Assembly: GCA_021775375.1 (NCBI GenBank)
Contig: JAJFHY010000114.1
Location: 1-53,366 of the forward strand
From: Amylibacter sp.
GTDB lineage: Bacteria > Pseudomonadota > Alphaproteobacteria > Rhodobacterales > Rhodobacteraceae
DNA: 53,366 nt
Direction of reading: 5' to 3'
Part shown: positions 1-53,366 of the stretch, one piece after another
Layout of the letters: each line of letters starts with the position of its first letter
Numbering within the stretch: the stretch's first letter is position 1
Translations under genes and position numbers: made by a program
The notes under the pieces: model-generated
What the model was told of the DNA's origin: nothing
What the model saw: only the letters and a program-made list of their open reading frames with translations
The model's database searches: none

Positions 1-945
1 CCTGCACAACGTCTTGCAGCACGCATTACTGAACTGACAGACGGCGAAATTGATGTGAAATACTTTGCAGCCGGTGAACGTGTTGGTGCGTTTGACAGCT
101 TTGACGAAGTCGCTTCAGGCAATGCGCAAGCTTATATTGCCGCTGATTACTATTGGAAAGGCAAGCATCCCGGTTGGGCTGCCTTCACAGCTATTCCATT
201 CGGTTTGACATACACAGAAATGGATGCATGGATTAAATATGGCGGTGGCCAAGAGCTATGGGATGAAGTTGCAGGCGAATTTGGCCTGAAAAACTTTGCT
301 TGTGGCAATACAGGCGTTCAAATGGGTGGTTGGTTTAACAAAGAGATCAACTCTGCTGATGACTTCAAAGGCCTGAAAATGCGTATCCCAGGTCTGGGTG
401 GCGACGTTCTGGCTAAGCTTGGCGCATCTCCTGTATCACTTCCGGGTGGGCAGATTTACGAAAACCTTACATCCGGTGCGATTGATGCAACCGAATGGGT
501 TGGTCCGTATAACGATTACTTCATGAAGTTCTATGAAGCCGCGAAATACTACTATTTCCCGGGTATGCACGAGCCGGGCGCACAGCTTGCAATGGGTATG
601 AACGGTGAATTCTGGGGTGGTCTATCCGACAACCATAAAGCTATCGTCCAGGCTGCTTGTAACGAAGAGAACGCACGCACAATGGCAGAAACAAATGCCA
701 ACAACGGCGCGTTTCTGAACAAGCTGATCAACGATCACGGTGTGCAACTGCGCGAATTCAACGATGATGTTTATGACTCATTCGGTGAAGCGGCTGCAGA
801 GGTTCTTGAAGAAGCCCGCGATCACAGCCCATTGGCGAAAAAGATCATGGATGGTTTTGTAGAAGCACGTGCCGAAATCGGCTCATGGACTGCTTTGTCA
901 GACATGGCATACGTTCAAAAACGCAACCGTGTTTTGAACGGCTGA
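1..945 (+). CDS. dctP: TRAP transporter substrate-binding protein (DctP/TakP-like), 5'-truncated by the window edge
   Basis: Frame open from base 1 (PAQRLAARITELTDGEIDVKYF...); motifs GNTGVQMGGWFNKEI, GLKMRIPGLGG, IDATEWVGP; followed by dctQ and dctM. Confidence 0.93.
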   Translation, partial: PAQRLAARITELTDGEIDVKYFAAGERVGAFDSFDEVASGNAQAYIAADYYWKGKHPGWAAFTAIPFGLTYTEMDAWIKYGGGQELWDEVAGEFGLKNFACGNTGVQMGGWFNKEINSADDFKGLKMRIPGLGGDVLAKLGASPVSLPGGQIYENLTSGAIDATEWVGPYNDYFMKFYEAAKYYYFPGMHEPGAQLAMGMNGEFWGGLSDNHKAIVQAACNEENARTMAETNANNGAFLNKLINDHGVQLREFNDDVYDSFGEAAAEVLEEARDHSPLAKKIMDGFVEARAEIGSWTALSDMAYVQKRNRVLNG

Positions 946-964
946 TCGAACCATTATCACTGAT

Positions 965-999
965 AGGCCGAGACGGAGTTTTTCGTCTCGGCTTTTTTT
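965..999 (+). terminator. Intrinsic terminator or mRNA-stabilising hairpin after the SBP gene
   Basis: Stem GCCGAGACG (967-975) / CGTCTCGGC (984-992) followed by a T7 tract. Confidence 0.75.
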
Positions 1000-1051
1000 G
1001 AATTACTGAAAATCAGGGTCTTAACCTGATTTTGCCGTGGGGGAGACACGC

Positions 1052-2059
1052 ATGACAACGCCGGAAACCACACCTGATGTTGCAAGTGATTTGGATGGGG
1101 GACCTTTGAAAGGTGCCGCGCCAAATATTGCCCGCAGTCTGGGATGGTCAATCCTTTTTATTATGTTTGTCTATCTTGCGAATAACTTTCTGACATTCTG
1201 GGGTGGTCTGCCGGGCGCGTCTTTTTCGGGAAATGCGATGGCTATGGCGCAAGCAGCGCTTTACCCCATAGGCGTTCTGGGGGCGATCCTGATGGTGTTG
1301 CGAAGTACCGATGTGACATTGCGCCAAGACAGCATGCGCATCGCAAACATGAACACTTTTTTCATCCGGGCCTGTTTTTTCATCGTGCTTTATATCGGCA
1401 TTGTTGATGTTGTGATTTCGTTCCTGCGGGTCGAAGGTTTGTTGATCGACATCGTCGGCGAGGAAATGAATAAAAACATCGGCCGGTCGCGATTTCGTGG
1501 CGCTTACATACATTTTCCATTAATGATCCTTGGCGTTATAACCGCCATACGCAGCCGCGTTCTGGGGGTTGAATGGCTGGCGTTGATGGTAGTTGTTGCC
1601 GAACTTTTGATCGTATTTTTACGGTTTATATTTTCATATGAACAAGCCTTTATGGCTGATTTGGTGCGTTTTTGGTACGGTGCATTATTCCTGTTTGCCA
1701 GTGCCTATACGCTTTCTGAAGAAGGCCATGTTAGGGTTGATATCTTTTATGCGGGCTTTCGGAACAAAACCAAAGGCATGGTTAATGCTTTTGGCTCTTT
1801 ATTCATGGGTATAACCCTTTGTTGGACAATTCTGATCGTGGGGATGGGCAGCAAAAGTTCGATTATCAACAGCCCGCTTTTAAACTTTGAAACCACACAA
1901 TCGGGTTTTGGCCTTTATGTTAAATATCTAATGGCGGGTTTTCTGGGGGTCTTTGCGATATCCATGATGATCCAGTTCGTCAGTTACCTGATTGCTGCTG
2001 TCGCGGACGCGCGCGGTGACCCGGGCCATGTTAATCCAGAAGGCGCGGGGGCCATATAA
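1052..2059 (+). CDS. dctQ: TRAP transporter small permease (DctQ) with an N-terminal membrane extension
   Basis: C-terminal half has the DctQ signature (FLFASAYTL..EGHVRVDIFY); GGGAG RBS before ATG 1052; 335 aa. Confidence 0.85.
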   Translation: MTTPETTPDVASDLDGGPLKGAAPNIARSLGWSILFIMFVYLANNFLTFWGGLPGASFSGNAMAMAQAALYPIGVLGAILMVLRSTDVTLRQDSMRIANMNTFFIRACFFIVLYIGIVDVVISFLRVEGLLIDIVGEEMNKNIGRSRFRGAYIHFPLMILGVITAIRSRVLGVEWLALMVVVAELLIVFLRFIFSYEQAFMADLVRFWYGALFLFASAYTLSEEGHVRVDIFYAGFRNKTKGMVNAFGSLFMGITLCWTILIVGMGSKSSIINSPLLNFETTQSGFGLYVKYLMAGFLGVFAISMMIQFVSYLIAAVADARGDPGHVNPEGAGAI

Positions 2060-2061
2060 CG

Positions 2062-4713
2062 ATGGAACTGTATTTTCTACTTCTTCTTGTCATCCTGATG
2101 GCAGCAGCACTTGGTTCCGGTTTCCCGGTTGCATTTGCTTTGCCGGGCGCGTCGATTATCACAATCGCGATTGCCGCCGGCACGGGATATCTGTTTAGCG
2201 GCGCAACAGACGCTTATTTTTCACAAGGCGGGCCCAGCCAATGGCTCTCGGCGGGGGTAACCAACCTGCGCGGGGTTTATTGGGAAGCGGAACGCGATAC
2301 GCTGATTGCGATCCCGTTGTTCATTTTCATGGGCATCATGCTGCAACGCTCTAAAATTGCCGAGGACCTGCTGATCACAATGGCCAATCTATTTGGGCCA
2401 ATTCCGGGTGGTCTTGGAATATCCGTGGTTTTCGTGGGGGCATTGCTTGCCGCCACCACAGGGATTGTCGGTGCTACCGTTGTGGCCATGGGACTGATTT
2501 CACTGCCTGCGATGATGCGTAACGGCTATTCCAATTCGCTGGCCACAGGCACGATTGCGGCATCCGGTACATTGGGGCAAATCATTCCGCCATCAATTGT
2601 GTTGATTATTCTGGCGGACCAGCTGTCCAGTGCCGCAGATCAGGCGGGAACTTTGCGCAAAGCGCTCTATAAAACCACAACAGGCGAGTTGTCGATGCCG
2701 TCTTCCTTTGATGTGGTATCGACCAGTGCCGGCGAGATGTTCCTTGGCGCATTGGTTCCCGGCTTAGTTCTGGTTGGCCTTTACATGGCTTATATTATGG
2801 TAGTCGCGGTACTGCGCCCGAAAATGGCGCCACCGGTTCTGTACAAAGGCAAATACGACACCGCATTTGCCTTTAACGTATTTATGACACTGGTGCCGCC
2901 ATTGGCCCTGATCTTCTTGGTTTTGGGCTCGATCATTGGCGGTATTGCCACAGTGAACCAGGCGGGTGCCATTGGTGCCGCAGGTGCGCTGGTGATGGCT
3001 GGTTACCGTTTGAACGAGGGTAAAAAAGGGACCTATCTTCCGGTCATTCTTGCACTGGCCAGTTTGGCGATGATTTACCTTGTGATGTCCAATTTCAACA
3101 CCAACATCAAAAATATCAAAAACACCTCTGATATGATCGGCGTGAGCCTTGCGATTATCGCCTCCCTTGGCCTGATCACGGCCTTGGTCTGGAGTGCGAT
3201 CCGCGCCTTCAAGGTAGAAGACACTTTGCGCAGTGTGATGCGTGAAACCGCCAAAGCCACCTCATTGGTGTTTATCATCCTGCTGGGGGCGGCCATTTTG
3301 ACTGCTGCGTTTCGCGCCTTTGGCGGCGAGCATCTGGTCAAGGATTTTCTGGAAGGCCTGCCGGGTGGCTTCTGGTTCAAGTTCATCATCGTGATGTCGG
3401 TGATTTTCTTCATGGGGTTCTTTTTGGACTTCATCGAGATTGCCGTGGTGGTGGTCCCTATCGTTGCCCCCATCCTGTTGGCCGACCCTGGTGCAAATGT
3501 CACTGCGGTTTGGCTTGGCGTTATGATCGGGTTGAACATCCAAACCTCGTTCCTGACCCCGCCCTTTGGCTTTGCATTGTTCTATTTACGCGGTGTTGCC
3601 CCCGCTGCGGTTAAAACCATGCAAATGTACAAAGGTGTTGTACCCTTTATCGGGCTGCAATTGATAGCACTTGTCATCGTTGGCAACACGCCGCAGCTGG
3701 TGAATTACCTGCCGAACAGAGTATCGTTGCTGTCTGATAATGCACCGCCCCCGCGCAACCCGAAACTGGGCTATTGCGTGGATAAGTTTATCAGCAAAGA
3801 AATTGCTGCAAACGGGGCGGATCTGTTGGCGATTGGTGAGGCCGCAGGCGAAATGGATTTGAGCATTTTGCCCGACGATTTTGCCAATGCAACACTTGAC
3901 AGTTTTGATAATGTCGCCAAAGCACTTGCTCAGTTAAAATTGGCCGAGAAGGCCGCAGAGGATGTGCAAACAGCATCAGTGGGTTATCGACCCCTTCATC
4001 AGCATGTGCGTATGCTTGAGCGTGACGCGGCAAGTATTGATCGGGCTATTGAAACGCTAGAGGATCGCATTAATGATTTGCCAGAAGACAGTCCAAAAGC
4101 GGCTGTATTGAACGGAAAAATTGTCAATCTGACGGCTGATAAAGATATGCTTTTGGCGCAAATCCCATCAAATTGGGAAGATGAACATAATGCCTATCAG
4201 CAAATAAGCAAGGCCGAAACCAAAGCCTATTCGGTGTTCAGGCGCCTGTCTCAACAGTCCTATGCGCCTGTGATGGAAACTTTGGATATCCTCAATAGCG
4301 GCGAAGCATACCGCGCACTTCAGGATGAATTGATGGCCTCAAAAGATATGGTTGCAAACACTGCACCCATCGATGCGGTAGAGCCTTTGGCTGATCTTGC
4401 TGGCAAGTTCTCTGATGTGGCCGGTGCGGGGGGTGTTAAATCCGCCATTTCCAAAGCCAGACGTGCGGTTAAGTCAAAAACGCCTGATAAGGAAAAAGCA
4501 CAGGCACAACTGGATAAAGCCATTGCGCTGTATAACGAGCAACTTGAATGGCGTGCCAATGCCGAGGCTGAGATTGCTCCGAAACTGGAAAGCTATGTGG
4601 CCAATATGCGCACAACAATGGGCTTGCGTGAGCAAAGAAAGTTCACCCGAGAACAAGCCTTGTTTGTGGCGTCATGTACATCTTATCACCGCGATGTTTC
4701 ATTGAATTTCTAA
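2062..4713 (+). CDS. dctM: TRAP transporter large permease (DctM) with a C-terminal soluble helical extension of about 330 aa
   Basis: Motifs GFPVAFAL, LIAIPLFIFMG, AASGTLGQIIPPSI, QTSFLTPPFGFALFYLRG; 883 aa. Confidence 0.9.
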   Translation: MELYFLLLLVILMAAALGSGFPVAFALPGASIITIAIAAGTGYLFSGATDAYFSQGGPSQWLSAGVTNLRGVYWEAERDTLIAIPLFIFMGIMLQRSKIAEDLLITMANLFGPIPGGLGISVVFVGALLAATTGIVGATVVAMGLISLPAMMRNGYSNSLATGTIAASGTLGQIIPPSIVLIILADQLSSAADQAGTLRKALYKTTTGELSMPSSFDVVSTSAGEMFLGALVPGLVLVGLYMAYIMVVAVLRPKMAPPVLYKGKYDTAFAFNVFMTLVPPLALIFLVLGSIIGGIATVNQAGAIGAAGALVMAGYRLNEGKKGTYLPVILALASLAMIYLVMSNFNTNIKNIKNTSDMIGVSLAIIASLGLITALVWSAIRAFKVEDTLRSVMRETAKATSLVFIILLGAAILTAAFRAFGGEHLVKDFLEGLPGGFWFKFIIVMSVIFFMGFFLDFIEIAVVVVPIVAPILLADPGANVTAVWLGVMIGLNIQTSFLTPPFGFALFYLRGVAPAAVKTMQMYKGVVPFIGLQLIALVIVGNTPQLVNYLPNRVSLLSDNAPPPRNPKLGYCVDKFISKEIAANGADLLAIGEAAGEMDLSILPDDFANATLDSFDNVAKALAQLKLAEKAAEDVQTASVGYRPLHQHVRMLERDAASIDRAIETLEDRINDLPEDSPKAAVLNGKIVNLTADKDMLLAQIPSNWEDEHNAYQQISKAETKAYSVFRRLSQQSYAPVMETLDILNSGEAYRALQDELMASKDMVANTAPIDAVEPLADLAGKFSDVAGAGGVKSAISKARRAVKSKTPDKEKAQAQLDKAIALYNEQLEWRANAEAEIAPKLESYVANMRTTMGLREQRKFTREQALFVASCTSYHRDVSLNF

Positions 4714-4716
4714 GCG

Positions 4717-4741
4717 CATCACCCGGCAGGTTCGGGTGATG
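4717..4741 (+). terminator. Hairpin directly after dctM (possible terminator or 3' stabiliser)
   Basis: CATCACCCG (4717-4725) / CGGGTGATG (4733-4741); no poly-T tail. Confidence 0.4.
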
Positions 4742-4871
4742 AAGTGATGCATACATTTACCTGCCGTGGCCTGTCGCAAACCCGATGTCCCAGTTGGGAC
4801 ACCTATTTAACATATTGATATAATTTAATTATTCATAAAAACATAAAGCTTTAAAAACGCACTTCAAAAAA

Positions 4872-4896
4872 GCAGGGCGGGCTTCAGCCCACGCGT
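4872..4896 (+). repeat. GTAG-family REP-like palindrome, degenerate copy
   Basis: GCAGGGCGGGCTTCAGCCCACGCGT; 23/25 identical to the reverse complement of 6151-6175. Confidence 0.7.
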
Positions 4897-5036
4897 TGCG
4901 ATGATCATTTCAATCGCAAAGCTGGCTTTACAGGTGGGAAATTGATACGGTGAATTTGACTATCATACAACGACATGATGCATTGCTGATAACTTCATTA
5001 TCATTCACTTAAGAACCTATTGAAGAAAGAGTTGAG

Positions 5037-5957
5037 ATGTCAAAAATATTCGATCCAGTGAAGGTTCCATTTATAGGTGCCAGTAAAAAAACTGATATCG
5101 CAGATGCGGATTTAGTTGTTTTTGGTGCGCCACACGGAACACCTTATCGCGATATTAATAATGAGTCACACGCTGGTACGCCGGATGCGTTGCGTCATGC
5201 GTTGGCAGAAGATTCGCTATGGCTGGATCATTGGGATTTTGACTTAGGTGGCCCGCTGCTTGGCGATGGGGAATTTACTGTCGCTGATGCCGGTAACCTT
5301 AAAACGGCATCTTTGGACGGAGACGGCAACAGGCGTTTGATTAGAGAAGCAACCACGCAAATTATTGGCAGTGGCGCAATCCCCATGATGATAGGTGGCG
5401 ACGATTCTACGCCCATTCCTTTTATCGAAGCACTGAAATCCCTTGGGCCGCTGACGATAATTCAGATTGATGCGCATATTGATTGGCGAGATGAACGTCG
5501 CGGTGAGTCTATGGGGTATTCCAGCACGATGAGACGCGCGTCGGAACTGGATCATGTCGAGAATATTGTTCAAGTCGGCATTCGCGGAGTGGGATCAGCC
5601 CGTCGTGCGGAAGTCGAAATTGCAAGAGATTGGGGCGCATAAATTGTAACAGCAAGAGAGTTTCATCGAGACGGGATAGAGGCTGTGATGAAGCACCTGA
5701 AAAGTGGTGCTAATTGCATGATTACTATGGATTGCGACGCGTTGGATGCGGGCATAATGCCTGCAGTAATGGCACCTACACCCGGAGGATTATCTTACAC
5801 GCAATCGATTGATCTGATTGATGCCGTTATAAAAAAATCCAAACTTGTTGCCTTTGATATGATCGAATCCGTGCCAGAACGAGATAAGGATGGAACAGCA
5901 GCCATTACCGCGGCGCGAATTCTGGCAAACGCTCTTGGTTGTCTGGCACGTAAGTAA
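5037..5957 (+). pseudogene. Ureohydrolase (agmatinase/guanidinobutyrase family) split by an in-frame TAA at 5640-5642
   Basis: ORFs 5037..5642 and 5685..5957 share a frame (WGA*IVTAREF); motifs GGDDS, DAHID, DCDALD, PTPGGL. Confidence 0.85.
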
Positions 5958-5974
5958 TCATTGACAGATATGTA

Positions 5975-6093
5975 GAAAAACCCACCAAAGCCGCCCTGAT
6001 CGTAACCGCCAGAAAACTGGTCACAATCCTGAACACCATGAAGCAAAACAGCTGTGATTACCGAAAACCCGTGCAAAATTAAAGACAGTTGCT
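5975..6093 (+). mobile_element. IS110-family transposase 3' remnant
   Basis: Hand translation EKPTKAALIVTARKLVTILNTMKQNSCDYRKPVQN* (stop 6080-6082) resembles the IS110 C-terminal GKPxKxAxxAxxRKLxxILNAM motif; not in the ORF track. Confidence 0.6.
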
Positions 6094-6150
6094 ACGCTAG
6101 CTGGTTGTGGCAGTATTATGATGGTTTTGGTTTATGGGACTTACGTTGTT

Positions 6151-6175
6151 ACGCGTGGGCTGAAGCCCACCCTAC
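6151..6175 (-). repeat. GTAG-family REP-like palindrome
   Basis: Minus strand reads GTAGGGTGGGCTTCAGCCCACGCGT: a GTAG tetranucleotide followed by a GTGGGCT/AGCCCAC stem. Confidence 0.75.
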
Positions 6176-7503
6176 GGGTGTTTGGGCAGGATTTCTGTGA
6201 ATGTTTTATCCAGCTTATCCACCAGTTCCGTCATTTCGGCGTCCGATATTATGAACGGCGGGGCCAGCAGGATGTGATCGCCGATCTGCCCGTCGCGCGT
6301 GCCTGACATGGGGTAGCAGATCAGGCCGTTTTCAAAGGCTTGTTTTTTGAACTTTGCCGCCAGTTTCAGGGCAGGGTCAAACGGTGTCTTTGTTTCCCGG
6401 TCTTCTACAATTTCCAGCCCCAAGAACATGCCTTTGCCGCGAATATCCCCGATGAAGGGGTGCTGGCCGAACCTTTGGGTCAGCATATCTTTTAGGTGCG
6501 CCCCTTTATCGCGTGATTGCGCGATCAAGCCGCGCCCCAATAGCGCTTTGACCACAGCCAGACCTGCGGCGGCAGCGACGGGATGGCCGATATAGGTGTG
6601 GCCATGCTGGAAAAACCCGCTGCCCGCTTCGATGGTCGCGTAAATATCAGCAGAACAGAGCATCGCCCCGATCGGTTGATAACCGGCGCCCAGACCTTTG
6701 GCGATGCACAGGATATCGGGGCTGATGTTATCGGCCTCACAGGCGAAGAGATGGCCAGTGCGCCCCATGCCGCACATGACCTCATCCAATATCAGCAACA
6801 CGCCGTATTGATCACATATTTCGCGGATACGTTTAAAGTAACCTGGCACGCCGGGTACAGCACCAATAGTGGCGCCAACAACGGGTTCGGCGATAAAGGC
6901 CATAACGGTTTCGGGGCCAAGACGGATGATTTCGTCTTCCAGTTCCTGTGCGGCGCGCAGGCCATAAGCTTCAGTTGTTTCATCCGCATTCCGATCCACA
7001 TATTCATAGCAGGGTGCGATGTGGCTGACGTTCATCAGTAGCGGGTCAAACTGTTTGCGCCGCCATTGGTTGCCACCTGCGGCGAGTGCGCCCAGCGTGT
7101 TGCCGTGGTAGCTTTGACGCCGTGCAATCAGGTTTTGCCGTTGCGGTTCGCCTTTTTCCAGAAAGTATTGGCGTGATAGCTTTATTGCGGCTTCTACCGC
7201 TTCGGACCCACCTGAAACCAGATAGACCCTGTCAATACCGTCAGGTGCGTGTTCAACCAGTAGTTCGGCCAGATCTTCGGCCGGTTTTGACGTCATGAAC
7301 CCTGTGTGTGCAAATTCCAGCGTGTCCAGCTGATCCTTGATCACTTGGATAATCTCGGTATCGCCATGCCCAAGACATGAAACGGCAGCGCCGCCCGAGG
7401 CATCCAGATAACGTTTGCCCTCTTTGTCGATCAGATAGCACCCGTCGCCGCCAACGGCGACAGGGGCTTGCCATTTGCTGTGGCGTGGAAAAATATTACT
7501 CAT
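6172..7503 (-). CDS. Class III PLP-dependent aminotransferase (omega/beta-amino acid type)
   Basis: YLDASGGAAVSCLGH, SGGSEA, SYHG, FIAEPVVG, LILDEVMCGMGRTG, PDILCIAKGLG, HGHTY. Confidence 0.92.
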   Translation of the reverse strand: MSNIFPRHSKWQAPVAVGGDGCYLIDKEGKRYLDASGGAAVSCLGHGDTEIIQVIKDQLDTLEFAHTGFMTSKPAEDLAELLVEHAPDGIDRVYLVSGGSEAVEAAIKLSRQYFLEKGEPQRQNLIARRQSYHGNTLGALAAGGNQWRRKQFDPLLMNVSHIAPCYEYVDRNADETTEAYGLRAAQELEDEIIRLGPETVMAFIAEPVVGATIGAVPGVPGYFKRIREICDQYGVLLILDEVMCGMGRTGHLFACEADNISPDILCIAKGLGAGYQPIGAMLCSADIYATIEAGSGFFQHGHTYIGHPVAAAAGLAVVKALLGRGLIAQSRDKGAHLKDMLTQRFGQHPFIGDIRGKGMFLGLEIVEDRETKTPFDPALKLAAKFKKQAFENGLICYPMSGTRDGQIGDHILLAPPFIISDAEMTELVDKLDKTFTEILPKHP

Positions 7504-8260
7504 GGGTCATATCCTTGATAAGGGCTGCGGCCAAAGCCACGGTTTGTGCGTTATTTTCAGCGGGGCTGCCATCCGGCAGCAAAATGTTGTTTTCAAAACC
7601 GATACGAATGTTGCCACCCATATGCAAGGCAGTCTTGGCACAGGCTAGTTCATGTTGGCCAAAGGCGCAAATCATCCAGTCCAAATTTAATCCTTCCGAG
7701 GCTGCAAGGAAGCTGTTTAGATTTTCGGGTCGTGCCGGCACTACCGGGTGATATTGGCCAAGCACGTAAATCACCGATGTCATATCGGCTGGTATCCATG
7801 ATTTGGCATACCATGAGCGAAGTAATGCAATGTCACTTGCATCGTATAAGATATGCTGAACCTCTGTTTTGGCCTCGTCGCAAAACCCGTAAACATGTGC
7901 AGCAAGGGATGTGTCACGCGCCATCTCACGGATGGATATGCTGGCAGTTGCGGGTGTTAACGATTTGATGCAGTGAAATTGGGTTGCAACGTCAAAAATA
8001 CCGCCGCTTTCGGTTGTGATTTGGATCGGCATATCAGGAACCTTGTCTGACACGGCACTTATGGCCTCTTTGTAAAGCACAGGGTCTAGGCTATGGGATC
8101 CATCATCAGTGCGCACATGTAAATGCAGGCTGTGGGCACCCGCCTGAAAACAATCTTCGGCCGTTTGTGCAATCTCAGGGATGGTTAATGGCAGCAACGG
8201 GTGGTCGGATTTTCGTTTTCTGGCCCCATTTGGTGCGGCCATAAGTTTTGTTTGAGACAT
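7496..8260 (-). CDS. Beta-keto acid cleavage enzyme (DUF849/BKACE, Kce family)
   Basis: APNGAR..DHP, HLHVR zinc motif, QITT, RIGFENN; start taken at ATG 8260; overlaps the aminotransferase start. Confidence 0.88.
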   Translation of the reverse strand: MSQTKLMAAPNGARKRKSDHPLLPLTIPEIAQTAEDCFQAGAHSLHLHVRTDDGSHSLDPVLYKEAISAVSDKVPDMPIQITTESGGIFDVATQFHCIKSLTPATASISIREMARDTSLAAHVYGFCDEAKTEVQHILYDASDIALLRSWYAKSWIPADMTSVIYVLGQYHPVVPARPENLNSFLAASEGLNLDWMICAFGQHELACAKTALHMGGNIRIGFENNILLPDGSPAENNAQTVALAAALIKDMTHE

Positions 8261-8317
8261 GATTCTAACGGGTTTCTTCAACAGGGCATGGTTATTTGGG
8301 AGTTTTGGAGTTCTTAG

Positions 8318-8335
8318 ATATAACATATGTTATAT
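8318..8335. promoter_or_regulatory. Perfect 18-bp palindrome, putative operator (RpiR candidate)
   Basis: ATATAACAT|ATGTTATAT; a near copy lies at 9610-9624. Confidence 0.55.
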
Positions 8336-8484
8336 ATATGGGAAATAAAAACAATAGCAAAATGCAGCAAAAAGAAATATTCCTGAAGAGGGCTATGTGT
8401 AAAGTAAGCGGGTAACATGTTCGTGAACATGATAATTTACTTGGCGTTGTATTTTCGATAAAGCTTAATGAAAAGAAAGCAGTT

Positions 8485-9456
8485 ATGCAGCCAGTCTACA
8501 GCTTTGTTATCCCGTTTATGAACGAAGAAGAGGTGTTGCCCGCGTTAATCGAGCGGATGCGCGAATTGTTGGGTCAACTTGACGGAGCGGCTGAAGTTAT
8601 CTTTGTCGATGACGGCAGCAAAGATTTGAGCGCATCCGTTATTGCGCGCGCTATAGATGAAAACCCAACGTTCAAGCTGATCAGGCTGTCGCGGAATTTT
8701 GGCCACCAAATTGCAGTTACCGCGGGGCTTGATCATGCAAAAGGTGAGGCCGTGATAATCATGGATGCAGATTTGCAAGACCCGCCTGAAATCGCTTTGG
8801 ATTTAATCGCCGCATGGAAAAACGGGGCTGAAATTGTGCATGCACAGCGTAAGCAACGGGTGGGTGAGACGTGGTTCAAGAAATTATCCTCACATGTGTT
8901 TTACCGCGTTTTACGCCGCTTATCTGCAATTGATATCCCACGTAATGTTGGTGATTTTCGTCTGATTGACGCCAAGGTATTGCGTGCCTTTCAGGATATG
9001 CCCGAGCGGGACCGTTTCTTGCGCGGGATGTTTTCATGGGTCGGGTTCAAACAAGAAATTGTGCAATTTGACCGACCGGAACGTTATGCGGGGAAAACAA
9101 AATATCCGCTGCATAAGATGGTGCAGCTTGCAGTTGACGGGCTTGTGGGATTTTCTGATGTTCCGTTGCGGATGGCTTTATGGTTGGGGTCGCTGGTTTC
9201 CATCGGCGCAATTGGCTACGGTATTTATATCGCGGTGTGGGCAATATTCACTGATCGTCTTGTTGAAGGTTGGGCTTCGACCATTGTTGTATTGTCATTA
9301 TTAAGTGGAATTAATTTGTTGATCAGTGGGATTATCGGTCTCTACGTTGGCCGTATCCATAATGAGGCCAAGCAACGCCCTTTGTATTTCATTTCTGAAC
9401 AGGTCACGGCATCCTTGCCTAAAACGAAAACAAAGCACGCCAGCGTCAAAGGGTGA
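8485..9456 (+). CDS. GT2 polyprenyl-phosphate glycosyltransferase (GtrB/ArnC/YkoT-like)
   Basis: VIPFMNEEE, FVDDGSKD, LSRNFGHQ, MDADLQDPP, GDFRL, two C-terminal TM segments, EAKQRPLY. Confidence 0.92.
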   Translation: MQPVYSFVIPFMNEEEVLPALIERMRELLGQLDGAAEVIFVDDGSKDLSASVIARAIDENPTFKLIRLSRNFGHQIAVTAGLDHAKGEAVIIMDADLQDPPEIALDLIAAWKNGAEIVHAQRKQRVGETWFKKLSSHVFYRVLRRLSAIDIPRNVGDFRLIDAKVLRAFQDMPERDRFLRGMFSWVGFKQEIVQFDRPERYAGKTKYPLHKMVQLAVDGLVGFSDVPLRMALWLGSLVSIGAIGYGIYIAVWAIFTDRLVEGWASTIVVLSLLSGINLLISGIIGLYVGRIHNEAKQRPLYFISEQVTASLPKTKTKHASVKG

Positions 9457-9609
9457 ATTCGACGAATGTCGCAATATTTATGTTTTAACCGGTGAAGTTG
9501 GCGGGTTTCAAATTTATCGCCGTGAAGGCTGGGATGTGCCGGCGGAAAATGCCAGCACATATTAAACCAGGAAAATCTTGTTCTTGATTGTGTCGTTTCG
9601 GGCGGCAAA

Positions 9610-9624
9610 ATAATATATGTTATA
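9610..9624. promoter_or_regulatory. Second copy of the operator-like palindrome, upstream of gdhA
   Basis: ATAATATATGTTATA, 14/15 identical to 8320-8334. Confidence 0.5.
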
Positions 9625-9708
9625 ATTAGACAAAATAATAACAGTATGTATGTTGGGTTATGAGTCGTGTGAAAGCGATGTTGTTAAGTTATAAATGGGG
9701 AAATAAAT

Positions 9709-11124
9709 ATGCCACGCACCGTAGAGCCGTCCTTTCGTCAATCCGTTGATATGATGTTTGAAAAAGCTGTTAGCCTGATGGATTTATCGCCGGGATTACA
9801 GGAAAAAATTCGGGTATGTAACTCGACTTATACTGTGCGTTTCGGGGTTAAATTACGTGGAGATATTCACACGTTTACAGGGTATCGCGCCGTGCATTCG
9901 GAACATAAAGAGCCGGTTAAAGGCGGCATTCGTTTTGCGACATCGGTTAATCAAGACGAGGTTGAGGCTTTGGCGGCTCTGATGAGCTATAAATGTGCCT
10001 TGGTTGAAACTCCGTTTGGTGGTTCCAAAGGTGGCTTGCATATTGATCCCAACGCATGGGAAGCGGATGAAATGGAACGTATCACACGCCGTTTCGCCTA
10101 TGAGCTGATCAAGCGTGATTTGATCCACCCGTCACAAAATGTGCCTGCGCCGGATATGGGTACAGGCGAGCGTGAAATGGCGTGGATTGCCGACCAGTTC
10201 AGCCGCATGAACACAACCGAGTTGAACTCGGAAGCCTGCGTTACCGGCAAACCATTGAACAAGGGCGGTATTGCCGGTCGTGTCGAAGCAACAGGACGTG
10301 GCGTGCAATATGCCTTGCAGGAGTTTTTCCGCCATTCCGATGATATTAAAGCAGCCAAAATGAAGGGTACGTTAGACGGCAAGCGCGTTATCGTTCAAGG
10401 CTTGGGTAATGTGGGTTATCACGCCGCTAAATTCTTGTCCGAAGAAGACGGTTGTCTGATTACGGCTGTGATCGAACGTGACGGGGCTGTTATCGACGAC
10501 AAGGGGCTGAATATTGAAGAACTATCGCATTACATCCGTACACATGGTGGCGTGAAAGGCTTTTATGAGGGTGAATATGTAGAGAACGGGGCGGCCGTTT
10601 TGGAAAAAGACTGTGATATTCTGATCCCTGCTGCAATGGAAGGTGTGATTAACCTGTCAAATGCGGGCGATATCTCGTGCAAGCTGATCATCGAAGCTGC
10701 AAACGGCCCGGTTACAGCCGGTGCGGATGATATATTGCGTAAGGCGGGCGTGGTGATTATTCCGGATATGTATGCCAACGCAGGCGGTGTGACAGTTTCG
10801 TATTTTGAGTGGGTGAAAAACCTGAGCCATATCCGGTTTGGCCGGATGCAACGGCGCAAGGAAGAAGCCAACAATATTCTGCTGATCAAGGAAATGGAGC
10901 GGCTGGTAGGCAAGCCGGTATCCCACGATTTCAAAAATAAGTTTTTCCAGGGTGCAGGCGAGTTGGAGTTGGTACGCTCGGGGTTGGAAGACACTATGCG
11001 CGGGGCCTATCAGTCCATGCAAGAGGTTTGGCATTCCAGAAATGATGTGGATAGCTTACGCACAGCGGCTTATTTGGTGTCCCTGGGACGCATTGCAGAC
11101 AGCTATAAGGGATTGGGTCTGTAG
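9709..11124 (+). CDS. gdhA: Glutamate dehydrogenase (Glu/Leu/Phe/Val dehydrogenase family)
   Basis: KGGIRF, PFGGSKGG, VPAPDMGT, VTGKP, QGLGNVG, EAANGP, ANAGGVTVSYFEW. Confidence 0.93.
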   Translation: MPRTVEPSFRQSVDMMFEKAVSLMDLSPGLQEKIRVCNSTYTVRFGVKLRGDIHTFTGYRAVHSEHKEPVKGGIRFATSVNQDEVEALAALMSYKCALVETPFGGSKGGLHIDPNAWEADEMERITRRFAYELIKRDLIHPSQNVPAPDMGTGEREMAWIADQFSRMNTTELNSEACVTGKPLNKGGIAGRVEATGRGVQYALQEFFRHSDDIKAAKMKGTLDGKRVIVQGLGNVGYHAAKFLSEEDGCLITAVIERDGAVIDDKGLNIEELSHYIRTHGGVKGFYEGEYVENGAAVLEKDCDILIPAAMEGVINLSNAGDISCKLIIEAANGPVTAGADDILRKAGVVIIPDMYANAGGVTVSYFEWVKNLSHIRFGRMQRRKEEANNILLIKEMERLVGKPVSHDFKNKFFQGAGELELVRSGLEDTMRGAYQSMQEVWHSRNDVDSLRTAAYLVSLGRIADSYKGLGL

Positions 11125-11135
11125 CATCACCGGTA

Positions 11136-12011
11136 TTAATGCGGCGTAGTTCCGTCTATTTTTGCTTTCAGGTTGCGGTAGGATTTGATTTTCTCCTCTG
11201 CTTCTTTGCCACCTGCGATAACAAGCAAATGCAGCAGGCTTTCCAGAATGGCGATCACGCCTAGATAGCATGCAAAGGCATAGGGGCTTTCCATTTCCGC
11301 TGTTAGAACCGCTTCTGGTTCCAGCTCGGAAAGCGGCAGGTCTGAATCCGTTATAATCAACAGCTTAAGCCCTTTTTCACGGGCAAATTTACAAGCGTTT
11401 ATCGTCACCTGGCTATAGGGGCTTACGGTTATAGCCAATAAAACATCCCCTTCATCTGCAAAGTTCAGATCGACGATGGGGTTTGCCATATCGCGCGGGA
11501 TAAACTGCACATTTGGCAAGGCCAGTCTGGCTATATGTTGAAAGTAATTGGCCAATGTGTAGCTGGTGCTGGTGGCTGTCACATAAACTGTGCGTGCATT
11601 GGTCAATTCGGTTACGAATTTGTCGGAAATTTCCGGCGTCATCTGTTGTAAGCTATGTTTCAGGATGGACATCGAATTCTCAGCAGAATCCGCAAGAATT
11701 GTACCCGTCGATCCTTGGGCCGATAAATCGTCCAACCATTTGGCGTTTACTGTCGTGTTTGTGGTACTGCGCAATGCGCGCCTGAAAGGTTCACGGAATT
11801 CTTCAAATCCGGGAAAGCTCATTTCCTTGGAGAGCCTGACAAGCGAATAGGTGCTGACACCGGTTTTTTCGGCAGTGGTTCTTATTGGGTCAATGCCAAA
11901 ATCGGCCGGGTGGTCGATGATATACTTTGCCGCAAGCTGCAGGGTGGGGGGCAGTTGTGAATACTGTTCCCGTATCTTTGACAACACCTGATTTTGCAGT
12001 GTTTTGCTCAT
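11136..12011 (-). CDS. MurR/RpiR family transcriptional regulator
   Basis: N-terminal RpiR HTH (AAKYIIDHP...GVSTYSLVRL...GFEEF) and a SIS domain (DVLLAITVSPYS, LIITDS). Confidence 0.88.
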   Translation of the reverse strand: MSKTLQNQVLSKIREQYSQLPPTLQLAAKYIIDHPADFGIDPIRTTAEKTGVSTYSLVRLSKEMSFPGFEEFREPFRRALRSTTNTTVNAKWLDDLSAQGSTGTILADSAENSMSILKHSLQQMTPEISDKFVTELTNARTVYVTATSTSYTLANYFQHIARLALPNVQFIPRDMANPIVDLNFADEGDVLLAITVSPYSQVTINACKFAREKGLKLLIITDSDLPLSELEPEAVLTAEMESPYAFACYLGVIAILESLLHLLVIAGGKEAEEKIKSYRNLKAKIDGTTPH

Positions 12012-12051
12012 AATTCAGCTTTCAGTTTTATTGATCCCGTGAGTGTAGACC

Positions 12052-12777
12052 CTAGAGGTGTAGTTTAACTGTTTCCAGTTGTTTGTAAAACGGCATCGCG
12101 CTTTCAAGCACATCTTGCAAACTATCCTCTACGTTGGGCAACGGGCCTTCTGTTCCGGCAAATCCGGTGCTGTTCCAAACCGCAGGATACCAATGCGGCG
12201 CCCACGGGCCGTCATTCGGGTGACCGCCTTTCGGCCAACTGAGCATGGCAGGGTCAAACGGCAGGTTTATAGCTTTGCATAAGGCCCGCAACATACCGTC
12301 GGGATTTGCACGTATATCTGCGCTATCAATCACAATCGGGGCGTGGCCCAAGTGCTGGGCCATCTGGTCAAAAAGTTCGGCTTGTTCCTGAAAGCCGATA
12401 TCAGCCAGACACGGGCTTTCGCGTTTGGCGTGATAGCTGGCAATAACCCGTGCAGGGTGGCGGATCAAAAATACGTTTGTGACGTCTTTCATCCATTCGC
12501 GATCAAACGCGGGCAGCATATGTTGGGTCATGTGTTTTTGGTAGAAGACAGATTTACCTTGCGGTGTACCTCCTTGTAAACGCGTGGCAATCTCGGACGC
12601 GTCATGGGGCCATTTAGCAAGGATTTCGGCGCGCATCGGGTGTTCCAGGCCGGTTTCCAACAAATAGGCTGCGTAATATGGCTCGTCCCAAATCGCACAA
12701 TCCTTGCGTGCGCCAAAGGCATACATCATTGCGGTTGACAGGTTACGTGGCCCTGACCACATCGCTATACGTGTCAT
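12052..12777 (-). CDS. Sulfotransferase-like P-loop protein (partner of class IV aminotransferases)
   Basis: MWSGPRNLSTAMMY, DEPYY, QKHM, FLIRHP, WAPHWY...STGF. Confidence 0.75.
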   Translation of the reverse strand: MTRIAMWSGPRNLSTAMMYAFGARKDCAIWDEPYYAAYLLETGLEHPMRAEILAKWPHDASEIATRLQGGTPQGKSVFYQKHMTQHMLPAFDREWMKDVTNVFLIRHPARVIASYHAKRESPCLADIGFQEQAELFDQMAQHLGHAPIVIDSADIRANPDGMLRALCKAINLPFDPAMLSWPKGGHPNDGPWAPHWYPAVWNSTGFAGTEGPLPNVEDSLQDVLESAMPFYKQLETVKLHL

Positions 12778-13682
12778 GCTGTTTCTGCAGCGATCAGCGC
12801 GGCGTAAAGTGCGCGAATGCGCTTGGTCACAGGGCCAAGTTCTGTTTCGCCGATCTTGCGTCCGTCGATTTCAGAAACAGGGGTTTGTGCGCCGAACGTG
12901 CCGGTTAAAAAGGCCTCATCCGCACTATATGTATCGACCAGTGAATAATTGCGTTCAAGGCATTCAATGCCATTGGCGCGGCAAAGATCGATCACCTTTT
13001 GGCGGGTGATCCCGTTCATGCAATAATCCCCTGTACTTGTCCAAACCACGCCCTTTTTGACGATGAAAAAATTACAGGCGTTGGTTGTGTTTACAAAACC
13101 GTTGATGTCCAGCATCAAAGCCTCATCCGCGCCGGCTTTTTCAGCGGCAATACATGCCAGTATGCAGTTCAGTTTGGAGTGAGAATTCAACTTCGGGTCT
13201 TGTGTCATCGGCAGTCCGCGCACGTGTGGCACGGTCGCCAGACGGATGGGTCGTGGCAGGGATGGTTTGGAATGCTCGCAGATAATCACAATGGTCGGGC
13301 CTGTGCGGGACAAAGACGGGTGTTGAAACGGTTTGACCTTAACGCCGCGTGTAACCATCAGGCGGACATGCACGTCAGTGGTCATATCATTGGCTTTACG
13401 CGTGGCTTCAAGGGCTGCAATGACACCTGCGCGGTCCATGCCGATGTCCAGATCAATCGCTTTGGCGGCCTCGAACAAACGGTCCATGTGATCGTCCAGA
13501 AATGCCCAAACCCCATTATAAAGCCGCAAGCCCTCCCAAACACCGTCACCCAGCATAAAGCCACTGTCATAGACCGATACGACAGCTTGTGCGCGTGGCA
13601 CAATTTTACCGTTCACGTATATCTTGATGGTATCGTTACGCTGATCATCGGCGGCCTGATGGGTTGTGATGTTCGTTTGCAT
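12774..13682 (-). CDS. Class IV aminotransferase (D-amino acid/BCAT-like)
   Basis: VSVYDSGFMLGDGVWEGLR, HMDRL, RLMVTRG, DEALML, GITRQ, ADEAFLTGT; start taken at ATG 13682. Confidence 0.9.
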   Translation of the reverse strand: MQTNITTHQAADDQRNDTIKIYVNGKIVPRAQAVVSVYDSGFMLGDGVWEGLRLYNGVWAFLDDHMDRLFEAAKAIDLDIGMDRAGVIAALEATRKANDMTTDVHVRLMVTRGVKVKPFQHPSLSRTGPTIVIICEHSKPSLPRPIRLATVPHVRGLPMTQDPKLNSHSKLNCILACIAAEKAGADEALMLDINGFVNTTNACNFFIVKKGVVWTSTGDYCMNGITRQKVIDLCRANGIECLERNYSLVDTYSADEAFLTGTFGAQTPVSEIDGRKIGETELGPVTKRIRALYAALIAAETA

Positions 13683-13760
13683 AGTTTTGCCTTTTGAATA
13701 ATGATCCGTACCAATAGACACGAAATATAAGCTGTGATGTCAATTGTGTATTGTTCGGGT

Positions 13761-14711
13761 TTAAAACGAAAATTTTTCATCAGGCATATGGAGGCCGTTT
13801 ACCAAAGATGTAAGTCGGGTTGCGCTGTGTTTTAGAAATGGCTCTATGATCGGTGCATTGCTGATTTCTGCGTTCCAGATCAGTTCAAAAGCGATATATG
13901 TTGCAGTGTCTTTATCAATCATCAAGGGGCGCGCTATTTTGCGGTTTGCTTGTGTGATTTTCGACCAAGGCAAAATCGCCGAGGCTAGTCCGAGGTTGGC
14001 CCATTCTTGCATCACTTGATAGCTGACAGCCTGGCCGGCATATTCCTTTATGATTATATCTTGATTTTTAAACCAGCTACGTGTCGCATTTGCATGTCCG
14101 CATGTGTCCGGAGTTAGAATGAAGGTTTCATCAGCTAACTGATTTATTGTAACAGGGCCGGACCCTGCAACAATGGATGTGGCACTGTCGCGGGGCACAA
14201 CAAAAATGGGCTCGCGATAGAAGGGGTGTGTCTTGGTTTTGATCTGCAACTCTTTAGGAGTATGTTGCACGGGCCGTATTGCAATACTGATCTGTCCTGT
14301 TTCCAGACGTTTGATCAGATTGTCCATGAAACATTCTTTGAAATAAGTGGTTAGATCCGGGTTTTGATCGGTAAACGGGGTCACCAGCGTATTGATCAGG
14401 CGCATATCCACAAGTGGTGAAAATCCAATCGCAAGAAGCTTGTGGTCCGGTTCGAAATACAATGTTGCCTTATCCAATAGTTCCCTCTTGGCGTCCAGCA
14501 TTGCCTGTATTGCGGGCAGCATATGATCTCCGAATTGTGTCAGACTGACATGTCGGGTTGTGCGTTCAAATAATTTGCCACCAAGTGCGTCTTCAAGATG
14601 TCTGATACCGTTAGACAGTGTGGGTTGTGTGACGTAACAATTTTCAGAAGCCTGTGTGAACGATCCGGAGCGGGCTACTTCAGTTGCAAATTTTAAGTGA
14701 TTGAGGTTCAT
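13761..14711 (-). CDS. LysR family regulator (OxyR-like HTH)
   Basis: SFTQASENCYVTQPTLSNGIRHLEDALGGKLFERTTR; divergent from the GST operon. Confidence 0.9.
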   Translation of the reverse strand: MNLNHLKFATEVARSGSFTQASENCYVTQPTLSNGIRHLEDALGGKLFERTTRHVSLTQFGDHMLPAIQAMLDAKRELLDKATLYFEPDHKLLAIGFSPLVDMRLINTLVTPFTDQNPDLTTYFKECFMDNLIKRLETGQISIAIRPVQHTPKELQIKTKTHPFYREPIFVVPRDSATSIVAGSGPVTINQLADETFILTPDTCGHANATRSWFKNQDIIIKEYAGQAVSYQVMQEWANLGLASAILPWSKITQANRKIARPLMIDKDTATYIAFELIWNAEISNAPIIEPFLKHSATRLTSLVNGLHMPDEKFSF

Positions 14712-14733
14712 TGGGTGCCCTTGTAAATGATTT

Positions 14734-14748
14734 ATAGAGTTTTTCTAT
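14734..14748. promoter_or_regulatory. LysR recognition box ATAG-N7-CTAT
   Basis: ATAGAGTTTTTCTAT in the divergent intergenic region, with further ATAG repeats downstream. Confidence 0.55.
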
Positions 14749-14832
14749 TAAAGTTATAGAAAAATAGAATTTAACTAATTATAGCATATATCCTATGTCA
14801 ACTTCAACTGAAATTTAAATTGACTGGAACCT

Positions 14833-15456
14833 ATGATGAAGATTTACGATACACCGGCTTTTGCTAATCCTGCGCGTGTCCGTATTGCGCTGGCAGAGAA
14901 AGGCGCGACGGACAAAGTTACGTTTGTAGAAGTGGATGTGATGAACAAAGAACATCGCACCGAAGCTTATCTTGCAAAAAATCCTGATGCGTCCGTACCC
15001 TGTATGGAGTTGGACGATGGTACTTACCTGTCGCATTGCACAGCGATAACAGAATATATTGACGGGCATTTCGAAGGAGTGCCCTTGTGCGGTGTAACCC
15101 CTAAGGAACGTGCGGTAATCCACATGATGAACCGACGTGCAGAGGTGGGGTTACTGGACGCTGTGGCGGCTTATTTTCACCATGCAACCGAAGGGTTGGG
15201 GCCGGAACTGGAAGTCTATCAAAATAAAGAATGGGGCATGAAGCAACGTGAAAATGCATTGCAGGCAATGGGGCATCTTGACGGGGTTCTTGCAAACACC
15301 GATTATGTTGCTGGTGATAACTTTTCGATGGCGGATATTACGGTGTTCGCAGGCTTGGCCTTTGCAGATTTTGCAGGCGTGGAAATTAGTGATGAATTGC
15401 AAAACCTGACGGCTTGGCGTGGCAAAGTTGCCGCCCGCCCAAGTATTGCAGGATAG
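14833..15456 (+). CDS. Glutathione S-transferase (GTT2-like)
   Basis: NPARVRIALAEKG, KNPDASVP..LDDG, YVAGDNFSMADIT. Confidence 0.9.
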   Translation: MMKIYDTPAFANPARVRIALAEKGATDKVTFVEVDVMNKEHRTEAYLAKNPDASVPCMELDDGTYLSHCTAITEYIDGHFEGVPLCGVTPKERAVIHMMNRRAEVGLLDAVAAYFHHATEGLGPELEVYQNKEWGMKQRENALQAMGHLDGVLANTDYVAGDNFSMADITVFAGLAFADFAGVEISDELQNLTAWRGKVAARPSIAG

Positions 15457-15465
15457 GAGCGAGCC

Positions 15466-16143
15466 ATGAATATAAATGCAGATTTCGATAAGCGCGTGCT
15501 TATGCATTCCGATGAGATCGACTGGCTGGCCTCACCAATGCCGGGTGTTGATCGGCGGATGCTTGACCGCATAGGTGATGAGGTGGCACGCGCCACGACG
15601 ATCGTGCGCTATGCAGCTAATAGTAAGTTTTCAGCCCATACCCATACGGGTGGAGAGGAATACATCGTGTTGGAGGGTGTGTTTCAGGACGAGCACGGCG
15701 ATTTTCCTGTGGGCAGCTATGTCCGCAATCCACCGACATCAAGTCATACGCCCGGGTCAGATGATGGCTGTGTTATTTTTGTGAAGCTTTGGCAGTTCGA
15801 TATGGATGACCGCACCCAAGTGATGATCGACATGAATAAGAACACATCTGTCGAAGCTGCGGGTCGTGATGGTGTGGCGGTGATGCCGTTGTTCAGCGAT
15901 GCGGATGAAACCGTTATAATGGAAACATGGGATGCTGATGCGCATGTGGACATGGATTTGCCACTGGGTGGTGAGTTTCTGGTTTTAGATGGTGGATTTC
16001 GTGAAGGCGGCGATGATCTGCGCAAACATTCATGGCTGCGCTTGCCTGTTGGTAGCAACCTGTCTGCAATTACGGGTAAACAGGGCGCGAAGGTCTGGAT
16101 TAAAACCGGACATTTACCCCATGCAAAAGCACCGAAAGGATAA
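15466..16143 (+). CDS. ChrR-like double-cupin protein (no anti-sigma domain)
   Basis: INADF..R, SPMPGVDRRMLDRIGDEVARATTIVRY, HTHTGGEE, VKLWQF. Confidence 0.88.
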   Translation: MNINADFDKRVLMHSDEIDWLASPMPGVDRRMLDRIGDEVARATTIVRYAANSKFSAHTHTGGEEYIVLEGVFQDEHGDFPVGSYVRNPPTSSHTPGSDDGCVIFVKLWQFDMDDRTQVMIDMNKNTSVEAAGRDGVAVMPLFSDADETVIMETWDADAHVDMDLPLGGEFLVLDGGFREGGDDLRKHSWLRLPVGSNLSAITGKQGAKVWIKTGHLPHAKAPKG

Positions 16144-16145
16144 AT

Positions 16146-16829
16146 ATGACAGATAAATCATTGGCAATCGTTGCAGGTGCCGGCCCGGGTTTGGGCCGCG
16201 CCCTGTTGCGCCGTTTTGAAGAAGGCGGGATGCGGGCCGTCGGACTTGTGCGTAACGTGCCTGACGATAAGGCGGGGCTGGATATCCATTGTTGTGATTT
16301 AAGCGATGTCACGGCAAGTAAACGCACTATATCCGCGTTAATTCAAGAGTTTGGCCCGCCAAAAATCGTTGTCCATAACCCATCAAATCTAATTATATCG
16401 CCGTTCTTGGAACTTGATCTTAATGCATTCGAAGCCAGCTGGCGATCTGTGGTTCTAACGGCGGCTGTGCTGGGCCAATCGGTTATACCCTCGATGGTGC
16501 AAAACGGAGGTGGCGCTTTTATTGTTTCGGGTGCCACGGCAAGTTTGCGCGGTGGGGCGCGGTTTGCGGCCCTTGCGTCGCCCAAGTTTGCATTGCGCGG
16601 ATTGACACAATCATTGGCGCGAGAGTTTCAGCCAGCCGGCATTCATGTCATTCATGCCATTTTGGACGGGATAATTGATACCGACCGCAGCCGATCCAAA
16701 CATGGGCTTGATCCTGCAAAGATGATGCGCCCCGCAGATATAGCGGATGCTTATTGGCACCTTGCACACCAACCGGCCTCTGCCTGGTCGCATGAGGTTG
16801 ATTTGCGTCCACAAAGTGAGACGTTCTAA
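16146..16829 (+). CDS. SDR family oxidoreductase
   Basis: GAGPGLG, GATASLRG, KFALRGLTQSLARE, HVIHAILDG; the canonical catalytic Tyr is absent. Confidence 0.88.
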   Translation: MTDKSLAIVAGAGPGLGRALLRRFEEGGMRAVGLVRNVPDDKAGLDIHCCDLSDVTASKRTISALIQEFGPPKIVVHNPSNLIISPFLELDLNAFEASWRSVVLTAAVLGQSVIPSMVQNGGGAFIVSGATASLRGGARFAALASPKFALRGLTQSLAREFQPAGIHVIHAILDGIIDTDRSRSKHGLDPAKMMRPADIADAYWHLAHQPASAWSHEVDLRPQSETF

Positions 16830-16833
16830 AGCA

Positions 16834-17892
16834 ATGGACACTGATGTTATTGTCATCGGGGGTGGCCTGTCTGGTCTTGCCCTTGCCGATCAACTACAAC
16901 GCGCGGGTGTTGCGTATCAGGTGCTAGAGGCGCGTGCGCGGTTTGGTGGCCGGATTAAAGCTGCATATGTTGGGGGTGCCGGATTTGATCTGGGGCCGTC
17001 ATGGTTCTGGCCGGGGCAACCACGTATGGCTGCTATGGTGGAACGGTTTGGCCTGAAGGTTTTTGATCAATACGCAAATGGTACGCTAAGTTTCGAAGAT
17101 GAAGCGGGGGCGGTTCATCGCGACGTTGGGTTTTCCTCAATGGAAGGATCATACCGTATAGCAGGCGGGATTACCGCGCTGATCGACCCGTTGGTTTCTG
17201 GTCTTGATCAGCGCAATATTATGACGGATGCGGTTGTGTCGGCGATCCATGAGGCAGACGGGGTTGCTGTTGAATTGCAAAGCGGCGTGACGATAAAGGG
17301 CAAACGTGCCATTTTGGCTTTACCACCGCGCGTGGCGGCTGAATTACGATATGAGCCTGAGCTGCCGTCTTTGGCAATTAAAGCGATGCGGTTAGTTCCT
17401 ACATGGATGGGTGGACAGGCAAAGTTTGTGGCGGTTTATGATCGCCCTTTCTGGCGTGAAGACGGCTTATCAGGTGACGCGATGAGCCGGCATGGCCCAT
17501 TGGTGGAAATTCATGATGCAACGGACCCAAACACGGGTCTTGGGGCATTGTTCGGATTTGTCGGTATCCCTGCGCATATGCGACATGGGCATAGTGAAGC
17601 GGTTAAATCAGCTGCTATTGAACAGCTGGGGCGGCTTTTCGGGAAGCAGGCATTGTCCCCCAAAGAGATATTTTACCAAGATTGGGCGCAGCAGGTGGAA
17701 ACCGCGTCTGATCTTGATTTTGATCCGGTAAGCGAACACCCGCATTATGGTTTACCAGCTTCATTATCGGGGCTTTGGGGTAAACGTTTGCACATGGGAT
17801 CAACTGAAATTGCAACACAGTTCGGTGGATATTTGGAAGGTGCACTAGAGGTTGCGGAACATCTTGCCCAAGATTTAATTGCTGATAGATAG
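16834..17892 (+). CDS. Flavin monoamine oxidase family protein
   Basis: VIVIGGGLSGL, LEARARFGGRI, DLGPSWFWP, GGYLEGAL; start taken at ATG 16834. Confidence 0.87.
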   Translation: MDTDVIVIGGGLSGLALADQLQRAGVAYQVLEARARFGGRIKAAYVGGAGFDLGPSWFWPGQPRMAAMVERFGLKVFDQYANGTLSFEDEAGAVHRDVGFSSMEGSYRIAGGITALIDPLVSGLDQRNIMTDAVVSAIHEADGVAVELQSGVTIKGKRAILALPPRVAAELRYEPELPSLAIKAMRLVPTWMGGQAKFVAVYDRPFWREDGLSGDAMSRHGPLVEIHDATDPNTGLGALFGFVGIPAHMRHGHSEAVKSAAIEQLGRLFGKQALSPKEIFYQDWAQQVETASDLDFDPVSEHPHYGLPASLSGLWGKRLHMGSTEIATQFGGYLEGALEVAEHLAQDLIADR

Positions 17893-17941
17893 GGGTGATA
17901 CAACCCCCCTGCGGGCAGTCTGGAAACTTGGGAGAAATGAC

Positions 17942-18769
17942 ATGGAAATCGTATCTGAAAACACCTGTTTTGGTGGTGTTCAAGGTGTTTATAAACACGC
18001 ATCTGCCGCTTGTCAGTGCGACATGACATTGGCGGTTTATCTACCACCGCAAGCAAAGCTGAAAAAAGTACCTGTGTTGTGGTTCTTGTCAGGTTTGACC
18101 TGTACGCATGATAATGCGATGACCAAGGCAGGGGCGCAAGCGTGGGCGGCTAAATACGGGATTGCATTGGTGTTTCCGGATACCTCTCCGCGCGGCGAAG
18201 GGGTTGCGGATGACGATGCATATGATCTGGGGCAGGGTGCCGGGTTTTATGTAGATGCGACACAAAAGCCATGGGCGCCACATTTTAACATGTGGACATA
18301 TGCAACACGGGAATTGCCTGATCTGGTTGCGACAGAATTTCCTGTTATTGAAGAAAAACAGGGAATTACAGGACATTCCATGGGCGGACACGGTGCGCTG
18401 AGCATTGCGATGACTTTGCCTGATCGCTATACATCCGTTTCCGCATTTGCACCAATTGCAAACCCGACCGCATCCGACTGGGGGCGCAAACAATTGGGTG
18501 CCTATTTAGGGGCGGATGAGGCTGCATGGGTGCCACATGATGCGTCGCTTTTGATGGTGGAACGCGGGTTTCATAATCCTGTTTTGATTGATCAGGGCAC
18601 GGCGGATAATTTCTATGATCTGTTGAAACCACAAGCACTTGCAGATGCAATTATCGAACGTAAACAAGCGGCCAGCATGCGGATGCAAAGTGGATATGAC
18701 CACAGTTATTTCTTTATCCAGAGCTTTATGCAGGATCATGTGAAGTTTCACGCGGAATTATTGAAGTGA
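17942..18769 (+). CDS. fghA: S-formylglutathione hydrolase
   Basis: LSGLTCT, PDTSPRG, GAGFYVDAT, GHSMGGHGAL, GYDHSYFFI. Confidence 0.95.
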   Translation: MEIVSENTCFGGVQGVYKHASAACQCDMTLAVYLPPQAKLKKVPVLWFLSGLTCTHDNAMTKAGAQAWAAKYGIALVFPDTSPRGEGVADDDAYDLGQGAGFYVDATQKPWAPHFNMWTYATRELPDLVATEFPVIEEKQGITGHSMGGHGALSIAMTLPDRYTSVSAFAPIANPTASDWGRKQLGAYLGADEAAWVPHDASLLMVERGFHNPVLIDQGTADNFYDLLKPQALADAIIERKQAASMRMQSGYDHSYFFIQSFMQDHVKFHAELLK

Positions 18770-20815
18770 TACAATTTCCCGCCTGAAGAGTTGTTCTGCA
18801 ACCTTGTCAGGGTCTTCCTCAAAATTCCTGGCAGCCATGTGGCCAGCATAGACCGCGTCGGCTATTAGACCCGGGGCGGCGGCGTCGCCGATCAGTTCTA
18901 AGGTTTGAAACTTTGTATCGCTTGTTTTCAGCGTGTCATACAGATTGCTGTGACGGGCGCGTTCCGTGATCAGAAGAACCGCACCGCAGGTGATTTCCTG
19001 TGATTGCCCTGAATAGGTGCAGGCCAATACGCAGCCCATGGCACTGATCGCAGCCAGTTCCTGACCTGTGTGAATTGTCACGCCAAGTTCTATCAGACTT
19101 TTCTGGATACGTTTTTGCTCTAAGGTCAGCTCGGTCCAGGGCGATACCATGCTGGCGGGGGTTGCGAAAATCACCTTGTGACCAGCTGTGGCCAGATGCT
19201 CAGCCAAGACGCCGCCGATATATATCTGGTCGTCATCATAGATTACAATGGGACCGTTTTTAGGCATTCTACCTGCCATAATGTCGTCGGGGGTCAGGAT
19301 CGACATAGTGCTTGCGATCTTAAGCGGGCGACGACTGCTGCGCCCGATACCATCACGCCGCCAGCTGGAACCGGTGGCAATGATTACGTTTGGAATGCCA
19401 AGTTCGATGACGTCCTTGGCGGTTAGGTTGCTTTCCATGAATATCTGCACGTTGGCGCGTTGTTGCAGATCGTAAATCCGGTGGTCGGCAACGCGTTTCC
19501 ATGCGCCCAAGCCGTGCAAACGGGATTCAGTGGCAACCCGGCCGCCCAGTTCTTTGCCGGCTTCTGCCAGTGTTACCTGATAGCCGCGTTTAGCCAGTTG
19601 CATCGTGCATTCCAGCCCTGCGGGACCTGCGCCCACAACCAAAGCATGATCTTCTGCACCTTTAGGGGCGATGTTTTCCGGATGCCAGTCACGGCGCCAT
19701 TCCTCGCCCATTGTGGGGTTTTGGGTGCAACGGATCGTGATGCCCAGATTGTCGCTGGAGACACAGATATTACAGCCGATACATTCACGGATCTCGTCAA
19801 TGCGACCGTCTTTTATCTTCTGCGGCAGAAAGGGGTCGGCGATAGAAGGGCGTGCAGCGCCGATAAAATCAACCACACCGCGCTTTACCATCGAGAGCAT
19901 CATATCGGGTGAGGTCAGGCGGCCGACCGCAACTACGGGTTTGGTGGTGACTTGTTTGACGAACTCAATGTAGGGTGTCTGGTAACCGTCGTTTGGCTGG
20001 TACCGCGTTGTGGCACTGTCGTTTGACCAATCGGACACGTTAACGTCCCACAGATCGGGTAATTCTGCCAGCATTTCAACAACCGCGCGGCCTTCTTCAT
20101 GGGCCTGCATGCCATCTATGCCCTGCATCTCATCCACGGCAAAGCGAAAGGCAACGGCGCAGGTATCACCGACCTCGTCATGGGTTTCCTCCAGTAATTC
20201 ACGGATCAAGCGAGCGCGGTTTTCCAGGCTGCCGCCGTATTCGTCTGTGCGGTCGTTGAATTGCGGTAACAGAAAATGATGCGGCAGGGACATATGATGG
20301 CCTGCGTAAACATAGATCACGTCAAAGCCTGCTTGTTTGGCACGGCGCGCAGCGTTGCGGTGCCAGTTGCGAAACTCGCGGATGTCGGATTTATCCATGG
20401 CGCGAGCCTGTTTGGGGCAAGCGAAATCGATTGACATGTCGGAAGGTGCAAGAACGGGCGCGCGGGTTAGCATGTTGGCGGCATGATTGCCGTTGTGGAC
20501 AAGTTCTACCGCAGCTAACGACCCTTTGGCGTGAACGGCTTCTGTCATCAGGCGTAGGGCGGGGATGTCGCGTTCGTCCCACAGACGTTGTTCGACATAG
20601 GGTGACAGATCGGAACTGGGATGGATTTCGGTTTCTTCGGTGCTGACAACACCCCAACCCCCTTCGGCTTTCATAGCGCGCATGGCCGCGTGGGCTTGTG
20701 GTCTGACATGACCCATGCCGCAGCAATGCGGGACTTGGTAAAAGCGGTTCGGTGCGGTGACCGGGCCGATTTTTACAGGTTCAAACAGGGTGGAATATTT
20801 GTTGTTATTAGACAT
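18758..20815 (-). CDS. Histamine/trimethylamine dehydrogenase-family iron-sulfur flavoprotein (6-S-cysteinyl-FMN type)
   Basis: NRFYQVPHC, RTDEYGGSLENR, AARPSIADP, CIGCNIC...CTQN 4Fe-4S motif, VVGAGPAG. Confidence 0.88.
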   Translation of the reverse strand: MSNNNKYSTLFEPVKIGPVTAPNRFYQVPHCCGMGHVRPQAHAAMRAMKAEGGWGVVSTEETEIHPSSDLSPYVEQRLWDERDIPALRLMTEAVHAKGSLAAVELVHNGNHAANMLTRAPVLAPSDMSIDFACPKQARAMDKSDIREFRNWHRNAARRAKQAGFDVIYVYAGHHMSLPHHFLLPQFNDRTDEYGGSLENRARLIRELLEETHDEVGDTCAVAFRFAVDEMQGIDGMQAHEEGRAVVEMLAELPDLWDVNVSDWSNDSATTRYQPNDGYQTPYIEFVKQVTTKPVVAVGRLTSPDMMLSMVKRGVVDFIGAARPSIADPFLPQKIKDGRIDEIRECIGCNICVSSDNLGITIRCTQNPTMGEEWRRDWHPENIAPKGAEDHALVVGAGPAGLECTMQLAKRGYQVTLAEAGKELGGRVATESRLHGLGAWKRVADHRIYDLQQRANVQIFMESNLTAKDVIELGIPNVIIATGSSWRRDGIGRSSRRPLKIASTMSILTPDDIMAGRMPKNGPIVIYDDDQIYIGGVLAEHLATAGHKVIFATPASMVSPWTELTLEQKRIQKSLIELGVTIHTGQELAAISAMGCVLACTYSGQSQEITCGAVLLITERARHSNLYDTLKTSDTKFQTLELIGDAAAPGLIADAVYAGHMAARNFEEDPDKVAEQLFRREIVSLQ

Positions 20816-20861
20816 TACGCATACCTTAAGAATTTGATTGTATAGTGGCAGATTTTATGAA

Positions 20862-20879
20862 ATTATACAAGTGTATAAT
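20862..20879. promoter_or_regulatory. TetR-type operator palindrome
   Basis: ATTATACA-AG-TGTATAAT (perfect 8-bp arms) in the 78-bp divergent intergenic region. Confidence 0.7.
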
Positions 20880-20893
20880 AAGAAGTAACTGAC

Positions 20894-21526
20894 ATGAATG
20901 ATTCTCGTAAAAGTTTCAAAAGGGAAGCCCCTGATCAGCGTCAGGATGCACTTATTGATGCGACGCTGTCGTTGATTGCGACCGGTGGGCCGGAAGCTGC
21001 AACCGTACGCAACATTGCTCTGAAAGCGGGGGTCACCCAAGGATTGATCCGGCATTACTTCTCGACCAAGGAAGATTTGATCGGTGCTGCCTATGAACGG
21101 CATATGACGACGATGCGTTATGCCACATATTCGACGCTTGAACGCGAACTGCCCGGTGCGGTGGCCCGACTTGGTGCACTTGTGACGGCGTCTTTGTCGC
21201 CACCTGTCACGGACCCGCGCGCTATGGCATTATGGGCGGGTTTTATCCAGTCTGTTCAACGGGATACGGCAATGCGGGCGATCCATGAAAAAACCTATTT
21301 CCAGTTTCGAGATCAGTTACAAGTGCTAATCAATGAGGCGTTTATCGAAGTGGGGCAGCCCAAGGATAAGATGGATTTGCGCAAATTTGCAATCGCCTGC
21401 AACGCGGTATTGGACGGCTTGTGGCTGGAAGGCAGTGCGCTACCGGATACATTTGAGACAGGCGAGTTGCCTGCAATCGGATTAGCGTCAATTGGCGCAA
21501 TCCTGGGTATAAAACTGGAGGTATGA
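20894..21526 (+). CDS. TetR family regulator (BetI-like C-terminal domain)
   Basis: RQDALIDATL...ATVRNIALKAGVTQGLIRHYFSTKEDL; AVLDGLWLE. Confidence 0.9.
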   Translation: MNDSRKSFKREAPDQRQDALIDATLSLIATGGPEAATVRNIALKAGVTQGLIRHYFSTKEDLIGAAYERHMTTMRYATYSTLERELPGAVARLGALVTASLSPPVTDPRAMALWAGFIQSVQRDTAMRAIHEKTYFQFRDQLQVLINEAFIEVGQPKDKMDLRKFAIACNAVLDGLWLEGSALPDTFETGELPAIGLASIGAILGIKLEV

Positions 21527-22722
21527 CAGTGAAATTTGCATCTAGAACCAAGTGGCTTGCCGGCTTGGGCAGTGAAAAATGGGCGGTGCATTTGCGTGCG
21601 CTTAAAATGCAGGCCGAGGGGCGTGATATTATCAAGATGACCATTGGTGAACCTGATGTGCCACCGCCGGAAGCGCTGATAAAAACGGCTGTTGCGGCGA
21701 TGGAAAACGGGCGTACACGTTATTCAAACGGGCGTGGGGAAACGAACCTGCTTGCAGCTCTTTCCGAACGCTACACACGCAGTTCCGGGCGAGTGATCGG
21801 GCCTGACCAATTCATTTGCCTGCCGGGGACACAATCAGCACTTTATGCGGTCATGCAAGGCATTGCGCAGATGGGTGATGAGATTTTGGTGGGTGACCCG
21901 ATGTACGCGACATACGAGGGGGTTATTGCAGCCAGTGGTGCAACAACGGTTCCGGTGCCGATCAGGGCAGAAAACGGTTTTCGGATTTCAGCGGCGGATA
22001 TTGCCGCAAGAATTACGCCGCAAAGTCGTGCGATCCTGTTAAACAGCCCGCATAATCCTTCGGGCGCGATACTGACGGCTGATGATATTGCACAGATAGG
22101 GGCTTTGGCGATCAAGCATGATCTGTGGATTATTGCCGATGAGGTTTATGAGGAACTTGTGTTTGATACGGGCACTTTCACATCAGCGCTTGTGTCACAG
22201 GAACTGGCTGATCGGGTGATTGTGGTGTCGTCGATTTCCAAGTCCCATGCCGCACCGGGATTTCGCAGCGGTTGGTGTGTTGGTTCTTCGGATTTTATAA
22301 AGCGCCTTTTGCCTGTGGCTGAGACAATGTTGTTTGGCAATCAACCGTTCATAGCCGATATGACGGCAGAGGCGATTTCAGCGCCTTCCGATGTGGCTGC
22401 AGGGATGCGGGCGCGGTTTGCGCGGCGTGCTGATGTTTTATTTGCAGCCCTTAACGGCGCTGCAGGTTTACAGGTGTGCAAACCACAAGCAGGTATGTTC
22501 GCACTGGTTGATATTTCTGCGACAGGAATGGGAAGCGAAGAATATGCGCTGGATTTGCTGGAAAATGCCGGTGTTGCAGTGATGCCGGGCGCGTCATTTG
22601 GTGCGTGTTTAACCAATTGGGTACGTGTTGCGCTGACGGTTGAAGATGAAACTGTGATGCAAGCCTGCGAACGGATTACAGAGCACGCAACAACATTGCA
22701 AAAACTGAAGGAAGCATCATGA
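21523..22722 (+). CDS. aruH: Class I PLP aminotransferase, arginine:pyruvate transaminase (AruH)-like
   Basis: IGEPD, GTQSAL, DPMYATYEG, NSPHNPSG, DEVY, SISKSHAAPGFRSGW; adjacent to an aruI-like gene. Confidence 0.75.
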   Translation: MTVKFASRTKWLAGLGSEKWAVHLRALKMQAEGRDIIKMTIGEPDVPPPEALIKTAVAAMENGRTRYSNGRGETNLLAALSERYTRSSGRVIGPDQFICLPGTQSALYAVMQGIAQMGDEILVGDPMYATYEGVIAASGATTVPVPIRAENGFRISAADIAARITPQSRAILLNSPHNPSGAILTADDIAQIGALAIKHDLWIIADEVYEELVFDTGTFTSALVSQELADRVIVVSSISKSHAAPGFRSGWCVGSSDFIKRLLPVAETMLFGNQPFIADMTAEAISAPSDVAAGMRARFARRADVLFAALNGAAGLQVCKPQAGMFALVDISATGMGSEEYALDLLENAGVAVMPGASFGACLTNWVRVALTVEDETVMQACERITEHATTLQKLKEAS

Positions 22723-24290
22723 CAACGATCGGGGAAGCGCTGGTTGCGCAATTGGAAGAGCGCGGTGTGGAAGTTGTGTTCGGTATACCCGGCGTGCACA
22801 CGGTCGAATTGTACCGCGGTTTGGCAGGATCGAACATCCGCCATATAACGGCACGCCATGAACAAGGTGCAGGCTTTATGGCCGATGGTTATGCGCGGGT
22901 TTCTGGCAAACCGGGTGTGGCGTTTTTGATCACCGGGCCCGGTTTGGCCAATGCGTTTACACCCATGGCACAGGCACGCGCGGACAGTAGTCCGATGTTG
23001 GTCATATCGGGTGTGAATGCACGCGCAACATTGGGACGTGGTCTGGGTTGTCTGCACGAATTGCCTGAACAGCAGAAAATGACTGCAACACTTGCTTTGG
23101 CCTCGACACAATTGGGCACAGATACTGATCTTACGCCTGCATTGGATCAGGCTTATGATCTTTTTGAAAATCACCGCGGCGGCCCTGTGCATATCGAAGT
23201 GCCAACAGATGTGATGAAGCTGCCTTATGAGGTTGCGCGTAAAGCTGCGGTCGTAAACCCTGCTAAAGCAGAGGTGGATATGACGGAGGTGGCGGCGTTG
23301 TTAAAAGCGGCGAAGTCACCAGTTATTATTGCTGGCGGAGGCGCACGCTGGGCGGAAAGTGATCTGCGTGCACTTGCTAAGCGGTTGGATGCACCTGTGG
23401 TGGAAACCGTGAACGGGCGCGGGCTTTTACATGGGGATACATTGTGTGTGCCTGCAAGCCCAAGCCTGAAATCGGTGAACAAGCTGATCGAGGCGGCAGA
23501 TGTGGTTTTGGCCCTGGGAACCGAATTCGGATCGACGGATTACGGCATGTGTGGTACCTCTTGCCCACCCGCCATGGCGAAGTTGATCCGCGTTGATATA
23601 TCCGCCGACCAACTGGCGCGTCATCCTGTGGATTATCCGATATGCGGGCGTGTGGAAGATGTGCTGCCGGGTGTGTTGCGGGCTTTGGGTGACGGTGTTG
23701 CGCAAAATAACGGTGCGGACAGAGCCGGTACTGTCAGAGATGAAGCATGGGATGAAATTGGCGAAGATTACCGCGTGCAGGTTGGATTGCTTGAGACCAT
23801 CCAAGACGCTTTGCCAAACGCGATTTTGATCGGTGACAGCACGCAAGTGATATATGCGGGCAACCTTTATTATGACCATGACCGCGTCGGTGGTTGGTTT
23901 AATGCGGCCACCGGATTTGGTGCGCTGGGCTTTTCAATTCCTGCCTGTGTCGGGGCTGCTTTGGCTGATCCGACAGCGCAGGTGGTTTGTTTGGTAGGCG
24001 ATGGTGGTGCACAGTTTACAATGCCTGAAATAATGGTGGCCGTGGACGAAAAACTGCCGATCCTTTTTATAGTCTGGAACAACCACGGATATCAGGAAAT
24101 TGAAACCTCGATGGCACGTGCGGGGGTGACGGTTGTTGGTTGTGATCCGACACCGCCCGCATTTGAATATATTGCAAAAGCTTGCGGTATACCGTTTCAA
24201 AGCTGCGAAATGACCAGTGAAAGTTTGGCCAATGTGTTGCGTGCCCCACGCCCGCAAGATGGCCCGATGATGATTGAAATCAAGGCTTAG
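22719..24290 (+). CDS. aruI: ThDP-dependent 5-guanidino-2-oxopentanoate decarboxylase (AruI)-like
   Basis: VFGIPGVHTVELYRGL, RHEQGAGFMADGYAR, GDSTQ..YAGN, GDGG...WNN ThDP motif. Confidence 0.8.
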   Translation: MTTIGEALVAQLEERGVEVVFGIPGVHTVELYRGLAGSNIRHITARHEQGAGFMADGYARVSGKPGVAFLITGPGLANAFTPMAQARADSSPMLVISGVNARATLGRGLGCLHELPEQQKMTATLALASTQLGTDTDLTPALDQAYDLFENHRGGPVHIEVPTDVMKLPYEVARKAAVVNPAKAEVDMTEVAALLKAAKSPVIIAGGGARWAESDLRALAKRLDAPVVETVNGRGLLHGDTLCVPASPSLKSVNKLIEAADVVLALGTEFGSTDYGMCGTSCPPAMAKLIRVDISADQLARHPVDYPICGRVEDVLPGVLRALGDGVAQNNGADRAGTVRDEAWDEIGEDYRVQVGLLETIQDALPNAILIGDSTQVIYAGNLYYDHDRVGGWFNAATGFGALGFSIPACVGAALADPTAQVVCLVGDGGAQFTMPEIMVAVDEKLPILFIVWNNHGYQEIETSMARAGVTVVGCDPTPPAFEYIAKACGIPFQSCEMTSESLANVLRAPRPQDGPMMIEIKA

Positions 24291-24298
24291 AGGATAAA

Positions 24299-25081
24299 AT
24301 GACAGAACATTCTTATGAATTTACCCGTGCGGTTACCCGTAAACCAAGTGCCAGTATTGTAGACGGGCTGCGGGCGGCTGACATTGGTACGCCGGATCTT
24401 GATCAAATGCTGAAAGATCATGCGCATTATGTGGCTATTTTGCGCGAAACAGGTGCGAAAGTCGTGGAATTACCTGCGTTGGAAGCCTATCCCGATGCGG
24501 TGTTCGTCGAAGACACGGCCCTGTGCCTGCCTGAAGGCGCTGTTATGATGCGCCCGGGTGCACCGTCCAGGGCAGGGGAAGTGGACGGCATGGCCCCTGT
24601 TTTACGGGACATTTACGATGATGTGCTTGAAATAAGCGGCCCGGGGTTTATTGAAGGTGGTGACATTCTAACCACGTCTAAGGAAATCCTTGTGGGTCGC
24701 TCCGCGCGTACGGATGCCGCAGGTGTAGCCGAGCTGCAAAGCCTTGTTGATCAGTGGGGATATAGCGTGCGCGAAGTGTTTACGCCCGAAGGTGTGCTGC
24801 ATTTCAAAACTGACTGTTCTTTGTTGGATGCCGAGACAATTTTATCAACTAAACGGCTGGATGCATCGGGGTGTTTTGAAGGCTATAACGTTATTCATAC
24901 GAGCGATGGGGAAGAAGCGGCTGCCAATGCAATCCGCTTCAACCAGTTTGTTATTATGCCAGCAGGGTTTCCCAAAACCTCTGAACGATTATGCGCGGCG
25001 GGGTACGATGTGCGCGAGGTCAACAACACGGAATGCGCCAAGCTGGATGGTGGCATGTCATGTTTGTCACTGCGGTTTTAA
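24299..25081 (+). CDS. ddaH: Dimethylarginine dimethylaminohydrolase (pentein superfamily)
   Basis: PDAVFVEDT, RPGAPSRAGE, EGGD, LHFKT, KLDGGMSCLSLRF (Asp/His/Cys triad present). Confidence 0.85.
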   Translation: MTEHSYEFTRAVTRKPSASIVDGLRAADIGTPDLDQMLKDHAHYVAILRETGAKVVELPALEAYPDAVFVEDTALCLPEGAVMMRPGAPSRAGEVDGMAPVLRDIYDDVLEISGPGFIEGGDILTTSKEILVGRSARTDAAGVAELQSLVDQWGYSVREVFTPEGVLHFKTDCSLLDAETILSTKRLDASGCFEGYNVIHTSDGEEAAANAIRFNQFVIMPAGFPKTSERLCAAGYDVREVNNTECAKLDGGMSCLSLRF

Positions 25082-25678
25082 TTCAGCAAGCCGGGTTTCC
25101 AATTCAATGATCCTGTCTTGTAGAACTGAGACCGATTTTTCAATGTCGGGCAATGTATAGCGTTCGGTGATATGTTGTGGGCAATTCCAATCAAAGCCCT
25201 CAACAGTGATGACAAAACCACGTTCGATATGGCCGCGGTAGTCGGGCATTTGCAGTTTTTCAATTATGTCCGGTTTATCAAGGCCGACCAATGACACCCG
25301 CCCCAGAAGTTTCAGGCGGGTTTTATTGGCGTAATCCATGAAGAACAAAGAGACGCGGTCATCTTTGGTCAGGTTGCCAACGCTGACATATTGCTTGTTG
25401 CCTCGAAAATCGGGCATTGCGATGGTTTTTTCATCCAAGATTTTAACAAAGCCCTGCGGCCCGCCGCGATGCTGGACATAGGGCCACCCGGTTTCGCTGA
25501 CTGTCGCCATATAAAGGCTGTCACGGGCAGAAATGAATGCTGCTTCATTCGGGCCGAGCAGATTGTTGTAATCCTCTGACGGCTCTTCCATGCGGGTGTA
25601 CATTTTGCGGCTGCCCATATTGGATTGGATAGACTTAACGGTGTCTGTAAAGGCAATTTCTGCGAATTTATGTCCCAT
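25067..25678 (-). CDS. Pyridoxamine 5'-phosphate oxidase-like FMN-binding protein
   Basis: ATVSETGWPYVQHRGGPQGF, DFRGNKQYVSVGNL, DWNCPQHI. Confidence 0.88.
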   Translation of the reverse strand: MGHKFAEIAFTDTVKSIQSNMGSRKMYTRMEEPSEDYNNLLGPNEAAFISARDSLYMATVSETGWPYVQHRGGPQGFVKILDEKTIAMPDFRGNKQYVSVGNLTKDDRVSLFFMDYANKTRLKLLGRVSLVGLDKPDIIEKLQMPDYRGHIERGFVITVEGFDWNCPQHITERYTLPDIEKSVSVLQDRIIELETRLAELKPQ

Positions 25679-25687
25679 AATAACCTC

Positions 25688-26155
25688 CTATAAACCTAGA
25701 TCGCTTAGGCCCGGGTGATGGGCAGGGCGCGGGCCTTTTGTCCATTTGAATTTGCGGTCAGCTTCGGTAATGGATAGATCGTTGATGCTGGCAAAACGGT
25801 ATTTCATCAGGCCGTTTCCATCAAATTCCCAGTTTTCATTGCCATAAGAACGAAACCAGTCACCTGCATGATTGTGCCATTCATAGGCAAAACGCACAGC
25901 GATGCGATTATCCGTAAATGCCCAAAGCTCTTTGACCAGGCGGTAGTCCTGTTCGCGTTGCCATTTGCCAGTCAGGAACGCGATAATTTCCGCACGGCCT
26001 TTGGGGAATTCATTGCGGTTGCGCCAGATACTGTCGGGCGTATATGCCAGTGCAATTTTCTCGGGGTTCTGGCCGTTCCAGCCATCTTCGGCGGCGCGAA
26101 CTTTTTGTATGGCGGTGTCTTTTGTAAAGGGTGGAAGCGGGGGACGTTGTGACAT
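25688..26155 (-). CDS. DUF1348 / SnoaL-like (NTF2-fold) protein
   Basis: [48 protein letters not shown]. Confidence 0.9.
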
Positions 26156-26180
26156 GGGATTTATCCTTTTAATGTATGGT

Positions 26181-26205
26181 GGGGCGCAAGGGAGGATTGC
26201 GCCCC
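26181..26205 (-). other. Intercistronic hairpin (probable mRNA stabiliser)
   Basis: GGGGCGCAA (26181-26189) / TTGCGCCCC (26197-26205). Confidence 0.5.
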
Positions 26206-26215
26206 GATGTTTATA

Positions 26216-27199
26216 TTAGTTGCTTAATGAACGATCCAGAAAGGTGTGGATTTTATCCGCGATTTCAGGTCCGTTTGTTTCAAGCGCAAAGTGGCCGGCA
26301 TCAAGCATATGAACCTCTGCATTCGGCAAGTCCCGTAAATATGGTGCGGCACCTTCACTTGGGAATATTACGTCATTTTTACCCCAGACAATCAAGGTCG
26401 GTGGTTGAAATGTCCGAAAGTATTCCTGAAATTCAGGGTATAGATCAACATTGGTGCGGTAATCGTAGAACAGGTCAAGCTGGATTTCCTGATTGCCGGG
26501 ACGATCCAGATAGGCTTGGTCAAGCATCCATGCATCCGGGCTGACCAGATCTGCATTTTCTGCAGGAATACCGTGTGTATACTGCCATTCCGTTGCGCCG
26601 ACTTCTAGGAAGCCACGTAGTTTTTCGCGGTTTCCTGTGGTGTCATCAGACCAGTAGGTTTTGAACACATCCCAGAATTCAAGCAGACCTTCATCATAGG
26701 CATTACCGTTTTGAATGATCAGAGCGTTGACTTTTTCAGGGGCTTTCAGAGCTAGACGATAACCAACCGGTGCACCGTAATCCATAACGTAAAGCGCATA
26801 ATCATCCAGTTTCAAAGTATTTGTGAAACCTTCCATCAGGGTTGCGTATGACGCAAATGAATAGTTGAAATCTTCGCGTGAAGGCATAGCACTACGGCCA
26901 AACCCCGGATAATCGGGCGCAATGACGTGATATTTATCGGCAAGGGCCGGGATCAGGTTGCGGTATTGCTGGGATGATGTCGGGAAGCCGTGGAGCAGCA
27001 GTAATGTTGGTGCGTCCTTTGCACCGGCTTCGCGGTAGAATATTTCAAGACCGTCGATTGCAACTGTTTTGTAGTGGATTGCATTTTCGGTTTGAGCAGA
27101 CGCTGCCTGCGCTTGTGTGGATGTTATGATTGGTGATGCGATTAATCCTAGTGCCAGAAAAGCAGCGCCAAAGGCTTGTTTGAATTTGAAGGGTGTCAT
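26216..27199 (-). CDS. Alpha/beta hydrolase (epoxide hydrolase/haloalkane dehalogenase-like) with a signal peptide
   Basis: [20 protein letters not shown] (Asp nucleophile), GHFALE; N-terminal basic, hydrophobic and AQA signal. Confidence 0.87.
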
Positions 27200-27300
27200 T
27201 TTATGTTCTTCCTTTGTGTATCAGGCGTTGGCCCGTGTTGCGTTAAAATATGTATAGAGTTATTTATTTAGTTGAATAATACGTTTAATATTGAATATAC

Positions 27301-27319
27301 TATTCCAAAAATAGGAATA
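27301..27319. promoter_or_regulatory. LysR box TATTCC-N7-GGAATA
   Basis: TATTCCAAAAATAGGAATA immediately before the LysR start. Confidence 0.6.
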
Positions 27320-27322
27320 ATA

Positions 27323-28228
27323 ATGGATCGCTTGCTGGAAATGGAAGTATTTGTAGCTGTCAATGAAATGGGCAGTTTCAACAAAGCGGCTGAAAGAATG
27401 CGTATGTCGCCGCCAGCGATTACACGCGCGGTTTCATCACTGGAAGAGCGACTTGGTGTATCATTGTTGACGCGTACGACACGGCGATTGCATCTGACCG
27501 ATGCGGGGATACGGTTTCTGGAAAGTGCGCAACGCTTGTTGGGGGAAATCGACACGGCTGAAAAGAATGCCAGTGGAGAGATGGGTGTGCCGCAAGGGCA
27601 TCTGACAATTTCCGCCTCTGTCACGTTCGGGAGATACATTATAACCCCGATGGTGCGCGCATTTTTGCAAGCGCATCCGAAAATTACCGCGACTGTCCTT
27701 GGGTTGGACCGTGTGGTGAATATGGTAGACGAGGGTGTTGATGCGGCCGTGCGCATTGGGGATTTGCCTGAATCCAGCCTGATTGCCCGCCGTGTGGGTC
27801 ATGTGCGCCGCTTTTTTGTCGCCAGTCCCGATTATCTTGCACGTAGAGGTTATCCCGTCGTACCACAGGATCTGAAACTGCATTCAATTATTGGGTTTTC
27901 GAATATCCTGACAAATCAGGATTGGTATTACAAAACCCCGACGGCAAAAGGCCATGTTACACTTGCACCGCGCCTAGAGGTGAATGATGCCACAGCAGCG
28001 GTAGAGGCAGCCCTTGCGGGCGAAGGGATTACAATGGCGATGTCATATCTGCTTGGGGATTTGATCAAGACAAAGCAGCTGATACCAATATTGACAGATT
28101 ATTTACCGCAAGAGTTACCTGTTCATCTGGTGTTTCCACAAAGCCGGCTGATTGCGCCGAAGTTACGGGCATTCATAGATTACTCGGGGCATCGTTTAAA
28201 ACGTGAACTGGTCGGTCTGGCGATCTAG
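27323..28228 (+). CDS. LysR family regulator (DmlR/CrgA-like)
   Basis: MDRLLEMEVF...LEERLGVSLLTRTTRR, DEGVDAAVRIGDL, PKLRAFID. Confidence 0.92.
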   Translation: MDRLLEMEVFVAVNEMGSFNKAAERMRMSPPAITRAVSSLEERLGVSLLTRTTRRLHLTDAGIRFLESAQRLLGEIDTAEKNASGEMGVPQGHLTISASVTFGRYIITPMVRAFLQAHPKITATVLGLDRVVNMVDEGVDAAVRIGDLPESSLIARRVGHVRRFFVASPDYLARRGYPVVPQDLKLHSIIGFSNILTNQDWYYKTPTAKGHVTLAPRLEVNDATAAVEAALAGEGITMAMSYLLGDLIKTKQLIPILTDYLPQELPVHLVFPQSRLIAPKLRAFIDYSGHRLKRELVGLAI

Positions 28229-29373
28229 AATGGCTCTTGGGATGGTTGGACTGCTGTTGCGCGGCTTTCCATACGTTCCAGATTAACGATTGTAGACAGC
28301 ATCAACCGATCTTGTGACCAATCGCCCGGCTTTTGTATGGCAAGCGACATCAGAATGACCAACGCCATTGCGGGAAGTAAAAGACATGCAAAAGCTTTGC
28401 GCGATATAGGTGTGGTCGCAGGTTCGACCATGGCAATGATGCGATGTTTTAAAGATGCTGCAGCACTTAAACCAAGCGGTGTGTTTTCAACCTGAACAAA
28501 TGGAACCGCCGGTAGTGCAATTGAGTAACTGTCTTCTTTGCGGATACTGTTTTTACAGACTTTCAACAGACACTCGCAATACGCCTGAATATCGAAGTGT
28601 TTTTTTAAGACCAGTTGTTGATCACAGGCCAGTTCGCGTAATTGTTGAACCTGACGTTTCCAGAAGTAAAACACGGGGTTCCAGAAAAAGAACGGACGCA
28701 AGGCCTCTAGAATAAAAGCCCATTCCACATCACCCTGACGGATGTGCTGAAGCTCGTGACCCAATGCCATTTTCAGGTCTTCGTTTTCGGCCAACATTCC
28801 CGACGGTATAACCACATAACGTGTGTTCAGACTGCGGGTGGAAAACGGGATAAAGGTTGTATCGCTTAACCGAATTTTCAGATTGCCAAACTGCCGCCAT
28901 GCATAACTTGCCCGTAATACTGACCTGAGTTTGAAAATATTGATAATTGAACGGGCAAATATTGCGGTAAAACCAATGGAAAACAATATTGCAATGGTAA
29001 AACCGGTAGGTGTATTCAAACTGAGAATATCTTGCATAAATGTATTGCGTATTCCAAGCATACGCTCAAATTCAACGGCTTTCATTTCAATGCTGCCATT
29101 CAGATACTGGGCAACTGCAATGTCGGAAACGCTCATAGAGAAATCAGGGGATAGCAGGCCCAGTTGAATGGATGCGGCAATTGCCGCTATCGCGATCGGG
29201 CTAAGGGCTATGGCTAAAAAGACACCGTTTAACAGGCGCAGCTGAAATATATAGGGTAACTGGAACTTTAGTTTATTATTTGTGTATTGAATGAATTTCC
29301 ACAGGGCGAATGCAAAGATCAGCATAATATTGGCATTGATATAAGCGTTCAGAACAGCATCAGTCAGTATCAT
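28225..29373 (-). CDS. M56 family (BlaR1/MecR1-type) membrane metallopeptidase lacking a penicillin-binding sensor domain
   Basis: Several TM helices; HELQH zinc motif, FFWNP, RELACD, SLKHRI; C-terminal tail of only about 35 aa; coupled to a BlaI-like gene. Confidence 0.85.
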   Translation of the reverse strand: MILTDAVLNAYINANIMLIFAFALWKFIQYTNNKLKFQLPYIFQLRLLNGVFLAIALSPIAIAAIAASIQLGLLSPDFSMSVSDIAVAQYLNGSIEMKAVEFERMLGIRNTFMQDILSLNTPTGFTIAILFSIGFTAIFARSIINIFKLRSVLRASYAWRQFGNLKIRLSDTTFIPFSTRSLNTRYVVIPSGMLAENEDLKMALGHELQHIRQGDVEWAFILEALRPFFFWNPVFYFWKRQVQQLRELACDQQLVLKKHFDIQAYCECLLKVCKNSIRKEDSYSIALPAVPFVQVENTPLGLSAAASLKHRIIAMVEPATTPISRKAFACLLLPAMALVILMSLAIQKPGDWSQDRLMLSTIVNLERMESRATAVQPSQEPF

Positions 29374-29758
29374 TTTTCAACCTCTTATCCAACAGAGCTC
29401 GAATTTCCTCTAATGCTTCTTCAGACATACCGTAATCATCAACCAGACGTGCAACCAGTGATACAGGTGTGTCGTCAAACAGCTTTTCAGACAGGTTCTT
29501 AAGCGACCTTGACTGATAGACATCTTTTTTAATGGTGGGCTGGTATATGAATGTCTTGCCCTCTTTCGTGCTTACCACAAATTCTTTCTTTTCCAAAATC
29601 CGTAGAATTGTGGCGGCGGATGTGTAGGCCAGATTGCGTCCGGGTGCCAGTTTGGCCAGAACGTCACGTACGGTTCCCTGACCTAGTTTCCATAGATGAG
29701 ACATGAACTCCAGTTCGACTTCCGTCAGCAGTTCGTTCTTTTTCTTTTTTTGTCTCAT
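29360..29758 (-). CDS. BlaI/MecI/CopY family repressor
   Basis: LTEVELEFMSHLW, TVRDV, LAYTSAATILRILEKK, C-terminal LEEIRALL; alternative start at 29773. Confidence 0.9.
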   Translation of the reverse strand: MRQKKKKNELLTEVELEFMSHLWKLGQGTVRDVLAKLAPGRNLAYTSAATILRILEKKEFVVSTKEGKTFIYQPTIKKDVYQSRSLKNLSEKLFDDTPVSLVARLVDDYGMSEEALEEIRALLDKRLKNDTD

Positions 29759-29835
29759 TCTTATTTTATCCAAAATAAATTTTTACTGGGCCCACTAAAT
29801 ACTAAAATCGACGTTTTTCCAAGTGCCAAGCTGAC

Positions 29836-30114
29836 TTATACTTTCCAGAAACAAAACACGCCCCATCCTATGGCCAAGCCAAGTGGTGCCCAAAGCGGCA
29901 TTCCCATCAATCCAAGCCATGCCAAAAAGATGTAGACCGTTCCAAGAAGCGAGATAAACAAGCGGTCACCGCGTGTGGTGGTAAGCCCGAATATTCCTTT
30001 GCGTTCAGCACCGCCGGGGTATTTTATTTCCAATACCGTTAACACACCCATCGCGCTGAAAATTCCAATGAAAATCAGTGCAGTGGGCCAGGTCCATGCC
30101 ATCCATCCCAGCAT
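29836..30114 (-). CDS. glpU: DUF2160 small membrane protein of glycerol ABC systems (GlpU-like)
   Basis: WMAWTWPTA, ERKG...TTRGDRLFISLLG. Confidence 0.8.
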   Translation of the reverse strand: MLGWMAWTWPTALIFIGIFSAMGVLTVLEIKYPGGAERKGIFGLTTTRGDRLFISLLGTVYIFLAWLGLMGMPLWAPLGLAIGWGVFCFWKV

Positions 30115-30911
30115 TATACCCTCCCCAGGGCAAAGCCCTTGGCTATGTGGTTGCGCACAAAATAAATCACGATGGCACCGGGGATGATGGTCAGTGTTCC
30201 AGCGGCAGCCAACAGCCCCAATTCATATCCGGCACTTGAAGCGGTTTTCGTCATAGTGGCAGCAATCGGTTTTGCGTAAACCGCGGTCAGGGTTTTGGCC
30301 AACAGAAGTTCAACCCATGAAAACATGAAGCAAAAGAATGCGGCAACACCGACGCCTGCTTTGATCGATGGCAGGAATATAGTGGTAAAAAAGCGCGGAA
30401 ATGAATAACCGTCGACGTAGGCGGTTTCATCCAGTTCTTTGGGAACACCCCCCATGAAGCCTTCTAATATCCAAACGGCGAGCGGGATATTAAACAGGCA
30501 ATGCGCAAGAGCCACGGCAATGTGGGTGTCAAACAGGCCAACTGCTGAATATAGCTGGAAGAAAGGCAGTGCGAAAACGGCGGCGGGGGCCATGCGGTTC
30601 GTCAAAAGCCAGAAGAACAGTTGCTTGTCGCCCAAGAAACGGTAGCGCGAAAATGCGTAAGCAGCAGGCAGGGCGACGATTAGGGAAATGACCGTGTTCA
30701 GCGATACATAGATAACCGAATTTATATACCCCCAATACCATGTGGGGTCAGTGAAAATCACCCGGTAGTTATCAAACGTCCATGTTTGCGGGAACAGTGA
30801 AAACCCTGACAGAATTTCGCCCGTGGTCTTAAAGCTCATCGCGACAAGCCAATAAATCGGCAGCAATAGAAACAGGATGTAAATCAGCGGGATAAGGGTT
30901 CGTTTGCGCAT
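30114..30911 (-). CDS. Carbohydrate (glycerol) ABC permease
   Basis: AAYAFSRY, LLTNRMAP, ELDETAYVDG EAA-like loop. Confidence 0.9.
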   Translation of the reverse strand: MRKRTLIPLIYILFLLLPIYWLVAMSFKTTGEILSGFSLFPQTWTFDNYRVIFTDPTWYWGYINSVIYVSLNTVISLIVALPAAYAFSRYRFLGDKQLFFWLLTNRMAPAAVFALPFFQLYSAVGLFDTHIAVALAHCLFNIPLAVWILEGFMGGVPKELDETAYVDGYSFPRFFTTIFLPSIKAGVGVAAFFCFMFSWVELLLAKTLTAVYAKPIAATMTKTASSAGYELGLLAAAGTLTIIPGAIVIYFVRNHIAKGFALGRV

Positions 30912-30921
30912 GGTGTTCGTC

Positions 30922-31785
30922 CTAATTCGTGTCGTCTTTGGTCATTAGCGTGTAGAATAGCCATGACACAAAAAGGGTGATTGCAAAGTAGATCAGCGAC
31001 ATTGCGGCGGCAGGGCCAAGGTCAAACTGGCCAAGGGCGATTTTGACGAGGTCGATCGACAACAGGGTTGTCGCATTGCCGGGGCCTCCGCCGGTTAAAA
31101 CGAAAATTTCGGTGTATATGTTGAAACTATCCATGAAGCGCAACAGGATGGCGATGGTAAGGACCTGTTTCATTTTGGGCAGTTGGATGTAACGGAATAC
31201 CGCCCAGTTTGATGCCCCGTCGATCTTTGCTGCCTGATAGTAGGCATCCGGAATAGATACCAATCCGGCATAACTGAGCAGTACTACAAGGGATGTCCAG
31301 TGCCAGACATCCATTGTGATGATCGTGGCCCAAGCGGCAAACGTATTTTGGGTCATGTCGTAATTGATGCCTAATGTGTGGTTCATCAGATATCCAAGCA
31401 GGCCAATATCGGGCAGGGTAAAGATGTTCCACATCGCCCCCACCACATTCCAAGGGATCAACATCGGCAGGGCCATTGTCACCAGACAGACGGGCACCCA
31501 AAAGCCTGAACGCGGCATGGATAGGGCGATAATGATACCCAAGGGGATTTCAATGGCCAGAATGATTGCGGTGAACAGGAATTGGCGACCCAAAGCTGCG
31601 TGAAACCGTTCAGAGTGCAGCAGTTTTTCGAACCAGCCCAAGCCTTCCCAGAAAAACAGGTTGTTGCCAAAGGTTTCCTGCACCGAATAATTGACCACCG
31701 TCATCATTGGTATGAGCGCGTTAAAGGCCACCAGTAAAAGAACGGGCAGAACAAAGAGCCAGGCCTTTTGGTAATGCTTTTTCAT
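30922..31785 (-). CDS. Carbohydrate (glycerol) ABC permease
   Basis: LIPMMTVVNYSVQETFG, MDVWHWT, YYQAAKIDGAS, LTGGGPG. Confidence 0.9.
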   Translation of the reverse strand: MKKHYQKAWLFVLPVLLLVAFNALIPMMTVVNYSVQETFGNNLFFWEGLGWFEKLLHSERFHAALGRQFLFTAIILAIEIPLGIIIALSMPRSGFWVPVCLVTMALPMLIPWNVVGAMWNIFTLPDIGLLGYLMNHTLGINYDMTQNTFAAWATIITMDVWHWTSLVVLLSYAGLVSIPDAYYQAAKIDGASNWAVFRYIQLPKMKQVLTIAILLRFMDSFNIYTEIFVLTGGGPGNATTLLSIDLVKIALGQFDLGPAAAMSLIYFAITLFVSWLFYTLMTKDDTN

Positions 31786-32867
31786 GGCTGCGTTCCTTGT
31801 GCCTGTGTGGCAATCCAGCCGTCACGGTATAGTCGCGTTTTCGCGGGTTCAAATGACAGATGAACGGCCTCGCCCTGTGCGGGTACGGGCCCGTTTACAA
31901 CGGCTTTAACCAAGGTTTCCCCGACCATCGCATCAACCACATTATGACGGCCGACGTCCGATACTTTACGAATTTTGGCCTTTAGGCCCTGATCGCCTAG
32001 GCTGACATACTCGGGGCGGATGCCGATCTCGGTGATACCGCCTTTGTCACCCTCAATGGCACCTTCCAGCTTAATCGGATTGCCGTGAAACAGTGCAGCC
32101 CCTTGATTAACGTCACAAGACAGCACATTCATGCCCGGTGATCCGATGAAATGACCCACGAAAGTATGGGCCGGCCGCTCGAACAATTCAACAGGCGTGC
32201 CGATTTGCACGATCTCGCCGTCGTTCATTACAACAACCTGATCAGCAAAGGTTAACGCCTCGGTCTGGTCGTGTGTGACATAGATCATCGTTGCACGCAC
32301 CCTATGATGCAGCTCTTTCAGTTTAGAGCGTAGTTTCCATTTAAGATGCGGGTCGATGACAGTAAGGGGCTCATCAAACATCACCACATTCACGTCTTTA
32401 CGTACCAGCCCGCGCCCCATGGATATTTTTTGTTTATTGTCAGGTGAGAGGCCTGCTGCGCGCAGCTGAAGCATATCATCAAGCTCCAGCATATGGGCGA
32501 TCTCTTCGACCCGCTGTTTAACAGACACCTCATCAATGCCGCGATTGCGCAAGGGAAACGCAAGGTTATTAAAAACAGTCATGGTGTCGTAGATCACGGG
32601 GAACTGGAAAACCTGCGCGATATTACGTTGATCAGGGGGCAGGGCTGTTACATCTTTTCCATCAAAAAGAATTTGACCTTCCGAAGGGTCTAACAGCCCG
32701 GAAATAATATTCAGCAAAGTTGATTTCCCGCAACCGGACGGGCCTAATAATGCGTATGCGCCTCCGTCATCCCAATCCAGATCGATTTCCTTAAGAGCGT
32801 AATCTTCCGGTGCTTTTGGATTGGGGTAATAGCTGTGTCGTAATTTTGAAAGGGTGATTTTTGCCAT
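31782..32867 (-). CDS. ABC ATP-binding subunit (glycerol transporter, GlpT-like)
   Basis: GPSGCGKST, degenerate signature LSPDNKQK, DEPL, YVTHDQ. Confidence 0.9.
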   Translation of the reverse strand: MAKITLSKLRHSYYPNPKAPEDYALKEIDLDWDDGGAYALLGPSGCGKSTLLNIISGLLDPSEGQILFDGKDVTALPPDQRNIAQVFQFPVIYDTMTVFNNLAFPLRNRGIDEVSVKQRVEEIAHMLELDDMLQLRAAGLSPDNKQKISMGRGLVRKDVNVVMFDEPLTVIDPHLKWKLRSKLKELHHRVRATMIYVTHDQTEALTFADQVVVMNDGEIVQIGTPVELFERPAHTFVGHFIGSPGMNVLSCDVNQGAALFHGNPIKLEGAIEGDKGGITEIGIRPEYVSLGDQGLKAKIRKVSDVGRHNVVDAMVGETLVKAVVNGPVPAQGEAVHLSFEPAKTRLYRDGWIATQAQGTQP

Positions 32868-32879
32868 GTCTTTTACCCT

Positions 32880-33944
32880 TTACGCGACAAGAGCGCCGTC
32901 GGGCGCAAAGTAGAAACATTTACTGGGGTCCATGTAAAAATCATGGGCTTCACCTATCTGGTATGGTTGAATGCCACGTGCCAATGAGACCCATGTATTA
33001 TCGCCCATTTGAAAATGCGCACTGCTTTCAGAGCCGCTTAATTCGGTTACCAAAACGGTGCCTTTTAATGTGACTGTAGTCAAATCTGTTTGAGCGGGCA
33101 TGATATGGTTCGGACGAACAGCGACAGTGTATTGACCGTCTTGCAAGTTGGCTGCAATCCCGGTTAGCGCCCATGTTGTGTCTGCGTCAAGAGTCGCTGT
33201 TGCGCCTTTTTTCGTAATGGTTGCCGCGTTGATTGGCGGGCTGGAAAATACTTGAGCCGATGCCAGATTGTGGGGGTTGCGGTAAATTTTGGCCGTGGGG
33301 CCGAATTGTGTGACATGGCCGTCATTCATCAATGCGGTATAGCCCCCCAATAACAATGCCTCTTCCGGCTCGGATGTAGCGTAAACCACGACGGCACCGC
33401 GGCCTGCGAATAATTCCGGTAATTGTTCGCGTAACTCTTCGCGCAGTTTATAATCAAGGTTTGCCAATGGCTCATCCAGAAACACCGCGCGACTTTCCTT
33501 GGCAATGGCGCGTGCAAGGGCTGTCCGTTGCTGTTGACCGCCTGACAGCTCTTGCGGGCGGCGTTGCAGCATAGGGCGGAGTTGTAAAATATCTGCGGCT
33601 TCTTCAACGCGACCTTGTATCTCGGATTTAGCCATGCCGGCCACTTTCAGCGGCGAGGCGATATTGTCGTAGACAGTCATATGTGGGTAGTTGACAAAAA
33701 ACTGGTGTACCAGACTGATATTGCGCTTCTGGGTCGATAGTTTCGTGACATCTTTGCCATCCATAAACACTTGCCCACTTGAAATCGGATCAAGCCCGGC
33801 CATCATTTTGATCAGGGACGTTTTCCCCGCGCCGGTTTCCCCTAGCAGCACATTGAAGTGACCCGGTTCAAGAACCAAACTGGTTTCTTTGATATGGGTG
33901 ATCCCATCAACGCTTTTAGTGATGTTTTTAAGCTCAAGTGTCAT
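32880..33944 (-). CDS. ABC ATP-binding subunit (glycerol transporter, GlpS-like)
   Basis: GETGAGKTS, LSGGQQQR, DEPLANLDYKLRE, YATSEP (H-loop His absent). Confidence 0.9.
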   Translation of the reverse strand: MTLELKNITKSVDGITHIKETSLVLEPGHFNVLLGETGAGKTSLIKMMAGLDPISSGQVFMDGKDVTKLSTQKRNISLVHQFFVNYPHMTVYDNIASPLKVAGMAKSEIQGRVEEAADILQLRPMLQRRPQELSGGQQQRTALARAIAKESRAVFLDEPLANLDYKLREELREQLPELFAGRGAVVVYATSEPEEALLLGGYTALMNDGHVTQFGPTAKIYRNPHNLASAQVFSSPPINAATITKKGATATLDADTTWALTGIAANLQDGQYTVAVRPNHIMPAQTDLTTVTLKGTVLVTELSGSESSAHFQMGDNTWVSLARGIQPYQIGEAHDFYMDPSKCFYFAPDGALVA

Positions 33945-33994
33945 TTATTTACTTTTATTGTGATGCGTTTTATGGCGCATCAAATCTACACAGT

Positions 33995-34017
33995 GCCGGG
34001 GCCAAAAAGGCCCCGGC
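33995..34017 (-). other. Strong intercistronic hairpin after the SBP gene
   Basis: GCCGGGGCC (33995-34003) / GGCCCCGGC (34009-34017), a perfect 9-bp stem. Confidence 0.6.
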
Positions 34018-34056
34018 TGGATGGGTCTGTTTTCAATAGCCCCATCAGGGAGAGCT

Positions 34057-35793
34057 CTATTGTGCGGCCCAGCGGGCAACAAGGTCGTCGTAGTTGACGG
34101 TTACACCTTGTGGCTTTTCATTGTCCAATGGGGGTTTTGCACCACCATTTGCATACCAGTATTCCGCGTCTTTTTCTGCGTTCAGACGTGGACCACAGCC
34201 GCCGTAGACATTGGCTGCCTCATCAACAGCTTGCATACGCGCCATTGTGATATCCATTTCACCCGCCAAACGATCCATCGCTTCTTGCGGCGTAAACGCA
34301 CCGGAATTCACGTCACCGATTTGCTGCCACCAGATCTGTGCCAGTTTTGGATAATCAGGCACGTTAATCCCTGTTGGCGACCATGCCACGCGGTCAGGCG
34401 AGCGGTAAAACTCGACCAAGCCGCCCAGATTAGGGGCGCGTTCGGAAAACGATGCGTGGTTAACGGTGCTGTTGCGAATAAAGGTCAGACCAACGTGTGA
34501 TTTTTTCACGTCCACGGTTTTAGACACAGCGAACTGTGCATATAACCATGCAGCCTTGGCACGATCTTCCGGTGTGGATTTTAAAATAGTCCAAGATCCA
34601 ACGTCCTGATAGCCAACTTTTTGGCCTTCTTGCCAATATGGGCCGTGTGGACTAGGGGCCATACGCCACAGCGGTTTGCCATTATCATCCACAGTATTGT
34701 TGCCTTCCGACTTCGGTTTTACCATATCTGCGGTAAAGGCCGTGTACCAGAAAATCTGTTGAGCTACATTGCCCTGACTAAGTGCGGGTAAAGACTGATA
34801 AAAGTCAAACGACGCCGCTCCGGGTGGTGCATAAGCACGCAACCATTCATCCCATTTACGGATCGCGTAGACCGCGGCCGGTCCGTTTGCTGCGCCACCC
34901 CGGCTGACAGATGCGCCTGACGGATTGCAAGAGCCCGCCTCCATGCGGATACCCCATTCATCAATCGGTATACCGTTTGGTTCACCTTTTGATCCCGTGC
35001 CTGCCATAGACAACCACGCGTCAGTCATACGCCAGCCTAGATCGGGTGCACGTTTACCGTAATCCATGTGGCCGTATATGCGCGTACCATCAACTTCTTT
35101 TACGTCATTGGAAAAGAACTCGGCGATGTCCTCATAAGCTGACCAGTTCACGGGCACGCCCAGATCATAACCATATTTGGCTTTGAACGCGGTTTTCAGG
35201 TCTTCACGGTCAAACCAATCTTTGCGGAACCAATAAAGGTTGGCAAATTGTTGGTCCGGTAACTGATAGAGATCACCGTCAGGCCCCGTAGTGAACTGGG
35301 TGCCAATAAAATCGCCCAGATCAAGGTCGGGGTTGGTCACGTCTGCGGCTGTACCTGCCATCCAGTCGGTCAGGTTATACGCCAATTGCAGACGAGAGTG
35401 TGTACCGATCAGGTCACTGTCGTTGACATAAGCGTCATAAAGATTACGGCCGGTTTGCATTTGGGTTTGAACCGCTTGCACAACTTCGCCTTCGCCCAAA
35501 ATCTGGTGATTGACCTTAATCCCCGTAATTTCTTCAAAAGCTTTTGTCAGTACTTCGGACTCATACGAATGCGTCGGAATACCTTCTGAAAGAACATTAA
35601 TCTCCATTCCGGCAAAAGGTTTCGCAGCATTGATGAACCACTTCATTTCAGCCATTTGATCATCTTTACTTAGTGATGATGGTTGAAATTCCTGATTGAT
35701 CCATTTTTGCGCCGAGGCCTCGTCGGCCATAACTGTTGTAGATCCCGCAACAACGGCAACGGCCGCAGCTGCGGATAGCAGATACTTACGCAT
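34057..35793 (-). CDS. glpV: Glycerol ABC transporter substrate-binding protein (GlpV-like)
   Basis: Signal peptide; EFQPSSLS..QMAEMKWF, NDSDLIGTH, YQLPDQQFANLYWFR, PTGINVPDYPKLAQ; context with DUF2160 and two ATPases matches rhizobial glpSTPQUV. Confidence 0.8.
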   Translation of the reverse strand: MRKYLLSAAAAVAVVAGSTTVMADEASAQKWINQEFQPSSLSKDDQMAEMKWFINAAKPFAGMEINVLSEGIPTHSYESEVLTKAFEEITGIKVNHQILGEGEVVQAVQTQMQTGRNLYDAYVNDSDLIGTHSRLQLAYNLTDWMAGTAADVTNPDLDLGDFIGTQFTTGPDGDLYQLPDQQFANLYWFRKDWFDREDLKTAFKAKYGYDLGVPVNWSAYEDIAEFFSNDVKEVDGTRIYGHMDYGKRAPDLGWRMTDAWLSMAGTGSKGEPNGIPIDEWGIRMEAGSCNPSGASVSRGGAANGPAAVYAIRKWDEWLRAYAPPGAASFDFYQSLPALSQGNVAQQIFWYTAFTADMVKPKSEGNNTVDDNGKPLWRMAPSPHGPYWQEGQKVGYQDVGSWTILKSTPEDRAKAAWLYAQFAVSKTVDVKKSHVGLTFIRNSTVNHASFSERAPNLGGLVEFYRSPDRVAWSPTGINVPDYPKLAQIWWQQIGDVNSGAFTPQEAMDRLAGEMDITMARMQAVDEAANVYGGCGPRLNAEKDAEYWYANGGAKPPLDNEKPQGVTVNYDDLVARWAAQ

Positions 35794-35872
35794 CTTTTCT
35801 CCTCCCATAATATTATTTAAACCAGCCTGCGCTGATCGTACCATAGTCAGCCAAAAGTTGCGATGTTGTCAA

Positions 35873-35886
35873 ACTAAAAGTTTAGT
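35873..35886. promoter_or_regulatory. Palindrome ACTAAA-N2-TTTAGT, putative BlaI-family operator
   Basis: ACTAAAAGTTTAGT about 80 bp upstream of glpV; ACTAAA half-sites recur at 35908, 29794 and 29801. Confidence 0.5.
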
Positions 35887-35988
35887 AGAATTGCTAAGAT
35901 AAATGTAACTAAATCGTGTGTTTAAAAAGAATCCTTTTTTTTCACATAACTATAGGGTTAGGATTTGTCGAATAAAGGGAGAGAAATT

Positions 35989-36963
35989 ATGACAATAATA
36001 ACGAGAATAACGAATATTTTGTCTGCAGTACTGATGCTTACGTTGCTTACAACATTGCCATCATCCGCGCAGGAAGATTGTAACCGTGGAACTTTGGATG
36101 CTGCATATTGTGATCGTAACTTCGATCAAACTGCAGATTTACCACTGGATGAAAGCCAGTGGGTTGATCCAAGCACGATTATATTTACCTATACACCTGT
36201 TGAAGATCCGGCCGTATATGCAAGCATTTGGGACGGATTTGTGAAACACATGGAGGCCACAACAGGTCGCAAGGTTGTGTTCTTTCCGGTTCAGTCAAAT
36301 GCAGCACAACTTGAAGCCATGCGTTCGGGGCGTCTGCACGTCGCCGGCTTTAACACCGGCTCTAACCCGATTGCGGTTAGTTGTGCGGGATTTGTACCGT
36401 TTGGTATGATGGCAAAAAATGATGGTTCATTTGGGTATGAGATGGAAATCATTGTTCCAGCGGACTCGCCCATGCAGTCTCCTGCGGACATCAAAGGCAA
36501 AACAATGGCCTTTACTTCACCGACATCAAACTCAGGTTTCAAAGCACCGTCTGCAATTTTGAAGGGTGAGTTTGGTTTGATTGCCGAAACAGATTTCACA
36601 CCTGTGTATTCAGGCAAGCATGACAACTCTATTCTGGGTGTTGCCAATGGTGACTATGAAGTGGCTGCGATTGCCAACTCTGTTTTGCTACGTATGATCC
36701 GTCGCGGTGTACTTGAAGAAGGTAAAGTGCGTACGATTTACAAGTCGCAAACATTTCCGACAACAGGCTATGGCTATGCGCACAACCTGAACCCAGCACT
36801 TGTTGCTAAAATCCAACAAGCTTTCTGGACATATGCTTGGGATGAAAATTTCAAAGCCGAGTTCAAAAAAGCGGACCGTTTTATCGGCATCACACATAAA
36901 TTCGACTGGGCTGTGATCCGTCAAATCGATGCTGCAAATGGTGTTAGCTACGATTGTAAGTAA
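35989..36963 (+). CDS. PhnD-like phosphate-ester/phosphonate ABC substrate-binding protein
   Basis: YTPVEDP, AQLEAMRSGRLHVAGFNTG, FTSPTSNSGFKAP, SGKHDNS, FPTTG. Confidence 0.85.
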   Translation: MTIITRITNILSAVLMLTLLTTLPSSAQEDCNRGTLDAAYCDRNFDQTADLPLDESQWVDPSTIIFTYTPVEDPAVYASIWDGFVKHMEATTGRKVVFFPVQSNAAQLEAMRSGRLHVAGFNTGSNPIAVSCAGFVPFGMMAKNDGSFGYEMEIIVPADSPMQSPADIKGKTMAFTSPTSNSGFKAPSAILKGEFGLIAETDFTPVYSGKHDNSILGVANGDYEVAAIANSVLLRMIRRGVLEEGKVRTIYKSQTFPTTGYGYAHNLNPALVAKIQQAFWTYAWDENFKAEFKKADRFIGITHKFDWAVIRQIDAANGVSYDCK

Positions 36964-36983
36964 GCCTTATAAATAGCTATGCG

Positions 36984-37007
36984 AGGGCAGATCGTTTGGT
37001 CTGCCCT
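36984..37007 (+). other. Intercistronic hairpin after the SBP gene
   Basis: AGGGCAGATC-GTTT-GGTCTGCCCT. Confidence 0.5.
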
Positions 37008-37045
37008 TGTATCTTGAAATCAATCAAAAAATATATGGAGGCTGC

Positions 37046-37855
37046 ATGCTGCGTCTTGAGGGGCTGAAAAAGCGCTATAAAACTGGTGACTATGCGCTAC
37101 AGGGCGTTGATTTGGAAATCCCTGATGGGCAAGTTATAGCCCTTATCGGGCCATCAGGTGCAGGTAAATCCACCTTGATCAGATGTGTTAACCGTCTGGT
37201 TGAACCAACCGAAGGCAAGGTTTATCTGGGCGATTTGGAGCTGACAACATTGTCATCGTCAAAATTGCGCAAAGCAAGGCGCCGCATGGGAATGATATTT
37301 CAGGAATATGCACTTGTTGAACGTTTAACGGTAATGGAAAACGTACTGTCCGGCCGATTGGGCTACGTTGGTTTCTGGGCAAGTTGTTTTCGCAAATTCC
37401 CCAAGAAAGACATTCAGGAAGCTTACCGTTTGCTTGACCGTGTTGGTCTAATGCACATGGCTGACAAACGCGCTGATGAACTATCAGGTGGGCAACGCCA
37501 GCGTGTCGGTATATGCCGTGCACTTATCCAAGATCCCGATCTGCTGTTGGTGGACGAGCCCACAGCCAGTCTTGACCCGAAAACATCGCGCCAGATTATG
37601 CGTTTGATTAACGAGCTATGCAAAGAACGCGGGTTGGCGGCGATCATCAATATTCACGATGTTTTGCTGGCGCAAATGTATTCGCAAAGGGTTGTTGGCC
37701 TGAAGCTGGGTGAGATTGTTTATGATGGCAAACCTGATGGGTTAAACCCTGCGGTTCTAACCAATATTTACGGTGAAGAAGACTGGGAAGCGACGATTGA
37801 AGAGGTCGACGAGGATGAACTTGTAGAGGATGAAGTCGAAGAGGCTACCGTATGA
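37046..37855 (+). CDS. phnC: PhnC-like ABC ATP-binding protein
   Basis: [36 protein letters not shown]. Confidence 0.88.
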
Positions 37856-38661
37856 GCGTTGCCGAACCTGACTTCCCATCAAGCTGGAAAAAACCACCCT
37901 TTATTAAAAGCCCGTTGTTACGTTGGTCTATCATCATCGGCAGTGCGATTTATCTGGCACTGGCTTTTGGTACAATGGATGTTGACTGGGAACGTGCAGC
38001 AGAAGGGCTACCGCGCGGCAAACGCTTTCTGGCGGCATTCTTTCCACCGAATTTTTCAGACAACCTTGGTGTTATGTGGGATGGCATCTTTGAGAGCATC
38101 TGGATGGCGATCATTTCCACTGTTGCCGGTATTGCGCTGTCCATTCCGATAGGGCTGGGGGCTGCCAGAAATCTGGCACCAAAATGGGTCTATCTGGTAT
38201 GTCGTTCAATTATTGGCGGATCGCGGACGTTCCCGGAAATTATCCTTGCGATCTTTGCTGTGAAGCTTTTCGGCTTTGGTCCGTTTGCGGGCTTTGTGGC
38301 CCTGTCCATCGGCACCATAGGCTTTTATGCAAAACTGCTGGCTGAGGATATTGAGAATATCAATCCTACTCAGGCCGAAGCGATCAAGGCCACAGGCTCT
38401 AGTTGGCCGCAGTGGATCAACTATGCAATCCAACCACAAGTCATGCCGCGTATGATCGGGCTTTCGGTTTATCGTCTTGATATCAATTTTCGTGAATCAG
38501 CCGTTGTAGGCATTGTTGGTGGTGGCGGTATTGGCGCTACGTTGAATACTGCATTTGAGCGTTATGAGTTCGACACGGCAGCAGCAATCCTGCTGATCAT
38601 TATCGGCATTGTTATGGCGCTAGAATACACATCCGGTTACCTTAGAAAGTGGGTGCAGTAA
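37852..38661 (+). CDS. phnE: PhnE-like ABC permease
   Basis: [31 protein letters not shown]. Confidence 0.88.
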
Positions 38662-38662
38662 T

Positions 38663-39475
38663 ATGCCTTTAATTGAAACGCCGGATGGCCCAATCTGGAA
38701 AAGACGCACAACCAAAGAACAGTTCATCAGATGGTTCATTTGGTTAATTGCGATTGCGATCATTGCCTATGCCTGGAAAGGTATTTCGGATAAAACCATC
38801 TGGTTTTTTGTGCAGGATGCACCGCGACAAGCTGCTGATATTGGCGCGCGGATGATCCCTCCGAAATTTAGCTATATGTCTCGCTTATGGGCACCGGTCT
38901 GGGATACGCTGAACATTGCAACCCTTGGCACAGTTATCGCATTGGTCATAGCTGTCCCCGTCGCTTTTGCAGCCGCACATAATACTACACCGCATCCGAT
39001 AGTTAGGACGATTGCTATTTTTATTATAGTTTCGTCACGGTCTGTGAATTCGTTGATCTGGGCGTTGATGCTGGTGTTTATCTTTGGCCCCGGTGTTCTG
39101 GCAGGTACGATTGCTATCGGTCTGCGCTCTGTCGGTTTTTGTGCCAAACTGCTTTATGAGGGCATTGAGGAAATTGATCACACGCAGGTGGAAGCAATTG
39201 AAGCGACAGGTGCGACAAAAGCCCAGCAAATGCTGTTCGGGATCGTGCCGCAGGTTTTGCCCACATTCGCGGGTATTGGTGTATTTCGTTGGGATATTAA
39301 CATTCGCGAAAGTACAATTCTGGGCCTAGTGGGTGCAGGTGGTATCGGACTGGAACTAAGCGGTTCGATCAATACTTTGGCATGGACACAAGTGTCGATG
39401 ATTTTGCTGGTCATTCTGTCTACAGTGATCGTTAGTGAGTGGGTTTCCGCCAAGGTGCGCGGTGCCATTATCTGA
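38663..39475 (+). CDS. phnE: PhnE-like ABC permease (second subunit)
   Basis: AKLLYEGIEE, FRWDINIRESTILGLVGAGGIG. Confidence 0.88.
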   Translation: MPLIETPDGPIWKRRTTKEQFIRWFIWLIAIAIIAYAWKGISDKTIWFFVQDAPRQAADIGARMIPPKFSYMSRLWAPVWDTLNIATLGTVIALVIAVPVAFAAAHNTTPHPIVRTIAIFIIVSSRSVNSLIWALMLVFIFGPGVLAGTIAIGLRSVGFCAKLLYEGIEEIDHTQVEAIEATGATKAQQMLFGIVPQVLPTFAGIGVFRWDINIRESTILGLVGAGGIGLELSGSINTLAWTQVSMILLVILSTVIVSEWVSAKVRGAII

Positions 39476-40389
39476 TGACGGATGATCCTGCTGCGGATAC
39501 CGACTGGGCGTTTCATGCGTATGAGGCAGCGCGCAGTCGATTGCCGCAACCCAAATTTGCGGATGGTTTTCAGGTTGCAGATAAACTAAGCGATATTGCG
39601 GATCATTTTGATACGTTTTTGCTGGATGGTTTCGGTGTTTTGAATGTTGGTAAGGCGGCTGTACCGGGTGCTATTGACTGTGTTGAGCAATTACGCGCGC
39701 AAGGAAAAAAAGTTGTGCTTGTCACCAACTCGGCCAGCACTTCAATTTCGGGTCAAGTCGAGCGATATGCAAAGCTGGGGTTTGATTTTACGCATAAAGA
39801 TATAGTTTCCAGCCGTGATCCGACCTTGGCTGCCATAGAAAAATCCCCAAGATATACTTGGGGTTTAGTGGCAGATCCGGTCTTTGGCCGCGATGGGATC
39901 GACCATCTTGATACGCAGTTTTTGACGGATAACTCTGTTGATTATGATGCTGTCGATGCGTTTTTATTGCTTGGTTGTACGGCTTGGGATGAAGCGCGCC
40001 AAAATATGCTTGAGCACTCTTTACGCCAAAATCCGCGCCCGGTTTATGTTGGCAATCCGGATATAGCAGCCCCTGTTGGTGGCAGCTTATCACGCCAACC
40101 CGGATATTATGCACACCGTTTGGCTGATGTGACAGATGTCGTTCCTCAGTTTTTTGGCAAACCGTTTTTCAATATTTATGAACATGTTTTTACGCGACTT
40201 GGGCCTGACTATGATCCGGAACGTACAGTTATGGTTGGCGATACATTGCATACAGATATACTGGGTGGCCGCATGGCGGGTATCAAAACCGCATTAATTA
40301 CGGATTATGGCGTTCTGTCAAAAGCCGATATTAATCAAGCTGTTAAGCTGTCCGGGATAGTGCCAGACTACATTTTATCACGGATTTAG
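39475..40389 (+). CDS. HAD-IIA family hydrolase (NagD-like phosphatase)
   Basis: LLDGFGVL, LVTNS, GNPD, GKP, MVGDTLHTDILGG; TGATG coupling to phnE. Confidence 0.88.
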   Translation: MTDDPAADTDWAFHAYEAARSRLPQPKFADGFQVADKLSDIADHFDTFLLDGFGVLNVGKAAVPGAIDCVEQLRAQGKKVVLVTNSASTSISGQVERYAKLGFDFTHKDIVSSRDPTLAAIEKSPRYTWGLVADPVFGRDGIDHLDTQFLTDNSVDYDAVDAFLLLGCTAWDEARQNMLEHSLRQNPRPVYVGNPDIAAPVGGSLSRQPGYYAHRLADVTDVVPQFFGKPFFNIYEHVFTRLGPDYDPERTVMVGDTLHTDILGGRMAGIKTALITDYGVLSKADINQAVKLSGIVPDYILSRI

Positions 40390-40405
40390 TTTCAATAAAT
40401 AAAAA

Positions 40406-40421
40406 TTTACCATTTGATAAA
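40406..40421. promoter_or_regulatory. RutR/PydR box upstream of preT
   Basis: TTTACCATTTGATAAA resembles TTGACCAnnTGGTCAA. Confidence 0.6.
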
Positions 40422-40474
40422 TATTTAAACCTGTGCCAACATAACGCCAATTAATGTGCAAAATGGAGGTGCTC

Positions 40475-41809
40475 ATGCCAAATTCAGTCGCTACAGAAGG
40501 GGTTGTTTCAAAACGTCTTGATAGCAAAACTCTGACAAATAATTTTTCAGATTTGCACCCGCCGTTAGATGATCACGAAGCGTTGGTAGCGGCTGATCGC
40601 TGTTATTTCTGTTATGATGCGCCTTGTATGGAGGCTTGCCCGACAAGCATTGATATACCGCTTTTCATTCGTCAGATCACAACAGGTACGCCCGAAGCAT
40701 CGGCAAAAACAATATTCTCACAAAATATCCTGGGCGGCATGTGCGCGCGTGTCTGTCCGACGGAAACCTTATGTGAAGAGGTGTGTGTCCGCGAGACTGC
40801 AGAAGGCAAGCCGGTTGAAATAGGCCGCTTGCAACGCTACGCGACCGATACGTTTATGTATAAGGGGAAACAGCCGTTTCAAAGGGCAGCCGCAACCGGT
40901 AAGACTGTAGCTGTTGTAGGGGCAGGGCCAGCTGGTCTGTCTTGTGCGCACCGTTTGGCGGTGTTGGGCCATGATATAATCTTGTTTGATGCCCGCCCCA
41001 AAGGTGGCGGATTGAACGAGTTTGGTATCGCAAGTTATAAATCCGTTGATGGTTTCGCACAAAAAGAACTGGACTGGTTATTGTCGATTGGCGGCATCAA
41101 CGTACGCTATGATAAAATGCTGGGTGCGGACATTACGCTGGAACAGCTACAGGTGGATTATGACGCGGTCTTTCTAGGGATTGGGCTGGGCGGCGTGAAT
41201 GACTTGCGTACAGATGGCGAAGACAAAGATAATGTGCTGGATGCGGTTTCATTCATTTCGGATTTACGTCAGGCAGATGATTTAACGAAGCTGCCTATTG
41301 GTAAACATGTGGTTGTTATCGGTGGAGGCATGACGGCCGTGGATGCAGCTGTGCAATCCAAGTTATTAGGCGCGTTGGATGTGACCATCGTTTACAGACG
41401 CGGCAAGGAACGGATGAGCGCATCCGTTTTTGAACAGGATTTGGCAACATCAAAAGGCGTGCGGATAATCTATAACGCGAAGCCTGTTAAAGTCACAGGC
41501 AATGGGGCCGTTGCCGGTGTTGAGTTTGCCTATACTGAAACGAAGAATGGAAAACTGACTGCAACGGGTGAAACATTCAGTTTGCAGGCGGATCAGGTTT
41601 TCAAAGCCATCGGACAAACCCTGCAAGATGCACCTGCGGCGTTGAAAACCGAAGGCGGCAAGATCAAAGTGTCAGAGAGCGGGCAAAGCTCTGTTAACGG
41701 CGTTTGGGCCGGTGGCGATTGTGCCACGGGTGGTGACGATCTGACAGTAACGGGCGTGGCCGAGGGCCGCGATGCCGCAATGGATATTCATGCAAGCCTG
41801 ATGGGCTGA
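40475..41809 (+). CDS. preT: Dihydropyrimidine dehydrogenase NAD(P)-binding subunit (PreT/PydX)
   Basis: RCYFCYDAPC..ACPT, CARVCP...CE..C, GAGPAG, GGGMTAVD; upstream of preA. Confidence 0.9.
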   Translation: MPNSVATEGVVSKRLDSKTLTNNFSDLHPPLDDHEALVAADRCYFCYDAPCMEACPTSIDIPLFIRQITTGTPEASAKTIFSQNILGGMCARVCPTETLCEEVCVRETAEGKPVEIGRLQRYATDTFMYKGKQPFQRAAATGKTVAVVGAGPAGLSCAHRLAVLGHDIILFDARPKGGGLNEFGIASYKSVDGFAQKELDWLLSIGGINVRYDKMLGADITLEQLQVDYDAVFLGIGLGGVNDLRTDGEDKDNVLDAVSFISDLRQADDLTKLPIGKHVVVIGGGMTAVDAAVQSKLLGALDVTIVYRRGKERMSASVFEQDLATSKGVRIIYNAKPVKVTGNGAVAGVEFAYTETKNGKLTATGETFSLQADQVFKAIGQTLQDAPAALKTEGGKIKVSESGQSSVNGVWAGGDCATGGDDLTVTGVAEGRDAAMDIHASLMG

Positions 41810-41834
41810 GCAAACAAATATAAGGAGCCACATC

Positions 41835-43139
41835 ATGGCAGACCTGACTAGCAATTTTATCGGAATAAAGTCTCCCAACCCGTTCTGGCTGGCCTCGGCA
41901 CCACCTACGGACAAAGAATACAATGTTCGGCGTGCCTATGAGGCCGGCTGGGGTGGCGTTGTTTGGAAAACGCTGGGCGAAGCGGGACCACCTGTGGTCA
42001 ACGTAAATGGCCCGCGTTATGGTGCGATTTGGGGCGCGGATCGACGGCTGTTGGGGTTGAACAATATTGAGCTGATTACTGACCGCCCATTGGAAGTGAA
42101 CCTGCGTGAGATCAAGGCGGTGAAACGCGACTATCCTGATCGCGCTTTGATTGTGTCCCTGATGGTGCCTTGTGAGGAACAGGCGTGGAAATCCATTCTG
42201 GCAGAAGTTGAAGACACCGGTGCTGACGGGATAGAGCTGAATTTCGGTTGTCCGCACGGGATGGCCGAACGCGGTATGGGTTCGGCCGTGGGCCAAGTGC
42301 CCGAATACATCGAAATGGTGACGCGGTGGTGCAAACAATATTCGCGTATGCCTTGTATCGTAAAGCTGACACCGAACATCACGGATGTACGCAAGCCCGC
42401 ACAAGCAGCCCTTGCGGGCGGGGCCGATGCGGTCAGCCTGATCAACACGATCAACTCCATTACATCCGTTGATCTGGATATATTCGCCCCTGAACCGACC
42501 ATCGACGGTAAGGGTGCGCATGGCGGCTATTGCGGCCCTGCAGTGAAACCGATTGCGCTGAACATGGTGGCGGAAATCGCCCGTGATCCTGCAACCGCAA
42601 ATCTGCCTATTTCGGGTATTGGCGGCATTACCACTTGGCGCGACGCCGCAGAGTTTATGGCGCTGGGGGCAGGCAATGTGCAGGTATGCACGGCTGCGAT
42701 GACTTACGGGTTTAAAGTTGTTGAAGAAATGATCAGCGGCTTAAGCGAATGGATGGATGAAAAGAATATTTCAGCCGTGTCTGACGTTGTGGGCCGTGCG
42801 GTTCCCAATGCATCCGACTGGCAGCATCTGAACCTGAACTATATCGCCAAAGCAAAGATAGACCAGGACCTTTGTATCAAATGCGGCCGCTGTTATGCCG
42901 CCTGTGAGGATACATCGCATCAAGCCATTCTGATGTCGGACGATCGCGTATTCAGTGTCAATGACGATGAATGTGTCGCGTGCAATCTATGTGTGAATGT
43001 CTGCCCCGTGGAAGGCTGTATTAGCATGGACGCGATGCAAGCGGGCTCAACTGATCCGCGCACCGGTAAAGTGGTAAGCGACGTCAAAGCCGATTGGACA
43101 ACGCACCCGAACAACCCGTCAGCAACCGCGGCGGAATAG
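41835..43139 (+). CDS. preA: Dihydropyrimidine dehydrogenase subunit PreA/PydA
   Basis: NPFWLASAPPT, ELNFGCPHGM, VKLTPN, two C-terminal 4Fe-4S motifs. Confidence 0.95.
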   Translation: MADLTSNFIGIKSPNPFWLASAPPTDKEYNVRRAYEAGWGGVVWKTLGEAGPPVVNVNGPRYGAIWGADRRLLGLNNIELITDRPLEVNLREIKAVKRDYPDRALIVSLMVPCEEQAWKSILAEVEDTGADGIELNFGCPHGMAERGMGSAVGQVPEYIEMVTRWCKQYSRMPCIVKLTPNITDVRKPAQAALAGGADAVSLINTINSITSVDLDIFAPEPTIDGKGAHGGYCGPAVKPIALNMVAEIARDPATANLPISGIGGITTWRDAAEFMALGAGNVQVCTAAMTYGFKVVEEMISGLSEWMDEKNISAVSDVVGRAVPNASDWQHLNLNYIAKAKIDQDLCIKCGRCYAACEDTSHQAILMSDDRVFSVNDDECVACNLCVNVCPVEGCISMDAMQAGSTDPRTGKVVSDVKADWTTHPNNPSATAAE

Positions 43140-43142
43140 AGT

Positions 43143-43766
43143 TTAGTGTGTCAATGTGGCGCGGTACATATTGTCCAGAAATGCTGCGGCCTGATCAAAA
43201 CGGCTGTCTGCTTTATCGGATAGAACCGCGCAGACCTGCACATCGAAATCCGCGTAATGCTGGGTTGTTGCCCAGATGGAGAAAATTAAATGATAGGGGT
43301 CTATGGGTTTGATTAAACCGGCATCACACCAGTTTTGGATCAACGCGGCTTTTTCGTCCGTCAGGGTTTTCAATTGCCCTTTAAGCTCGGTCAGAATGCG
43401 CGGCGCACCTTGTATGATCTCATTGGCAAACAGGCGGCTCTCACGTGGGTAATCGCGCGACATTGCCAGCTTGCGTGCGACATAGGCACATATCTCGTCA
43501 ACGGGATTATCACTGTCGCCCAAGTGCTTCAAGGGTTCAAGCCATGTGGTCAGCAAGCGGCTTAAAAGCTTTGCGTGAATGGCTTCTTTACCGTCAAAAT
43601 AGTATAAGATGTTTGGTTTCGAGAGGCCCGATTGCAGCGCGATTTGATCAATGGTGGCACCGCGAAAACCGTAAGTTGCGAACACCTCTAAGGCGGCTTC
43701 CAGAATTTCTTCGGTTTTTTCCCGCTGGATACGGGTCTGCCCCTTGGTCGATGCGGCACGCGCCAT
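43143..43766 (-). CDS. rutR: RutR/PydR TetR-family regulator
   Basis: GLSKPNILYYF, ESRLFANEI, IFSIWATTQHYADF. Confidence 0.9.
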   Translation of the reverse strand: MARAASTKGQTRIQREKTEEILEAALEVFATYGFRGATIDQIALQSGLSKPNILYYFDGKEAIHAKLLSRLLTTWLEPLKHLGDSDNPVDEICAYVARKLAMSRDYPRESRLFANEIIQGAPRILTELKGQLKTLTDEKAALIQNWCDAGLIKPIDPYHLIFSIWATTQHYADFDVQVCAVLSDKADSRFDQAAAFLDNMYRATLTH

Positions 43767-43795
43767 ATGTTTCCCCCTTTTTTGGAACAATCGCC

Positions 43796-43842
43796 TTGAC
43801 CAACTGGCAGGGCTGGGTTCATAGTTTTGACCATATGGTCAG
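43796..43842. promoter_or_regulatory. Two RutR boxes in the rutR-pydC divergent region
   Basis: TTGACCATATGGTCAG (43827-43842) and a weaker TTGACCAACTGGCAGG (43796-43811). Confidence 0.75.
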
Positions 43843-43890
43843 AAAAATACAATGGCAAGTTTTGCCGACACCTGATTGGGAGATAATGAC

Positions 43891-45141
43891 ATGACAACAC
43901 CTGTAAGCAATCTGCGGATCAATGGTGACCGCTTGTGGGACAGCCTGATGGAAATGGCTGAAATCGGCCCCGGTATTGCGGGCGGTAACAATCGCCAAAC
44001 GTTGACAGATGAAGACGCTGTCGGGCGCGCATTGTTTCAAAAATGGTGCGAAGAAGCTGGTTGTACCATGGGTCTGGATCAGATGGGCACGATGTTCGCG
44101 CGTCGCGAAGGCACTGACCCTGACGCTTTGCCGGTTTATGTCGGAAGCCATCTGGATACGCAGCCAACGGGCGGCAAGTATGACGGTGTTTTAGGTGTAC
44201 TTGGCGGATTGGAAATTCTGCGCACACTGAATGATATGGGCATCAAGACCAAGCACCCGATTGTGGCGACCAACTGGACAAATGAAGAGGGCACACGCTT
44301 TGCCCCTGCAATGCTGGCGTCTGGTGTTTTTGGCGGTGTTCATACGCAGGAATGGGCTTACGCGCGTGAAGATGTCGAGGGTAAAAAATTCGGGGATGAA
44401 CTGGCCCGTATCGGTTGGCGTGGTGATGAAGAGGTGGGCGCACGCAAAATGCATGCGTTCTTTGAATTGCATATCGAACAAGGTCCAATTCTGGAAATTG
44501 AAGGTAAGGATATTGGCGTTGTGACCCATGGCCAAGGGCTGTCCTGGACTGAAATCACCATTACGGGTAAAGACAGTCACACGGGGTCTACGCCTATGCC
44601 GATGCGCAAAAACGCCGGCCTTGGCATGGCGCGGATTTTAGAGGCGGTTGAACAAATTGCCCTGTCGCACGCGCCACATGCTGTGGGCGCGGCGGGCCAT
44701 ATTGATATCTATCCGAATTCGCGCAATGTAATCCCCGGTAAAGCCGTATTCACGGTCGATTTCCGATCCCCCGATTTGCAGGTCATAAAAGACATGGAAA
44801 ATAAACTGCGAGAGGTCGCGTCTGCAATCGTCGGGCAAATGGGCCTTGGTATTACCTTTGAAAAGGTTGGTGGGTTTGATCCTGTTGAATTTGACGAAAC
44901 CTGTGTGACAGCCGTGCGCAACGCCGCTGAACGTATGGGCTATAGCCACATGAACCTGATTTCAGGGGCGGGTCATGATGCCTGCTGGATCAACGGTGTG
45001 GCCCCTACCGCGATGGTGATGTGCCCCTGTGTGGGTGGGCTATCGCATAACGAGGCCGAGGATATTTCCAAAGAGTGGGCCACGGCTGGTGCGGATGTTC
45101 TGATGCAGGCGGTGGTTGAGACGGCGGAGATTGTGGAGTGA
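43891..45141 (+). CDS. pydC: Beta-ureidopropionase / N-carbamoyl-amino acid amidohydrolase (M20 family)
   Basis: GSHLDTQPTGGKYDG, NEEGTRF, ELHIEQGP, SGAGHDA, SHNEAE. Confidence 0.92.
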   Translation: MTTPVSNLRINGDRLWDSLMEMAEIGPGIAGGNNRQTLTDEDAVGRALFQKWCEEAGCTMGLDQMGTMFARREGTDPDALPVYVGSHLDTQPTGGKYDGVLGVLGGLEILRTLNDMGIKTKHPIVATNWTNEEGTRFAPAMLASGVFGGVHTQEWAYAREDVEGKKFGDELARIGWRGDEEVGARKMHAFFELHIEQGPILEIEGKDIGVVTHGQGLSWTEITITGKDSHTGSTPMPMRKNAGLGMARILEAVEQIALSHAPHAVGAAGHIDIYPNSRNVIPGKAVFTVDFRSPDLQVIKDMENKLREVASAIVGQMGLGITFEKVGGFDPVEFDETCVTAVRNAAERMGYSHMNLISGAGHDACWINGVAPTAMVMCPCVGGLSHNEAEDISKEWATAGADVLMQAVVETAEIVE

Positions 45142-45578
45142 GGATTACTTTCTTAACTTGTTTTCTATTGCTTTTGTTTTCAGTAATTTCTTTTGCCGAA
45201 ATAAAATACGTGTTGGGTGGAAAGCTGGTTGGTTTGAATACCTCTAAAGCAGTGGATGTTGAGATTCACCTTACCAAACGCAATGTTAAAAAATACTGTT
45301 TGGGTGCAAATAAAATTGATACAAGTTTAGAAGATTTAATTTCTTATAAGAGTTTTCCTATTGCTAATGATAAATACCCGGCATCTGATTTTGTATCAGG
45401 TTTTTTAACCGTAAAGTCAGTTTCGCGATCTCTTGGTTTTTATCCTAAAGCATATGTCTTGATATGGCAAAATATTGTGGGCGATGGTGATAAAGCTTTC
45501 AATGAAATAGAACGAAACAATGTAGTCGCTCTTTGGAGTTATACGAAATCATGGGCTAATATTCTGTGTTCTGAATAG
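45138..45578 (+). CDS. Hypothetical AT-rich exported protein inserted in the pyd operon
   Basis: 146-aa ORF; GTG start overlaps the pydC stop; signal-peptide-like N-terminus ending SFA-E; fills the gap to hydA. Confidence 0.55.
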   Translation: MRITFLTCFLLLLFSVISFAEIKYVLGGKLVGLNTSKAVDVEIHLTKRNVKKYCLGANKIDTSLEDLISYKSFPIANDKYPASDFVSGFLTVKSVSRSLGFYPKAYVLIWQNIVGDGDKAFNEIERNNVVALWSYTKSWANILCSE

Positions 45579-45589
45579 GGAGAAAACAA

Positions 45590-47050
45590 ATGACCAAAGT
45601 TATCAAAAACGGCACCGTCTGCACCGCAGATCGCGCTTGGAAAGCCGACGTTCTAATTGACGGCGAAATCATCAAACAAATCGGTGAAAACCTGACGGGG
45701 GACGAGTATATCGATGCCGAAGGCGCGTATGTGATCCCGGGCGGGATTGATCCGCATACGCATCTGGAAATGCCGTTTATGGGCACGACTGCGGCCGAGA
45801 CTTTTGAAAGCGGTACTTGGGCAGCAGCCACGGGTGGCACGACGATGATTGTGGACTTTTGTCTGCCGGGTGCAGATGGGTCTATCAAGAACGCGATCAA
45901 TGAATGGCACCGCAAATCGGCGCCGCAAATCTGCTCGGATGTGGGCTATCACATGGCGATCACAGGCTGGAACGAAGACATCCACCGCGAGATGGAGGAT
46001 GCGGTGAAGATGGGTGTTAACAGCTTTAAACACTTCATGGCCTATAAGGGTGCCTTGATGGTGGAAGATGATGAGATGTTCGCGTCTTTTCAACGCTGTA
46101 AGGAGCTTGGTGCGCTGCCTATGGTGCACGCTGAAAATGGCGATCTTGTTGATTTGCTTCAGAAAAAATACATGGCCGAGGGTATTACAGGGCCGGAAGG
46201 TCATGCCTATTCACGCCCGCCTGAATTAGAGGGTGAGGCGGCGAACCGTGCGATCACTATTGCCGATGCGGCGGGGGTTCCGCTTTATATTGTGCATGTT
46301 TCTTGTGAGCAGGCACATGAAGCGATACGGCGTGCACGGCAAAAAGGCATGCGGGTTTATGGTGAACCTTTGATACAGTTTTTAACGTTGGATGAAAGCG
46401 AGTATTTCAACAAGGACTGGGACCATGCGGCGCGGCGTGTGATGTCGCCACCGTTTCGTAACAAGGAACATCAGGCGTCACTTTGGGCAGGTTTGCAATC
46501 TGGCAGTTTGCAGGTGGTTGCGACCGATCATGCGGCGTTTAATACCGAGCAAAAACGCGCTGGGCGCGATAATTTCTGCCTGATCCCCAATGGCTCGAAC
46601 GGCTTGGAAGAACGGCTTTCCGTGCTTTGGACTGAAGGCGTTGAAACCGGACGGTTGACGCCCAGTGAATTTGTTGCTGTGACCAGTACAAACGTGGCTA
46701 AAATCCTGAATATCTATCCGAAAAAAGGTGCGATTGTCGAAGGGGCGGACGCGGATATCGTGGTTTGGGACCCGAAGATTTCCAAGACGATTTCGCCCAG
46801 TAATCACCACTCGGTTCTGGATTATAACGTGTTTGAGGGTTTCAACGTCACGGCCAATGCGCGCTATACATTGTCGCGCGGCGAAGTGATCTGGGCATGG
46901 GGCAAAAACAGCCAACCGCAACCGGGCCGTGGCCGTTTCGTGCCACGCCCTGCGTTCCCGTCGGCACATGCCGCATTGAGCAAATGGAAAGAGCTGAACA
47001 GTCCGCGCAAAATCGAGCGTGATCCAATGAATATTCCTGCGGGGATTTAA
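45590..47050 (+). CDS. hydA: Dihydropyrimidinase
   Basis: PGGIDPHTH, SFKHFMAYKG, VHAENG, YIVHVS, VMSPP, ATDH. Confidence 0.95.
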   Translation: MTKVIKNGTVCTADRAWKADVLIDGEIIKQIGENLTGDEYIDAEGAYVIPGGIDPHTHLEMPFMGTTAAETFESGTWAAATGGTTMIVDFCLPGADGSIKNAINEWHRKSAPQICSDVGYHMAITGWNEDIHREMEDAVKMGVNSFKHFMAYKGALMVEDDEMFASFQRCKELGALPMVHAENGDLVDLLQKKYMAEGITGPEGHAYSRPPELEGEAANRAITIADAAGVPLYIVHVSCEQAHEAIRRARQKGMRVYGEPLIQFLTLDESEYFNKDWDHAARRVMSPPFRNKEHQASLWAGLQSGSLQVVATDHAAFNTEQKRAGRDNFCLIPNGSNGLEERLSVLWTEGVETGRLTPSEFVAVTSTNVAKILNIYPKKGAIVEGADADIVVWDPKISKTISPSNHHSVLDYNVFEGFNVTANARYTLSRGEVIWAWGKNSQPQPGRGRFVPRPAFPSAHAALSKWKELNSPRKIERDPMNIPAGI

Positions 47051-47062
47051 AAGGTTAATTTC

Positions 47063-47845
47063 GTGAACAAAGAAGTTATCATAGAAACCAAAGGTTTAGA
47101 CCTGACGTTTGAAACAAACGACGGGCCTGTGCACGCGTTGAAAGACATTAACCTGACGATCGGGAAGGGTGAATTTGTGTCTTTCATCGGGCCTTCGGGC
47201 TGCGGTAAAACCACGCTTTTGCGGGTGATGGCCGATCTGGAACAGCCTACGGGCGGGACCTGTACGGTGAACGGTGTCAGCCCGCATGAGGCGCGGATGG
47301 CGCGGGCTTATGGCTATGTTTTTCAGGCGGCGGGCCTGTATCCTTGGCGGACTATCGGGGGCAATATCAAGCTGCCGTTGGAGATTATGGGGTATTCGAA
47401 AGCCGAACAGATTGAGCGGGTTTCAAAGGTGTTGGAACTGGTGGAACTGGACGGTTTCGAGAAGAAATTCCCGTGGCAGTTGTCAGGCGGCATGCAGCAG
47501 CGTGCAAGCATCGCGCGGGCGCTTGCTTTTGACGCGGATATTTTGCTGATGGACGAGCCTTTCGGGGCCTTGGACGAGATCGTGCGCGACCATTTGAACG
47601 AGCAATTGCTGGCGCTTTGGGAGCGTACACACAAGACCATCGGTTTTGTCACACACTCGATCCCCGAGGCGGTGTACCTTTCGACCAAGATCGTTGTGAT
47701 GAGCCCGCGGCCCGGGCGGATTGCGGATATTATCGAAAGCACTTTACCGAAAGAACGCCCGTTGGAAATCCGCGACACGCCGGAGTTTATCGCGATTGCA
47801 CACCGCGTGCGCGAAGGCCTGCTTGAGGGGCACTCAAATGGTTAA
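47063..47845 (+). CDS. ABC ATP-binding protein (NitT/TauT type, pyrimidine uptake)
   Basis: GPSGCGKTT, LSGGMQQR, DEPFGALD, VTHSIPEA. Confidence 0.92.
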   Translation: MNKEVIIETKGLDLTFETNDGPVHALKDINLTIGKGEFVSFIGPSGCGKTTLLRVMADLEQPTGGTCTVNGVSPHEARMARAYGYVFQAAGLYPWRTIGGNIKLPLEIMGYSKAEQIERVSKVLELVELDGFEKKFPWQLSGGMQQRASIARALAFDADILLMDEPFGALDEIVRDHLNEQLLALWERTHKTIGFVTHSIPEAVYLSTKIVVMSPRPGRIADIIESTLPKERPLEIRDTPEFIAIAHRVREGLLEGHSNG

Positions 47846-47941
47846 CACGGGGCAAAAAGACGTGTCTGTTTTGCGTCTGTATCACGTCGGTATTGCGTCG
47901 GTATTTTGTCTGTTAACCAATTTGCGCACGGAGTGTGGTTT

Positions 47942-48805
47942 ATGAGGTCGTTTGCCCCTGTTCTGACCGTGGTCGGTGCGATTTTCGTGATCTGGTACGG
48001 GGCGGCTGTCGCGTTGAATTCCGCTTGGGCCTACGACAAGGCAAAGCGTGCGGATGTAAGCTTGAGTTTCACCGAAATGGTTGCGGATACGATGGTGCAG
48101 AAAAAACCACTGCTGCCGGCGCCGCATCAGGTTGCGGTTGAGATTTACAAAACCACTGTGCAGAAAAAGATCACTTCGAAACGTTCGCTGATCTGGCACG
48201 GCTGGATCACGCTATCAGCCACGCTTTTGGGGTTTGCCATGGGCACCGGGCTGGGCATTTTGTTGGCGGTCGGTATCGTCTATAGCCGCGCGATGGACAT
48301 GTCTGTTATGCCATGGGTGATCACCAGTCAAACCATTCCGATTCTGGCTGTGGCCCCGATGATAATCGTGGTGCTGAATGCGGTGGGTGTTTCGGGGCTT
48401 TTACCGAAAGCGATTATTTCGATGTATCTGTCGTTCTTCCCCGTGGTTGTGGGCATGGTCAAAGGGTTGCGGGCACCTGACGCGATGCAAATGGATCAAA
48501 TGCGCACGTGGAATACGTCTAAGGCCAAGACGTTTTGGAAACTGCGGTTGCCAAGCTCGATGCCTTATCTGTTTCCGTCGTTGAAGATCGCGATGGCGGC
48601 GTCTTTGGTAGGCGCTATCGTCGGTGAATTGCCGACGGGGGCTGTTGCTGGATTGGGTGCGCGGCTATTGGCGGGCAGTTATTACGGGCAGACCATTCAG
48701 ATTTGGAGTGCGTTGATTTCGGCGGCAATATTGGCGGCTATGCTGGTTGCGCTGATCGGGGTGTTGCAGAATATCACGCTGAAGCGGATGGGGATGCTGC
48801 GATGA
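47942..48805 (+). CDS. ABC permease (pyrimidine uptake)
   Basis: LPAPHQV, SQTIPILAVAPM, KLRLPSSMPYLF, GAIVGE. Confidence 0.9.
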   Translation: MRSFAPVLTVVGAIFVIWYGAAVALNSAWAYDKAKRADVSLSFTEMVADTMVQKKPLLPAPHQVAVEIYKTTVQKKITSKRSLIWHGWITLSATLLGFAMGTGLGILLAVGIVYSRAMDMSVMPWVITSQTIPILAVAPMIIVVLNAVGVSGLLPKAIISMYLSFFPVVVGMVKGLRAPDAMQMDQMRTWNTSKAKTFWKLRLPSSMPYLFPSLKIAMAASLVGAIVGELPTGAVAGLGARLLAGSYYGQTIQIWSALISAAILAAMLVALIGVLQNITLKRMGMLR

Positions 48806-49641
48806 TCTGGATTGTTGGAGCATTGATATTTTGGGCCGCAATGTGGGCTTTGAATGTGCAATTATCAAAAGGGCCACGGACACGGATTATATCGCTGACG
48901 GTGCCATTTATTTTCGGGATCACACTATTGGTTTTATGGGAAGGCATAGTGCGTGGGTTTCAGATCAGCCCCATACTATTACCACCGCCAAGTGCTATTG
49001 CTGTGCGGTTTGCAAATAGCTTGCCGATTCTGTGGGTAGATTTTGTACAGACCTTCGTGAAGGGCGCGTTATCGGGCTATATCATCGGATGCGGGGCGGC
49101 ATTTTTGACCGCGATTGCCGTGGATCGTTCGCCTTTCTTGCAACGCGGTCTGTTGCCTGTTGGCAATTTTGTGGCCGCCCTGCCGATTGTGGGCATGGCG
49201 CCCATATTGGTGATGTGGTTCGGGTTTGATTGGCAATCGAAGGCGGCTGTGGTTGTGGTGATGGTGTTTTTCCCGATGCTGGTGAATACGGTTGAGGGGT
49301 TAAGGGCTGCGGATCATATGCAGCGCGATTTGATGCGCACATACGGTGCGCGTTACTGGCAAGGATTGGCTAAACTGCGCCTGCCTGCAGCGATGCCGTT
49401 TATTTTCAACGGATTGAAAATTTGTTCGACACTTGCGCTGATCGGGGCCATTGTGGCAGAGTTCTTTGGCTCGCCTATCAAAGGTATGGGGTTTCGGATT
49501 TCAACGGAAGTCGGACGATTGGCATTGGATATGGTCTGGGCGGAAATTACGGTGGCGGCACTTGCAGGCTCGGCATTTTACGGGGCGGTGGCATTGATCG
49601 AGAAGGCGGTGACCTTCTGGCATCCATCGCAACGCGGATAA
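48802..49641 (+). CDS. ABC permease (pyrimidine uptake, second subunit)
   Basis: LPPPSAI, KLRLPAAMPFIFNGLKI, GAIVAEF; ATGA overlap with the previous gene. Confidence 0.9.
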   Translation: MIWIVGALIFWAAMWALNVQLSKGPRTRIISLTVPFIFGITLLVLWEGIVRGFQISPILLPPPSAIAVRFANSLPILWVDFVQTFVKGALSGYIIGCGAAFLTAIAVDRSPFLQRGLLPVGNFVAALPIVGMAPILVMWFGFDWQSKAAVVVVMVFFPMLVNTVEGLRAADHMQRDLMRTYGARYWQGLAKLRLPAAMPFIFNGLKICSTLALIGAIVAEFFGSPIKGMGFRISTEVGRLALDMVWAEITVAALAGSAFYGAVALIEKAVTFWHPSQRG

Positions 49642-49674
49642 GAGATATTAAATTAAGTTCAACAAGGGAGACTA

Positions 49675-50667
49675 ATGATGAATAGATTATTAACAACGGC
49701 ACTGGCTGGTGTTTTGGCACTGGGAACATCGGTTGCGCAAGCGGCTGACGATGTGAGTTTACAGCTGAAATGGGTCACGCAAGCACAGTTTGCGGGTTAC
49801 TACGTGGCATTGGACAAGGGGTTTTACAGTGATGAAGACCTGAATGTGACGATCAAGCCGGGTGGCCCCGATATTGCCCCTGCACAGGTGATCGCCGGTG
49901 GCGGGGCCGATGTGGTTCTGGACTGGATGCCGTCTGCATTGGCGTCGCGTGAAAAAGGTCTGGATCTGGTGAACATCGCGCAGCCGTTCAAGACATCAGG
50001 CATGATGCTGACGTGCCGCAAGGATGCGGGCGTTACATCGCCTGCGGATTTTGCAGGGAAAACTTTGGGTGTCTGGTTCTTCGGTAATGAATATCCTTTC
50101 CTTAGCTGGATGAGCAAGCTTGGTCTGAAAACTGACGGATCAGATGGTGGTGTGACGGTTCTGAAACAGGGCTTTAACGTTGACCCGATTTTGCAGGGTC
50201 AGGCGGCTTGTGTATCAACCATGACATATAACGAATACTGGCAGATCATTGACGCGGGATTGAAGCCCGAGGATTTGGTGGTGTTCAAATATGAAGATCA
50301 GGGTGTGGCGACACTTGAGGACGGTATGTATGTTTTGGGTGAGAACCTGAAAGATGCGGCGTTCAAGGACAAGATGGTACGTTTTGTGCGGGCGTCGATG
50401 AAAGGCTGGAAATGGGCAGAGGAAAACCCCGATGATGCGGCGATGATCGTGCTGGACAATGATGCGTCAGGTGCGCAAACCGAAGAACATCAGAAGCGGA
50501 TGATGGGTGAGATTGCCAAGCTGACTGCCGGGTCTAACGGGTCTCTTGATCCGGCCGATTTTCAGCGCACGGTGGACAGCTTGATGTCCGGCGGTTCTGA
50601 TCCTGTGATTACCAAGCAACCTATGGGTGCCTGGACGCATGAGATTACGGATGCTGCGCTGAATTAA
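49675..50667 (+). CDS. ABC substrate-binding protein (NMT1/THI5-like, pyrimidine)
   Basis: Signal peptide; LQLKWVTQAQFAGYYVA, MTYNEY, FVRASMKGW. Confidence 0.9.
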   Translation: MMNRLLTTALAGVLALGTSVAQAADDVSLQLKWVTQAQFAGYYVALDKGFYSDEDLNVTIKPGGPDIAPAQVIAGGGADVVLDWMPSALASREKGLDLVNIAQPFKTSGMMLTCRKDAGVTSPADFAGKTLGVWFFGNEYPFLSWMSKLGLKTDGSDGGVTVLKQGFNVDPILQGQAACVSTMTYNEYWQIIDAGLKPEDLVVFKYEDQGVATLEDGMYVLGENLKDAAFKDKMVRFVRASMKGWKWAEENPDDAAMIVLDNDASGAQTEEHQKRMMGEIAKLTAGSNGSLDPADFQRTVDSLMSGGSDPVITKQPMGAWTHEITDAALN

Positions 50668-50688
50668 GCCGGCACCTTATCAATTTTG

Positions 50689-50721
50689 AAAAGCCGCGTG
50701 CTGTTGGTGCGCGGTTTTTTT
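50689..50721. terminator. Bidirectional intrinsic terminator between convergent genes
   Basis: AAAA-GCCGCGTGC-loop-GTGCGCGGT-TTTTTT. Confidence 0.7.
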
Positions 50722-50725
50722 ATGT

Positions 50726-51634
50726 CTACCCTTTGCGGGAAAACGGATCGGGTGCTGTATGCAGACGCAGGTGCCGTATGAAAGCGCGCGCCACTCTGGG
50801 TAAGGGGCGCTGGGCAGACGTAGTGAAATAGCTGCGATATTCTATCGGTGAGGCAAAGGGAACAAAGCTAAGATCCGAGGAACGATAGTGGTAAATCGGG
50901 AAGGGGTTAACTACCGTCAGACCTAAACCTTCTTTTGCCAGATCAACAGCTGCGAAAGAGGTGGATACTTCGGCCACAATACGCGGGGTGCTTCGGGCCT
51001 GGCTGAGGATTTTATCAAGTTGGGTGCGTCGTGCATGCCTGTAAGTTAACGCGATAAGCGGCAAATCGTTCAAATCCTCTGGATGTATAACCTTTTTTTG
51101 TGCAAGTGGATGATCGGTTGTCATTGCGCATACAGCGCTTGATGTGCGGTAGGGTTGCAGTTTGAGACCGTCGCGGGACAATTCTACCCCTGTTAGCCCC
51201 AAATCGAAACGATCATCCAGAATGCCACGGATAACCTCGTCGGATGTGTTGACTTCCAAACTGACAAAGAAATGCGGGTTTACGCTAAGGAAGCTGGTGA
51301 TATGACTGACCAGAAACCGGTGTGCATAGGTGGGGGGCGCAATAATGCGCAGGGTTTCCTGCACAGGGACTTTAGGACCGTCGATCCTGTCCAATGCTTC
51401 GAACAAGGGATCAAGGCGGCGGTTCAGGCGCACGGCCTCTGCCGTGGGGCGCAAGCGGCCCGCGGAGCGTTCGAACAATATCTGCCCTGTGCGTGCTTCG
51501 AGGCTGGTTATTGAACGGCTGACTGCTGACTGTGACAGGCTTAGCCGTTCGGCGGCGGCCGTCGTTGTACCGCCCTGCATCAATGCACGCAGGGCTTGGT
51601 ATTCCGGCAGGCTGTGCCATGGTTTTGGTGCCAT
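50726..51634 (-). CDS. LysR family regulator
   Basis: GTTTAAAERLSLSQSAVSRSI..LE....LFER..GRLRPT. Confidence 0.9.
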   Translation of the reverse strand: MAPKPWHSLPEYQALRALMQGGTTTAAAERLSLSQSAVSRSITSLEARTGQILFERSAGRLRPTAEAVRLNRRLDPLFEALDRIDGPKVPVQETLRIIAPPTYAHRFLVSHITSFLSVNPHFFVSLEVNTSDEVIRGILDDRFDLGLTGVELSRDGLKLQPYRTSSAVCAMTTDHPLAQKKVIHPEDLNDLPLIALTYRHARRTQLDKILSQARSTPRIVAEVSTSFAAVDLAKEGLGLTVVNPFPIYHYRSSDLSFVPFASPIEYRSYFTTSAQRPLPRVARAFIRHLRLHTAPDPFSRKG

Positions 51635-51666
51635 TGGTATTTTCCTTGCGGAATCCTCATAGGAGT

Positions 51667-51681
51667 ATGATTATAACTCAT
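51667..51681. promoter_or_regulatory. LysR box ATGA-N7-TCAT
   Basis: ATGATTATAACTCAT in the divergent intergenic region. Confidence 0.5.
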
Positions 51682-51748
51682 GGTATTTATACTTGTCCAT
51701 GAATAATTCTAATGTAGGCTGACGACTTATTCTGCATAAGGGCCTTTC

Positions 51749-52810
51749 GTGACTGATAATCTGACACCGGCGATTTTCGACGGGCATAACGATGCTCTGC
51801 TTCAGCTTTACCGCGCTGGTGGTACATCTGTATCGGACAGTTTTATAACCGGGCGCAAAGGGGCAATTGATCTTGTAAAAGCAAAGGCGGGCGGATTTGC
51901 CGGCGGTTTTTTTGCGGTTTACATCCCGTCGCCGATTGACCGCGAAGAAAAAGTCGATGCGATGAGCCAGCCTAGCTATGATTTGCCGCTGCCAGAGCCG
52001 ATTGAATGGGAAGATGCATTGCCCGTAGCAATGACGGAAGCGGCTATCCTGTTTGATCTGGAAAAGCGCGGTGCCTTGAAAGTATGCCGTACAGTTGCTG
52101 ACATTCGGGGCGCAATGGATGCAGGCATTATGGCGGCTATTTTTCACATTGAAGGGGCAGAGGCTATTGACCCCGATTTGCATACGTTGGAGGTCCTGTA
52201 TCAGGCCGGATTGCGTTCCATCGGTCCTGTATGGAGTCGCGAAACTATTTTCGGCCATGGGGTTCCGTTTCGCTATCCAAGTGATCCCGACATAGGGCCC
52301 GGGTTAACCGATCATGGTTTGCGGCTGGTGAAACGCTGCAATGAATTGGGGATTATGATAGACTTATCCCATCTGAACAGCGCAGGATTTTGGGATGTTG
52401 CACGGCATTCGGATGCGCCTTTGGTGGCCACACATTCCAATGCCCACGTAATTTGCCAGCATTCGCGGAATTTAACGGACGATCAACTGGCGGCCATTCG
52501 TGAAAGTGACGGAATGGTGGGTTTGAATTTTGCCGCAGCATTTTTGCGCGATGACGGGCGGATGCTGGCGGATGTGCCGCTATCGCAGATGTTACGGCAC
52601 ATAGATTATTTGATTGAGCATCTGGGTGAAGATCGTGTTGGTCTTGGCTCGGATTATGATGGGGCGATTGTACCGACCGACGTAACCACGGTGGCCGACC
52701 TTCCCAACCTGAGACAGGCAATGGTGGGGCATGGATTTAACGATGCGTTAATGACTAAGCTTTGCCATGGAAACTGGCTGCGCGTTTTGGAGAAAACCTG
52801 GGGGGAATAA
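51749..52810 (+). CDS. Membrane (renal-type, M19) dipeptidase
   Basis: FDGHND, HIEGAE, IDLSH, ATHSN, GLGSDYDG, GNWLRVL. Confidence 0.92.
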   Translation: MTDNLTPAIFDGHNDALLQLYRAGGTSVSDSFITGRKGAIDLVKAKAGGFAGGFFAVYIPSPIDREEKVDAMSQPSYDLPLPEPIEWEDALPVAMTEAAILFDLEKRGALKVCRTVADIRGAMDAGIMAAIFHIEGAEAIDPDLHTLEVLYQAGLRSIGPVWSRETIFGHGVPFRYPSDPDIGPGLTDHGLRLVKRCNELGIMIDLSHLNSAGFWDVARHSDAPLVATHSNAHVICQHSRNLTDDQLAAIRESDGMVGLNFAAAFLRDDGRMLADVPLSQMLRHIDYLIEHLGEDRVGLGSDYDGAIVPTDVTTVADLPNLRQAMVGHGFNDALMTKLCHGNWLRVLEKTWGE

Positions 52811-52862
52811 TCTTGGGCCAATGCACAGCATAACATGAAACCAATAAAGAGAGGTTCTAATA

Positions 52863-53366
52863 ATGAATACATTTAATAGATTACTGATGGGTACGGCAAT
52901 CGGTCTTGCCGTCAGTGTAACATCAATAGCGGCATTTGCCGAAACACCCGGCAATATGCTGGTGATCGCCAACCGGATTGATGACATAACAACACTTGAT
53001 CCTGCAGAAAGCTTTGAGTTTGCGGGTTCCGACGTAAGCCGGAATATATACGGCAAGCTGGTCAATTTCGATCCGCTGAATCTGAGTGCAGGTTATGGCC
53101 CCGATCTGGCTGAAAGCTGGACGGTTAGTGAAGACGGTAAAACCATTACATTCACCATGCGTGACGGTGTGAAATTTCATTCCGGCAACCCTGTGCGCGC
53201 TGAAGATGCAGCGTTTTCACTGCGCCGTGCGGTTATCCTGAATAAAACACCTTCGTTCATTCTGACACAGTTCGGTTTTACAGCCGACAATGCCAATGAC
53301 ACAATCAAGGTTGACGGCAACAAAGTATCGATCACAACCGACAAGCGTTATGCGACGTCTTTCGTG
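52863..53366 (+). CDS. Peptide/oligopeptide ABC substrate-binding protein (family 5), 3'-truncated by the window edge
   Basis: Hand translation MNTFNRLLMGTAIGLAVSVTSIAAFAETPGNMLVIANRIDDITTLDPAESFE...PDLAESWTVSEDG..ITFTMRDGVKFHSGNP; not in the ORF track because it has no stop. Confidence 0.9.
   Translation, partial: MNTFNRLLMGTAIGLAVSVTSIAAFAETPGNMLVIANRIDDITTLDPAESFEFAGSDVSRNIYGKLVNFDPLNLSAGYGPDLAESWTVSEDGKTITFTMRDGVKFHSGNPVRAEDAAFSLRRAVILNKTPSFILTQFGFTADNANDTIKVDGNKVSITTDKRYATSFV

Follow-up and report, generated by a model that had tools for sequence, protein, structure and literature searches.

We find that the genes for a BlaI-family regulator and an M56 zinc membrane protease, a type of pair familiar from penicillin resistance, form a conserved module beside a GlpV-type importer in many marine Roseobacter-type bacteria. 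Comparison of the loci makes BlaI very likely the regulator of this importer, given the gene linkage, a promoter palindrome that tracks blaI, and copies of that palindrome before blaI and before glpK or glpD-glpK. In the model we favor, with a probability of roughly 0.6, BlaI would bind the palindrome, repress uptake and be destroyed by M56 when glycerol appears outside the inner membrane. The features of the window, i.e., the whole 53,366-nucleotide stretch of Amylibacter sp. DNA that was analyzed, are as follows.

35989..40389, plus strand: PhnDCEE-like transporter and HAD-IIA gene, divergent; a local neighbor outside the conserved module
35873..35888, no strand: operator palindrome (C)TACTAA-N4-TTAGT, predicted BlaI site, directly upstream of the glpV -35 box
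35867..35872, minus strand: predicted -35 box TTGACA of a putative glpV promoter, kept with the operator in 20/20 promoters
35843..35848, minus strand: predicted -10 box GACTAT, 18 nt from the -35 box
34057..35793, minus strand: glpV, glycerol-type ABC substrate-binding protein, 578 aa (PF01547)
32880..33944, minus strand: glpS, ABC ATPase
31782..32867, minus strand: glpT, ABC ATPase
30922..31785, minus strand: glpP, permease
30114..30911, minus strand: glpQ, permease
29836..30114, minus strand: glpU, DUF2160 small membrane protein (PF09928)
29800..29815, no strand: second operator, degenerate (3 mismatches in the window), before blaI and predicted to serve autoregulation
29360..29758, minus strand: blaI, BlaI-family winged-helix regulator, 132 aa (PF03965; PDB matches MecI and BlaI)
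28225..29373, minus strand: M56 zinc membrane protease, 382 aa (PF05569)
29047..29130, minus strand: loop L2 of M56, conserved, joining helices 2 and 3, residues 82-109, predicted periplasmic, with invariant D84, L91 and G93
28621..28758, minus strand: zinc site of M56, H206-E207-H210, D215 and E247-xxx-D251, invariant in 123/123 aligned sequences
28252..28335, minus strand: subfamily-specific C-terminal tail of M56, DWSQDRLMLSTIVNLER, residues 347-374, predicted to be periplasmic; no other segment of the protein is as conserved

A blaI-M56 module conserved beside a GlpV-type importer

On the minus strand the genes run glpV-glpS-glpT-glpP-glpQ-glpU, then blaI, then M56. An earlier sequence-only reading had placed blaI and the protease gene downstream of the glp operon on the same strand, and the gene calls bear this out, with 77 nt between the glpU stop and the probable blaI start (ATG at 29758), or 62 nt to an alternative TTG at 29773; the M56 gene overlaps the blaI stop by 14 nt. 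A Pfam scan of the 51 ORFs in the window agrees with that reading in finding no beta-lactamase, PBP or DeoR-family (GlpR) gene. The suspected synteny of blaI-M56 with glpV and DUF2160 is conserved in the Rhodobacteraceae, as the order glpU-blaI-M56 is found in 22 of 24 related loci, the remaining two being short contigs without upstream DNA, and all 35 M56 matches in 250 family genomes lie beside the transporter, as do both non-self matches in 300 class genomes. The regulator and protease genes are adjacent and overlapping, lack a transpeptidase domain and keep their pairing, as in a non-canonical BlaIR system.

Assignment of the transporter as a GlpV-type glycerol importer (binding protein, two ATPases, two permeases and DUF2160) is supported by orthologues beside glpD, glpK and glpR. 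The window's GlpV shares 83% identity with the binding protein encoded in a glpD-glpR-glpVSTPQU-glpK-blaI-M56 cluster, a named Maritalea plasmid holds a cluster of this order, and in two close relatives members of the clusters carry the name "glycerol transport system substrate-binding protein". A glpV (SPO0608) mutant of R. pomeroyi loses ~80% of glycerol growth and drawdown (PMC10130141). The module probably exists in R. pomeroyi as SPO0614/0615, matched by position; the R. pomeroyi protease is absent among the named M56 matches listed.

DeoR-type glpR is present in 37 of 52 blaI-less loci. The window lacks GlpR, and no DeoR gene was found in the window's genome (91% complete), but we reject a full replacement of GlpR by BlaI, with glpR retained beside glpD, elsewhere in the genome, in 28 of 38 genomes.

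The regulator is a member of the BlaI/MecI/CopY repressor family by a predicted winged-helix Penicillinase_R domain over its whole length (PF03965, 95 bits against a cut-off of 22.6, E 5e-27); it aligns with MecI over residues 11-126, and its recognition helix reads AYTS. Canonical BlaI and MecI carry an Asn-Phe scissile bond in the dimer helix, and this bond aligns with Arg-Leu here, where VARLV takes the position of MecI VLNFV in 60 of 61 full-length sequences. CopY copper repressors bear a C-terminal Cys-X-Cys copper site, which is absent from this BlaI, a protein without any cysteine that scores 59.6 bits against TIGR02698, below the cut-off of 122.

The protease (PF05569, E 5e-17) is predicted from hydropathy and an AlphaFold2 model (pLDDT 89.6) to span the membrane with four helices and to carry the protease domain between the third and the fourth. 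Its best fold match is S. aureus BlaR1 (8EXS, E 9e-5); a PDB sequence search gave no match, and an Atlas search returned M56 clusters only. The intact HELQH (residues 206-210) and RELACD (246-251) site noted earlier stands, with all zinc-site residues invariant in 123 of 123 sequences; likewise invariant is R311, the Arg before the last helix. No transpeptidase sensor domain is found in the 382 residues (NF000326, 32.5 bits against a cut-off of 400), nor was a long fused form of M56, which is weak evidence. Although there is no beta-lactam sensor domain, the description of the protease as "sensor-less" needs correction, since it bears a predicted conserved, subfamily-specific outer (extracytoplasmic) cap made of L2 and the tail. 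The membrane side of L2 follows from BlaR1 topology and the charge distribution, and the tail has a mean conservation of 0.80 vs. 0.60 for the protease domain. Longer M56 proteins fit the profile only to about position 353. In the cap, L2 with the DWSQDR tail, invariant Asp, Arg, Trp and Asn residues are plentiful.

A predicted operator that tracks blaI

The ACTAAA-N2-TTTAGT palindrome reported in the glpV promoter region is present, and as ACTAAA-AG-TTTAGT at 35873-35886 is the sole perfect copy in the 3.2-Mb genome. The window holds four matches at ≤2 mismatches vs. 1.26 expected by chance, a count that is unremarkable alone; support for the palindrome as a putative operator comes from conservation and not from this match count. 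The palindrome occurs in 20/20 related glpV promoters and, with scoring patterns that were widened after variants had been seen, at 55/55 blaI-linked transporters vs. 0/52 unlinked ones. On a GlpV tree made with FastTree, labels change at least six times, and the co-occurrence of operator and blaI agrees in 4/4 independent pairs (sign test p = 0.125, with only four such pairs). These comparisons support the palindrome as a conserved predicted operator that tracks blaI. An N-A-N-N-N-T hexamer is found at 17-18 nt spacing in most of the 20 related glpV promoters, and neither the glpV promoter nor its TTGACA was picked up by a consensus promoter scan. Two loci carry the variant TACTAT-N4-ATAGT, with no obvious co-variation in the BlaI helix. 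A GlpR-like site is found in 0/52 blaI-only transporter promoters vs. 6/26 GlpR-adjacent ones.

Comparison of loci indicates that the predicted palindromes are conserved at the blaI promoter as well as at the target promoter. Of 62 loci, 32 have a site at ≤2 mismatches before blaI, where shuffling would lead one to expect 2.2, and the site precedes blaI in all five loci in which blaI-M56 is turned around. The ACTAAA half-sites previously seen just upstream of blaI are both present; the copy at 29801 is the conserved half of the degenerate second site, and the copy at 29794 is not conserved. The operator also lies upstream of glpK or glpD-glpK in 4/37 blaI genomes vs. 0/30 controls. A genome-wide scan of the window's genome found no second strong site, and the weaker sites checked there fall in coding regions or beside unrelated genes, none before glpD-glpK.

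Control of the divergent Phn-like operon by the same operator, also suggested previously, finds weak support within this genus only, and we reject it as a general feature. Among 56 other blaI-linked loci, three have the operon as a neighbor, and a site at ≤1 mismatch lies upstream of it in 2 of 21 loci, both same-genus, plus L011 (one of the 21 is without upstream DNA). The Phn-like binding protein is close to PDB 9LF9 (E 4e-119).

The proposed switch and its alternatives

We propose that a BlaI dimer on TACTAA-N4-TTAGT would keep polymerase off glpVSTPQU and, to a lesser degree, off its own promoter; we regard binding to this site as highly probable and repression as probable. M56 would be latent until the cap, L2 and tail together, reads a signal, whereupon BlaI would be cut in the conserved VARLV dimer helix. 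As the signal we tentatively choose glycerol or a close polyol bound directly by the cap, ranked slightly above docking of loaded GlpV, which seems unlikely, and contact with the permease or GlpU, which seems more unlikely still. GlpR would usually keep control of glpD. GlpR senses internal glycerol-3-phosphate, so uptake and catabolism would answer to different cues. Among the points that weigh against this model, Arg-Leu occupies the scissile position, and the site lies just upstream of the -35 box, where PetR-type activation may occur. On a broader and more speculative view, to which we give slightly less than even odds, a BlaR-type protease would have turned into a carbon-nutrient receptor in the periplasm, and a new polyol sensor formed by its loop of 50 residues and tail of 25 would, alone or with loaded GlpV, trigger repressor destruction; the module would have replaced GlpR at glycerol uptake in one transporter clade, with several losses or swaps, and would now be spreading to glpK and glpD.

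The same switch may instead take its cue from a protein, as the earlier reading supposed, with glycerol-loaded GlpV docking on the cap or the working permease or GlpU contacting M56 in the membrane. This route is rather unlikely, yet it gains from a cap that is small, highly conserved and resembles a docking surface, and from an M56 subfamily that turned up nowhere but beside the transporter in any genome searched. Against it, transporter residues show no clear co-variation with blaI (5/578 columns in GlpV, 1/92 in GlpU and 1/265 in GlpQ vs. 10/354 in the cytoplasmic GlpS), and GlpU and GlpV serve GlpR-linked operons too, so GlpU is not specific to the switch. A complex prediction of GlpV (24-578) with M56 (1-374) scored 0.01, which speaks neither for nor against contact.

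Expression data from R. pomeroyi bear on whether glycerol is the inducer. Co-culture with a diatom raises SPO0608-0613 30-97-fold, glpR 2.5-fold and glpD 4.2-fold, with ugpB unchanged, and co-culture with Micromonas raises the transporter 7-13-fold, glpR 13-fold and ugpB 24-fold; SPO0614 ("transcriptional regulator") and SPO0615, which come next, change ≤2-fold (PMC9870897 Table S2). Glycerol as the inducer in these co-cultures was inferred from this same transporter, and 0.33 mM glycerol in a six-substrate mix gave no significant induction of glpVSTPQ (10.64898/2026.06.26.734754). BlaI-M56 could control the importer in response to something else. Candidates are a different polyol or a glyceroside from algae, a cue from osmolarity or the envelope, and a co-inducer that acts on BlaI in the cytoplasm. 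This is suggested by the null result with the mix, by strong induction with diatom exudate of unmeasured make-up, and by other sensor-less BlaR-type proteins, the signals of which are not known. We consider this improbable in view of the extension of the operator to glpK and glpD-glpK, the place of the module within full glycerol clusters and the glycerol phenotype of the transporter mutant.

More doubtful again is a BlaI that acts as an activator and recruits polymerase, with M56 shutting uptake off on a satiety or stress cue. The fixed position of the site right upstream of the -35 box, the weak -10 box and the precedent of PetR, which activates petJ from a site centered on the -35 box, are in line with activation, but the -35 box is a perfect TTGACA, one locus (L036) has two palindrome copies flanking the -35 box and so one downstream of it, and family members are nearly all described as repressors. 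It is very improbable that the site serves another regulator, e.g., a GntR protein whose palindrome is similar, with blaI-M56 as a mere fixed neighbor. Although ACTAA-N4-TTAGT adjoins GntR-like or hexuronate-catabolism genes in five loci (L137 and L139-L142), of which four belong to genomes lacking this protease, the site co-occurs perfectly with blaI and moves with it in the turned-around pairs.

Significance and comparison with known systems

Of about 15,000 BlaR-like proteins, some 94% have no beta-lactam sensor, and what they bind is described as unpredictable (PMC13492132). A glycerol switch would hand this mostly orphan type of BlaIR system a testable nutrient signal. The subfamily offers a precise predicted operator and a single main target, and the candidate for its ligand is obvious. 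Since R. pomeroyi probably has the module, by position, and an arrayed mutant library, activation of a minimal BlaR is directly testable. If true, the receptor view would give the first orphan BlaR with an organic-nutrient ligand and account for the strong diatom-exudate response of the Roseobacter glycerol importer. The switch would also explain a control of Roseobacter glycerol uptake that is separate from GlpR, which matters to studies that use transporter expression as a sensor of algal glycerol.

With BlaI/BlaR1 and MecI/MecR1 of S. aureus the module shares a PF03965 repressor and a PF05569 four-helix zinc protease with HEXXH, an Asp five residues downstream, EXXXD and the conserved Arg before the last helix. 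It differs in lacking a transpeptidase sensor and a linked beta-lactamase or PBP, in having Arg-Leu where the canonical proteins have Asn-Phe, and in an ABC importer as the predicted target. GlpR-linked glpSTPQUV or glpVSTPQU importers of Alphaproteobacteria and GlpVSTPQ of R. pomeroyi (PMC10130141) belong to the same transporter family, but here a BlaI-linked palindrome marks the transporter promoter. CenIR of C. difficile (PMC13492132), PvmSR of P. aeruginosa (10.64898/2026.08.03.742534) and, as cited in those papers, mycobacterial BlaIR are likewise non-beta-lactam pairs without a transpeptidase domain; their targets are envelope, virulence or energy genes and their signals not known, in contrast to the predicted operator, carbon importer and candidate ligand found here.

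Closest in design is cyanobacterial PetR/PetP, a BlaI-type regulator with an overlapping downstream gene for a four-helix protease that lacks a C-terminal sensor; it responds to a nutrient, copper, through a very small regulon, and its loop L2 was proposed as the sensor (10.1101/2020.07.31.226407). PetRP differs in its metal cue, photosynthetic targets and GAC-N5-GTC site, and the L2 of PetP has 14 residues vs. ~50 here, where the DWSQDR tail is also conserved. Nutrient sensing by a BlaI/M56-type pair, which the earlier reading had not seen described, was already known from this copper system (10.1101/2020.07.31.226407), and the new part is therefore the predicted carbon-importer target.

A conserved blaI-M56 module beside the glycerol importer

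The sequence-only reading placed blaI and an M56 peptidase gene behind a glp-type operon on the same strand, and this layout is borne out, with the M56 gene and blaI overlapping by 14 nt.

Minus strand: glpV-glpS-glpT-glpP-glpQ-glpU (DUF2160), then blaI, then the M56 gene
29758, minus strand: ATG start of blaI, 77 nt after glpU
35873-35886: ACTAAA-AG-TTTAGT, the sole perfect copy in the genome
35989-40389, plus strand: divergent PhnDCEE-like transporter and HAD-IIA gene

We find that the linkage of blaI-M56 with glpV and DUF2160 is conserved. The order glpU-blaI-M56 is present in 22/24 loci found with the protease, the remaining two being short contigs without upstream DNA, while of 250 evenly drawn family genomes, 144 have GlpV and 35 have the protease. 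The protease sits beside the transporter in 35/35: in 34 it shares a contig with glpV at a distance of up to about 15 kb, and in the last it adjoins glpU-glpQ at a contig end. A class sample of 300 genomes holds GlpV in 34 and the protease in two, both beside the transporter. The same gene order occurs on named plasmids of Ruegeria conchae, Aliiroseovarius and Maritalea, the Maritalea cluster reading glpD-glpR / glpVSTPQU-glpK-blaI-M56; the nearest named relatives of the window's locus are Amylibacter genomes. The blaI-M56 pair at the glp importer is a real, conserved regulatory module. Its range is a single GlpV clade, whose members share about 83% identity or more with the window's GlpV. In this clade, operons with the module interchange with operons that are linked to glpR or lack a regulator, and the GlpV tree (FastTree) shows at least six regulator changes, four of them forced by well-supported branches. 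Compared loci L107-L109, L113, L116, L117 and L122 carry operons of this clade without blaI, adjacent glpR or palindrome.

At the transporter, blaI and glpR mostly exclude each other: glpR is found in 37/52 blaI-less loci versus 2/55 blaI loci, most of the latter with less upstream DNA fetched, and both regulators share a locus in a few cases (L086, L096, L128, L143). GlpR is not wholly replaced in blaI genomes, as a glpR-like gene lies within about 2 kb of glpD in 28/38 of them (counted from coordinates); the palindrome is absent from 13/14 glpR-glpD regions of blaI genomes, the other having a one-mismatch match. The window's genome, 91% complete, yields no DeoR match and carries glpD-glpK on a separate contig (C250, L033); this operon has no glpR nearby and may be unregulated in the window's genome.

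Elsewhere in the window, a LysR gene divergent from a cassette for an alpha/beta hydrolase, DUF1348 and a pyridoxamine-oxidase-like protein (25067-28228) overlaps the M56 stop by 4 nt and adjoins M56 only in close relatives. An ordinary pyrimidine-degradation cluster occupies 40454-50664 (dihydropyrimidine dehydrogenase pair, RutR-like TetR, M20 hydrolase, amidohydrolase, NMT1-type ABC transporter).

The protease as a candidate glycerol sensor

Our main reading, held at a probability of about 0.6, is that BlaI would repress the glycerol importer and that the protease would relieve this repression when its cap, loop L2 (residues 82-109) plus the C-terminal tail (347-374), reads glycerol outside; this reading and its alternatives overlap, and their weights do not add up to one. 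The protease had been taken as sensor-less, a description that does not survive the finding of a conserved, subfamily-specific tail and L2, both predicted to be periplasmic. M56 residues H206, E207, H210, D215, E247, D251 and R311 do not vary across 123 sequences (364-388 aa), and the confident structure model (pLDDT 89.6) has four membrane helices and finds BlaR1 as its best fold match (E 9e-5, TM 0.46). Conservation peaks outside the catalytic site, in the tail that follows helix 4, DWSQDRLMLSTIVNLER (mean 0.80 versus 0.60), and L2 is also conserved. Among 1.84 billion proteins searched with a profile, the best 70 matches are of at most 402 aa and the full-length ones among them align to the tail, whereas matches to longer M56 proteins end near position 353, so the tail is subfamily-specific. 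From BlaR1 topology, L2 and the tail are predicted to be periplasmic and are therefore the likely sensor. Direct glycerol binding by the cap is slightly preferred to docking of GlpV, since co-variation with blaI was found in none of the transporter subunits, a weak pointer. Arg-Leu in BlaI aligns with the Asn-Phe of MecI, within a helix fixed as VARLV in 60/61 sequences.

JGI names cluster members of two close GlpV relatives glycerol-binding proteins, and PMC10130141 reports that an R. pomeroyi SPO0608 mutant loses 79.6% of its growth on glycerol and 78.8% of drawdown. In Table S2 of PMC9870897, SPO0608-0612 are followed by a gene annotated as hypothetical, then by SPO0614, called 'transcriptional regulator', and by hypothetical SPO0615; this is the window's order, with SPO0614/SPO0615 matched by position only. 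Against its glucose baseline (negative values there denote higher expression in co-culture, per its Table 1), SPO0608-0613 are raised 30-97-fold in co-culture with Thalassiosira and 7-13-fold in that with Micromonas, compared with 2.5- and 13-fold for glpR, 4.2- and 6.3-fold for glpD and 1- and 24-fold for ugpB; SPO0614/0615 change about 2-fold or less. Because these responses diverge, the importer does not, in these data, follow the glycerol-phosphate/GlpR signal. An inducer other than glycerol is unlikely; in its favor, a preprint (10.64898/2026.06.26.734754) gives no significant importer induction in R. pomeroyi on a substrate mix with 0.33 mM glycerol, a null result that counts against simple glycerol induction.

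The glpV operator and its probable binding protein

On the coding strand, the glpV operator reads CTACTAAACTTTTAGT and directly abuts TTGACA, with GACTAT 18 nt beyond; these are the putative promoter boxes of glpV. That BlaI acts here as an activator is quite improbable, and repression is the role that we favor. TACTAA-N4-TTAGT immediately precedes the -35 box in 20/20 related loci whose DNA reaches the glpV promoter, and 34 family loci comprise 29 exact operators, three with one mismatch and two with the symmetric variant TACTAT-N4-ATAGT. In L096 and L100, both half-sites are altered together in this way and the site before blaI shares the TACTAT half, with no obvious matching change in the BlaI helix. 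Conservation of the palindrome, which the sequence-only reading had named as a check, was scored over 107 full-length GlpV rows left after removal of partial and duplicate entries, with the window added by hand. The pattern sought upstream of glp genes was TACTA[AT]-N4-[AT]TAGT, one mismatch being allowed, and it had been widened after the variant had been seen. It occurs in 55/55 blaI-linked loci versus 0/52 others, and independent pairs agree in 4/4 cases (p = 0.125), significance being out of reach with four pairs. Of the roughly 87 family genomes with distant GlpV, two were fetched; for the others, a genome-wide scan with the exact pattern showed no match beside glpV.

The BlaI and CopY operator TACA-NN-TGTA and the mycobacterial BlaI operator TAC[GT]AC-N5-GT[AC]GTA resemble this palindrome. 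Three sets of sites point to BlaI as the binder. In 32/62 loci, the 100 nt before blaI hold a relaxed operator copy, against a shuffling expectation of 2.2 and 1/67 upstream of glpU, with the consensus relaxed after the fact; the window's own copy has three mismatches. Where blaI-M56 is turned around, 5/5 loci keep the blaI-upstream site with at most one mismatch. Finally, 4/37 blaI genomes versus 0/30 controls have an operator before glpK or glpD-glpK: a distant glpK in G415, G513 and G126, which have similar flanks and probably represent one event, and glpD-glpK in G498. Use of the palindrome by another protein is very improbable; in its favor, five other loci have a similar palindrome next to genes of GntR-like or hexuronate type. 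There (L137, L139-L142), a near-identical ACTAA-N4-TTAGT between GntR-like and TRAP/hexuronate-catabolism genes, identified by eye from translations, is probably a different regulator's site.

Control of the divergent Phn-like operon had also been proposed for the operator; PDB 9LF9 closely matches the binding protein of that operon (E 4e-119). Such control fails as a general feature, since the operon adjoins only 3/56 other blaI-linked loci; with a possible site of its own in three close relatives, BlaI control would be local at most. A possible weak second operator lies upstream of it at 35907-35922 (about two mismatches, by eye), with better copies in those relatives (L011 at 3375, L229, L230); these regions are AT-rich and chance is possible.

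Relation to known BlaI-M56 systems

In the literature covered, with most subscription journals, bioRxiv supplements and curated regulon databases outside it, we found no link of BlaI/M56 to glycerol or a GlpV-type transporter, and an earlier prediction of a glp-BlaI regulon is possible; the accessible parts of PMC7593790, PMC8457756, PMC4757040 and a supplement row of PMC9723723 hold nothing specific on the module. As a rule, BlaIR pairs lack a beta-lactam sensor: only about 6% of BlaR-like proteins have a transpeptidase domain, according to the CenIR paper (PMC13492132). PvmSR (10.64898/2026.08.03.742534) and PetRP (10.1101/2020.07.31.226407) are further such pairs, with PetRP sensing a nutrient metal through proteolysis.
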